A stretch of DNA of 32,000 nt from Acholeplasma laidlawii PG-8A (GTDB lineage: Bacteria; Bacillota_I; Bacilli_A; Acholeplasmatales; Acholeplasmataceae). Positions within the stretch are counted from its first letter, which is position 1. Each line of letters starts with the position of its first letter. A program made the translations under genes and the position numbers. The stretch spans positions 1,464,993 through 1,496,992 of the forward strand of contig NC_010163.1 of the NCBI RefSeq assembly GCF_000018785.1, read 5' to 3'. A model generated the notes under the pieces. The model saw only the letters and a list, made by a program, of their open reading frames with translations. It did not search any database and had not been told where the DNA came from. Shown in pieces: positions 1 through 32,000 of this stretch.

Positions 1-923
1 GCCTTGATGAAATCATCAAGTTCGTCCCAACTATTTAATGCTGCACCACTTGCTTTTGCATGTCCGCCACCATTAAATAAGTTAGCAACTTTATCAATGT
101 CTGGTCCACTTGAACGTAATCTTACACGTACTAAGTCACCATCTTCTATGAATATAGCCCAAACATCAAATCCTTTAATACCTGATAGCATGTTCACTAC
201 TGAACTTGCTTCTTCATATGTAAGGTTAAATTCTTGTCTAATTTTATCTGTAATCTTTAAATAAATAAATCCCTTGTCTGTCGTTACAAAGTTTTGGTAA
301 ACAAAACCTTTGAAACGTAGCATATCTAATGTTTCATTAGACATTGCACGGTCAATTTCTTCAACATCTGCACCTTTAGTTAATAACATACCAGCCATTT
401 GGTGCGTTAATTCGGATACACCACGATATTTAAATCTACCTGTATCTGTTAAGATACCTGTATACATTGCAACCGCACCTGGTTTTGTTACTTCAAATTC
501 TTTAACTTGTGTAGACATATATGCAATCATTTGAGCACAGGATGGGAAGTTTGTATCTACCCATTCTACATCACCATAACTATCTACTGGGATGTGGTGA
601 TCAATTTTAATAATTTCTTGACCTAACATATATTTTTGATTAGAAATTCTTAATTTGTTTGCTGTATCTACTACAATTGATAAACTATCTTGATAGAAAC
701 TATCTTCTAAATTAGATTCACCTACGATAATATCTGGTGTACCTACGAAACTTACAAAATCAGAAGTTTCACCTGTTACAAATACATCCTTTTCAGGGAA
801 TGCATTTTTAATGATGTTTTGTAACCCGAATTGCGCACCATAACAGTCACCATCTGGTCTCACATGTCCATAAATTATAATTCTTTGGTATTTTTTAATT
901 TTCTTTAATATTTCTTTAAACAT
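1..923 (-). CDS. DHH/DHHA1-family phosphoesterase (NrnA-like), 3' end runs off the left edge of the window
   Basis: Absent from the ORF track because no stop lies in the window. Hand translation from ATG 923-921 gives MFKEILKKIKKYQRIIIYGHVRPDGDCYGAQFGLQNIIKNAFPEKDVFVTGE. Further on come VVDTA, IKIDHHIPVD (DHH motif, nt ~585-600) and NGGGHAKASGA (DHHA1 GGGH motif, nt ~45-75). The frame stayed open in every segment I translated, down to nt 3. Confidence 0.8.
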   Translation of the reverse strand, partial: MFKEILKKIKKYQRIIIYGHVRPDGDCYGAQFGLQNIIKNAFPEKDVFVTGETSDFVSFVGTPDIIVGESNLEDSFYQDSLSIVVDTANKLRISNQKYMLGQEIIKIDHHIPVDSYGDVEWVDTNFPSCAQMIAYMSTQVKEFEVTKPGAVAMYTGILTDTGRFKYRGVSELTHQMAGMLLTKGADVEEIDRAMSNETLDMLRFKGFVYQNFVTTDKGFIYLKITDKIRQEFNLTYEEASSVVNMLSGIKGFDVWAIFIEDGDLVRVRLRSSGPDIDKVANLFNGGGHAKASGAALNSWDELDDFIK

Positions 924-1860
924 TACTTTCTACCATCCTTTCATCAAAACATTGTACGACCTCTAATGCTTGTTCCCAGCTATGAAGTGTTGCGCCACAT
1001 GCATTAGCATGACCACCACCACCAAATTTTTTAGCAATGTCTACAATTGAGACGTCTTTACTTCTAAATTCACCAATGATTTCGCCTTTTTCGTTTTCAC
1101 TGAAATTTGCCCAAATACGCACTTCTTTAATACCAGCCATAATGTTTACCGTACCACGGGAAACATCTTGGAAGGTTAAACCTGATTCGCTAATTGATTT
1201 AAAATCATTAAATCTATACGCTACATTGTGATCTGATAAACTAAAACTTCTAAACTTTTCTTTAGCCATGCGTTTTGCAAGTGTTTCAAGTTGTTGAAAA
1301 TCACTTAAACTTTGTAGATCAATATCGTATTCCATTAAGCGAGCTACGACATCAAATGTATGCTTCGCATTTTGTTTGCTGATATATTGGAAACGACCAC
1401 TATCACCAACAATACCTGCATAAATATGAGATGCAGCCATATCGTTAAATCTTAGATTACCTTTAATCGCAATCTCGCCAATCATTTGACTACATGAAAT
1501 TAAATCTGGCCTATGGTAAAACAGATCAGGATTGATATTTGAGTCATTTCTATGATGATCTATATTAATAAGTGTTTTGCCTAATTTGTAACGTGTATCG
1601 GATATCAGCGCCTCTGCAGCTGTATCTAAAACAAATACGAGTGCGCCTTCATAGACTGAATCATCAATGACATCCATTGTATGTTCGTATGGGTATTGCT
1701 GTGTATCACCTACAACATAAACCGTTTTGTCTTTAAAGTTTTCTCTGATAATTTCTTTCAAACCGAGTTGTGATCCATAAGCATCTAGATCTGGTTGTTT
1801 GTGTCTGTGAATAATAATTGTTGAGTGGTTCTGTATTTCTTTTATAATTTGATTTTCCAT
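916..1860 (-). CDS. DHH/DHHA1-family phosphoesterase (NrnA-like paralog)
   Basis: 314-aa ORF with an ATG start. Motifs: IIIHRHKQPDLDAYGS, VLDTA, NIDHHRND (DHH), GGGGHANACGAT (DHHA1). The stop overlaps the start of the downstream paralog by 8 nt. Confidence 0.85.
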   Translation of the reverse strand: MENQIIKEIQNHSTIIIHRHKQPDLDAYGSQLGLKEIIRENFKDKTVYVVGDTQQYPYEHTMDVIDDSVYEGALVFVLDTAAEALISDTRYKLGKTLINIDHHRNDSNINPDLFYHRPDLISCSQMIGEIAIKGNLRFNDMAASHIYAGIVGDSGRFQYISKQNAKHTFDVVARLMEYDIDLQSLSDFQQLETLAKRMAKEKFRSFSLSDHNVAYRFNDFKSISESGLTFQDVSRGTVNIMAGIKEVRIWANFSENEKGEIIGEFRSKDVSIVDIAKKFGGGGHANACGATLHSWEQALEVVQCFDERMVESNV

Positions 1861-1932
1861 ATAATCCTACCTAAATTTAGAATAGTATAGTATAACATAT
1901 ATTGACTAATATTACGATATAAAAACGCTAAT

Positions 1933-1979
1933 TTGATAATAAAAACCACTTAATACTACAATTTAATTTTAAGTGGTTT
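1933..1979 (-). terminator. Rho-independent terminator after the nuclease gene
   Basis: 11-bp stem AAACCACTTAA (1943-1953) / TTAAGTGGTTT (1969-1979) with a 15-nt loop. On the minus-strand transcript it is followed by TTTTTATTATC. It lies 25 nt after the stop at 2004. Confidence 0.6.
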
Positions 1980-2003
1980 CATTGTGTTAAAATAATGTTA
2001 TTT

Positions 2004-3218
2004 TTACCAAGGTAATGGATTATGTGGTTCCCAAGTTGGGTTTGTCGTTGCTAATCCACCAGTACCATTGTTTGCTTGATAATTCCAGTCTGGAGATTTT
2101 TCTCCATCTGGATTTCCTGGATATCCATGCATAGCCCATCCTTGAGATCTTGCATATTCTTCTGCAAACTTTAAGAATGTTAGATATGGAACATCTTTGT
2201 ATGTTAAAAGGGTATCATAATTGCTAAATGTAAGAGGGACATCGTCTGATAAACCTTCTTTAACAATCAAGAATTGTGATAAGTGACCATTAATCCATAC
2301 TAAACCTAGATTACGTCCATTGCCCTCTTGTAGTGCATAGCCCGGAATAGATTGAACAATGATTTCTTTACTTGTTGCATCATTTAACAGATATTCTTTA
2401 TTGAATTTACTTGCAACATATCCCCATGGTGCAGCAATTACATAAGCACCATTAACTTCTGGTGTATCAATATAAAAGTATCTCATTGAACCACCAGGAT
2501 AGCCATTTCCAGCACGAAATGTTGCTGTATCACCATCAGCAATACTTTGAAGTGTAACAAGTGCAGTACCACCTCCACCTACAGTTGGGTTTGTAGGATC
2601 AACATAATCTAGATCATGATATCTTTCTTCTAGTCTTGGTCCTTCAAGTAATTGTTCTAATGTTTTAATTTGGTATAACTCATTTTTTAGATAATTAAAA
2701 GCTTCTGGTTTGTAACTAATAAATTTGTACGCTGTGTAGCTTGCATCTGGTTTAAATTCTGCAGGATTACCAAGTCTAATCATGGTTTGATTTCTTGAAA
2801 AATCTAGATCCATTCCAATGGTACCTACTAAGTCATGTGCCTTACCAGATACTCTTAATTCGATTGCGTCATTACCGTTAAACGGTAATGGACCATCTTC
2901 ATAAGTAAAATCAATTAGTGGTTTTACTGAAGATATGGTTTGTTGATTACTTCCAATAACGAAATATCCTTTGGCTGCGATTTCACCAGTTAATTTAATT
3001 TTTACAGATACTTCTTCAGAACCATTTGAATAAAAATATAATTCATGATTGCTTAACTTAACTACTTCTTCACTTGGGTTATATAATTCAAGTAAATTAT
3101 CGCTTTGATAAGCCGTTGTATATACTTTTGAAATCACTACATCAGATGTTGCGCTATCACATGATACAAGTATGAATGCTGCAAATACTAATATAAATAT
3201 ACTTAATTTTTTTAACAT
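2004..3218 (-). CDS. Surface lipoprotein nuclease: lamin-tail-like domain + staphylococcal (thermo)nuclease domain
   Basis: Signal peptide and lipobox MLKKLSIFILVFAAFILVSC. Residues ~25-135 show an LTD-like pattern (LLELYNPSEEVVKLS, NGNDAIELRVSG). Residues ~210-350 carry the SNase signature IADGDTATF, MRYFYIDTPE and GRNLGLVWING, so the Ca-binding and catalytic residues appear intact. SD AAGGGGAAG lies upstream. Confidence 0.85.
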   Translation of the reverse strand: MLKKLSIFILVFAAFILVSCDSATSDVVISKVYTTAYQSDNLLELYNPSEEVVKLSNHELYFYSNGSEEVSVKIKLTGEIAAKGYFVIGSNQQTISSVKPLIDFTYEDGPLPFNGNDAIELRVSGKAHDLVGTIGMDLDFSRNQTMIRLGNPAEFKPDASYTAYKFISYKPEAFNYLKNELYQIKTLEQLLEGPRLEERYHDLDYVDPTNPTVGGGGTALVTLQSIADGDTATFRAGNGYPGGSMRYFYIDTPEVNGAYVIAAPWGYVASKFNKEYLLNDATSKEIIVQSIPGYALQEGNGRNLGLVWINGHLSQFLIVKEGLSDDVPLTFSNYDTLLTYKDVPYLTFLKFAEEYARSQGWAMHGYPGNPDGEKSPDWNYQANNGTGGLATTNPTWEPHNPLPW

Positions 3219-3231
3219 ATATTGCTTCCCC

Positions 3232-4164
3232 TTACATTTCTTTGTTATGTTTTATTGCTTCTATTTCCTGTCTTTGAAGTTCTTTTTTTGCGCTACGCTT
3301 TAGTTTATATCTTGTATATACTTCTTTATGGAAAAAGATAAAGTATGTTAGTGGTATCACTACAAGTAGCAGTAATGAAATATTTATTAGATATAAACTG
3401 TTTAATTTGTTTAGTTTACTGATTAAAGTAGCATCATAATATAAATTTATATTATTTTTGATATCACTAAGCGATTCATCTGATAAAAATTTAATTTCAT
3501 CGGATGTAATAAACTTGATATCTCTTTGATAAGTGTTGCTAAATTTATCAGGGATTTGATTTACTAAATCAGAATTATATAAAGTGACTAACTCTCTACT
3601 AAAATAATTAATATCATCATATGCAATGTGAATGGATTCAAATGAAATAGTTGATTCCGCTTTTAGTCTATCAAAATTAATAAGCAATAACTTTGAAGTA
3701 TCATCATAGAGTGTGATGAAGGTTTCTTCAAATGTTTGTTTATTCGTTTGTCCAATAGTGATTTCTTGATTAAATTTGATAGTTGCACGAATTGTGCTAT
3801 AGTCATCTTCATCTTTTAACAGTGATGTATCTGTTATATTTAGATCCCTTATTAAGATAGCTAGAGAATGCTCATAGGATCTTAAATTTTCAGCAACTTT
3901 ATAAATGTATAGACCCACTTCATCTTCACCATCTATAAAATGTTGTTCATAAAGCGGCTCTTTAAAGATAATAGCATTGGTTCCATCACCTCTATTAGCA
4001 ACCAGTGTTGCAGCAAGTAACTTTACATTGTTATCTTCTACCTCACTTTGTAGTGATTGTAGAAACTCTACACGTTTTTGCGCTTCTGTATATAAAGAAA
4101 CCATGAATGTTGCCATACCAATAAAAATGATGTATAGAATTATAAAAAACCAGTTTTTTGTCAT
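3232..4164 (-). CDS. Bitopic membrane protein of unknown function (N- and C-terminal TM helices, basic C-terminal tail)
   Basis: 310-aa ORF with an ATG start, 13 nt upstream of the nuclease gene. TM1 is WFFIILYIIFIGMATFMVSLY; the C-terminal TM is LYLINISLLLLVVIPLTYFIFF, followed by a K/R/E-rich tail. I recognise no family. Confidence 0.65.
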   Translation of the reverse strand: MTKNWFFIILYIIFIGMATFMVSLYTEAQKRVEFLQSLQSEVEDNNVKLLAATLVANRGDGTNAIIFKEPLYEQHFIDGEDEVGLYIYKVAENLRSYEHSLAILIRDLNITDTSLLKDEDDYSTIRATIKFNQEITIGQTNKQTFEETFITLYDDTSKLLLINFDRLKAESTISFESIHIAYDDINYFSRELVTLYNSDLVNQIPDKFSNTYQRDIKFITSDEIKFLSDESLSDIKNNINLYYDATLISKLNKLNSLYLINISLLLLVVIPLTYFIFFHKEVYTRYKLKRSAKKELQRQEIEAIKHNKEM

Positions 4165-4202
4165 AGATTTATCCTTAAATGTAAGCTACTTAATGTCTTT
4201 TA

Positions 4203-4231
4203 ATTATATAATAAATTACGTATTTTTTCAA
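4203..4231 (-). promoter_or_regulatory. Sigma-70-type promoter for the membrane-protein/nuclease unit
   Basis: Minus strand reads TTGAAA (4231-4226), a 17-nt spacer, then TATAAT (4208-4203). It sits ~40 nt upstream of the ATG at 4164, with AGGA as the SD. Confidence 0.5.
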
Positions 4232-4276
4232 TTTATTATATGTTTTATAACTAATATGTTTGAATTTCTATATTTT

Positions 4277-4318
4277 AGAAAAGAAAAGCCTATGCTTCAT
4301 TCTTAAAGAAGCATAGGC
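4277..4318 (-). terminator. Rho-independent terminator ending the ABC-importer operon
   Basis: 11-bp GC-containing stem GCCTATGCTTC (4288-4298) / GAAGCATAGGC (4308-4318) with a 9-nt loop. The minus-strand transcript continues TTTTCTTTTCT. It lies 52 nt after the stop at 4370. Confidence 0.7.
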
Positions 4319-4369
4319 TCTAATTTTTTATCACTTTATACTTACTATATTACTATGAAATATAAATAA

Positions 4370-7123
4370 TTAATTAAGTACGTAAATCTTTAGGTTATCT
4401 ACACCAATAGCATAAGCTGTGTTTGAAGTTGATGATGCAGCTGGTGCTTCATATACTAATCTATATGTTCCGCCACCTGTAATTTCGATAGATACGTTTG
4501 TTAATGCGTCTTTAGTTAATTGACCAAATACGTTATCACCAACTGTTACCCAATTTTCACCTTCAAGTTTTTCAACTCTTACTGATGAACCTGCTAATCC
4601 TACAGTTTGATCAAAGTTATTTTGATTCCATGCAGCAAAGTCAAATTCTATCTTTGATGCGTTTGCATAAGCTGCTGCAGTTAAGTCGAATTCAACATAA
4701 GATAGTTTAAATGTAGAAATTGGTGCTAATACTAGGAATGCTGCACTGTCAGCCCAAGGAGCAAAAGTACTTGTGTTAATTTGTACTCTATCTTTGTCTA
4801 GTGTAAATGCATCACCATTTGTATTAGAGAATGCTAATGTTCCAGCCGCATAACCTGTAACAGGTGATGGACCAAAATCAAATGTGTAAGCTACAGTTTC
4901 AACTGCTGCTTCAGCTTTTACAGTGATTTCAAACACTTTAGTGTCTGTTGCTTCACCATTTGTTAAAGCTGCTGTTAATGTAACTACAGTATCAGCTGCT
5001 GGTTTAGTGTATGTACCATCGTTGCCTAAAACTTCTGGATGTGATGATGTCCATACTACAGTTGTACCGTTTGCTAGTGTAACAGGTAATGATAATGATT
5101 CTAGTGTTGTTGCCGGTAATTCTAATAATAGTTTGTCTAATGCTAATTCTTCTGCATCAGTTAAGATTGGTGATTCACCTTCAGTAACTTGAGCTGCAGC
5201 ATGAATACCAATTGCACCATTATTTGATCTCCAAGTTAATAAAGCATTAGTAAATGACACATAATCACCAACTTTTAAGCCCTTAATAAAGTCAGATGAA
5301 CCAACTAGTGGTTGTCTTGAATCCCAGTAGAATCTAATTGTCTTTAATGTTACTTCATCTTCTAAGATTAATTCAACGTTACCGTAATCATTAGCGATAA
5401 CTTCTTTTACCTTTAAGTTAGCAACTGAAACTAGATTTGATTGGAATGGTAATAGACTTTCTGCATCCCATAAAGTGATTGTTCTTAGGTCTGTAGCTTC
5501 TGGCATTGTACCATCTAATTCTAAATCAGTAACTTCTGGACTACCTAATTGAATTAATCCACTAAATACTGTTCTAGTACCAATGATTTGAACTTGTTTA
5601 CCAACTAATAATGCTAGGTCAGCTGCTGCCCCTACTGAAGCATATACAGTGATTGCACCAGTACCATCAGCGATAGAAATTTGTCTATGAGCGTTGTAAC
5701 CTAATACAGTACCAGTAATCATAAATTTATAAGTATTAACTGTAGCTTCTAAAACTTCTGCAATTGTAGATGGAGCAACTTCGCCCACTCTAATTGTGAA
5801 TTCTTTAGTAGCTGAAGCCTCGCCTAATGTTAATGTAGCAACTAATTTAACATCTTTTTGACCAGATGTTGGAAGTGTTACCTTACCATCAGCTAAGTTA
5901 ATTAATGCGTTGTTTGCATCTTCTGCATCTTTGAATGACCAAGCGATATTTACTTCATCAGATTTATTAGCTAATGTTAATGTTTGATCTGCTTTGTAAA
6001 CTTCAACTGGTAATTTAAGTGCGTTTTTAGCAACGTCAACTTTTTGTGATTCATTTAAGTTTGCAGTAATACCTGATGGTCCACCTACATAGTAAACAGC
6101 AAATGCTAAGTTATTTGATCTGTATGTATAAATCACTACATCCATTTCAACTTCAAAGCCTGCAAAACTACGTACGTAAGGGAAATCAGCTGTTCCGTAA
6201 TAGAACATAAAGCCGCTTGCAGGAACACCTGGTTCACCTAATACTAATGCAGATTTAGCTGCATCAATAATGTAAGTATTGTAGTTACCTGAATCGCCTT
6301 CAATCATGAAGATATTACCTTTAACAGTTGCATAAATTGGTTCAAAGTTTCCATCAGAAACAGCTGGATAATTATGTTCGCCTGCTGTTGTTAATTCACT
6401 GATCTTAGAATCAACACTGTTAACAGTTTCTTTAGTTGGATATTGTGGCGTTGCAGATGCTTTTTCAACACCTGTAGATTTCACTAATTCCCAAATACCG
6501 AAGTACCATTCTAAAGCACCAGTAACATCGTATACTTTACCAACTTCGAAAGTTGTTTGGCTGTTGAATAATTGAATAATACCTGTTCCATCATAACCAA
6601 AGTAAACATCACCTTTTGCAAAGATTGTTACATTTGGAATAGTTACAGTATATTCGCCACCATCATAAGCTTCATCTCTGATCGCTAGGATATCAGCAAT
6701 TGTTTCAATTTCGATTTCTTCAACTGTATTTTCTTTAATTGTTAATGTTTTTTCCCATTTCTTCTCTAAGATTTCATCAGAAATTTCTGATTTTAATTTT
6801 AAAGTAGCTGTGATTTTAACAGTTGCATCGCCTTGACCTTTAGCTGGACGGTTAACAGTTGCAGTAACTTCATTGTTAACAGCAGTTCCAAATGATACAA
6901 CACCTGGATTATCTGATGTCCATACAGCTTCGATCCCACCAGCAAGCATGCTTGGTACAACGAAGTTTGATGTAATATTAGATGGATCACTGATTAAAAT
7001 GTCCATACCTGCATGGGCTGTATCTAATTTAGCTATAGCCCCATCTTCCTTAGCTGTTGGTCCACAAGCCACTAGGACTAAACCAACAAGTAAGATTGCA
7101 ATAAAACTTAATATTTTTTTCAT
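4370..7123 (-). CDS. Large modular surface lipoprotein with three Ig-like repeat modules, OB-fold-like modules and a C-terminal beta-rich domain; no catalytic motif recognised
   Basis: Lipobox MKKILSFIAILLVGLVLVAC and SD AAGGAGAG. Three ~80-aa modules share the pattern LP..V.W.S.....V..(G)......V.LTA.L....A..K.F.I.V at aa ~45-130, 362-446 and 655-736. Between them are modules such as ITGTVLGYNAHRQISIADGTGAITVYAS..LLVGKQVQIIGTRTVFSGLIQL, which resemble the OB-folds of extracellular nucleases. Confidence 0.8.
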   Translation of the reverse strand: MKKILSFIAILLVGLVLVACGPTAKEDGAIAKLDTAHAGMDILISDPSNITSNFVVPSMLAGGIEAVWTSDNPGVVSFGTAVNNEVTATVNRPAKGQGDATVKITATLKLKSEISDEILEKKWEKTLTIKENTVEEIEIETIADILAIRDEAYDGGEYTVTIPNVTIFAKGDVYFGYDGTGIIQLFNSQTTFEVGKVYDVTGALEWYFGIWELVKSTGVEKASATPQYPTKETVNSVDSKISELTTAGEHNYPAVSDGNFEPIYATVKGNIFMIEGDSGNYNTYIIDAAKSALVLGEPGVPASGFMFYYGTADFPYVRSFAGFEVEMDVVIYTYRSNNLAFAVYYVGGPSGITANLNESQKVDVAKNALKLPVEVYKADQTLTLANKSDEVNIAWSFKDAEDANNALINLADGKVTLPTSGQKDVKLVATLTLGEASATKEFTIRVGEVAPSTIAEVLEATVNTYKFMITGTVLGYNAHRQISIADGTGAITVYASVGAAADLALLVGKQVQIIGTRTVFSGLIQLGSPEVTDLELDGTMPEATDLRTITLWDAESLLPFQSNLVSVANLKVKEVIANDYGNVELILEDEVTLKTIRFYWDSRQPLVGSSDFIKGLKVGDYVSFTNALLTWRSNNGAIGIHAAAQVTEGESPILTDAEELALDKLLLELPATTLESLSLPVTLANGTTVVWTSSHPEVLGNDGTYTKPAADTVVTLTAALTNGEATDTKVFEITVKAEAAVETVAYTFDFGPSPVTGYAAGTLAFSNTNGDAFTLDKDRVQINTSTFAPWADSAAFLVLAPISTFKLSYVEFDLTAAAYANASKIEFDFAAWNQNNFDQTVGLAGSSVRVEKLEGENWVTVGDNVFGQLTKDALTNVSIEITGGGTYRLVYEAPAASSTSNTAYAIGVDNLKIYVLN

Positions 7124-7166
7124 GTATTTTCTCTCCTTTTAGATTTTTGTAAATAGCATGAATAAA

Positions 7167-8624
7167 TCAATTGGTAATAAAGTTATAAGTGTTTTGGTAT
7201 TCTCTATCAATATATGTATTTAAATCTTCTGCACTTGTTGCTTTATAAGAGAATATTTTTACTAATAATGGACCAACTTCAGTTCTTGTTTTGGAACTTA
7301 AATTGAATACTGCCGAAGTAAAGAAGATGTCACCATTATTTCTAAACATATCAATTGCTTCTTTAACAAGTTTGTTTTGTGCTTCTGCTAATGTAGTTGG
7401 GTTTTCTTTAATACCTGCTACATACTTTGTCCATGTTTCTGTTTCATAAGCAGAATAACGGATTGGTGCATACCCTGAAGGGATAGCATACTCAGCTGTT
7501 TTCTCTGCTGAAATCATATATTTAGCAAATAACCAAGCAGCGATCATACGTTGTTCATTATCTTGTTTGAATAAGTTAATGTTAGGTCCTTGTTGAATTT
7601 GAGCACGTTCTTTACCTTCAAAGTGAGGAAGTGGTGCAACTCCAACGCGAACACCTTTATTAAATGATGATGCATCATATGCATATCTTGTACCACCAGT
7701 TGAACCTACATACATGTATAGTTTTTCACCATTCTTGAAGATGTCAGATGTAAATGCTTCAGCATTTAATGTTCTAGTTAACATTAGGTTTTTATCTACT
7801 TTATCTTTAAAGTATTTGATCATTTCTTTAGATTGAGCATTGTTAAATAATACTTCGCCACGTCCGGTTTCTGCATTATAACCTGTGTATGGAGCACCCC
7901 ATTGTTTTGATCCAGTGATAAACATGTTATCTTCTGAGTCATAACCAAATGGAATAGCTTCTGGTTCACGGGATTTAATATCTTGTGCAATCTCAAATAG
8001 TGTTTCCCATGTTAGACCAGCTTCTACAAGTTCTGTATATGTTTTACCATTTAATGAATGTTGGTCAAAGTATGTCTTGTTATAGAAGAAACCTTCACTT
8101 GATTTTGTAAATGGTAAAGATAATATTGTACCTTCATTATCATATGAAGTACCTTCAGCCCATAGAGATGGTAAGAAGTCTTCTAATTCCTCTTCAGAGT
8201 ATCCTAGTGTTGGATGGCTAATGAAGTTGTTTAATGCTAGAGGTGCTTTAGCAATCGCGTAACGAGAAATGTGGTCTGGATAACTCTCTGCAATATCTGG
8301 TGTGTTACCAGCAGGAATTGATAAACTCACTTTCTCAGCTAATTGATTGTAGTCTGCTCCAGCTTTTGTTAGTACAACAGTAATATTTGGATACATTTCT
8401 TTAAATTCTGCAACCCACTTGGTCACCATTTCTTCATTTGCTGCACCCATTCTGTGCCAGAAATGAATTGTTACTGGTGTTTCGGTATCAAACTCTGTAT
8501 CTGGTGATAATTCATACCACTCAACAAGTTTTCCACCACCACCTTGTCCACGTTCACCACCAATACAAGCTACTAAGGTGAATGTGAAAGCAACCATGAT
8601 AATGCTTAGTAATATTTTTTTCAT
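7167..8624 (-). CDS. ABC transporter substrate-binding lipoprotein (family-1 / CUT1-type solute-binding protein)
   Basis: Lipobox MKKILLSIIMVAFTFTLVAC, then a Gly-rich linker GGERGQGGGGK. At 485 aa its overall pattern is typical of sugar-type SBPs. SD AAGGAG. It sits in an operon with the two permeases. Confidence 0.85.
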   Translation of the reverse strand: MKKILLSIIMVAFTFTLVACIGGERGQGGGGKLVEWYELSPDTEFDTETPVTIHFWHRMGAANEEMVTKWVAEFKEMYPNITVVLTKAGADYNQLAEKVSLSIPAGNTPDIAESYPDHISRYAIAKAPLALNNFISHPTLGYSEEELEDFLPSLWAEGTSYDNEGTILSLPFTKSSEGFFYNKTYFDQHSLNGKTYTELVEAGLTWETLFEIAQDIKSREPEAIPFGYDSEDNMFITGSKQWGAPYTGYNAETGRGEVLFNNAQSKEMIKYFKDKVDKNLMLTRTLNAEAFTSDIFKNGEKLYMYVGSTGGTRYAYDASSFNKGVRVGVAPLPHFEGKERAQIQQGPNINLFKQDNEQRMIAAWLFAKYMISAEKTAEYAIPSGYAPIRYSAYETETWTKYVAGIKENPTTLAEAQNKLVKEAIDMFRNNGDIFFTSAVFNLSSKTRTEVGPLLVKIFSYKATSAEDLNTYIDREYQNTYNFITN

Positions 8625-8655
8625 GTCTTTCTCCTTTTAAAAATTAATTTGGCTT

Positions 8656-9591
8656 TTAACCTTTTACTCCCGATCTAGAAACACCACTCATAATATACTT
8701 TCTAAAGAAAATAAATAAGAGTAATAATGGTACTGTAACAATTACTGTTGCAGCCATTTGATAGTTTAATAATGGGCGACCTACACCTGATTCTGCTTGG
8801 TCAATAAATGAACCTCTTAACCATGTAGTTACTAAACGGTATTCCTCGTGAGCAACTAAGTTTGGCCAAATATAAGCATTCCATGTTCCCATTAACTTTA
8901 AGATAACAATAGTAATGATAGATGATTTAGCCATAGGTACCATAACACGTACTAAGTATTTGAAATCACCACAACCATCTACTTTTGCTGCATAATATAA
9001 TTCGTTAGGTATTTGCTTAAATGTCTGTCTTAATAAATAAATATGGAAGATTGAGACCATAAATGGCACAATCATCGCTAAGTAGGAGCCAACGCCTTGG
9101 GCATCTACCCACCCAAATTTGGCTACTGTTACAAAGTTAGAAATAACCATCATTTCGCCAGGGATCATCATTGTTGCAAGTAAGATCGTGAAGATTAAGT
9201 CTTTACCTTTAAAGTTTAATCTTGCAAGCGCGAACGCAACGATAATCGAGAATATTGTTCCACCAACAGTTGAGAATACTGCGACTACAAGTGTGTTGGT
9301 TAAATATCTAGGGAAATTAATGTTGGTTGTGCTTGATGTATAAAAGAATACGTTGATATAGTTTTTAGGTGAGAAATCTTTAGGGAATAAACTCACGTTA
9401 AGGGAGTTTAATACCTCATCAGTGCCTTGTAACGATACGTTTAACATCCAATAGAATGGGATGATTACTATAATTGACATAATTGCCAAGAATAAGTATA
9501 TACCGAATTTACCTAAGAAGGTTGCTGATTTTTGAGCTTTAAGTTTTTGGTTGACTTTATAATCAACTTTAAAATTTGCGTTTGCTGTCAT
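8656..9591 (-). CDS. ABC transporter permease (MalG/UgpE-like)
   Basis: 311 aa with about six hydrophobic helices. EAA-loop region YYAAKVDGCGDFKYLVRVMVPMAKSS. SD GGAGGA. Confidence 0.9.
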   Translation of the reverse strand: MTANANFKVDYKVNQKLKAQKSATFLGKFGIYLFLAIMSIIVIIPFYWMLNVSLQGTDEVLNSLNVSLFPKDFSPKNYINVFFYTSSTTNINFPRYLTNTLVVAVFSTVGGTIFSIIVAFALARLNFKGKDLIFTILLATMMIPGEMMVISNFVTVAKFGWVDAQGVGSYLAMIVPFMVSIFHIYLLRQTFKQIPNELYYAAKVDGCGDFKYLVRVMVPMAKSSIITIVILKLMGTWNAYIWPNLVAHEEYRLVTTWLRGSFIDQAESGVGRPLLNYQMAATVIVTVPLLLLFIFFRKYIMSGVSRSGVKG

Positions 9592-9602
9592 TTTTGTCCT
9601 CC

Positions 9603-10526
9603 TTAGTAATGAACACGTTTTTTACTTACGTATAAGTTCACAATTGTAAATACTAATATGATTAAGAATAGTATTACCGCACCTGCTGCACCTCTAGAAT
9701 AGTAAGATATACCATTTCCATCTAGACCATATTGGTTGATTTTGTCATAAACATAAGCAACCGATGTCCATCTTTCAGCTGGTAATCTAGCGCCAGTACC
9801 TGCAACCGCAAATACAGATTCATACGCTTTAAATGCACCAATGAATGAAGTAATTAAAATATAACTAATTAATGGTGATAATAAAGGGATTGTAATTCTT
9901 GTTAGTACTCTACGTTTAGGTGTACCATCAATTTTAGCTGCATCATAGTATTGTTTAGAAATATTTTGTAAACCACCGATAAATACTAAGATTTTAAATG
10001 GCAATGCACTCCAAATTGTATAAATTAATACTACAAACATCCAGTTATTATAAGTAGCTGTAGGCCCAATCCAGTCCGTTGTCATTTCAAATAATGTATT
10101 GATAAGACCTTCTGCAACCACACCTTGTGTTAATGGGTGTGAGAACATTACAGCGAATACCATACCAATAGCTAGTGTATTGGTTACATATGGAATGAAG
10201 AATATTGTTTGGAATATTCTTTGTAGTGGCTTAATTGAATTTAATGCTACAGCAATAAGTATTGCTAATATAGTTGAAATTGGAACCGATACAAAGACGA
10301 GTAACATCGTATTTTTTAAAGCACCAATGTAATATGGGTCTTTAAATAATGCCATGTATGCTGCAGCGTCAAAGTATGTACCAAAGTCATCAGCAATGGA
10401 GTTATAGCCGGAGAAAAATGATATTAAGACTGTCTTGATCAAAGGATAGAACGTAAACAGTGATAATAAGATCAACGGCAAGGCTATATACAACCACGCT
10501 TTATAATCTTTTTTATTTTCTAACAT
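9603..10526 (-). CDS. ABC transporter permease (MalF/UgpA-like)
   Basis: 307 aa. EAA-loop YYDAAKIDGTPKRRVLTRITIPLLSP. Its start overlaps the ATPase stop by 1 nt (TAATG). Confidence 0.9.
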   Translation of the reverse strand: MLENKKDYKAWLYIALPLILLSLFTFYPLIKTVLISFFSGYNSIADDFGTYFDAAAYMALFKDPYYIGALKNTMLLVFVSVPISTILAILIAVALNSIKPLQRIFQTIFFIPYVTNTLAIGMVFAVMFSHPLTQGVVAEGLINTLFEMTTDWIGPTATYNNWMFVVLIYTIWSALPFKILVFIGGLQNISKQYYDAAKIDGTPKRRVLTRITIPLLSPLISYILITSFIGAFKAYESVFAVAGTGARLPAERWTSVAYVYDKINQYGLDGNGISYYSRGAAGAVILFLIILVFTIVNLYVSKKRVHY

Positions 10527-12127
10527 TACGCTAATCTCCTACCACTAACCTTATCAAAAATATAAGTTTTATTTGGTTTAAGATTGAACTTAATTTCTTT
10601 CTTGTTTTTTAAGTCTAAATTTTCATTTGTTAAAATGATTCTCATAGATTCAGCTTGTAGGTTTTTATGTTTAGAAACTAATGCTAAGTCTCTACCAATG
10701 GTTTCTACGAATAGTGGTTCAACTGATAATGAACCATTATCTGATAGTTCATAACCTTCCGGTCTTACCCCTACAACCACTTCACCTTTAAGATCTTTAT
10801 CTAACTTCTTAGATTCGAAGACAACTTTTCCGTCAATTAAAACTTTTTGGTTTTCAATTGTTGCGTTATAAACACTAATAGGAGGTGTTCCTAAGAATTT
10901 AGCACTAAATAGATTACCTGGTTCGTTATAAACTTCTTGTGGAACTCCAGTTTGTTGTTCTTCACCGAAGTTCATCAACATAATTTCATCAGAAATTGAC
11001 ATTGCTTCTTCTTGGTCATGGGTAACGAATACGGTTGTAATACCAGTTTCTCTTTGGATACGTTTGATTTCTTCTCTTGTTTGAAGTCTTAATCTAGCGT
11101 CTAAGTTTGAAAGTGGTTCGTCAAGTAGTAAAACTTTAGGTTTTTTAACGAGTGCTCTAGCAATCGCAACACGTTGTTGTTGACCACCTGATAATTGAGC
11201 AGGTGTTTTATCTAGTTGATCTTCAATACCAACTAATTTCGCCATTGCTACAGCATCATCATTCATTTGTTTCTTGTAGTTGATTGCTTTAGCTTTTTTA
11301 ACAATACTTACAGACTTAGGAATGATTGTTTCAATTTCAACTTCATATTTAGCTTGAAATTCATTTTTATTTGTATAAGTTGAACTTAATTCTTTTTTAA
11401 TTGCTTTTGCTTTAGTTTCAAAGTCTTTTTCAACTTCGGCATAAGTTGTATTAATAATGTCTTTTAATTCTTTTAAATTTGCTGGTGTAATCTTAGCTTT
11501 TTCTTCTAAATATTTGTTCTCAAATTCTTTAATTTTAGCATTTAAGTCTAATTTAAGATTTGCTAAGTTATTTTTTAGCGCTTGTTTTAATTCTGGTGTT
11601 TTAACTTGTACTTCTTTAAATTCTTTTTCGAATGCTAGTTTAGCACTTTGGTATTGTGCTTTTAACTCAGATTCATGTCTTCTATATTTGTTTTTTAAAG
11701 ATTCTGATTTATCTTCATACTCATATAAAATTTTAGCTTCAGTTGGTGTTTCAATCAAATGTGCTTTCTTATATGCTTCTTCAATTGATCTCTTACGAAT
11801 GTTCATATTTTCTAAAGGAAATAGTATGTTCTTTCGTACAGTCATATGAGGATATAATGCATAGTTTTGGAAAACTAATCCAATACCTCTTTTTTCTGGT
11901 GATAATTCAGTAACGTCTTCGTCACCAAAAAAGATTCTACCTTCAGTTGGGTAAAGTAATCCGGAAATCATATATAATGTTGTTGATTTTCCACATCCTG
12001 ATGGACCTAGAAGACCAACTAGTTTGCCTGACGGAATCACAATATCTAAATTAGATACAGCTCTAGTTTCAGTCTTTGCTTTTAAATCTGTAAATACCTT
12101 GGTTAAACCCTCGAGTTTAATTTCCAT
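10526..12127 (-). CDS. MalK/UgpC-like ABC ATPase with a ~170-aa Lys/Glu-rich insertion and a C-terminal regulatory/TOBE-like domain
   Basis: Motifs: Walker [11 protein letters not shown]-loop [13 protein letters not shown], signature [10 protein letters not shown], Walker [13 protein letters not shown]-loop VTHD. The ORF-track start at 12139 is a GTG overlapping the SD AAGGAG. I prefer ATG 12127 ([12 protein letters not shown]), but the start is not certain. Confidence 0.9.
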
Positions 12128-12176
12128 TGTGTTGTACACTCCTTTTGATTTATAACAATATTAAAAAAAAGCAAAA

Positions 12177-12287
12177 CTACACACCCGTGTGTTTTACGCA
12201 ATAAATAGGTTTAGATAAAAAAATGAAGTCTGTTCGTGTTGTCTCATACATATTAGCATTCTTTGAAGCAGCACAATAAAATATCAT
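12177..12287 (-). CDS. Candidate 36-codon upstream/leader ORF in the ABC-operon leader
   Basis: Strong SD GGAGGT (12299-12294) lies 6 nt before ATG 12287. The product is MIFYCAASKNANMYETTRTDFIFLSKPIYCVKHTGV. The TAG stop (12179-12177) lies inside a hairpin that precedes a T-run. I recognise no homology. Confidence 0.3.
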   Translation of the reverse strand: MIFYCAASKNANMYETTRTDFIFLSKPIYCVKHTGV

Positions 12288-12309
12288 TTTAATACCTCCG
12301 ACATTTGTT

Positions 12310-12338
12310 ATTATACTTCATACGCCAAATAATTTCAA
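12310..12338 (-). promoter_or_regulatory. Sigma-70-type promoter (proximal) of the ABC-importer operon
   Basis: Minus strand reads TTGAAA (12338-12333), a 17-nt spacer, then TATAAT (12315-12310). Confidence 0.55.
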
Positions 12339-12401
12339 GAATTCAAGACCTATTTGCGTAAACAAAGGGTATATTTTTTAGTCATATTTTTCCGGATTTT
12401 A

Positions 12402-12415
12402 GGTAAACGCTTACA
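12402..12415 (-). promoter_or_regulatory. cre-like / LacI-family-type operator palindrome
   Basis: Minus strand reads A-TGTAAGCGTTTACC. It fits the cre pattern WTGNAANCGNWNNCW at every position except the last. Confidence 0.35.
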
Positions 12416-12547
12416 TCTTTGATGTAATAATATACCCAATTGACTAAGTATTTATACTCATGTTTGAACACCCAAAGATCCAATAACCTATCCTTTATTG
12501 GGTTGAAGTGCCATAGATATTTATATTCGTTTTGTCCATGACTATTC

Positions 12548-12576
12548 ATTGTATCACACTTTATATTTGTTGTATA
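12548..12576 (-). promoter_or_regulatory. Possible distal promoter with extended -10
   Basis: Minus strand reads TATACA (12576-12571), a 17-nt spacer, then TG-A-TACAAT (12556-12548). The decamer GTGATACAAT is the same one that forms the extended -10 of the asnS T-box promoter. Confidence 0.3.
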
Positions 12577-12583
12577 GTAGAAA

Positions 12584-12600
12584 ATGTAAAACGTTTACAT
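12584..12600. repeat. Perfect 7-nt inverted repeat ATGTAAA-ACG-TTTACAT (operator-like, or a weak terminator of the carotenoid operon)
   Basis: Read directly from the sequence. It lies 23 nt downstream of the stop at 12623 and 8 nt upstream of the candidate distal -35. On the minus-strand transcript it is followed by TTTTCT. The left half resembles a cre half-site (TGTAAACG). Confidence 0.35.
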
Positions 12601-12622
12601 TCTTATCTATAAGGACATATAT

Positions 12623-13417
12623 TTAGATGACCAACAATAGGTAAGTTACAACCGAAATCGTAAGGACCATAATGAAATTTACAGTACTGTTATTAATAAA
12701 CTTTTTACCTGATATAAGTATAAATTGCTCAGTATTTGATATCATTTCCGCTATTTTTCCACTTTTTATGTCTTTGTATTTTGCTTGTAAAAAGACGCCT
12801 AAATAACTATCTAAAATACTTCCCAAAAACCCTGAAATTGTAATAATTACACTAAATTCTGTGAGTAAATTTAGACTAAATTCTTCTGTTAAAAAGTATA
12901 GTGCAGAAAACATTAAACTAATCACTAACGCGCCTAAAAATGAAGCAACTACACCAAGCATACTCACAGCACCGGATAGACCTTTTTCCATAGCCTTAAA
13001 GGTGAGTATAGAGTAGGTTTTACCTTTACTTAAACTACCAATTTCAGAAGCCCAAGTGTCGGCTGTGGATGCTGCAATAGCAACCACAGCGACAACAAGA
13101 TATGTTAAATCGTGTAAAAAATAATAGAGTGTTAAGAAAAATAAGGAAACGATAGAGTTAGAAATCACTTGAATATAGTCTCTACCATACTTTTCTTTTT
13201 CGTTTTTATTAAACTTTGAAATAATACTTGAACTAATAAAGAAGAAGATAAGTATACTCCAAGCAATAAAGGTTCCGAAAACATAAAATAGCATACCAAC
13301 GATACTCGCAGTGATAAAACCACTCACTGTCAGTGATCTTTTTTTATATGCAACAAATGCTACCGATAAACTTAGTAATAGACCGATGATGTATGGTACA
13401 AACATATGCTCATTCAT
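12623..13417 (-). CDS. DUF92/TMEM19-family integral membrane protein (VTE6-like; candidate prenyl-phosphate kinase)
   Basis: 264 aa and polytopic. Family-typical motifs: AASTADTWASEIGSLSKG, GLSGAVSMLG, GSILDSYLGVFLQ. It is the last gene of the carotenoid operon. The SD AGGAG is only 1 nt from ATG 13417, so the in-frame ATG at 13405 (MFVPY) may be the real start. Confidence 0.75.
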   Translation of the reverse strand: MNEHMFVPYIIGLLLSLSVAFVAYKKRSLTVSGFITASIVGMLFYVFGTFIAWSILIFFFISSSIISKFNKNEKEKYGRDYIQVISNSIVSLFFLTLYYFLHDLTYLVVAVVAIAASTADTWASEIGSLSKGKTYSILTFKAMEKGLSGAVSMLGVVASFLGALVISLMFSALYFLTEEFSLNLLTEFSVIITISGFLGSILDSYLGVFLQAKYKDIKSGKIAEMISNTEQFILISGKKFINNSTVNFIMVLTISVVTYLLLVI

Positions 13418-13432
13418 GCTCCTTAGTGTACA

Positions 13433-14293
13433 TTACTTATAAATACTTAAAACAATTTCTTTTTTTCTTTCATCAGATACAACACTTCTGATGTTATAGA
13501 CATCATAGTTGTTTAATCTAATGGTATGAATAATTTCTTCATACATCTTGGATGCTAGTAAGAGTGGCTTTCTAGCATCTGGTTTAAATAGATGTAGTTT
13601 TTCTAATGCAATTTCATATTTCTTATGTGCATAGTTTGCAAGGTATTCAAACATTTGAGTGAATCCGTGATTGATAACACCTGTTTCTAAATCTTCTTGG
13701 GTGTAATTAAATTGCTGCATGACATCCTTGGGTATATAGATGCGGTTTCTTTTACGATCTTCACCAATATCTCTTAAGATATTTGTAATTTGCATCGCTT
13801 CCCCTAAATTTGTAGCTACATACTTTAATTCACCAATTGCCTCTTTAGGTGCTAGTACATAACTTAACATCTCACCTACAACACCCGCTACATGATAACA
13901 ATACTTTAGTAAATCATCAAGTGTTATGGGTTGTATAAACAAGAAGTCTTGTCTCTGGCCTTCAATTAAGTCGAAATATGGTTTAAAATCATAATCTTTA
14001 GGATAATAATACTTAATAACTTCATTTAGACTTCTGAAGATAAAATCCGTTGGTGGATTTCCTTTAATCATGTTCATTAATTTAGCTTCATAACTATTTA
14101 ATAAGTCAATATCTTTATATTCATCAATGGCATCATCAACAACTCTACAATAGGCATAAATTGCATAGATCGCTTGGCGATCTTGCTTGGCTTTTAGCAT
14201 ACTAAAAGCCTTATAAAAAGTTTTAGAGTTTTCTTTTATAATTGCTTCACACTTATTAAAATCTTCTTTGAGTTGTTTAGATAATTTCATCAT
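13433..14293 (-). CDS. crtM: 4,4'-diapophytoene (dehydrosqualene) synthase
   Basis: 286 aa in the squalene/phytoene synthase family. Motifs: YAYCRVVDDAIDE, CYHVAGVVGEML, ITNILRDIGEDRKRNRIY. It aligns along its full length with my memory of S. aureus CrtM. The start overlaps the crtN stop by 1 nt. Confidence 0.85.
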   Translation of the reverse strand: MMKLSKQLKEDFNKCEAIIKENSKTFYKAFSMLKAKQDRQAIYAIYAYCRVVDDAIDEYKDIDLLNSYEAKLMNMIKGNPPTDFIFRSLNEVIKYYYPKDYDFKPYFDLIEGQRQDFLFIQPITLDDLLKYCYHVAGVVGEMLSYVLAPKEAIGELKYVATNLGEAMQITNILRDIGEDRKRNRIYIPKDVMQQFNYTQEDLETGVINHGFTQMFEYLANYAHKKYEIALEKLHLFKPDARKPLLLASKMYEEIIHTIRLNNYDVYNIRSVVSDERKKEIVLSIYK

Positions 14294-15780
14294 TATTTAA
14301 GATCCTTATGCAGTTCATTAACTGCTAATTTTGCACTATTTAAAACAATTGGAACTCCAGCACCTGGGTGATTACTACTACCAGCTGAATATAAATTCTT
14401 TAGATATCTAAATTTATTTTGTGGTCTATAGTAGTTGGATTGTAATAAGGTTGGACGAAGACCAAAGGTTGCACCAAATTGTAGATTGAATTTAGATTCG
14501 AAATCATTTGGACTATAGACCTTAAGATATTCTATATTATCTTTGATATCTTTAAATACTTCATGCTCAGACATCATATCTAATATTTTATTTTTATACG
14601 CCTCTACTGCTTTATCATCCCATTTTTCAGGACTATCTGATTTGTTAGGTACCGGTACTAGGACATACATAGCCTCTTTACCTTCTGGTGCCATGGAACT
14701 ATCAATACGACTTGGTGTGTATACATAGTATGATGGATCTTTAGGTGTATTACCTTCAAATATGTCATTAATGTTACCATTAAAGTCATTGGTAAAGAAG
14801 AATGTATGAGTTTTTAAGTCATAACGTTTTTTAGTACCTATGTATAGTATAAATGATGAAGAAGAATATAACATTTTATTGACTTTCTTTTCGCTATATT
14901 TTCCTTTGTTTTTCTTTTCTTTAATTAAATTGTTCATAACCCACGGGAAATCCGCATTGGTTAACACAGCATCATAGTTTTCAGTCACTTTACCATCAAC
15001 CTTTAATGCTTTAATTTGTTTTTTCTCAATAAGCAGTTCTTCTACACTTTGATTTAGTAAGATTTTTCCACCCATCTCTATAAATCTTTTCTCCATTGCT
15101 TTAGCCATACTGTACATTCCACCTTTAATATAATGAACACCGTATAGTAATTCAATCATTGGAATAATTGTATAAATTGATGGTCCATTATATGGTGATA
15201 TACCTATATATAGTGTTTGGAATGCTAAAGATTGTCTTAATTTTTCATTCTTAACAAATTTAGCAATAGATTTATAAGCTGAGCTAAAGGTTTTTAGTTT
15301 CAAACCTTGATAAAGCATTTTAGGGTTGTAAAAGTCGGTTGGTTTTCTAAAACTACGATCAATAAAGTGATTTTTAGCAACTAAATAGCGTTTATAAACG
15401 TCTGCTAAATAAGCTAAGTAACCTTGAGCATCTTCTTCACTAATCTTTTCGTTTTCTATCGTCATTTCAACTAAATCGTTGGTTGCGATTAAGTTTGTCT
15501 TGTCACGATATTTGATTTCAAACATCGGATCAAGACGTACCATATCAATATAGTCCTTATAATCTACACCACTAACTCTAAATACTTCTTTATAGATCTC
15601 TGGCATCATAACGATTGTTGGTCCTACATCAAATGTAAAACCTTCTTCTTTAATTTGATACATTCTTCCACCTACTTTTTCATTCTTTTCATAGATGGTT
15701 ACATCATATCCTAGTGCCTTAAGACGAATAGCTGAAGCTAAGCCTGCTGTTCCAGCACCAATTATAGCAACTTTTTTCAT
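14293..15780 (-). CDS. crtN: 4,4'-diapophytoene desaturase (CrtI/CrtN family)
   Basis: 495 aa. FAD fold MKKVAIIGAGTAGLASA. Long blocks nearly match S. aureus CrtN as I recall it: GGRMYQIKEEGFTFDVGPTIVMMPEIYKEVF, AFQTLYIGISPYNGPSIYTIIPMIE, GVHYIKGGMY, FGLRPTLLQSNYYRPQN, HPGAGVPIVLNSAK. Confidence 0.9.
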   Translation of the reverse strand: MKKVAIIGAGTAGLASAIRLKALGYDVTIYEKNEKVGGRMYQIKEEGFTFDVGPTIVMMPEIYKEVFRVSGVDYKDYIDMVRLDPMFEIKYRDKTNLIATNDLVEMTIENEKISEEDAQGYLAYLADVYKRYLVAKNHFIDRSFRKPTDFYNPKMLYQGLKLKTFSSAYKSIAKFVKNEKLRQSLAFQTLYIGISPYNGPSIYTIIPMIELLYGVHYIKGGMYSMAKAMEKRFIEMGGKILLNQSVEELLIEKKQIKALKVDGKVTENYDAVLTNADFPWVMNNLIKEKKNKGKYSEKKVNKMLYSSSSFILYIGTKKRYDLKTHTFFFTNDFNGNINDIFEGNTPKDPSYYVYTPSRIDSSMAPEGKEAMYVLVPVPNKSDSPEKWDDKAVEAYKNKILDMMSEHEVFKDIKDNIEYLKVYSPNDFESKFNLQFGATFGLRPTLLQSNYYRPQNKFRYLKNLYSAGSSNHPGAGVPIVLNSAKLAVNELHKDLK

Positions 15781-15795
15781 TTCAAATCCTCTTTC

Positions 15796-16455
15796 TTAAA
15801 TCAATAGTAATACATAATACAAGAATGAAGTACCTAGTGGTACAGATAAGTTATCTAATCCTTTAGGTGTTATATATTCTGTTAGGGTTGCAAATACTGC
15901 AACTGCTAATGCAATCCAGAGTCTGGTTACACTATTTGAATAAATGATAATTAGGCTAGATGCAAGTAGTGATACAACAAACATTGTAACTACACCTACA
16001 ACTGTTTTACCATGTCCAATGTCTTTGGTACCATACTTTTTACCAAGTACAGCAGCAAGTCCATCACCATAGCCCATCAGCATAACACCTAATAAACCAA
16101 TATAGGCGTTACCTAGTACATAAAACGAGACAAATACGAGTATTGTAAGGGAAATTGGGTAATAAACTGTGCCTAAGTTTCCCTTACCATTACGTTCCAT
16201 AGACTTAATGAGATTCGTCTTATAAGATATATAGTTTAAGATAATAAATGATACGGGTGGAATTAAAGTAAAGAGTATATCGTTAGGATCTTGCATAAAG
16301 GTGAGGGCTATAAAATACCAATTCGATACACCAATATGAATAAATTTTCTACTACCTTCTTCACCAATGATTCCTTTTTTACTTAAGATAGTTGATAACC
16401 CAATCATTAAAGCAATAAAGCCGTATGATGATAATAAATAATAAAGAATATGCAT
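15796..16455 (-). CDS. Polyprenol/phytol/dolichol-kinase-like membrane protein (CTP-dependent kinase family, VTE5/SEC59-like)
   Basis: Polytopic. Motifs: SRKFIHIG, GTVYYPIS, GYGDGLAAVLGKKYG......GKTVVG, EYITPKGLDNLSVPL. The ORF-track start at 16461 is a GTG inside the SD GAGGTG. I prefer ATG 16455, which gives 219 aa. Confidence 0.7.
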   Translation of the reverse strand: MHILYYLLSSYGFIALMIGLSTILSKKGIIGEEGSRKFIHIGVSNWYFIALTFMQDPNDILFTLIPPVSFIILNYISYKTNLIKSMERNGKGNLGTVYYPISLTILVFVSFYVLGNAYIGLLGVMLMGYGDGLAAVLGKKYGTKDIGHGKTVVGVVTMFVVSLLASSLIIIYSNSVTRLWIALAVAVFATLTEYITPKGLDNLSVPLGTSFLYYVLLLI

Positions 16456-16464
16456 AGACACCTC

Positions 16465-17145
16465 TTATGATTTTTTTCTTAAGGTTAATACACCATCAAC
16501 GATGACATATACCTTATCACAATACTCTAATAAGCGTTCATCATGGGTTACCATGATAGTAGCTTTTTTCTGTGCTTTTGTTTCTCTTGCAAGTAGTTTA
16601 ATCACTTGAAATGCTTTGGTTGTATCTAAACTTGCAGTTGGTTCATCAGCAAAGATAACGTTTGGTTGGTGATACAACGCTTTAGCAATTGCAGCACGTT
16701 GACGTTCCCCACCTGATAATGCACTTGGATATTTATTTCTTAATTTATCGACATCTAACTTTTCAAATAACTCATTCATCCATTCGTTATTGACTTTAGT
16801 TTTAGTGATCTTGTTATACAAAACCATTTGTTCTTTAACTGTTAAGAATGGAATTAAGTTAGATGCTTGTAAGATAAAGCCAATTTGGTCTAATCTAATT
16901 TTTGATTTTTGATCATTAGTGAGTTCACTAAACGGTTTTCCGTTAATTAATACTTTACCAGTCGTTGGTTTTTGTAGTCCGCCAAGGATAGTTAAAAATG
17001 TAGATTTACCGGATCCAGAAGGTCCTATAATACCAATCAGTTCACCTTCATATGCTGTAAAGTTTGTTGGCTTTAATGCTGAAATTACATTATCACCCTG
17101 TAAAAAGTCCTTGGATACATTAATCATTTCAATGAGTGCTTTCAT
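16465..17145 (-). CDS. ABC transporter ATP-binding protein (MacB/LolD/FtsE-type)
   Basis: 226 aa. Motifs: GPSGSGKST, IGFILQASNLIPFLTV, LSGGERQRAAIAKAL, IFADEPTASLD, VTHD. SD GGAGGC. It starts 1 nt after the permease stop. Confidence 0.9.
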   Translation of the reverse strand: MKALIEMINVSKDFLQGDNVISALKPTNFTAYEGELIGIIGPSGSGKSTFLTILGGLQKPTTGKVLINGKPFSELTNDQKSKIRLDQIGFILQASNLIPFLTVKEQMVLYNKITKTKVNNEWMNELFEKLDVDKLRNKYPSALSGGERQRAAIAKALYHQPNVIFADEPTASLDTTKAFQVIKLLARETKAQKKATIMVTHDERLLEYCDKVYVIVDGVLTLRKKS

Positions 17146-17146
17146 A

Positions 17147-18217
17147 TTAGCCTCCTATAGCCTTTAATGGATCTATCTTAAGTACTGCACGTACTGAGAA
17201 GAGTGCACCTAAGAATCCAAATAAGAAAAATGCAACTGTGATCACACCGTAAAATAAGATGTTGATAGCAAAAGGTATGATATCACCTAAGAAGATACCA
17301 GATACAATGGTTAATATTAACCCAACAAATATACCAAATAAGACGAGTAAGAATGTTTGAGTAACCACAGAGTTTGCGATATAAAAATTAGAAATACCTT
17401 GAGCTTTCATCACACCAAACATTGGTGTTTTTTGAATGGTAAGTACATAAATAAAGATACCTAATACAAACGCTACAATGATAATTAAGAAAATAATCAT
17501 TGTACCAAAAGTTAAGACTTGTGCAGTATAACCTGGTAGTGTTGCAATATAGTCAGCTGTTGTGTATGTAGCTAACTTAGTATCTAAATTACCAGTTGAA
17601 CCTCGTACAATAATGCCACTATATAAATCCGGTGGTGTTTCTGTACTGTATCTATATTTTTGCCATGTTTCCATCGCCATATAGATTACAGGTGCTGTTT
17701 GATACGTACTTTTTGTAGAAAATCCAATGATTGTAAATACAGTATCAGTTCCTGATACAGCAATTGTACTTCCAATCTCATAACCTTCTTTTTTAAGTGA
17801 TTCATCTACAACAACTTCATTTTGTTGAATGGTTAAATTACTTGCCTCTGTAGGTTTTAAGAAAGAATCATTATCTATACCGAAAAAATATACATTTAAT
17901 CTTGAATCTACATTAGCTTCTGCATCCGGATTATTAATAACTGCTGGAAATAATCCAATTCTAGCTTTTGTTCCATCAACTTCTACAGATTCAAAATCAT
18001 TGTTTGTCATGAATGACATCATAATCGAATCATTAGAATCTACTGTAATAACAACCTCATCTGAACCCCATTTGTTCACTGCATTAGTATAAGACGATGC
18101 TAAACCATATGCGAGTGATGTTAAAAAGTATACTAAGTAACTAATTAATACAATCACAGAGATAATTAATGCGAATTTACCCTTGGTGTACTTTAATTCT
18201 TTTATTGCTAAAAACAT
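17147..18217 (-). CDS. FtsX/MacB-type ABC transporter permease
   Basis: 356 aa. N-terminal TM helix, a ~200-aa extracytoplasmic domain, three C-terminal TM helices, and the terminal motif VLKIDPLKAIGG. SD GGAGGT. Confidence 0.85.
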   Translation of the reverse strand: MFLAIKELKYTKGKFALIISVIVLISYLVYFLTSLAYGLASSYTNAVNKWGSDEVVITVDSNDSIMMSFMTNNDFESVEVDGTKARIGLFPAVINNPDAEANVDSRLNVYFFGIDNDSFLKPTEASNLTIQQNEVVVDESLKKEGYEIGSTIAVSGTDTVFTIIGFSTKSTYQTAPVIYMAMETWQKYRYSTETPPDLYSGIIVRGSTGNLDTKLATYTTADYIATLPGYTAQVLTFGTMIIFLIIIVAFVLGIFIYVLTIQKTPMFGVMKAQGISNFYIANSVVTQTFLLVLFGIFVGLILTIVSGIFLGDIIPFAINILFYGVITVAFFLFGFLGALFSVRAVLKIDPLKAIGG

Positions 18218-18230
18218 ATAAATTACCTCC

Positions 18231-18713
18231 TTATTTATCTTTATTTAATAGTTTTTCAATGTCTTTTGCTATTTTTTCTGGTTTTACAAGTGGTGCATAA
18301 CGTTTGATAACGCGGCCATTTTGGTCTACTAAAAACTTAGTAAAGTTCCACTTAATTTTTTTATTAAATAAGCCTTTTTGATGTCTTTTTAAATAGGTGT
18401 ATAAAATAGACTCATCTGGCCCATTCACCTCTATTTTAGTAAATCTTCTAAAATCGGTTTTATAGTTTTTCACACAAAACTCATCAATTGTTTCTACACT
18501 ATCTTTAGCATCTTTAAATTGATTACTTGGGAAATCTAAGATTTCAAACCCCTGATTTTTATATGTTTCATATAATTTTTGTAGCCCATCATACTGTGGT
18601 GTGAAAAAACAAGTTGTTGCTGTGTTAACAATTAATAACACTTTACCTTTATATGAATCTAAGGTAACAATATTATTGTGCATATCTTCAACGCGTATTT
18701 GATAGATACTCAT
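18231..18713 (-). CDS. gpx: Glutathione peroxidase-family thiol peroxidase
   Basis: 160 aa. Motifs: KGKVLLIVNTATTCFFTPQY (catalytic Cys), FPSNQF, WNFTKFLVD. It is the first gene of the seven-gene operon. SD GGAAGGA. Confidence 0.9.
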   Translation of the reverse strand: MSIYQIRVEDMHNNIVTLDSYKGKVLLIVNTATTCFFTPQYDGLQKLYETYKNQGFEILDFPSNQFKDAKDSVETIDEFCVKNYKTDFRRFTKIEVNGPDESILYTYLKRHQKGLFNKKIKWNFTKFLVDQNGRVIKRYAPLVKPEKIAKDIEKLLNKDK

Positions 18714-18797
18714 TTTTTAATTCCTTCCTTTTTTATAATTTTTAATTCTTTTAATTATAGTATAATTATTATACGAACCACATCTATGGGGGATGCC

Positions 18798-19529
18798 ATG
18801 ATTTCTATAGCTATATGTGATAATGAACAAGTATTTCTAGATTATTACCAATCAAAACTTGAATCTGTTGCAAGAAAACTTAAGATTGATTTAGATATTC
18901 ACCGCTTTTCTAGCGGTGAAGCTTTACTGTTTCATTTAGACGATTATCCTAACCAATTTCAAATTATCTATTTAGATATTGTAATGGGTGGTATTAACGG
19001 TATTGAAACTGCTTTAAAGGTTCGTAAATTAAACAGTGTTGTTAAAATCATATTCTTAACTTCTTCTACAGACTATGTCTTTAATGCATTTGATGCAAAT
19101 GCATCTCATTACTTAATTAAAGATTTACACGATGATAAGTTTGATGATGTCTTCGCTCATGTATACAATCAAGTCAAAGCCAATATCAGTGAACCTTTAT
19201 TTTCTATTACAACTCAACAAGAAAATTATTTAATTCCTTTCAGTGAGATTGCTTATTTTGAAAGTTTTAAACGTTTAGTGATTTGTCATAAATCAAACAA
19301 AGAACGCATAGAGTATTATTATAAGATTAGTGACTTAGTAACAGAACTTGAAGATAAACCTTTTATTCTGATTCACCGTTCATTTTTAGTAAATATGCAA
19401 TATATTTTAAAACTTTCTAAGACAGATGTTTATTTAAAAAATGGTGTTGTGCTTCCTGTTTCTAGAAACAATTATGAAGAAGTCAAAGATAAACTGTTTA
19501 ACTATAACAACCAAAATCGTTTGAAGTGA
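18798..19529 (+). CDS. LytTR-family response regulator
   Basis: Receiver domain: ISIAICDNE, IIYLDIVMGGINGIE (acceptor Asp), KIIFLTS. C-terminal LytTR domain: IAYFES, ILIHRSFLVNMQYI, LPVSRNNY. The ORF-track GTG start at 18678 overlaps gpx and is rejected. ATG 18798 is preceded by GGGGGA; ATG 18786 is an alternative. Confidence 0.85.
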   Translation: MISIAICDNEQVFLDYYQSKLESVARKLKIDLDIHRFSSGEALLFHLDDYPNQFQIIYLDIVMGGINGIETALKVRKLNSVVKIIFLTSSTDYVFNAFDANASHYLIKDLHDDKFDDVFAHVYNQVKANISEPLFSITTQQENYLIPFSEIAYFESFKRLVICHKSNKERIEYYYKISDLVTELEDKPFILIHRSFLVNMQYILKLSKTDVYLKNGVVLPVSRNNYEEVKDKLFNYNNQNRLK

Positions 19530-19541
19530 GGGTAGATTATC

Positions 19542-20876
19542 ATGGATATACTTTATATTAGTTTTGCTATTTTAATATCAACCATATTTTCTTACTTTTA
19601 TATTCGAATTTATTCGAAATATTTTGTCTTAAGATCTCACTACTATATAGGTTTTATTATTTTTCTACTAACTATATTTATTCAATTTATTACTGTTTTA
19701 CCTTTTGGACTAAGTGTTGGTTATTTAGGTTTGTTATCGTTTATAACTTATCCACTTGCCTTATCACTGGTCTATAAAACCAATATCTTTAATATCACTT
19801 TTCTATCTTTAAATGCAATCCTTAAAATCTATGTAGACTTTATATTCTTTGCAGCTTTATTTGCACTTATTGAGCAAAATCAGTTAACACTTACTTGGAT
19901 TTACGGTTCTAATTACTATCACTTAAGTCAAGCACTTGCATATACAGTATCCTTAATTTTACTTTTACTGTTTGATGCTAAACTTTTAGCTGATAAGCTT
20001 AAAGACTTCTTTTCTCAGCGTAGCAATTTATTACTTATTATTTCTATCCAAGCAATTTTAACGATTAACCTTATTTGGATGAGTGCTACCACTGAAGTAC
20101 TTCCATTTAGATGGTATAACGTCATCTTATTATTACTTGCATTTAGTGTGGATGGTATTTATTTACTGCTTAGATTATTTACTGCAAATTCTACTTACTT
20201 TAGTGTGTTTAAAACTCATACAGATACGTTAAAGAAACAACTAAGCTATCAACTAGATCACTATAAAGTCTTTGAAAGTCAAACTCAAGAACTGTTACGC
20301 TTTAAGCATGACTACAATAAAGTGTTAAACTCTATTGCATCACTTGCTGATAGAGGCGACTTAGACTCCATTAAACATATTGTAAATGATTCTAATAAAG
20401 AACTTGATAGTCTCCAAATCAACTACAGTCGATATTCTAATAACCTTGTGTATGACGCACTACTAAATGACTATAGAAAGCGATTTGTAGGCATAGGTGC
20501 TAGTTTTGAATCTGTTGTATATATTAACTTTAATTTAGATATCTCTGAAATCAATATGATCAAACTATTTTATAATATTTTAGAAAACGCTTATGAAGCA
20601 CTACTTCACGTGGAAGATGCATCTAAGCGTTTAATCAAGATTGATAGTGAACGCATGGATGCATACATTAAAGTGTCTTTTGTAAATACTATGAATATTG
20701 AATATTCAAGTCTTACCTTAAACTCTACAAAACCCGATAAACTTCAACACGGATTTGGTGCTTCTATCATTGATAAGATTTTAATTCAATATAACGGTTT
20801 TTCTAATCGTTATGCCACTAATGATGAAGGCATAGATTATTATCACTTGGAGATATTCTTACCTGTTATGAACTAA
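19542..20876 (+). CDS. AgrC/ComD-like (HPK10-type) membrane sensor histidine kinase
   Basis: 444 aa with 6-7 N-terminal TM helices. H-box LRFKHDYNKVLNSI, N-box FYNILENAYEA, G-box QHGFGASIIDKI. SD GAGGGT. It starts 12 nt after the regulator gene. Confidence 0.8.
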   Translation: MDILYISFAILISTIFSYFYIRIYSKYFVLRSHYYIGFIIFLLTIFIQFITVLPFGLSVGYLGLLSFITYPLALSLVYKTNIFNITFLSLNAILKIYVDFIFFAALFALIEQNQLTLTWIYGSNYYHLSQALAYTVSLILLLLFDAKLLADKLKDFFSQRSNLLLIISIQAILTINLIWMSATTEVLPFRWYNVILLLLAFSVDGIYLLLRLFTANSTYFSVFKTHTDTLKKQLSYQLDHYKVFESQTQELLRFKHDYNKVLNSIASLADRGDLDSIKHIVNDSNKELDSLQINYSRYSNNLVYDALLNDYRKRFVGIGASFESVVYINFNLDISEINMIKLFYNILENAYEALLHVEDASKRLIKIDSERMDAYIKVSFVNTMNIEYSSLTLNSTKPDKLQHGFGASIIDKILIQYNGFSNRYATNDEGIDYYHLEIFLPVMN

Positions 20877-20878
20877 CC

Positions 20879-21661
20879 TTACTTTTTAGGAGGTAGTGGA
20901 AAGAAAATAGATGTTTTACTTGCGTATGCTTGATATGCCAAATTCGTTTTATATTTCTTTTCAAGTAATGGAACGCCTGTTACATAAAGTAATAAATATG
21001 TAATGATTAACGGACTTATAAGTCCTATGAAACTTATAATATTCATTGTTCCTAATGTAGCAATACCAATTCCCCACCAAAGAGTAGCTTCCCCAAAATA
21101 ATTAGGGTGTCTGGAAAACTTCCAGACATTTTTTTGCATAATTTTTCCTTTGTTTGAAGGATCTTTTTTAAATCTTTGTAGTGAGTGATCCGCGAGCACT
21201 TCAAAGATAAAACCAATAAAGAAAATCAGTGCGCCTAGTGATACAAGTATGATGCTTACCATGTCAAATGTTTTGTTAGATATTAAGTTTGTTAAGATGA
21301 TTGGTAATGCTATGATATAACTAAATATAGACTGTGTCAAGAAAACATATAATAGGGCTTTTAACTTCACATGTGTTTTCCATTTATTTCTAAAGTTTTG
21401 ATATCTAAAGTCTTCTTCTTTATTAAAGTTTCTCTTAAATAAATATAAAGATAATCTTAGACCCCAAATGATAGTTAATCCTGTAACGATTAAACCAGTG
21501 ATCGTATATTGATCACCAAGTATGAGTGAAGATACTGCACTCACTACCACACCCATACCCCAAGCTATATCTACTAAACCGTTATTCTTTTTAATTTGAG
21601 CAATGACATACCAAATAAGAAAGTATGCTAGTAAGATAAGATAAATATATAAATAATTCAT
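20879..21661 (-). CDS. DUF1295 / steroid-5-alpha-reductase-like membrane protein
   Basis: 260 aa and polytopic. Family-typical C-terminal block WKFSRHPNYFGEATLWWGIG. The start overlaps the upstream stop by 1 nt. Confidence 0.75.
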   Translation of the reverse strand: MNYLYIYLILLAYFLIWYVIAQIKKNNGLVDIAWGMGVVVSAVSSLILGDQYTITGLIVTGLTIIWGLRLSLYLFKRNFNKEEDFRYQNFRNKWKTHVKLKALLYVFLTQSIFSYIIALPIILTNLISNKTFDMVSIILVSLGALIFFIGFIFEVLADHSLQRFKKDPSNKGKIMQKNVWKFSRHPNYFGEATLWWGIGIATLGTMNIISFIGLISPLIITYLLLYVTGVPLLEKKYKTNLAYQAYASKTSIFFPLPPKK

Positions 21662-23433
21662 TATGATTCCTTTCTAATCAATCCAACCGCTACAGAGTTT
21701 AACCCTGAGTTCATAGCAATAATAGATGATATCTCCCCTACATATACCGGTGCTTTACCAGTCTTTTTAATAATCTCTGTTTTTAATTTTTCTGCTAATT
21801 TTAAATTGGATACATGGACAATTGCGTAATTTTCAATGCCTGCTGTTTTATGAATATGGCTTACCATATTGACTAGTTTTTTAAAATTTCGTTTTTGACC
21901 AATCGTCTTTGATAATACAACACCTTCACCCGCATCATTAATAGATACAATAGGTTTTAATCTTAATAACTTACCTAAGGTGCCAAGACTTTTTTTGATT
22001 CTACCACTTCTTACCATATTATCTAAGGTATCTACGTGAACTAGAATTTGAGTCTTTTGAACTAGTGTATTGATTGCTAGTTTGATGTTTTCAAAAGGTA
22101 CTTTTTGTTCAATCATTTTAGCTACTTCATAAACAATTAATCCTTCTGAGACGCTGTTTTGTTTGGTATCAACAAGTAATACATCTTTATCTTTATAACC
22201 TTCAAGTGCCTTAGTAAATAAGTTGTGTATACCACTCATTTTTGAAGATACGGTTAAGATGATTAACTTTTTATAGTGTTTTAATAAAAAGTTAATCTGC
22301 GCATCGATTGATTTTATACTCGGTGTAAATGATGTGGGAAACTTTTCATGCTTATCGATGTAGTGGAAGAGTTGGTGGTTATTGATTGTTAACTTATCGT
22401 AATAGACTATATCATTAAAGTTGATACCAATTGGATGCACATGTATTGGATGACTATCTACAAATATTTTAGGTAGATCAGCAATTGAATCAGTTAGTAT
22501 ACAAATCTCATTATCCTTTGCCTGTGTAGCTTGGTATTGCTTTCTCATATCGTCAACTTTAGATTCTAGTATTTGACCAAGTCCACTTAGTTTTTCTACG
22601 ATTACTTCTGGTTGGTTGGTGTGAAGATGCACACGTTTAAGTCTTTTTGTTTCTCCAATGACAAGTGAGTCACCAAAATTATCAAGTAGCTTTGTTAGTG
22701 ATTGTTTATCCGTTGTTGTTTGAAGTAGTACTTCTGTACAATAGCGGTATGTAATATCTATGTGATCATGTTCGATGGTTTCAGGTTCTTCAAAACTATG
22801 TTGTTGCGCTACATCATCAGTTGTAGATCTTTTAATAATGCTTTGTAGAAAACCTTCAACAAATAATGTAAATCCAAGTGCACCTGCATCTACTACACCA
22901 AATGTTTTTAGAACTTCAAGTTCAGACTTGGTTTGTTCAAGTGCTTTGTTTAACTCTACGATGATATAGTCTACATAAGTTTCTATATTATCAATTGGTT
23001 GATTTGTGTTTTTCAGTGTTTCACTTAGTTTACGCATCAACGTTACCATGGTGCCTTCAACAGGATGACTTATGGCGTTGTATGCATGTATCACGCCTGA
23101 TTCAATTCTTCTGATGAATTCAGGATAATCTATACTTTGATGTGTCTTTGTAAGGCTATATAAGAATTGAGAAAAGATTAATCCAGAGTTTCCACGTGAC
23201 CCGATTAATGCTGCATCTGCTAAAGATTCTAGTGTTTCATCAATCGTGTTACCTAATTTGGTTTGTTCTATGATTGCTTTCATTAAGGCACTTAAGTTAT
23301 TACCTGTATCTTGATCTTGTACAGGGAAAACATTTAATTGATTCAGTGTATCCTTTTTTTCAATTACTCTTTTAGCACCATGAATTAAAGCATCATACAT
23401 ACTCTTATTTTCAATCATTTGAAATTCATTCAT
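21661..23433 (-). CDS. DAK2(DhaL)-domain / DegV-domain fusion protein (fatty-acid-kinase FakA/YloV-like)
   Basis: 590 aa. N-terminus: LNVFPVQDQDTGNNLSALM, IGSRGNSGLIFSQF (DhaL-like). C-terminal ~285 aa aligns over its length with DegV: ICILTDSIADLP, PTSFTPS, VSSKMSGI, VDTLDNMVRSGRI, LLRLKPIV. Confidence 0.7.
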   Translation of the reverse strand: MNEFQMIENKSMYDALIHGAKRVIEKKDTLNQLNVFPVQDQDTGNNLSALMKAIIEQTKLGNTIDETLESLADAALIGSRGNSGLIFSQFLYSLTKTHQSIDYPEFIRRIESGVIHAYNAISHPVEGTMVTLMRKLSETLKNTNQPIDNIETYVDYIIVELNKALEQTKSELEVLKTFGVVDAGALGFTLFVEGFLQSIIKRSTTDDVAQQHSFEEPETIEHDHIDITYRYCTEVLLQTTTDKQSLTKLLDNFGDSLVIGETKRLKRVHLHTNQPEVIVEKLSGLGQILESKVDDMRKQYQATQAKDNEICILTDSIADLPKIFVDSHPIHVHPIGINFNDIVYYDKLTINNHQLFHYIDKHEKFPTSFTPSIKSIDAQINFLLKHYKKLIILTVSSKMSGIHNLFTKALEGYKDKDVLLVDTKQNSVSEGLIVYEVAKMIEQKVPFENIKLAINTLVQKTQILVHVDTLDNMVRSGRIKKSLGTLGKLLRLKPIVSINDAGEGVVLSKTIGQKRNFKKLVNMVSHIHKTAGIENYAIVHVSNLKLAEKLKTEIIKKTGKAPVYVGEISSIIAMNSGLNSVAVGLIRKES

Positions 23434-23837
23434 TTTTCGAAGAACCTCCTATAGACGACATAGGTTATTATGGTTGTTACAAGTGTTAGGGATGTACCCC
23501 AAATTAGATCAATAACAACAATGAGTAATGGAAAGTCTTGCATGGTTGCATAATTGGTTAAATCATATGCACCGTATGTAGCAAACCCATAAATGAGTGC
23601 ATAGAGGATGGTTTGCTTAAATGACTTTTCTTTAAGTCCTGGTTTTAACACCAGTACGAGTAGTCCTGTAACAAATGCTACATAAAATATAACTGCTGGA
23701 ATGAGTTTAAACTCGTTACTGATTAAGTGTCCTAACTGTTCTTGATATAAGTCTTTTGAAAGTACACCTAACCATAGTAGGTCAATTAATAAAAATACAA
23801 TCGTTGCAATCATAAATAAAATAACATTCTTTTTCAT
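23430..23837 (-). CDS. Small polytopic membrane protein (DUF2177-like)
   Basis: I prefer ATG 23837 (MKKNVILFMIATIVFLLIDLLWLG), which has SD AAGGAG 7 nt upstream and gives 135 aa. The ORF-track start at 23951 lies inside the photolyase terminator hairpin. Motif YGAYDLTNYA. The stop overlaps the next start (ATGA). Confidence 0.65.
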   Translation of the reverse strand: MKKNVILFMIATIVFLLIDLLWLGVLSKDLYQEQLGHLISNEFKLIPAVIFYVAFVTGLLVLVLKPGLKEKSFKQTILYALIYGFATYGAYDLTNYATMQDFPLLIVVIDLIWGTSLTLVTTIITYVVYRRFFEK

Positions 23838-23934
23838 GTGGATACTCCTTTTCATTACTTGACTAAAGTATACGCTTTTACATTTTATAAAGTTTATGGA
23901 TGTCACAAAATGTCGTTTTTTTGTAATGAGATGT

Positions 23935-23960
23935 AAAAAAGACCACTTCATGAAGTGATC
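23935..23960 (-). terminator. Rho-independent terminator after the photolyase gene
   Basis: The minus-strand transcript reads GATCACTTCATGAAGTGGTC (8 paired positions with one mismatch), followed by TTTTTTAC. It begins 1 nt after the stop at 23962. Confidence 0.6.
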
Positions 23961-23961
23961 T

Positions 23962-25338
23962 TTATAGTGTATTGACGTAATCTAGGTAAGTTTTCATATC
24001 AAATTTTCGAATCAGACCTTGTTCGTTCATATATCTTAATTTACCAAATATAGCTCGCTCTTGCCAAGCTCTATCATGTTTACCAAAGTTCCATGCGATA
24101 TTACCATAAGAGTTTGGATTTCTGCCATCGATAAAGTATTTATTATTTAAGTAGACTATGATTTGGTAGGCATCTTTCATAGACCCTGACCACTCCATAA
24201 TCTTTTTAGCCCAATACATTCTTAAGTAGTTTGCCATAAACCCTGTAATACGTGCTTCTTTCATCGCTGCATTAAAGTGTATATCATGGGTTTTACTAAA
24301 TTCTATATCTTCTAAACTATAGATATGTGTTCTTAAATCTCTTTCATGCTCATACATTGTTTCATATGCCCAAGACTCTGTCATAAATTCAAACACATCA
24401 TAATCTTTAATATATGTAACAAAGTTATACGCTAGAGACCTTCTCACCACTAATTGTTCAATAAAACCTTCTGACATTTCAGGATAGATCTTATAGAATG
24501 GATGATCATAGAGCATACGCAATATTTCTTGATCGGATACTTGCCCGAATTGTAGATACATCGACATATAAGATTGAATATGTAGTGCAGGATCAGATCT
24601 TTTATCATAATCTTTAAGTAGTTGGTTAAAGAAATATTCTAAATGTTTATAGGCTTCTTTTCTACCACCTTTAAATTTATGATATGGTTTCACACTCATA
24701 TCAATTGGTAGGTTTTTTACTACTTCGTCTATGTTTGAAAGATCAAGTGGTTCATAGACTTTAGTCTTTTCAATATTATCTAACCTAGATAATTCTCTAT
24801 AATCCATATATTGAGGTAATTTTTCCATCACTTTGGGTCTAATTACATAGGCACCATAAGCAGCTTTTGGATAAAGTACTTCAACAGGTATGATAAGATC
24901 GGTTTCTACTTGAATAATATCTATAGCATGTGTATCTTTAACGATTTTATAGACTTCATTTCTCATCTGTCTTTGAGGTTTTAAATAGCCTCTATCCATA
25001 ATGATGGTATCAACATCATCCAAATAAGGTTTGATGTTTTCTGTTAGTTTACCAATACTTAATTCAAAGTGAATGTTTTCTTTAACGAAATCTTGTTGAA
25101 GTTCTTTTAGACCCTCTAACATAAAGGTGTAGTGTCTAAGGTTCGCTTCAGGGTAGTTTGGTAGTATGTTGAACCAGACAATTAACGGTAGTTTTTTCTT
25201 ATTAGCAAGTTCAATCGCGTAATTTAAGGCATGGTTATACTGGATGCGCATGGATTGCTGCATCCAGTATAAAATGAATTTACCTTGTTTATTTGTGTTG
25301 TGTTCTAAAAACTTTTTAACTCGATCGTTATGTATCAT
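23962..25338 (-). CDS. phr: Class II CPD deoxyribodipyrimidine photolyase
   Basis: 458 aa. Class II-type blocks: FILYWMQQSMRIQYNHAL, RHYTFMLEGLKEL, YLRMYWAKKIMEW, YLNNKYFIDGRNPNSYGNIAWNFGKHDRAWQERAIFGKLRYMN. It starts 8 nt after the asnS stop. Confidence 0.85.
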   Translation of the reverse strand: MIHNDRVKKFLEHNTNKQGKFILYWMQQSMRIQYNHALNYAIELANKKKLPLIVWFNILPNYPEANLRHYTFMLEGLKELQQDFVKENIHFELSIGKLTENIKPYLDDVDTIIMDRGYLKPQRQMRNEVYKIVKDTHAIDIIQVETDLIIPVEVLYPKAAYGAYVIRPKVMEKLPQYMDYRELSRLDNIEKTKVYEPLDLSNIDEVVKNLPIDMSVKPYHKFKGGRKEAYKHLEYFFNQLLKDYDKRSDPALHIQSYMSMYLQFGQVSDQEILRMLYDHPFYKIYPEMSEGFIEQLVVRRSLAYNFVTYIKDYDVFEFMTESWAYETMYEHERDLRTHIYSLEDIEFSKTHDIHFNAAMKEARITGFMANYLRMYWAKKIMEWSGSMKDAYQIIVYLNNKYFIDGRNPNSYGNIAWNFGKHDRAWQERAIFGKLRYMNEQGLIRKFDMKTYLDYVNTL

Positions 25339-25346
25339 ATTTTGAA

Positions 25347-26738
25347 TTAAAATAAAATGTTTTTAGGTGTTCTAGGGAATGGAATAACGTCTCTAATATT
25401 TTCTACACCAGTTACATAGATTAAGTATCTTTCAAAACCTAATCCAAAACCAGATGTTTGAACACCACCATAACGTCTAAGATCTAAATACCAATCAAGG
25501 TCTTTAACCGGTACATGCATATCTTCCATACGTTTAAGTAAAACATCTAATCTTTCTTCTCTTTGAGATCCACCCACTAATTCGCCTGAACCAGGTACTA
25601 ATAGGTCTACTGCAGCAACTGTTTTTTGATCGTCATTTAATCTCATATAGAATGCTTTAATATCTTTTGGCCAGTCTTTTACAAACACTGGACCATGGAA
25701 TGCTTTTTCTGTTAGATATCTTTCATGTTCTTTAGCTAAGTCTTCACCATGTTTTGGTTGGTTTTCAAATTTGTGGTTGGATTTTAGTAAGATATTAATT
25801 GCTTCTTCATGAGTAATACGTTTAAATGATGATTTTAGTAGGTTATCTAACTTGGTTAATAATCCTTTTTCTACAAATTTATCAAAAAATGCCATTTCTT
25901 CTTTTGCATGTTCTAAGACATAAGATGTAACATATTTCACCATACGTTCAATAAGTTCCATATTGTCATTTAAGTCTGCAAATGCAATCTCTGGTTCAAT
26001 CATCCAAAACTCTGATGCATGGGTTGTAGTATTAGAGTTTTCTGCTCTAAATGTTGGACCAAATGTATAGATATTTCTAAATGCGTGTGCATAAGCTTCT
26101 CCTTCGAGTTGTCCTGTAACAGTAAGGTTAGCTTCTCTACCAAAGAAATCTTTACTATAGTCAATACTTGAGTCTTCATTTCTAGGTGGCTTATTCATGT
26201 CTAGTGTAGTAACTTTAAACATAGCGCCTGCGCCTTCACCATCGTTTGCAGTTAAAATTGGTGTGTGTACATAGACAAAGTCTTGTTCCTGAAAGAATTT
26301 ATGTATTGCATAAGCAGCTATACTTCTAACTCTAAATACTGCAGAAAATAAATTCGTTCTTGGACGAAGGTGTGCAACCTCTCTTAAAAACTCTCTTGTG
26401 TGGCGTTTTGGTTGGATTGGATAGTTTTCACCTGAATCCCCTATTAGTCTCACTTCTAGTGCCTTAATTTCAAATGGTTGGCTTCTATCTGGTGTTAAAA
26501 CAAGCGTACCTATAACTTCAATGGATGCACCTACAGATAAACGTGTCACTGCATCAAAGTCTTTTGTTGTTGCCCTTTCATATACTACTTGGATGTTTTC
26601 AAAAAAACTACCATCATTTAGGTTAATAAACCCAAATTCTTTTTGATCACGGTGGTTTCTAATCCACCCCTTTAATATAACTTCTTGACCTGCATACCTT
26701 GCAGGATCTTTATATATTGTTCTAATTGTTAAATCCAT
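25347..26738 (-). CDS. asnS: Asparagine--tRNA ligase
   Basis: 463 aa, class IIb aaRS. N-terminal OB domain [25 protein letters not shown]. Motif 2 [21 protein letters not shown]. Motif 3 [36 protein letters not shown]. Confidence 0.95.
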
Positions 26739-26744
26739 AAGTTT

Positions 26745-27024
26745 TCTCCTTTTAATATAATAAAGTCCTTAGACTAAAATTTAGTCTAAGGACGAATAAT
26801 CGCGGTACCACCTTAGTTCTAGATTAACATAGCTAATCTAGCGCTCAACTTGCTTATATAACGGATAAGCGATCCGTACAGTTCTACTAACATTTATATG
26901 TGTTCTTCTGTCTCTAAAAAGTGTTATTTCAAATCAGCATATGTGTTAATTTTCACCAACCATTAACTCTCTTAAACATATCATCTGTTTTACTCTTCTT
27001 TTTTATGATGTATATGAAGTTTCT
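26745..27024 (-). promoter_or_regulatory. T-box riboswitch leader of asnS (candidate AAC Asn specifier)
   Basis: Elements on the minus strand: AGAGA elements; a candidate specifier AAC at 26904-26902, followed by A; an F-box CCGTTA; the T-box core AAGGTGGTACCGCG (26817-26801). The terminator hairpin GTCCTTAGACTAAA/TTTAGTCTAAGGAC (26793-26765) is followed by TTTATTATATT. CTAAGG within the T-box can pair with CCTTAG of the terminator 5' arm to form the antiterminator. Confidence 0.8.
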
Positions 27025-27030
27025 ATTACT

Positions 27031-27059
27031 ATTGTATCACTAATTTATAAAATTAGTCA
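27031..27059 (-). promoter_or_regulatory. Promoter of the asnS T-box leader
   Basis: Minus strand reads TGACTA (27059-27054), a 17-nt spacer, then TG-A-TACAAT (extended -10, 27039-27031). The -35 overlaps the rmuC stop codon. Confidence 0.5.
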
Positions 27060-28180
27060 TCAGTATTTATATTTTTAAAGTCGGAATGTTCAATTTTGTA
27101 GACATTCTTATTTAAACGGTTCATTGGTATCATTAAAGTCCTAATACTTTCTGATAACCTTTGAATATCTTTTTCTAAGGTATTAAAACGTTCAAATACT
27201 AGTCTAAAATCATTATAGAGTTTGTTGATTTCATCAAGCATTTTTTCGGCATTCTTTTCTTTTTCTAGATCTTGATTGATGACTAGTATCATTGTAAGCA
27301 TATAAACTAATGTAGTAGGAGATGTGATCCACACCTTCTTTTTAGATGCATACTCTACTAAATGAATATAGTTTGCTTGAATCTCTGAGAATACTGCCTC
27401 ACTTGGTATAAACATTAAAGCATAGTCAGTTGTTTCATTTTTGATGATATATCTACTAGCAATATCATCAATATGTTTTTTAATATTTTGTTCAAAAAGT
27501 TTTGATGCATTTTTTCTTTCACTATCTTCTAAGTTTGAATCATACATCCTAATATAATTTTCTAGTGAAAACTTTGAGTCAATTGGAATATTTAGAGCAT
27601 CACCACTACCATAGACTATAGCATCCACTACTGTTTGATTAGATAGTTTATGTTGTTTAGTAAATAAAGTTTTATTGTTTTCACCAAAGACATTTTCTAG
27701 TATTTGGTATAACTGTAACTCACCATACATACCTCTTAGTTTTTTATCTGACAAATAAGATTTTAAATCATTTACATGCCCAGATAGGTTTTCAATATTC
27801 TTTTGTGTGGTATCAATAATAGTTAGTTTTTCAAGCATAGAACTAAAGAGTTTATCACTTGATTGAAAACCTTCTTTCAGTCTTGTTTCTACCTTATCAT
27901 TCATCGATTGTAAATCGACATTCAGTTTGGTTGAAATGGCTTCTTTAAAGTAATTAATGGTTCTTTCTAATTCCAGTTGGCTTTGCAAATTTTGTTTATC
28001 TAGTTCTGTTTTAAAATCCGTTTTTAGATACTCAATTTTAGATAGAATTTCTTGTTGCTGTCTACCTTTTACTTCATCATTAGGAGACTTTTTACCCTTA
28101 ATAAATACAATCATTAGAATCATTAAAAAGACTATAATAACACTCATACCGGTGAGTAAAATAATTTCTGTAGTAGTCAC
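27053..28180 (-). CDS. rmuC: DNA recombination protein RmuC (N-terminal TM helix, coiled coil, RmuC nuclease-like domain)
   Basis: Motifs: VDAIVYGSGDALNIPIDSKFSLENY, ALMFIPSEAVFSEI, KKVWITSPTTLVYML. The ORF-track ATG at 28195 overlaps the upstream gene by 14 nt. GTG 28180 has a perfect SD GGAGGT 5 nt upstream and removes the overlap. The start is uncertain between the two. Confidence 0.85.
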   Translation of the reverse strand: MTTTEIILLTGMSVIIVFLMILMIVFIKGKKSPNDEVKGRQQQEILSKIEYLKTDFKTELDKQNLQSQLELERTINYFKEAISTKLNVDLQSMNDKVETRLKEGFQSSDKLFSSMLEKLTIIDTTQKNIENLSGHVNDLKSYLSDKKLRGMYGELQLYQILENVFGENNKTLFTKQHKLSNQTVVDAIVYGSGDALNIPIDSKFSLENYIRMYDSNLEDSERKNASKLFEQNIKKHIDDIASRYIIKNETTDYALMFIPSEAVFSEIQANYIHLVEYASKKKVWITSPTTLVYMLTMILVINQDLEKEKNAEKMLDEINKLYNDFRLVFERFNTLEKDIQRLSESIRTLMIPMNRLNKNVYKIEHSDFKNINTDD

Positions 28181-28181
28181 T

Positions 28182-29108
28182 TTATACCTCCACATCTTCT
28201 AAGTAATAAACATGTATACCATCTGATTTAGTTTCTTTATAAATGGTCATATAGGTATCACTTGATAGTAAGATATCATACATGCTAGGAAATATGCCAT
28301 CACGGTCTAATGTGTAATTAGTACCTAGATCTTTATTAATTTGACCAAAGGCGCGTGTGACTAAATCTGTACAATAATATTTGTATTTGGTATCAAATAT
28401 GAATAGGTAATTATATAGACCTCTGTTTGTTTTATCTTTAGCGTAATTTACTGCAACATCCAGTTCAGCATCAAAGGTTTCTATGTCTTTACTTTTTAAC
28501 CTAAGTGACATAATTTCATCTCTATAAAATCTACCATAATAAGGATACTCTGAATGTGTTTCATTTCTAAATGGAGTCATCCAATAATTTGATACAGATT
28601 GAACACTTAAACCATATTTATCCGTCTCATCATACCCACGGTGCATGATTACATTAAATATGGTAGTAAAATCTAAGGTGCCATTATCACCAATTCCGGT
28701 GGACTGATAAATTTGATTATTGTCCCCTACTAATGCAGCATGTCCACCAAGCCAGTAACCATAGATTTGATCTACAACTGGTATATATGGAAAAGGAGAT
28801 TCAAAGGTTAATAGGATATCACCTTTTTGTCCTGGATTTACCTTACTAGCATCAAAGAATACTGAGCGTGTATCACTTAGTTCATACTCATAGGTTCGTT
28901 TGATTTTATGATAAAAATAGGTGGTGTCATGTTGACTCACCTCAACTGTTTCATATGCTCTACTTTTAAAGTCATTAATGATCTGAGTTTTCTTAATATT
29001 TTCATAGGTTGATTCCCCTATAAAGTAAGCTATCAGTAAGATAAATGCTAAAGCTATATATTTAATTGTTTTTCTAAGTACTTTAGTTATTTTCTTTTTA
29101 TTTTTCAT
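28182..29108 (-). CDS. Membrane-anchored permuted papain-fold protein (YiiX/YaeF, Peptidase_C92-like)
   Basis: 308 aa. N-terminal TM helix IKYIALAFILLIAYFI. The order of motifs is GQKGDILLT, then GGHAALVG (His), then KYYCTDLVTRAF (Cys), which matches the permuted NlpC/P60 arrangement. Confidence 0.5.
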   Translation of the reverse strand: MKNKKKITKVLRKTIKYIALAFILLIAYFIGESTYENIKKTQIINDFKSRAYETVEVSQHDTTYFYHKIKRTYEYELSDTRSVFFDASKVNPGQKGDILLTFESPFPYIPVVDQIYGYWLGGHAALVGDNNQIYQSTGIGDNGTLDFTTIFNVIMHRGYDETDKYGLSVQSVSNYWMTPFRNETHSEYPYYGRFYRDEIMSLRLKSKDIETFDAELDVAVNYAKDKTNRGLYNYLFIFDTKYKYYCTDLVTRAFGQINKDLGTNYTLDRDGIFPSMYDILLSSDTYMTIYKETKSDGIHVYYLEDVEV

Positions 29109-29114
29109 AAGTAA

Positions 29115-29123
29115 ATTATAACA
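29115..29123 (-). promoter_or_regulatory. Extended -10 element (TGTTATAAT), probably giving a leaderless transcript
   Basis: TGTTATAAT on the minus strand ends 6 nt before ATG 29108. No SD lies in between. The -35 (ACATGA) is weak. Confidence 0.4.
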
Positions 29124-29157
29124 TTAAATGATTATTTTCATGTGCTTTGATTTAGGT

Positions 29158-29190
29158 GTAAAAAAAATATCTCCAATCATGGGAGATATT
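29158..29190 (-). terminator. Rho-independent terminator ending the rpmH-rnpA-yidC-jag unit
   Basis: 9-bp stem AATATCTCC (29166-29174) / GGAGATATT (29182-29190) with a 7-nt loop. The minus-strand transcript continues TTTTTTTAC. It lies 16 nt after the jag stop. Confidence 0.75.
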
Positions 29191-29205
29191 TTATAATTTA
29201 AGTAT

Positions 29206-29823
29206 TTATTTTTTTGGTCTGATGATGATTGCGCGTTCTTCGCCTTCACCTTCAGAATATGTTTCAACATCACGCCACTCAGTTAATTTAGAGTGAACAA
29301 TACGACGATCGAATGCATTCATTGGGTCAAGTTTGACTGCAATACCACTTCTTGCTACATCTTTAGCGGTTTTAGTTGCCATAATTTCTAATTGGCGTTT
29401 TCTTGATGCATGGTAGTTTCCAATATCTAATGTAACTAGTATTGGTTCTTCAACAAATGTTGACAAATGGTTTCTTAATAATGTTTGGAAAGCTAATAAA
29501 GTCTTACCTTCTTTACCGATTAATAAAGCATTTTCTGAAGTTTGAAGGCGGTACGTAATTGTGGATTCATCTGGTGATTGAATTTCCATTTTTACATCAA
29601 TACCTAATGCAGTTACCATATTTTCTAAGTATTGTTTACCTTCAATAGCTAAATCGATATTAGGGCTTGCTTTATAAAGTGTGCTTCCACCAACGCCAAG
29701 AAAGCCTTTTTTCTCTTTTAATACTTCTAATTTAATTTTAGCTTCTGATATTTTTAGTATATCTGACGCTTTTTTAGTTGCTTCTTGAAGCGTTTTAGCT
29801 TCGATTTCAATAACTTTTAGCAT
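29206..29823 (-). CDS. jag: Jag/KhpB RNA-binding protein (Jag_N, KH, R3H domains)
   Basis: 205 aa. KH-like LLIGKEGKTLLAFQTL. R3H-like DPMNAFDRRIVHSKL. It sits in the conserved position after yidC. Confidence 0.9.
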   Translation of the reverse strand: MLKVIEIEAKTLQEATKKASDILKISEAKIKLEVLKEKKGFLGVGGSTLYKASPNIDLAIEGKQYLENMVTALGIDVKMEIQSPDESTITYRLQTSENALLIGKEGKTLLAFQTLLRNHLSTFVEEPILVTLDIGNYHASRKRQLEIMATKTAKDVARSGIAVKLDPMNAFDRRIVHSKLTEWRDVETYSEGEGEERAIIIRPKK

Positions 29824-29837
29824 GTCTAACCCCTTTC

Positions 29838-31313
29838 TTAGATGATGCTTTGTGAAGCTCTAGTTTTTTCGTATTTCTTTTCAGATAATTTTCTATTAAT
29901 GAATGATTGACCAATTGAGAACAGGTTACCAATGATCCAGTAGAATCCTAACGCATTTACTGATGTGATTGTAGTTAATACCATCATACCAATCATAACG
30001 TTTGATACTGTCTTCATTGTTTTAGCTTGTTGTTCTGCTTGTTCCGTCTTCACTTGAGTTCCTGTATTTTTAGCATAACTTGGTTTCTTTTGAGATAGAT
30101 GTTGTAATAACCACATAGTCACACCAACGATTGCAGCTAAGACATAACTTGTTACATCATTAAATCCACCTGCAGATAAATCAATTAATCCGAATAAGAT
30201 TTTATGATTGTTTACGTTTGCAGCATACATACCACCAGGTACTGTAATACGGTAAACAGTTTGGAACATTGCTAAGAAGATTGGCATTTGAAGAATTGGT
30301 GTAAAACATCCTAATACTGAAATACCATGTTTCTTATATAGTTGCATCATTTCCATTTGCATTTTTTGTTGTGAAGCAGGGTCTTTTTTGAGTGCATATT
30401 TATTTTGTAATTTAGTTAACTCTGGTTGTGCAACAGCCATTTTAATTGACATATCATTTGCTTTGGCATAAATTGGCCATGCAATTGTACGAACAATAAT
30501 GGTTGCAAATAAGATACCTAAACCAAAACTATTTAATCCAAATAAGGATGCAAAGAATTGCATTAAAAATGAAATTGGGATAATGAAAACCCAGTCCCAT
30601 ACATAGCCTAACCATGTATTTTCCATTTTAGTGTTAATTGGTAGTTGGTTATCCGCTGGTTTATAAGATAAATTCTTAATGACTTGGACTGTGTCGTTTA
30701 GATCATGGAATTCAAATGATAAAACGTTATTTGAATTGATCTTAAACACATTATCTTCATAGTTTTCTGGTGTTGCCAAATACTTTTGAGCATTAGCTCC
30801 AGTTTCTTTAATAACTTCCGTGTTTGCTTTTGTATTAAACTGAGCAGAAATTACTTGAACTTTTTCTAAATCAATTTGGTTTGTAATTACTGTAAAGAAT
30901 AATGCATTAACGTTTTTGATTTTGTCTGCATCGTTTTCAACACCATAAGTTGGACTTAAAGCAGATACAACAATATCATTTGGATTACTTACTGTACCTT
31001 CATACCCTGTTTGGTACACATATACATTATATTTATGACCACGAACAGTGATTTCATAGATATTATTACCTAATGATACGCTTGTTACTTCTGTAGATGC
31101 AACATCTACTCTAGATGAAGTCTTGTTTTTTTGGATGGAGTAAAATTCGAAATCTCCTGTTTCAATGATTGGACCATTTGCATTGGTTTCATCCATTGTA
31201 TAAACAATTTTATTTGGTGATAGGAAAGTATCAATTTCAGATGTATCAGGTGAACATGCAACCAACACTAATCCAAACACTAACACCGTAAGTACTGCTA
31301 ATATTTTACGCAT
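29838..31313 (-). CDS. yidC: YidC/Oxa1-family membrane protein insertase, lipoprotein-type with an extended N-terminal extracytoplasmic domain
   Basis: Lipobox MRKILAVLTVLVFGLVLVAC. The insertase core runs from aa ~230: IIVRTIAWPIYAKA, MQLYKKHGISVLGCFTPILQMPIFLAMF, GFYWIIGNLFSIGQ. The start overlaps the rnpA stop by 1 nt. Confidence 0.9.
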   Translation of the reverse strand: MRKILAVLTVLVFGLVLVACSPDTSEIDTFLSPNKIVYTMDETNANGPIIETGDFEFYSIQKNKTSSRVDVASTEVTSVSLGNNIYEITVRGHKYNVYVYQTGYEGTVSNPNDIVVSALSPTYGVENDADKIKNVNALFFTVITNQIDLEKVQVISAQFNTKANTEVIKETGANAQKYLATPENYEDNVFKINSNNVLSFEFHDLNDTVQVIKNLSYKPADNQLPINTKMENTWLGYVWDWVFIIPISFLMQFFASLFGLNSFGLGILFATIIVRTIAWPIYAKANDMSIKMAVAQPELTKLQNKYALKKDPASQQKMQMEMMQLYKKHGISVLGCFTPILQMPIFLAMFQTVYRITVPGGMYAANVNNHKILFGLIDLSAGGFNDVTSYVLAAIVGVTMWLLQHLSQKKPSYAKNTGTQVKTEQAEQQAKTMKTVSNVMIGMMVLTTITSVNALGFYWIIGNLFSIGQSFINRKLSEKKYEKTRASQSII

Positions 31314-31663
31314 TAATTTTGAGCCTCTTTTTCTATAAGTTTTGCTTTAATAAGCAATTTAGTTATGTTTTCTTTTATTAAATCATAAGGTAAAAGATTT
31401 GATTGTGGTCGTACCACAATAACAAATCTGTACTTAGGATTTATATAGTTTGAATAGTTTGAAACGATATATCGAAGTCGACGCTTAGCTTGGTTTCTTT
31501 CTACTGCGTTTCCGAATTTCTTGCCGATCGATATCGCATACTTAAAGTGAGGTGTTTCATGAGGTATAAAGTATATAACAAAATATCCGTTACCCACGGA
31601 TTTTTTTTCTTTAAAAACTAAATCCAATTCGTTTTTACTTTTTATAGAATATACTCTCTTCAC
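31313..31663 (-). CDS. rnpA: Ribonuclease P protein component
   Basis: Motifs: KSKNELDLVFKEKKS, GKKFGNAVERNQAKRRLR (RNR motif). The ORF-track start at 31675 is a TTG that forms part of the SD TGAGGT. I prefer GTG 31663 (KRVYSIK), 6 nt after that SD. Confidence 0.85.
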   Translation of the reverse strand: MKRVYSIKSKNELDLVFKEKKSVGNGYFVIYFIPHETPHFKYAISIGKKFGNAVERNQAKRRLRYIVSNYSNYINPKYRFVIVVRPQSNLLPYDLIKENITKLLIKAKLIEKEAQN

Positions 31664-31675
31664 TACAAACCTCAA

Positions 31676-31737
31676 ATTAAAAAATAAAGGACTACCTAAA
31701 ACAAATAAACAATATTTGTTAATGATCTGGTAGTCCT
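31676..31737 (-). terminator. Nested stem-loop + T-run between rpmH and rnpA (terminator/attenuator)
   Basis: Outer 9-bp stem AGGACTACC (31688-31696) / GGTAGTCCT (31729-31737). Inner 8-bp stem AACAAATA (31700-31707) / TATTTGTT (31713-31720). The minus-strand transcript continues TTTATTTTTTAATT and runs directly into the rnpA SD. Confidence 0.5.
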
Positions 31738-31765
31738 GGTATTTATTAACTTTTATATAATTTTA

Positions 31766-31900
31766 TTAAACAGTTAAAGATTGGCGACCCTTAGCTCTTC
31801 TTCTTGCTAATACTTTACGTCCATTAGCAGTAGCCATACGAGCTCTAAATCCGTGCCTTCTTTGATGTTTGATTTTACTTGGTTGATATGTTCTTTTCAT
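31766..31900 (-). CDS. rpmH: 50S ribosomal protein L34
   Basis: [44 protein letters not shown] (44 aa) from ATG 31900, with SD AAAGGTGG upstream. The ORF-track 67-aa form carries a spurious N-terminal extension. Confidence 0.95.
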
Positions 31901-32000
31901 AATCAAAAAACCACCTTTCTTATGAAACCTTGCTTTTCTTATTATAAATAAAGTGTTCTTAAAAGTCAAACATAAAATGGTCTTTCTTTTATTTATTTAT

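Follow-up and report, generated by a model that had tools for sequence, protein, structure and literature searches.

A block of genes in Acholeplasma laidlawii places a predicted surface nuclease beside an ABC importer of the CUT1 type, which raises the question of what the importer carries and whether the nuclease supplies it. An earlier note, made from the DNA sequence alone, had proposed a chain of receptor, nuclease and importer for scavenging nucleic-acid-derived nutrients, and the in silico evidence, foremost comparative genomics, all fits that proposal. Nucleic-acid scavenging and import in the general sense is probable. With somewhat less confidence, we favor a fuller reading in which the block is a foraging system that would combine surface cleavage, capture, import and cytoplasmic finishing. 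The idea has already been published for Mycoplasma (PMC3585158, PMC4045577) and Izemoplasmatales (PMC8289736), and the locus is not new in kind.

Organization of the locus

The window (the whole stretch of 32,000 nucleotides that was analyzed) is the last 32 kb of the single-contig 1,496,992-bp genome. All ORFs of the locus stay open with genetic code table 11, in which TGA is a stop, and every feature given below lies on the minus strand. The genes form the two adjacent units that had been described from the sequence, with the gene order, both promoters and both hairpin terminators confirmed. One unit encodes an ATPase, two permeases, a binding lipoprotein and a 917-aa lipoprotein; the other encodes a membrane protein and a lipoprotein with LTD and SNase domains. 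The three lipoproteins (binding, 917-aa and 404-aa) all carry a lipobox Cys at residue 20. The promoters of the ABC unit (12310–12338) and the nuclease unit (4203–4231) both read TTGAAA-17-TATAAT and, at 11/12 each, are the top two sigma-70 matches in 13.5 kb. The ABC unit ends in an intrinsic terminator with a 14-bp stem (4277–4318; −21.8 kcal/mol, z −5.1) and the nuclease unit in a second one (1933–1979; −14.1 kcal/mol, z −3.8), each followed by a U-run. An automated terminator scan picked up neither of these AT-rich hairpins; RNA folding supports both. The leader 5′ of the ATPase gene (12177–12287) reads as a 36-codon uORF with a GGAGGT Shine–Dalgarno sequence, ending in a small hairpin and U-run. 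Folding gives a weak hairpin (−10.5 kcal/mol, z −1.6), and the leader has no Rfam match at E ≤ 1.

Domain and family calls were made by Pfam and NCBIfam profile searches. The ATPase (10526–12139, 537 aa) is of the MalK/UgpC type (ABC_tran 7e-37 in two stretches; UgpC subfamily 5e-95), and its start is probably the ATG at 12127, 11 nt after AGGAG, which would give 533 aa. About 170 aa, rich in Lys and Glu, are inserted between the Q-loop and LSGGQ; the Q-loop-to-signature distance is 227 aa versus 54–58 aa in orthologues without the insert. The permeases are UgpA/MalF-like (9603–10526, 307 aa; BPD_transp_1 1.5e-16, UgpA 4.7e-21) and UgpE/MalG-like (8656–9591, 311 aa; BPD_transp_1 2.5e-17, UgpE 7.4e-29), the latter with Mycoplasma-type orthologues at E 1e-25 to 1e-43.

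A predicted surface nuclease and its putative membrane partner

The 404-aa lipoprotein (2004–3218) consists of an LTD (residues 22–133), an SNase domain (about 220–330) and a Trp/Pro-rich C-terminal extension. Its reading as an LTD and SNase lipoprotein is borne out by the profile scores (LTD 6e-11; SNase 9e-05, 23.3 bits against a cut-off of 21), and no other protein of the genome matches SNase. Its N-terminal signal/LTD region matches residues 4–163 of Shewanella ExeM (NF033680), an LTD-bearing extracellular nuclease, at 6.5e-16, although the catalytic domain is SNase rather than the ExeM type and the total score is 57 bits against a cut-off of 1300. Equivalents of SNase D21, R35, D40, T41, E43 and R87 are present in the alignment, so the catalytic and Ca2+ residues are kept. 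SNase-family enzymes require Ca2+ and yield 3′-phosphorylated mono- and oligonucleotides. External plasmid DNA is degraded by live A. laidlawii cells, and EDTA blocks this degradation (PMC10805103). With its catalytic residues in place, the membrane-anchored lipoprotein would be expected to cut extracellular DNA or RNA.

The 310-aa membrane protein (3232–4164) has an N-terminal transmembrane helix, a beta-sandwich ectodomain, a C-terminal transmembrane helix and a basic tail (AF2 pLDDT 89.5). It has no Pfam or NCBIfam family match and no fold match in the PDB (best E 0.07). The protein adjoins the nuclease consistently in Acholeplasma-type loci and may be its accessory.

Conservation of the gene neighborhood

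The seven genes of the two units are kept together in Acholeplasmatales genomes, the 917-aa protein at 35–45% identity. The same gene set also occurs in permuted orders, namely SBP-big-nuclease-266aa-nrnA-nrnA and SBP-SNase-big-nrnA-nrnA, where SBP is the substrate-binding protein. A genome scan for orthologous loci matched at least 600 stretches, of which 564 were confirmed, and the best 80 loci were analyzed. Among these best 80 of 564, the SNase gene directly follows the SBP gene in 60/63 gut Clostridia loci and in all loci from Sphaerochaetaceae (3/3) and uncultured Bacilli/Mollicutes (3/3). The 64 Clostridia loci of the same set encode a large relative of the 917-aa protein in 48 cases (hhalign probability 98.5%, E 2e-15), a tandem NrnA pair in 28 and SurE in 26; further neighbors across the 80 loci are an NT5C–guanylate kinase fusion, a barnase-type RNase, Endonuclease_1 and an HD hydrolase. 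Mycoplasma-type genomes, including one of 580,076 bp, hold an SNase-like gene, an ATPase of 577–711 aa, two permeases and NrnA. The linkage of nuclease and ABC genes, which the earlier note had held would count against its proposal if confined to a few genomes, is thus conserved far beyond that.

Directly downstream of the nuclease unit lies a pair of genes (3–1860) that the earlier note had not included and that bears on the imported cargo. The first encodes a cytoplasmic DHH/DHHA1 NrnA-like phosphoesterase of 314 aa (916–1860; DHH 1.5e-15, DHHA1 4e-12, NrnA NF053633 6e-60); the second, recognized by its ORF and motifs, encodes another such enzyme whose C-terminus is cut by the window edge (3–923). 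They are the only stand-alone DHH/DHHA1 genes of the genome and form a separate transcription unit here; in Clostridia loci the pair is encoded on the opposite strand. Across three phyla, NrnA-type genes are again found as a tandem pair in the vicinity of orthologous ABC loci. The M. bovis pair Mbov_0328/0327 turns short oligonucleotides into mononucleotides, and these tandem DHH genes are essential only with eDNA as nucleotide source, a defect rescued by NMPs or nucleosides; the authors read them as recycling enzymes, without a link to an importer (PMC7373297). Growth of M. bovis is also supported by small polynucleotides derived from eDNA (PMC6895004). By analogy with the M. bovis genetics, and given the neighborhood, the Acholeplasma pair may break down short oligonucleotides after import, giving mononucleotides that can be salvaged. 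Its position could partly reflect housekeeping, since one of the two may, like its M. bovis counterpart, serve the cell as a housekeeping phosphodiesterase for c-di-AMP (PMC7373297).

The binding lipoprotein and the cargo

The substrate-binding lipoprotein (7167–8624, 485 aa, SBP_bac_8 2e-44) belongs to the UgpB branch of CUT1. Its family profile, compared with the PDB, matches UgpB and the T. thermophilus 7c0* series, which we take to be the U3G-binding protein, at 1e-31 to 1e-29, and sugar binders at 1e-17 or weaker. The nearest solved relatives (E. coli and marine UgpB for G3P/G1P, M. tuberculosis UgpB for GPC and the T. thermophilus protein for the dinucleotide U3G) bind phosphate esters or phosphodiesters, the U3G ligand being given as described in PMC12718374, which cites Chandravanshi et al. 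(2021). The phosphate-contacting Ser/Tyr tetrad of the branch has its counterparts in S175, S308, Y385 and Y115, as mapped by profile alignments rather than structure, and all 86 orthologues keep these four residues (100%). Conversely, the two Trp residues that clamp glycerol-3-phosphate are absent, with conserved Y228/E231 in their place. Identity to the branch is low, and full-length matches are obtained with the family profile only. Across the 86 orthologues, from three phyla, 86 positions are at least 90% conserved, and a group of polar residues (K174, E177, D229, N233, T247, Q345 and R447) is invariant and particular to the family. Distant homology to the Mycoplasma P68-family lipoproteins is detected by hhalign (probability 94%, E 1e-7); a member of that family, MslA, binds ss and ds DNA according to PMC4045577, which cites Masukagami (2013).

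Membership of the UgpB branch, retention of the phosphate-contacting Ser/Tyr and loss of the glycerol clamp therefore favor nucleotides or short oligonucleotides over sugars, glycerol-3-phosphate and nucleosides, and make the protein a candidate nucleotide or oligonucleotide binder on sequence grounds. Its relatives and conserved residues suggest that it would capture phosphate-bearing fragments (mononucleotides, dinucleotides and short oligonucleotides) and hand them to the two-permease/MalK-type importer. We give an even chance to a cargo of phosphorylated nucleotides or short oligonucleotides, as opposed to nucleosides.

The same foraging system might instead import dephosphorylated products (nucleosides, nucleobases or deoxyribose), which we consider unlikely. 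As a rule, bacteria take up nucleosides and not nucleotides, uncharged sugars are the typical CUT1 cargo, and "probable nucleoside or nucleobase transporters" were inferred from Izemoplasmatales neighborhoods (Wasmund et al., 2021; PMC8289736). Against this, the binding protein falls in the phosphate-ester branch, no surface phosphatase or 5′-nucleotidase is encoded in the locus (Pfam, NCBIfam), a separate Bmp/PnrA-type nucleoside-binding protein is encoded elsewhere in the genome, and import of nucleosides would not call for the cytoplasmic enzymes linked to these loci (NrnA, SurE and NT5C).

The 917-aa lipoprotein

The nucleic-acid polymer or its fragments may be held at the surface by the 917-aa multi-OB lipoprotein (4370–7123), the weakest step of the proposed scheme. 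The protein is built of two successive aBig_2–OB–OB-like sets, a third aBig_2 and a C-terminal jelly roll (Pfam aBig_2 ×3; AF2 model, pLDDT 90). Foldseek matches of the model include AbnA, Teb1 AB, HIN-200/AIM2/IFI16, POT1 and MAM/ephrin-LBD. Two parts of the earlier description stand: domain searches, the AF2 model and Foldseek found no catalytic domain, and the OB folds look like DNA-binding ones. The receptor role, however, is only putative, because the protein is acidic (pI 4.4) and so is every domain (pI 4.0–4.9), despite the OB folds. Binding of nucleic acid by this protein is accordingly given slightly less than an even chance.

These features bear on a different reading, in which the importer takes sugars or oligosaccharides, the 917-aa partner binds glycans and the nuclease has a different job, for instance in remodeling eDNA/biofilm or in defense. 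The CUT1 architecture and the acidic OB domains would suit it; glycosidases, too, contain aBig_2 and jelly-roll modules, aBig_2 being known from the arabinanase AbnA, the jelly roll resembles carbohydrate-binding modules (one relative matches CBM96), and one relative locus has galactose genes downstream. Yet there is no glycoside hydrolase in the locus or among the recurrent neighbor families of the best 80 of 564 loci, and in the PDB profile comparison sugar binders fall behind phosphate-ester binders by 14 orders of magnitude or more. Moreover, 22 of 50 relatives of the 917-aa protein carry the nuclease-associated LTD in place of the jelly roll (PF01336 matches in 6, BOF in 2). We regard sugar import as highly improbable.

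Comparison with known systems

The Mycoplasma counterpart of the proposed foraging system was published as a "putative nucleotide transporter operon" (PMC3585158, PMC4045577), with the same model of a polynucleotide that is bound, cut and imported. It comprises a P80/P68/MslA lipoprotein, an SNase lipoprotein (MAG_5040, mhp379, MPN133 or MG186) and a UgpC/A/E-like ABC transporter (PMC3585158, PMC4045577, PMC9740415). Permeases and ATPase are orthologous to those of Acholeplasma, and an NrnA-type gene adjoins the ABC genes in several lineages. What the earlier note said of Mycoplasma holds in the genomes compared: an SNase-like gene adjoins the ABC genes, and the ATPase is unusually long. Its extra length again falls between Q-loop and LSGGQ, although in inserts without detectable sequence similarity to the Acholeplasma one. 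The Acholeplasma SBP differs in being a compact, canonical protein of 485 aa, compared with the 700–800-aa P68-family lipoprotein, with homology at the profile level only; the Acholeplasma locus adds an LTD to the nuclease, along with the multi-OB lipoprotein and the 310-aa membrane protein. Uptake of nucleotides by M. mycoides has been described without an assigned gene (PMC6609329). The least probable reading is an ordinary importer of the Ugp type, for glycerol-3-phosphate or glycerophosphodiesters, beside a functionally unlinked nuclease. Such an importer is the usual annotation of the Mycoplasma orthologues (PMC3178575 draws MPN134-136 as a putative G3P transporter), and the best NCBIfam names (UgpB/UgpA/UgpE/UgpC) and UgpB's place among the top PDB relatives would agree with it. 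Against it stand NCBIfam scores far under the equivalog cut-offs (46 bits versus 411 for the SBP), the missing Trp clamp, the lack of linked GlpQ or glycerol-metabolism genes and the SNase gene directly downstream of the SBP gene in 60/63 Clostridia loci among the best 80.

Similar to the proposed foraging block are also the "DNA-degradation loci" of Candidatus Izemoplasmatales, which combine extracellular nuclease genes, an ABC transporter, "3′-5′ nucleases" and a large protein that is secreted and bears both nucleic-acid-binding and lamin-tail domains; the authors noted, too, that the best matches of the ABC binding subunit adjoin nucleases (Wasmund et al., 2021, Nat Microbiol; PMC8289736). 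The LTD nuclease and large lipoprotein, presented earlier as extra features, are therefore extra relative to Mycoplasma only. The Acholeplasma block differs in having a single nuclease, placed in a separate unit with the 310-aa membrane protein, a large protein with a jelly roll instead of a nuclease or LTD domain, the ATPase insert of about 170 aa, and neither phosphate transporter nor phosphohydrolase. Genomes that are probably of this class show the order ATPase-permease-permease-SBP-SNase-big aBig_2/LTD protein-nrnA-nrnA, with an SBP that matches that of the window at E 1e-60.

Relation to described loci

As far as sequence analysis goes, the proposal of the earlier note that a receptor, a nuclease and an importer form a chain for nucleic-acid scavenging is supported, and the locus reads as one more example of a nucleic-acid foraging system of a kind described before. 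The scavenging idea has been published for such loci, and the Acholeplasma copy is not new in kind. Co-transcription was shown for P80, the SNase MAG_5040 and the adjoining ABC genes, and import of nucleotide precursors was proposed (Cacciotto et al., PMC3585158), a proposal repeated in later reviews (PMC9740415; PMC12115388). The M. bovis genes have been named a 'putative nucleotide transporter operon' and interpreted with a bind-cut-import model (Sharma et al., PMC4045577); the P80 homologue MslA is cited there as binding both single- and double-stranded DNA (Masukagami et al., 2013, as cited in PMC4045577). Small polynucleotides derived from extracellular DNA (eDNA) feed M. bovis (Zhu et al., PMC6895004), and M. 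bovis requires its tandem DHH genes only when fed on eDNA, with rescue by NMPs or nucleosides (Zhu et al., PMC7373297). The 'DNA-degradation loci' of Izemoplasmatales contain genes for nucleases and 3'-5' nucleases, for ABC transporters and for a large nucleic-acid-binding/lamin-tail protein (Wasmund et al., PMC8289736). In A. laidlawii, live cells degrade external plasmid DNA, and this activity is EDTA-sensitive (PMC10805103). Compared with the known loci, the one in the window has local traits: its lamin-tail domain (LTD)–SNase protein is encoded in a unit of its own with a 310-aa membrane protein, its multi-OB lipoprotein is non-catalytic and ends in a jelly roll, and its ATPase carries an insert at the Mycoplasma site.

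Organization of the locus

The window is the final 32 kb of a single-contig genome of 1,496,992 bp. TGA serves as a stop codon and every gene is intact under translation table 11; table 4 was dropped, since it lengthens only spurious frames. The ABC unit, on the minus strand, encodes an ATPase (10526-12139, with a likelier ATG start at 12127), two UgpA/UgpE-like permeases (9603-10526 and 8656-9591), a substrate-binding lipoprotein (SBP; 7167-8624) and a 917-aa lipoprotein (4370-7123), after which a hairpin terminator and a second promoter follow. The nuclease unit, on the same strand, begins with the 310-aa membrane protein (3232-4164) and continues with a 404-aa LTD–SNase lipoprotein (2004-3218) and a second terminator, immediately downstream of which lie two NrnA-type DHH/DHHA1 genes (916-1860 and 3-923). 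Both promoters proposed in the earlier note are the best sigma-70 matches within 13.5 kb, and both proposed terminators fold (-21.8 kcal/mol, z -5.1, and -14.1 kcal/mol, z -3.8). A consensus terminator scan missed the two terminators because their stems are AT-rich, and folding was used in its place.

Surface proteins

The reading of the 404-aa lipoprotein as a nuclease with a lamin-tail domain is borne out by domain searches, which find LTD (6e-11) with an ExeM-like N-terminal region and SNase (PF00565; 9e-05, 23.3 bits) over the Pfam gathering cut-off of 21. In the alignment, the Ca2+ ligands and catalytic residues of SNase are kept (equivalents of D21, R35, D40, T41, E43 and R87), and the equivalent of Y85 is Asn. 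The gene follows the ABC unit at a distance of 1.2 kb, an adjacency repeated in relatives. Its partner in the unit, the 310-aa protein, is predicted to span the membrane with two helices and to carry a beta-sandwich ectodomain (AF2 pLDDT 89.5, pTM 0.78) and evolves fast (19-36% identity among Acholeplasma-type loci). It matches no Pfam or NCBIfam family and its model has no significant fold relative in the PDB, so no function is assigned to it.

The 917-aa lipoprotein was described from its sequence as modular and without a visible catalytic domain; domain searches accordingly give three aBig_2 domains and nothing catalytic. A model built with an alignment of 50 relatives (pLDDT 90) predicts a lipid anchor, two successive sets of aBig_2, OB barrel and second beta domain, a third aBig_2 and a C-terminal jelly roll. 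In Foldseek searches, the model matches the aBig_2-bearing arabinanase AbnA, its barrels match the tandem OB folds of Teb1, HIN-200 proteins (AIM2, IFI16, p204 with dsDNA) and POT1, and its C-terminus matches MAM and ephrin-receptor ligand-binding domains. For Teb1 AB, HIN-200 and POT1 the Foldseek probability is 1.0, and the target TM-scores are 0.24-0.43. Among the 50 relatives, PF01336, a nucleic-acid-binding OB family, is matched by six and BOF by two, and a lamin-tail domain replaces the jelly roll in 22. Every domain of the 917-aa protein is acidic (pI 4.0-4.9), which counts against a simple DNA-binding role.

The C-terminal module itself (window 4370-4905, residues 740-917) is swapped between lineages when set against its relatives (P0010-P0056): the window protein has a MAM/ephrin-LBD-like jelly roll, and 22 of 50 relatives have a lamin-tail domain.

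Conservation of the gene set

The tandem NrnA genes, unmentioned in the earlier note, are the genome's sole stand-alone DHH/DHHA1 genes. They match the NrnA profile NF053633 with an E-value of 6e-60 and 202.8 bits, below the cut-off of 350, and the DHH and GGGH motifs are present. By analogy, one of the two NrnA-like paralogues may be a DhhP-type cyclic-dinucleotide phosphodiesterase (cf. PMC7373297). The seven genes of the ABC and nuclease units, the large lipoprotein being only 35-45% identical, are kept together in Acholeplasmatales genomes. In a more distant lineage, whose ATPase lacks the insert, consecutive genes encode the SBP, the large protein, the LTD–SNase, a membrane protein of 266 aa and two NrnA proteins, and another family of the same class carries an ATPase, permeases, SBP, SNase, a large aBig_2/LTD protein and two NrnA genes.

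A profile of the SBP family, scanned over one genome per species, matched at least 600 stretches, and 564 were confirmed as relatives. Neighbours were analyzed at the best 80 loci, mostly from gut Clostridia and also from Sphaerochaetaceae and uncultured Bacilli. In these 80 loci, whose genomes are related to one another and whose counts are not independent, an SNase gene directly follows the SBP gene in 60 of 63 Clostridia loci and in all three Sphaerochaetaceae loci. With the same reservation, a large relative of the 917-aa protein follows SBP/SNase in 48 of 64 Clostridia loci (hhalign 98.5%, E 2e-15), an RDD-family membrane protein lies upstream in 55/64, and a tandem NrnA pair (28/64) or SurE (26/64) lies within 10 kb; a fusion of NT5C and guanylate kinase is found at 14 loci. 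Genes for a barnase-type RNase, Endonuclease I and an HD hydrolase are occasional neighbours, and no glycoside hydrolase family recurs among the neighbours of the best 80 loci. The synteny comparison thereby extends the nuclease/ABC linkage of the earlier note to Acholeplasmatales, Clostridia and Sphaerochaetaceae. The same gene set occurs in differing orders in three phyla, a classical signature of functional coupling.

Several minor observations were made among these loci. In the 55 Clostridia loci that have it (among the relatives' loci L017-L086), the RDD-family protein (~260 aa) is encoded by the first operon gene, upstream of the ATPase; it has no Acholeplasma counterpart. Two Clostridia neighbour families, F6 and F19, are large opposite-strand ORFs found where F3 was expected; they are unrelated to the 917-aa family and may be antisense ORF artefacts of crude gene calling. 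One contig (L011, CAMBSI010000002.1) is assigned to a Staphylococcus epidermidis MAG, yet its locus is of the Acholeplasma type and its SBP shares 62% identity with that of the window; the contig is probably mis-binned or mislabelled.

The importer and its Mycoplasma-type counterparts

The CUT1-type importer set is complete, with an SBP_bac_1/8 lipoprotein, two BPD_transp_1 permeases and a MalK/UgpC-type ATPase. Domain searches agree with the assignments made from sequence, giving a UgpC/MalK-like ATPase, UgpA/UgpE-like permeases and, for the binding protein, SBP_bac_8 (2e-44). In the ATPase, the ABC domain is divided in two stretches and the C-terminal regulatory domain gives a weak OB_MalK match (E 0.0045). 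The ATPase had been called long, and its extra length, like that of the Mycoplasma types, lies between the Q-loop and LSGGQ, where the window protein has a Lys/Glu-rich, helical insert (window 11270-11790, residues ~120-290). The stretch from Q-loop to LSGGQ spans 227 aa in the window ATPase. The insert is carried by the A. laidlawii-type clade (ATPases of 524-544 aa), and longer inserts occupy the same site in all Mycoplasma-type orthologues (577-711 aa; eight ATPases compared), in which the stretch is 256-351 aa where both motifs were found. ATPases of other Acholeplasmataceae, of a second Bacilli family and of Clostridia have no insert. By blastp, the inserts are related within the Acholeplasma group and within the Mycoplasma group, and no match between the groups is better than E 0.3. 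The two kinds of insert share the site alone, and no detectable sequence similarity points to a common origin.

With a window permease as query, one locus is found per genome that reads TGA as Trp (E 1e-25 to 1e-43). This Mycoplasma-type locus includes an SNase-like gene and the gene of a long ATPase, which upholds the parallel drawn earlier with Mycoplasma. For instance, in a genome of 580,076 bp a P68-family lipoprotein is encoded four ORFs upstream, and the order continues with an SNase-like protein (250 aa), the ATPase (585 aa), the two permeases, an NrnA-like protein and two very large proteins. Other TGA=Trp lineages have a P68 lipoprotein, an ATPase of 650-711 aa, permeases and sometimes two NrnA genes. 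Profile comparison by hhalign of the SBP family with five P68-family proteins (probability 94%, E 1e-7, 219 columns) suggests a distant homology between the two. An SBP of the type found in the relative's locus L003 matches NF045826 at 2e-9; the window SBP does not match this profile at E<=0.01.

One TGA=Trp group has an SBP-like protein of 605 aa and an NrnA ahead of the ATPase and, after the permeases, a ComEC-type metallo-beta-lactamase protein, not an SNase. The ComEC/Rec2-like gene lies at 10635-11717 in locus L122, 10909-12060 in L123 and 10287-11414 in L124; the NrnA gene between the SBP-like lipoprotein and the ATPase is present in L122 and L123, not in L124. In these genomes the importer may have recruited the ComEC/Rec2-like protein as another nuclease.

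The binding lipoprotein and its cargo

The worthwhile question for the locus is the cargo, which is directly testable with its compact, standard-code binding protein. Many genomes, those of minimal-genome models and gut Clostridia among them, have the transporter family annotated as importing sugar or glycerol phosphate, and a literature search found no paper proving its cargo. Searched against solved structures, the family profile matches glycerol-phosphate-binding UgpB proteins best (1e-31 to 1e-30), the Thermus 7c0* series at 1e-30 to 1e-29, M. tuberculosis UgpB, a glycerophosphocholine (GPC) binder, at 1e-20, and sugar binders from 1e-17 on. We take the 7c0* entries to be the T. thermophilus dinucleotide binder. 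Besides UgpB and the GPC binder, the branch contains a T. thermophilus protein whose ligand is the dinucleotide uridylyl-3'-5'-phosphoguanosine; all its members strictly conserve two phosphate-holding Tyr and two such Ser, and the Trp pair that clamps glycerol is confined to UgpB (PMC12718374). Unlike the sn-glycerol-3-phosphate binding protein UgpB, the window SBP lacks the Trp clamp, the pair aligning with Y228 and E231, both conserved across 86 orthologues, and it scores 46 bits against an equivalog cut-off of 411. In profile alignments, its S175, S308 and Y385 (and Y115 or Y92) fall on the phosphate-holding Ser and Tyr of the branch.

The 86 orthologues come from Acholeplasmatales, a second Bacilli family (f4), Clostridia and Sphaerochaetaceae. 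Their overall identity is low (~31-35%), yet 86 positions are at least 90% conserved across phyla, so that one ligand class is likely; K174, S175, E177, D229, N233, T247, S308, Q345, Y385 and R447 are 100% conserved. This shared ligand probably carries phosphate.

Homologues of the binding subunit adjoin nucleases elsewhere, and transport of nucleosides or bases has been guessed (Wasmund et al., PMC8289736). Our preferred reading is that the cargo would be phosphate-bearing nucleotides or short oligonucleotides, to which we give about an even chance. Intact nucleotides or short oligonucleotides are favoured over nucleosides because NrnA-type nanoRNases and SurE, a 5'/3'-nucleotidase, are the cytoplasmic enzymes found in linkage, because SNase products bear 3'-phosphates, because the genome encodes a separate Bmp-type nucleoside-binding protein elsewhere, and because the locus has no surface phosphatase.

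The usual view of bacteria is that they take up nucleosides or bases and not nucleotides. The transporter family could be the missing nucleotide/oligonucleotide importer for phosphate-bearing SNase products, a proposal that we hold tentatively, at slightly under an even chance. The importer would take up 3'-mononucleotides, dinucleotides and short oligonucleotides intact, and the linked NrnA pair, together with SurE in Clostridia, would finish them in the cytoplasm. Uptake of intact nucleotides was measured decades ago in a mycoplasma, M. mycoides, in the 1980s, and no gene has been assigned to it (Breuer et al., PMC6609329). If the proposal is true, that uptake would gain a gene, the genes annotated 'UgpACE' in M. 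genitalium and M. pneumoniae would be re-annotated, and a new CUT1 substrate class would be common to Mollicutes, gut Clostridia and Sphaerochaetaceae. Proof of the cargo would correct annotations, close a gap in metabolic models of minimal cells and account for the use of extracellular DNA and RNA as food by wall-less pathogens and gut anaerobes. A. laidlawii is a convenient model, being cultivable, with a standard genetic code, a compact binding protein and genetic tools (transformation and Tn5; PMC10805103).

The leader of the ABC operon and the upstream genes

A leader of ~180 nt (window 12140-12338) precedes the ATPase gene. It contains an upstream ORF of 36 codons with strong initiation (GGAGGT, ATG at 12287), whose stop sits inside a small, weak hairpin (-10.5 kcal/mol, z -1.6) with a U-run after it. 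An Rfam scan of window 1-14000 at E<=1 gave zero matches, so the leader contains no known riboswitch. Translation-coupled attenuation through the upstream ORF and hairpin is possible. Directly upstream, window 12623-16461 holds a block of carotenoid genes (DUF92, phytoene-synthase-like, desaturase and membrane-kinase-like) unrelated to the locus.

Follow-up and report, generated by a model that had tools for sequence, protein, structure and literature searches.

A putative prenol kinase pair linked to crtN-crtM in Acholeplasma laidlawii and in bacteria of five phyla

Background

In plants and cyanobacteria, VTE5 and VTE6 act sequentially as phytol and phytyl-phosphate kinases, and the function of VTE6 (COG1836) was predicted from the pairing of both families in prokaryotic genomes (PMC3223725, PMC9782597). 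DUF92 proteins are related to cytidylyltransferases and contain conserved aspartate residues; in archaea they occur fused with a domain resembling SEC59 (PMC5898192). With regard to C30 carotenoids, crtM and crtN of Eubacterium limosum were found to yield 4,4'-diaponeurosporene in E. coli without kinases (PMC11611032). In the locus described here, crtN and crtM are accompanied by genes for a VTE5-like and a DUF92 protein; no published description of this four-gene cassette was found.

Organization of the region

The window analysed comprises 32,000 nt of the A. laidlawii PG-8A genome. On its minus strand, the gene for the VTE5-like protein is followed by crtN, crtM, and the DUF92 gene (Table 1). 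A previous sequence-only reading of this region had noted gaps of at most 15 nt or 1-nt overlaps between the four genes. This was confirmed: by coordinates and sequence, 15 nt separate the stop codon of the VTE5-like gene from the crtN start, crtN and crtM overlap by one nucleotide at position 14293, and another 15 nt lie between the crtM stop and the DUF92 start. For the VTE5-like gene, the ATG at 16455 chosen in that reading is also preferred here over a longer ORF beginning with GTG at 16461, because the resulting 219 aa agree with the length of almost all homologs and because a GAGGTG ribosome-binding site precedes it. The DUF92 protein starts at 13417 (264 aa), or at the ATG at 13405 if it consists of 260 aa as in its homologs.

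Table 1 Features of the crtN-crtM region of A. laidlawii PG-8A
Feature	Position in window	Strand	Evidence
Glutathione peroxidase	18231..18713	-	PF00255, E 2e-29
FtsX-type ABC permease	17147..18217	-	PF02687
ABC transporter ATPase, LolD/MacB-like	16465..17145	-	profile matches
VTE5-like membrane protein, 219 aa, putative CTP-dependent prenol kinase	15796..16455	-	ORF, RBS + ATG
crtN, 4,4'-diapophytoene desaturase, 495 aa	14293..15780	-	TIGR02734
crtM, dehydrosqualene (4,4'-diapophytoene) synthase, 286 aa	13433..14293	-	PF00494
DUF92/COG1836 (VTE6 family) membrane protein, putative prenyl-phosphate kinase, 264 or 260 aa	12623..13417	-	PF01940
AU-rich 10-bp hairpin, then U-rich run	12581..12603	-	fold -10.9 kcal/mol, z-score -2.9 (against shuffles)

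The tight packing, which had been described for four genes only, continues upstream and includes seven genes in total. Upstream of the VTE5-like gene, the ATPase gene is found at a distance of 9 nt and is probably part of the same operon; the permease gene lies 1 nt further, and the glutathione peroxidase gene, the first of the run, another 13 nt further. The latter is preceded by the ribosome-binding site AAGGAAGG and an AT-rich promoter region. About 20 nt past the DUF92 stop codon a hairpin is found that is likely to be the operon terminator; it was not flagged by a scan for consensus terminators because it contains few G-C pairs. Among the loci surveyed, the arrangement with the ABC pair is limited to A. 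laidlawii, A. granularum, and a single uncultured Acholeplasma; the ATPase gene is a neighbour specific to the A. laidlawii clade. A seven-gene operon with glutathione peroxidase and an exporter-type ABC pair fits a role in oxidative or photo-stress.

Properties of the encoded proteins

CrtN matches TIGR02734 (crtI_fam) with 450 bits, the cut-off being 238, and is 54% identical to CrtN of E. limosum. CrtM matches PF00494 (E 1.3e-57), is 39% identical to its E. limosum counterpart, and has CrtM-type enzymes as nearest solved relatives (8is6, 5iys, and 2zco from S. aureus). Its residue F30 is aligned with F26 of S. aureus CrtM and is invariant across 13 CrtMs of the cassette. F26 is the residue that Umeno et al. 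reportedly found in 2002 to confine the S. aureus enzyme to C15 substrates. The E. limosum crtM and crtN genes tested in E. coli belong to the same four-gene cassette (locus L026). Orthology to these genes and the conserved phenylalanine support the earlier assignment of CrtM and CrtN as C30 enzymes using farnesyl diphosphate (FPP).

The DUF92 assignment was likewise borne out by a full-length match to PF01940 (E 2.8e-61, 207.5 bits), in which residues 15-254 cover positions 2-250 of the 251 in the profile, although the score stays below the TIGR00297 cut-off. Judged by sequence, the protein is a member of the family that holds VTE6. D120 and D203 are invariant, and the four best PDB fold matches of its AF2 model (pLDDT 86) are all TmCdsA, with probabilities of up to 0.92.

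The situation was more complex for the VTE5-like protein. The protein of the window showed no Pfam or NCBIfam match, even at E <= 10. Its orthologs P0060 and P0080, 50-55% identical to it, exceed the gathering score of PF01148, and in total 5 of 22 VTE5-like orthologs match this family. In public annotation pipelines, homologs are designated 'phytol kinase' or 'SEC59/DGK1/VTE5 family', and one carries the UniRef label phosphatidate cytidylyltransferase. The AF2 model (pLDDT 86) consists of eight helices; CdsA 4q2e, its best fold match in the PDB, falls short of significance at E 0.39. D131 and D201 are among the invariant residues of the protein. The orthologs and the weak fold match, on which the superfamily placement rests, indirectly support a Pfam-invisible branch or remote member of the CTP_transf_1 superfamily, which includes CdsA, dolichol kinase, and phytol kinase. 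The phytol/dolichol-kinase family proposed previously is thus backed indirectly, by orthologs passing PF01148, but not by profile searches with the protein itself.

Distribution of the cassette

Searching for the DUF92 motif revealed 80 species-level loci. A VTE5-like gene is adjacent or fused to the DUF92 gene in 64 of them, and in 36 crtM and/or crtN are also directly adjacent. These crt-linked loci belong to five phyla: Mycoplasmatota, Spirochaetota, Thermotogota (Petrotoga, Athalassotoga), Actinomycetota (Gordonibacter), and Bacillota (Eubacterium, Acetobacterium, Clostridium, Erysipelotrichaceae, Mageeibacillus). The synteny, for which the sequence-only reading had suggested a neighbourhood survey as a check, is therefore not unique to A. 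laidlawii. The most common order is crtN-crtM-VTE5L-DUF92, and linkage is kept despite changes of this order: Haploplasma axanthum shows the canonical arrangement, crtN is inverted in three loci, and in A. laidlawii the VTE5-like gene appears to have been shifted in front of crtN. The bracketing of crtN-crtM by the two genes, described in the sequence-only reading, is a rearrangement of the A. laidlawii clade without special meaning.

In nine of the 80 loci the VTE5-like and DUF92 proteins are fused, always with the VTE5-like part at the N-terminus and DUF92 at the C-terminus. A fusion gene directly follows crtN-crtM in Gordonibacter (L069) and is located near these genes in Athalassotoga (L070), while in Saccharibacteria the fused pair occurs without crt genes. 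Among the best 150 cluster representatives, 49 have at least 400 aa, and PF01940 was located in the C-terminal part of all seven long representatives checked (308-597 aa), two of the matches being partial.

For a survey in the reverse direction, metagenome loci were collected with CrtM as seed, and a CrtN class was set at >= 500 bits. Genes for one or both kinase-like proteins are present at six of the seven loci of this class, versus none of the 73 other SQS_PSY loci (Fisher p about 2e-8). The linkage of the pair to crtN-crtM is far beyond chance. Pairwise distances of CrtM, VTE5-like, and DUF92 proteins correlate in 26 cassettes with r about 0.9, which partly reflects species phylogeny. From gene order and sequence, a functional link of the pair to C30 carotenoid synthesis appears well supported. 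The linkage to crtN-crtM noted earlier is shared by many unrelated bacteria. On the other hand, 29 of the 80 loci have the pair without crt genes, and in the tree crt-linked pairs are interleaved with unlinked ones, so that there is no carotenoid-specialised clade. The pair is thus a general module, attached to carotenoid genes often but not in every case.

Possible function of the kinase-like proteins

The VTE5-like and DUF92 proteins may be related enzymes that act within the membrane and share a CTP-transferase fold. The former would convert a prenol to the prenyl monophosphate and the latter the monophosphate to the prenyl diphosphate, in the cassette most likely FPP. CrtM would condense two FPP to 4,4'-diapophytoene, from which CrtN would produce 4,4'-diaponeurosporene in the membrane. 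By this route, the cell could recapture farnesol or farnesyl phosphate, whether released by dephosphorylation or imported. We tentatively favour, on the basis of gene content and order, that the four genes act as one unit in which the putative kinases supply or recycle prenyl diphosphate for CrtM. Since crtM and crtN of E. limosum work without kinases, the pair should be accessory and not part of the catalytic core. MEP was detected in A. laidlawii, demonstrating de novo isoprenoid synthesis (PMC3942410), and the kinases would therefore serve salvage rather than being the sole supply.

The pair could also recycle polyprenols or polyprenyl phosphates of any chain length, for carrier lipids for example, as a housekeeping function not specific to CrtM, which we regard as rather unlikely. 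Its proximity to crt genes would then reflect no more than a shared, co-regulated membrane, light, or oxidative-stress island. Consistent with this view are the interleaved tree, the pairs standing alone, among them those of Clostridium species and the fused ones of Saccharibacteria, and the frequent neighbours photolyase, heliorhodopsin, and DUF1722, together with glutathione peroxidase in the window, which suggest shared regulation. However, crtN-crtM are found next to the pair in five phyla, even after rearrangements and fusions, and the pair is near-obligate beside the CrtN clade of the reverse survey. In addition, Acholeplasma has no cell wall, and the need for carrier lipids should therefore be reduced. 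The archaeal context of DUF92, uppS and glycosylation genes (PMC5898192), again favours housekeeping. A different view would be that both proteins are cytidylyltransferase-type or other lipid enzymes, for example related to CDP-alcohol or CDP-DAG metabolism, with an indirect connection to carotenoids. The only solved structural relative is indeed the CDP-DAG synthetase CdsA, and the name of PF01148 as well as the UniRef label mentioned above refer to cytidylyltransferases. Yet the characterised short members of about 220 aa, VTE5, FOLK, DGK1, dolichol kinase, and PfPolK, are CTP-dependent kinases (PMC9782597, PMC10849223), and VTE6, itself a member of the DUF92 family, acts as a phytyl-phosphate kinase (PMC9782597). 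We consider a non-kinase activity highly improbable.

If kinases are assumed, their substrates could differ from farnesol. Salvage of C20 prenols, geranylgeraniol or phytol from plants or hosts, would lead to GGPP or phytyl diphosphate, to be used by CrtM for C40 or mixed C35 products or by another enzyme. The pigment of A. laidlawii was called neurosporene-like, i.e. C40, in older biochemical work, plant or gut material is the habitat of many cassette hosts, and five loci encode, beside the pair, an alpha/beta hydrolase that weakly resembles chlorophyllase. Furthermore, the characterised relatives VTE5 and VTE6 use phytol (PMC9782597), and CrtB activity is known from some CrtM enzymes, such as that of L. 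plantarum (PMC11611032). Nevertheless, C20 salvage appears improbable: CrtM and CrtN of E. limosum give C30 products, the crtE homolog of this species has no GGPP synthase activity (PMC11611032), and the phenylalanine equivalent to F26 is invariant. Least probable is an action on intermediates or products of the pathway, that is re-phosphorylation of presqualene alcohol or its monophosphate, or phosphorylation of a C30 carotenoid hydroxylated by an accessory enzyme. Hydroxylated carotenoids and carotenyl glucosides have been reported for A. laidlawii, the cassette is devoid of known tailoring genes (crtP, crtQ, crtO), and a Tocopherol_cycl-like gene, present next to the pair or the cassette at 20 of the 80 loci, might specify such an accessory enzyme. 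No such gene occurs, however, in the window or at the loci of A. laidlawii, A. granularum, H. axanthum, E. limosum, and Petrotoga; moreover, the pair exists without crt genes, and known family members target primary hydroxyl groups of polyprenols.

Comparison with known systems

VTE6 is assigned to the same Pfam family as the DUF92 protein of the window (PF01940/COG1836). VTE5 and the Arabidopsis farnesol kinase FOLK belong to the superfamily suggested for the VTE5-like protein (PF01148/COG0170-type) and are also short with about eight helices. By analogy, the route proposed here, from prenol via prenyl phosphate to prenyl diphosphate, would be identical. In contrast to the VTE5/VTE6 system, the cassette occurs in non-photosynthetic hosts, many of them wall-less or strictly anaerobic. 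The kinase-like genes accompany crtM/crtN (C30 from FPP) rather than tocopherol or phylloquinone synthesis, and the VTE5-like branch has diverged enough to escape Pfam and NCBIfam.

The two core enzymes are common to the window, S. aureus crtOPQMN, L. plantarum crtNM, and E. limosum crtM/crtN. We know of no prenol-kinase genes in the S. aureus and L. plantarum operons, and the tailoring genes of S. aureus have no counterpart in the cassette. The publication on E. limosum is silent on the two genes downstream of crtM/crtN (PMC11611032).

The archaeal COG0170-COG1836 fusions (e.g. Methanosarcina barkeri Mbar_A3310; Makarova et al. 2015) resemble the bacterial fusions in domain order and in two conserved, presumably metal-binding aspartates per domain, but their genomic context led to the proposal of a dolichol-related role (PMC5898192), whereas the context here is carotenoid synthesis. 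A precedent for salvage of farnesol and geranylgeraniol by the polyprenol-kinase family is PfPolK of Plasmodium falciparum, which is needed for the use of both exogenous alcohols when the MEP pathway is blocked. PfPolK is a eukaryotic enzyme for which no second kinase has been identified (PMC10849223), whereas in the bacterial loci a candidate for the second kinase is encoded adjacently or within the same protein.

Organization of the carotenoid operon in A. laidlawii

The genes crtN and crtM, the gene for a VTE5-like protein (VTE5L, a putative prenol kinase) and the gene for a DUF92 protein assigned to the VTE6 family, together called the cassette, belong to an uninterrupted run of seven genes on the minus strand, which extends from a glutathione peroxidase gene to the DUF92 gene (18713-12623). 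The sequence-only reading had the four reading frames, their coordinates and the gap sizes right, and the ATG at 16455 that it chose for the VTE5-like gene is backed by the length of homologs (219 aa) and by a GAGGTG site. The operon probably starts three genes farther upstream than proposed there and includes the peroxidase gene and an ABC transporter gene pair. A strong ribosome-binding site and an AT-rich promoter region were detected 5' of the peroxidase gene, and from this side of the operon, divergent transcription leads into genes for a histidine kinase and a LytTR response regulator. At the other end, an AU-rich hairpin of 10 bp with a U-rich tail is located about 20 nt past the DUF92 stop codon, followed by a spacer of 483 nt, within which lies a strong promoter-like site belonging to the operon that comes next. 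The four cassette proteins are 91-96% identical to their counterparts in strain 8195.

Close packing of the peroxidase gene and the MacB/LolD-like ABC pair (16465-18713, minus strand) with the VTE5-like gene is confined to the A. laidlawii/granularum clade, and for this reason the ABC pair was not counted among the conserved cassette genes. About 2 kb upstream of the operon, a second run of four genes (20879-25338, minus strand) is found, which is conserved in A. laidlawii and may belong to the same photo-oxidative or membrane-maintenance neighbourhood. An Rfam scan of the window yielded only an ordinary T-box leader unrelated to the cassette.

Positions of features in the window and in surveyed loci (a)
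Feature	Position	Strand	Remark
Glutathione peroxidase	18713-18231	-	13 nt to FtsX-type permease
FtsX-type permease	18217-17147	-	1 nt to ABC ATPase
ABC ATPase	17145-16465	-	9 nt to VTE5-like gene
VTE5-like protein	16455-15796	-	15 nt to crtN
crtN	15780-14293	-	1-nt overlap with crtM
crtM	14293-13433	-	15 nt to DUF92
DUF92	13417-12623	-	hairpin next
Photolyase	23962-25338	-	second run
DUF2177 membrane protein	23430-23951	-	second run
Fused FakA-DegV fatty-acid-kinase protein	21661-23433	-	second run; 590 aa
DUF1295/steroid-reductase-like protein	20879-21661	-	second run
T-box leader	26785-27014	-	110 bits; 5' of class II aminoacyl-tRNA synthetase gene
Class II aminoacyl-tRNA synthetase	25347-26738
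Tocopherol_cycl protein (PF14249) (b)	L009:4813-5784	-	about 320 aa; E about 1e-19
Heliorhodopsin (PF18761)	L009:5859-6677	-	E 5e-87; also in L015, L017, L019, L021, L043, L086, L087
Haploplasma axanthum cassette	L004:4996-8783		apparently intact
DUF1722 (YbgA-like)	L060:10768-11196
DUF1722 (YbgA-like)	L065:6311-6721
DUF1722 (YbgA-like)	L073:6098-6490

a Positions preceded by an L number refer to surveyed genome or metagenome loci, all others to the window.

b Present in L009, L010, L013-L015, L017-L019, L021, L043, L047, L053, L054, L058, L060, L064, L065, L070, L073, L083, L086, L092, and L094.

Family assignment of the two membrane proteins

Both membrane proteins had been assigned to kinase families from the sequence. 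For the DUF92 protein the assignment stood, as PF01940 was matched end to end (residues 15-254 cover positions 2-250 of the 251 in the profile) with 207.5 bits at a cut-off of 27.5. The equivalog model TIGR00297 gave 95.9 bits, under its cut-off of 205.85, and by these scores the protein belongs to the family without being closely orthologous to the TIGR00297 seed group. D120, part of a DTWASEIG motif, and D203 are invariant across 14 diverse sequences, and we infer that they are the aspartates described for the superfamily (PMC5898192). In the AlphaFold (AF2) model (pLDDT 86), eight long helices are present; all top four matches in a PDB fold search were TmCdsA (probability 0.69-0.92), at a non-significant E of about 0.05. 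Judged by its profile match, assignment to the VTE6 family is unambiguous, and the protein is treated here as a putative prenyl-phosphate kinase.

The VTE5-like protein of the window itself matched no Pfam model at E <= 10 and no NCBIfam model at E <= 0.01, and here the earlier assignment is supported through orthologs only. Two of these, P0060 (26.9 bits) and P0080 (24.8 bits), which are 50-55% identical to the window protein, exceed the gathering score of 24 for PF01148 over about 160 residues, and five out of 22 VTE5-like orthologs matched this model. Homologs are named 'phytol kinase' (JGI) or 'SEC59/DGK1/VTE5 family' and 'diacylglycerol/polyprenol kinase family' (NCBI). The best PDB fold match of the AlphaFold model (pLDDT 86) was again CdsA (CDP-DAG synthetase), with a probability of 0.51 and a non-significant E-value; CdsA is the only CTP_transf_1 (PF01148) structure among the fold matches of both proteins. 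Two invariant aspartates about 70-80 residues apart are found in the VTE5-like as well as in the DUF92 protein, an arrangement that fits the di-metal site described for the superfamily (PMC5898192). PDB sequence searches with the VTE5-like protein, its profile and the DUF92 profile retrieved neither CdsA nor another relevant match. With hhalign, no similarity between the two profiles was detected (probability 0.6%), and the common ancestry given in the literature was not reproduced from alignments as shallow as these. The VTE5-like protein is treated here as part of a branch of the polyprenol-kinase superfamily that is divergent and poorly modelled, its membership being transitive only. This leaves an annotation gap: the domain family comprises 7,549 cluster representatives (50% identity) at E <= 1e-3, and the members checked had marginal Pfam matches at best.

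CrtM, CrtN and the likely pigment

CrtM matched PF00494 (SQS_PSY) with an E-value of about 1e-57, the aspartates of its two Asp-rich motifs (D53, D54, D57 and D175, D179) are invariant, and its nearest solved relatives are CrtM-type dehydrosqualene synthases (8is6 'CrtM', 5iys, and 2zco from S. aureus); no NCBIfam equivalog threshold was attained. CrtN reached 450 bits with TIGR02734 (crtI family, cut-off 238). Residue F30 of CrtM, invariant in 13 cassette CrtMs, is aligned to F26 of the S. aureus enzyme, which is said to restrict CrtM to C15 substrates (the work of Umeno et al. 2002).

The same four-gene cassette was detected in Eubacterium limosum, whose CrtN is 54% identical to that of the window over 99% of the length and whose CrtM is 39% identical. 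In E. coli, crtM and crtN of E. limosum lead to 15-cis-4,4'-diapophytoene and 4,4'-diaponeurosporene, as determined by NMR; the study is silent on the two genes downstream (PMC11611032). Because of the chemistry of these orthologs and the invariant F30, FPP is most likely the substrate of CrtM in A. laidlawii and a C30 carotenoid the most likely pigment. As the E. limosum genes are functional without the kinases (PMC11611032), the core reaction cannot include the kinases. In a large survey of genes for C30 carotenoids, Clostridia were described with CrtN but without CrtM (PMC9907078); contrary to that report, the loci surveyed here and the E. limosum study reveal an adjacent CrtM.

Distribution and gene order of the cassette

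For the survey, 80 species-level genome loci were fetched via a conserved DUF92 motif and scanned with the window proteins; this and the metagenome survey were each confined to at most 80 loci picked by similarity rank. The VTE5-like gene directly adjoins or is fused to the DUF92 gene, an arrangement referred to as the pair, in 64 of the 80 loci, and in 36 of them crtM and/or crtN directly adjoin as well; several loci without adjacent crt genes end at contig edges. The linkage of kinase-like and crt genes, for which a neighbourhood survey had been suggested, thus recurs beyond this genome. The commonest order is crtN-crtM-VTE5L-DUF92, present in most Acholeplasmataceae, Haploplasma axanthum, E. 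limosum, E. callanderi, Acetobacterium bakii, one Clostridium species, Erysipelotrichaceae, Mageeibacillus, Petrotoga and other Thermotogota, and one metagenome-assembled Spirochaetaceae genome. The order VTE5L-crtN-crtM-DUF92, in which the kinase-like genes bracket crtN and crtM as first noted, does exist in the window, but among the surveyed loci it is limited to A. laidlawii, A. granularum, and an uncultured Acholeplasma, where the genes for the peroxidase and the ABC pair always accompany it. This bracketing order is derived and arose by rearrangement.

Nine loci, among them those of Gordonibacter faecis and Athalassotoga, encode a single fusion protein with VTE5L as the N-terminal and DUF92 as the C-terminal part. 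Among the best 150 of the 7,549 cluster representatives, obtained by exhaustive profile searching, 49 have at least 400 aa, and all seven long representatives checked (308-597 aa) contain PF01940 in the C-terminal part, two as partial matches. In a metagenome survey seeded with CrtM, kinase gene(s) were found at six of seven loci with a neighbouring CrtN of the cassette type (at least 500 bits) and at none of 73 other squalene/phytoene-synthase loci (p about 2e-8). Pairwise distances of CrtM, VTE5L, and DUF92 over 26 cassettes are strongly correlated (r about 0.9), which agrees with the genes being inherited or transferred together; shared species phylogeny also contributes to the correlation.

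Some loci deviate from these arrangements. Two Acetobacterium-type loci (L064, L094) have the order crtN-crtM-DUF92-TocCyc, and the space between crtM and DUF92 is too small to accommodate a VTE5-like gene; such lineages either encode the first putative kinase at another genomic site or can dispense with it. Five loci of Saccharibacteria and related uncultured bacteria (L025, L028, L032, L033, L036) carry the fusion (487-510 aa) without crt genes, as would be in keeping with candidate-phylum episymbionts of tiny genome size that scavenge prenols from the host to make carrier lipids. On one metagenome contig (L003, ENA ERZ1645045 ctg2093), at least four VTE5-like copies or fragments are intermixed with broken pieces of ABC and FtsX genes that face either way; this arrangement probably reflects mis-assembly or a chimeric long-read contig and not a biological state.

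Light-related and other neighbouring genes

In several Acholeplasmataceae loci a heliorhodopsin gene is located just 5' of crtN, and in about 14 loci a photolyase gene follows directly 3' of DUF92. The cassette is therefore often part of a light-related gene island. To our knowledge, C30 carotenoids are no possible source of retinal. In Erysipelotrichaceae-type loci, a DUF1722 gene is found directly 3' of DUF92; since ybgA precedes the photolyase gene in E. coli, this neighbour is another light-repair association. H. axanthum, named for its lack of yellow pigment, harbors an apparently intact cassette, preceded by a TetR-family gene and followed by a photolyase gene. An alpha/beta hydrolase gene with a weak chlorophyllase-like match is positioned divergently upstream in five loci.

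A Tocopherol_cycl gene adjoins the cassette or the pair in 20 of the 80 genome loci and in three metagenome loci, and in L053, L060, L065, and L073 it lies beside the pair without crtN/crtM. Non-phototrophs thus carry clustered genes from three 'vitamin E' families (VTE1-, VTE5-, and VTE6-like). A tocopherol-type pathway was considered and rejected, because no prenyltransferase-type gene occurs among the recurrent neighbours and the window lacks the cyclase-like gene.

Possible function of the kinase pair

Homology and gene context are the basis of all functions predicted here for the two membrane proteins. By analogy to VTE5 and VTE6 (PMC9782597), the VTE5-like enzyme would phosphorylate a free prenol, DUF92 would add the second phosphate, and CrtM would consume the resulting prenyl diphosphate. 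This prenol supply for CrtM, close to what the sequence-only reading had proposed with farnesol or another free prenol as the starting compound, has in our estimate not quite an even chance of being correct, and specificity for farnesol is its least secure part. The two genes keep a constant order, as do the domains in the fusions, and this order corresponds to that of the two proposed reactions. The analysis covers 32 kb of this genome, and ispA and the MEP genes of A. laidlawii were taken from the literature. As the MEP pathway is active in this organism (PMC3942410), the module would recycle or scavenge prenyl units and not replace de novo synthesis.

Alternatively, the pair could serve general polyprenol recycling, its link to the crt genes being merely regulatory. 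In favour of this explanation, the pair occurs without crt genes at 29 of the 80 loci, and a kinase clade specific for carotenoid loci had to be rejected, as linked and unlinked pairs interleave in the tree; we regard it as unlikely overall, with a real chance nonetheless. Salvage of a C20 prenol, to be weighed with the C15 preference predicted for CrtM, is improbable. A non-kinase lipid function appears more improbable still, and the least probable of all is that the proteins act on an intermediate of the pathway or on a hydroxylated carotenoid.

Beyond prenol supply to CrtM, the order crtN-crtM-VTE5L-DUF92 might constitute a portable 'prenol-to-pigment' cassette, spread horizontally across at least five phyla, with the pair acting as bacterial farnesol kinase and farnesyl-phosphate kinase. 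This wider proposal is speculative and, in our view, possible rather than probable. If true, the 'missing' farnesol/geranylgeraniol salvage pathway would be found in bacteria, free membrane-active farnesol would be converted to a membrane carotenoid with a protective role, and salvage could be read directly from the colour of the pigment. The cassette provides bacterial candidates for both salvage steps together with a built-in coloured reporter, crtM/crtN yielding a yellow pigment in E. coli, and A. laidlawii is genetically tractable with existing tools (PMC10805103). The cassette could help to explain carotenoid supply in wall-less Acholeplasma, where the pigment reinforces the membrane, and the retention of C30 carotenoid genes by Eubacterium, Acetobacterium, Petrotoga, and other strict anaerobes.

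Relation to known salvage systems

For decades, biochemical work has shown farnesol and geranylgeraniol to be salvaged by two kinases acting one after the other. According to a 2022 review, genes for it were known only from plants and cyanobacteria (PMC9782597); the known salvage genes concern phytol in these organisms, plus one prenol kinase of Plasmodium added in 2024 (PMC9782597, PMC10849223). The second enzyme is identified only as the phytyl-phosphate kinase VTE6 of plants and cyanobacteria. No paper linking phytol kinase or DUF92 to crtM/crtN was found in a literature of incomplete coverage, in which absence is not proof. Pairing of a COG0170-type kinase with COG1836 in prokaryotes is already known and was the basis of the VTE6 prediction (PMC3223725, PMC9782597). 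What appears to be new, as judged from gene content, is the attachment of this known two-kinase logic to a C30 carotenoid operon in non-phototrophs: archaeal fusions of both families are found in a glycosylation/uppS context (PMC5898192), whereas the context here is carotenoid synthesis.
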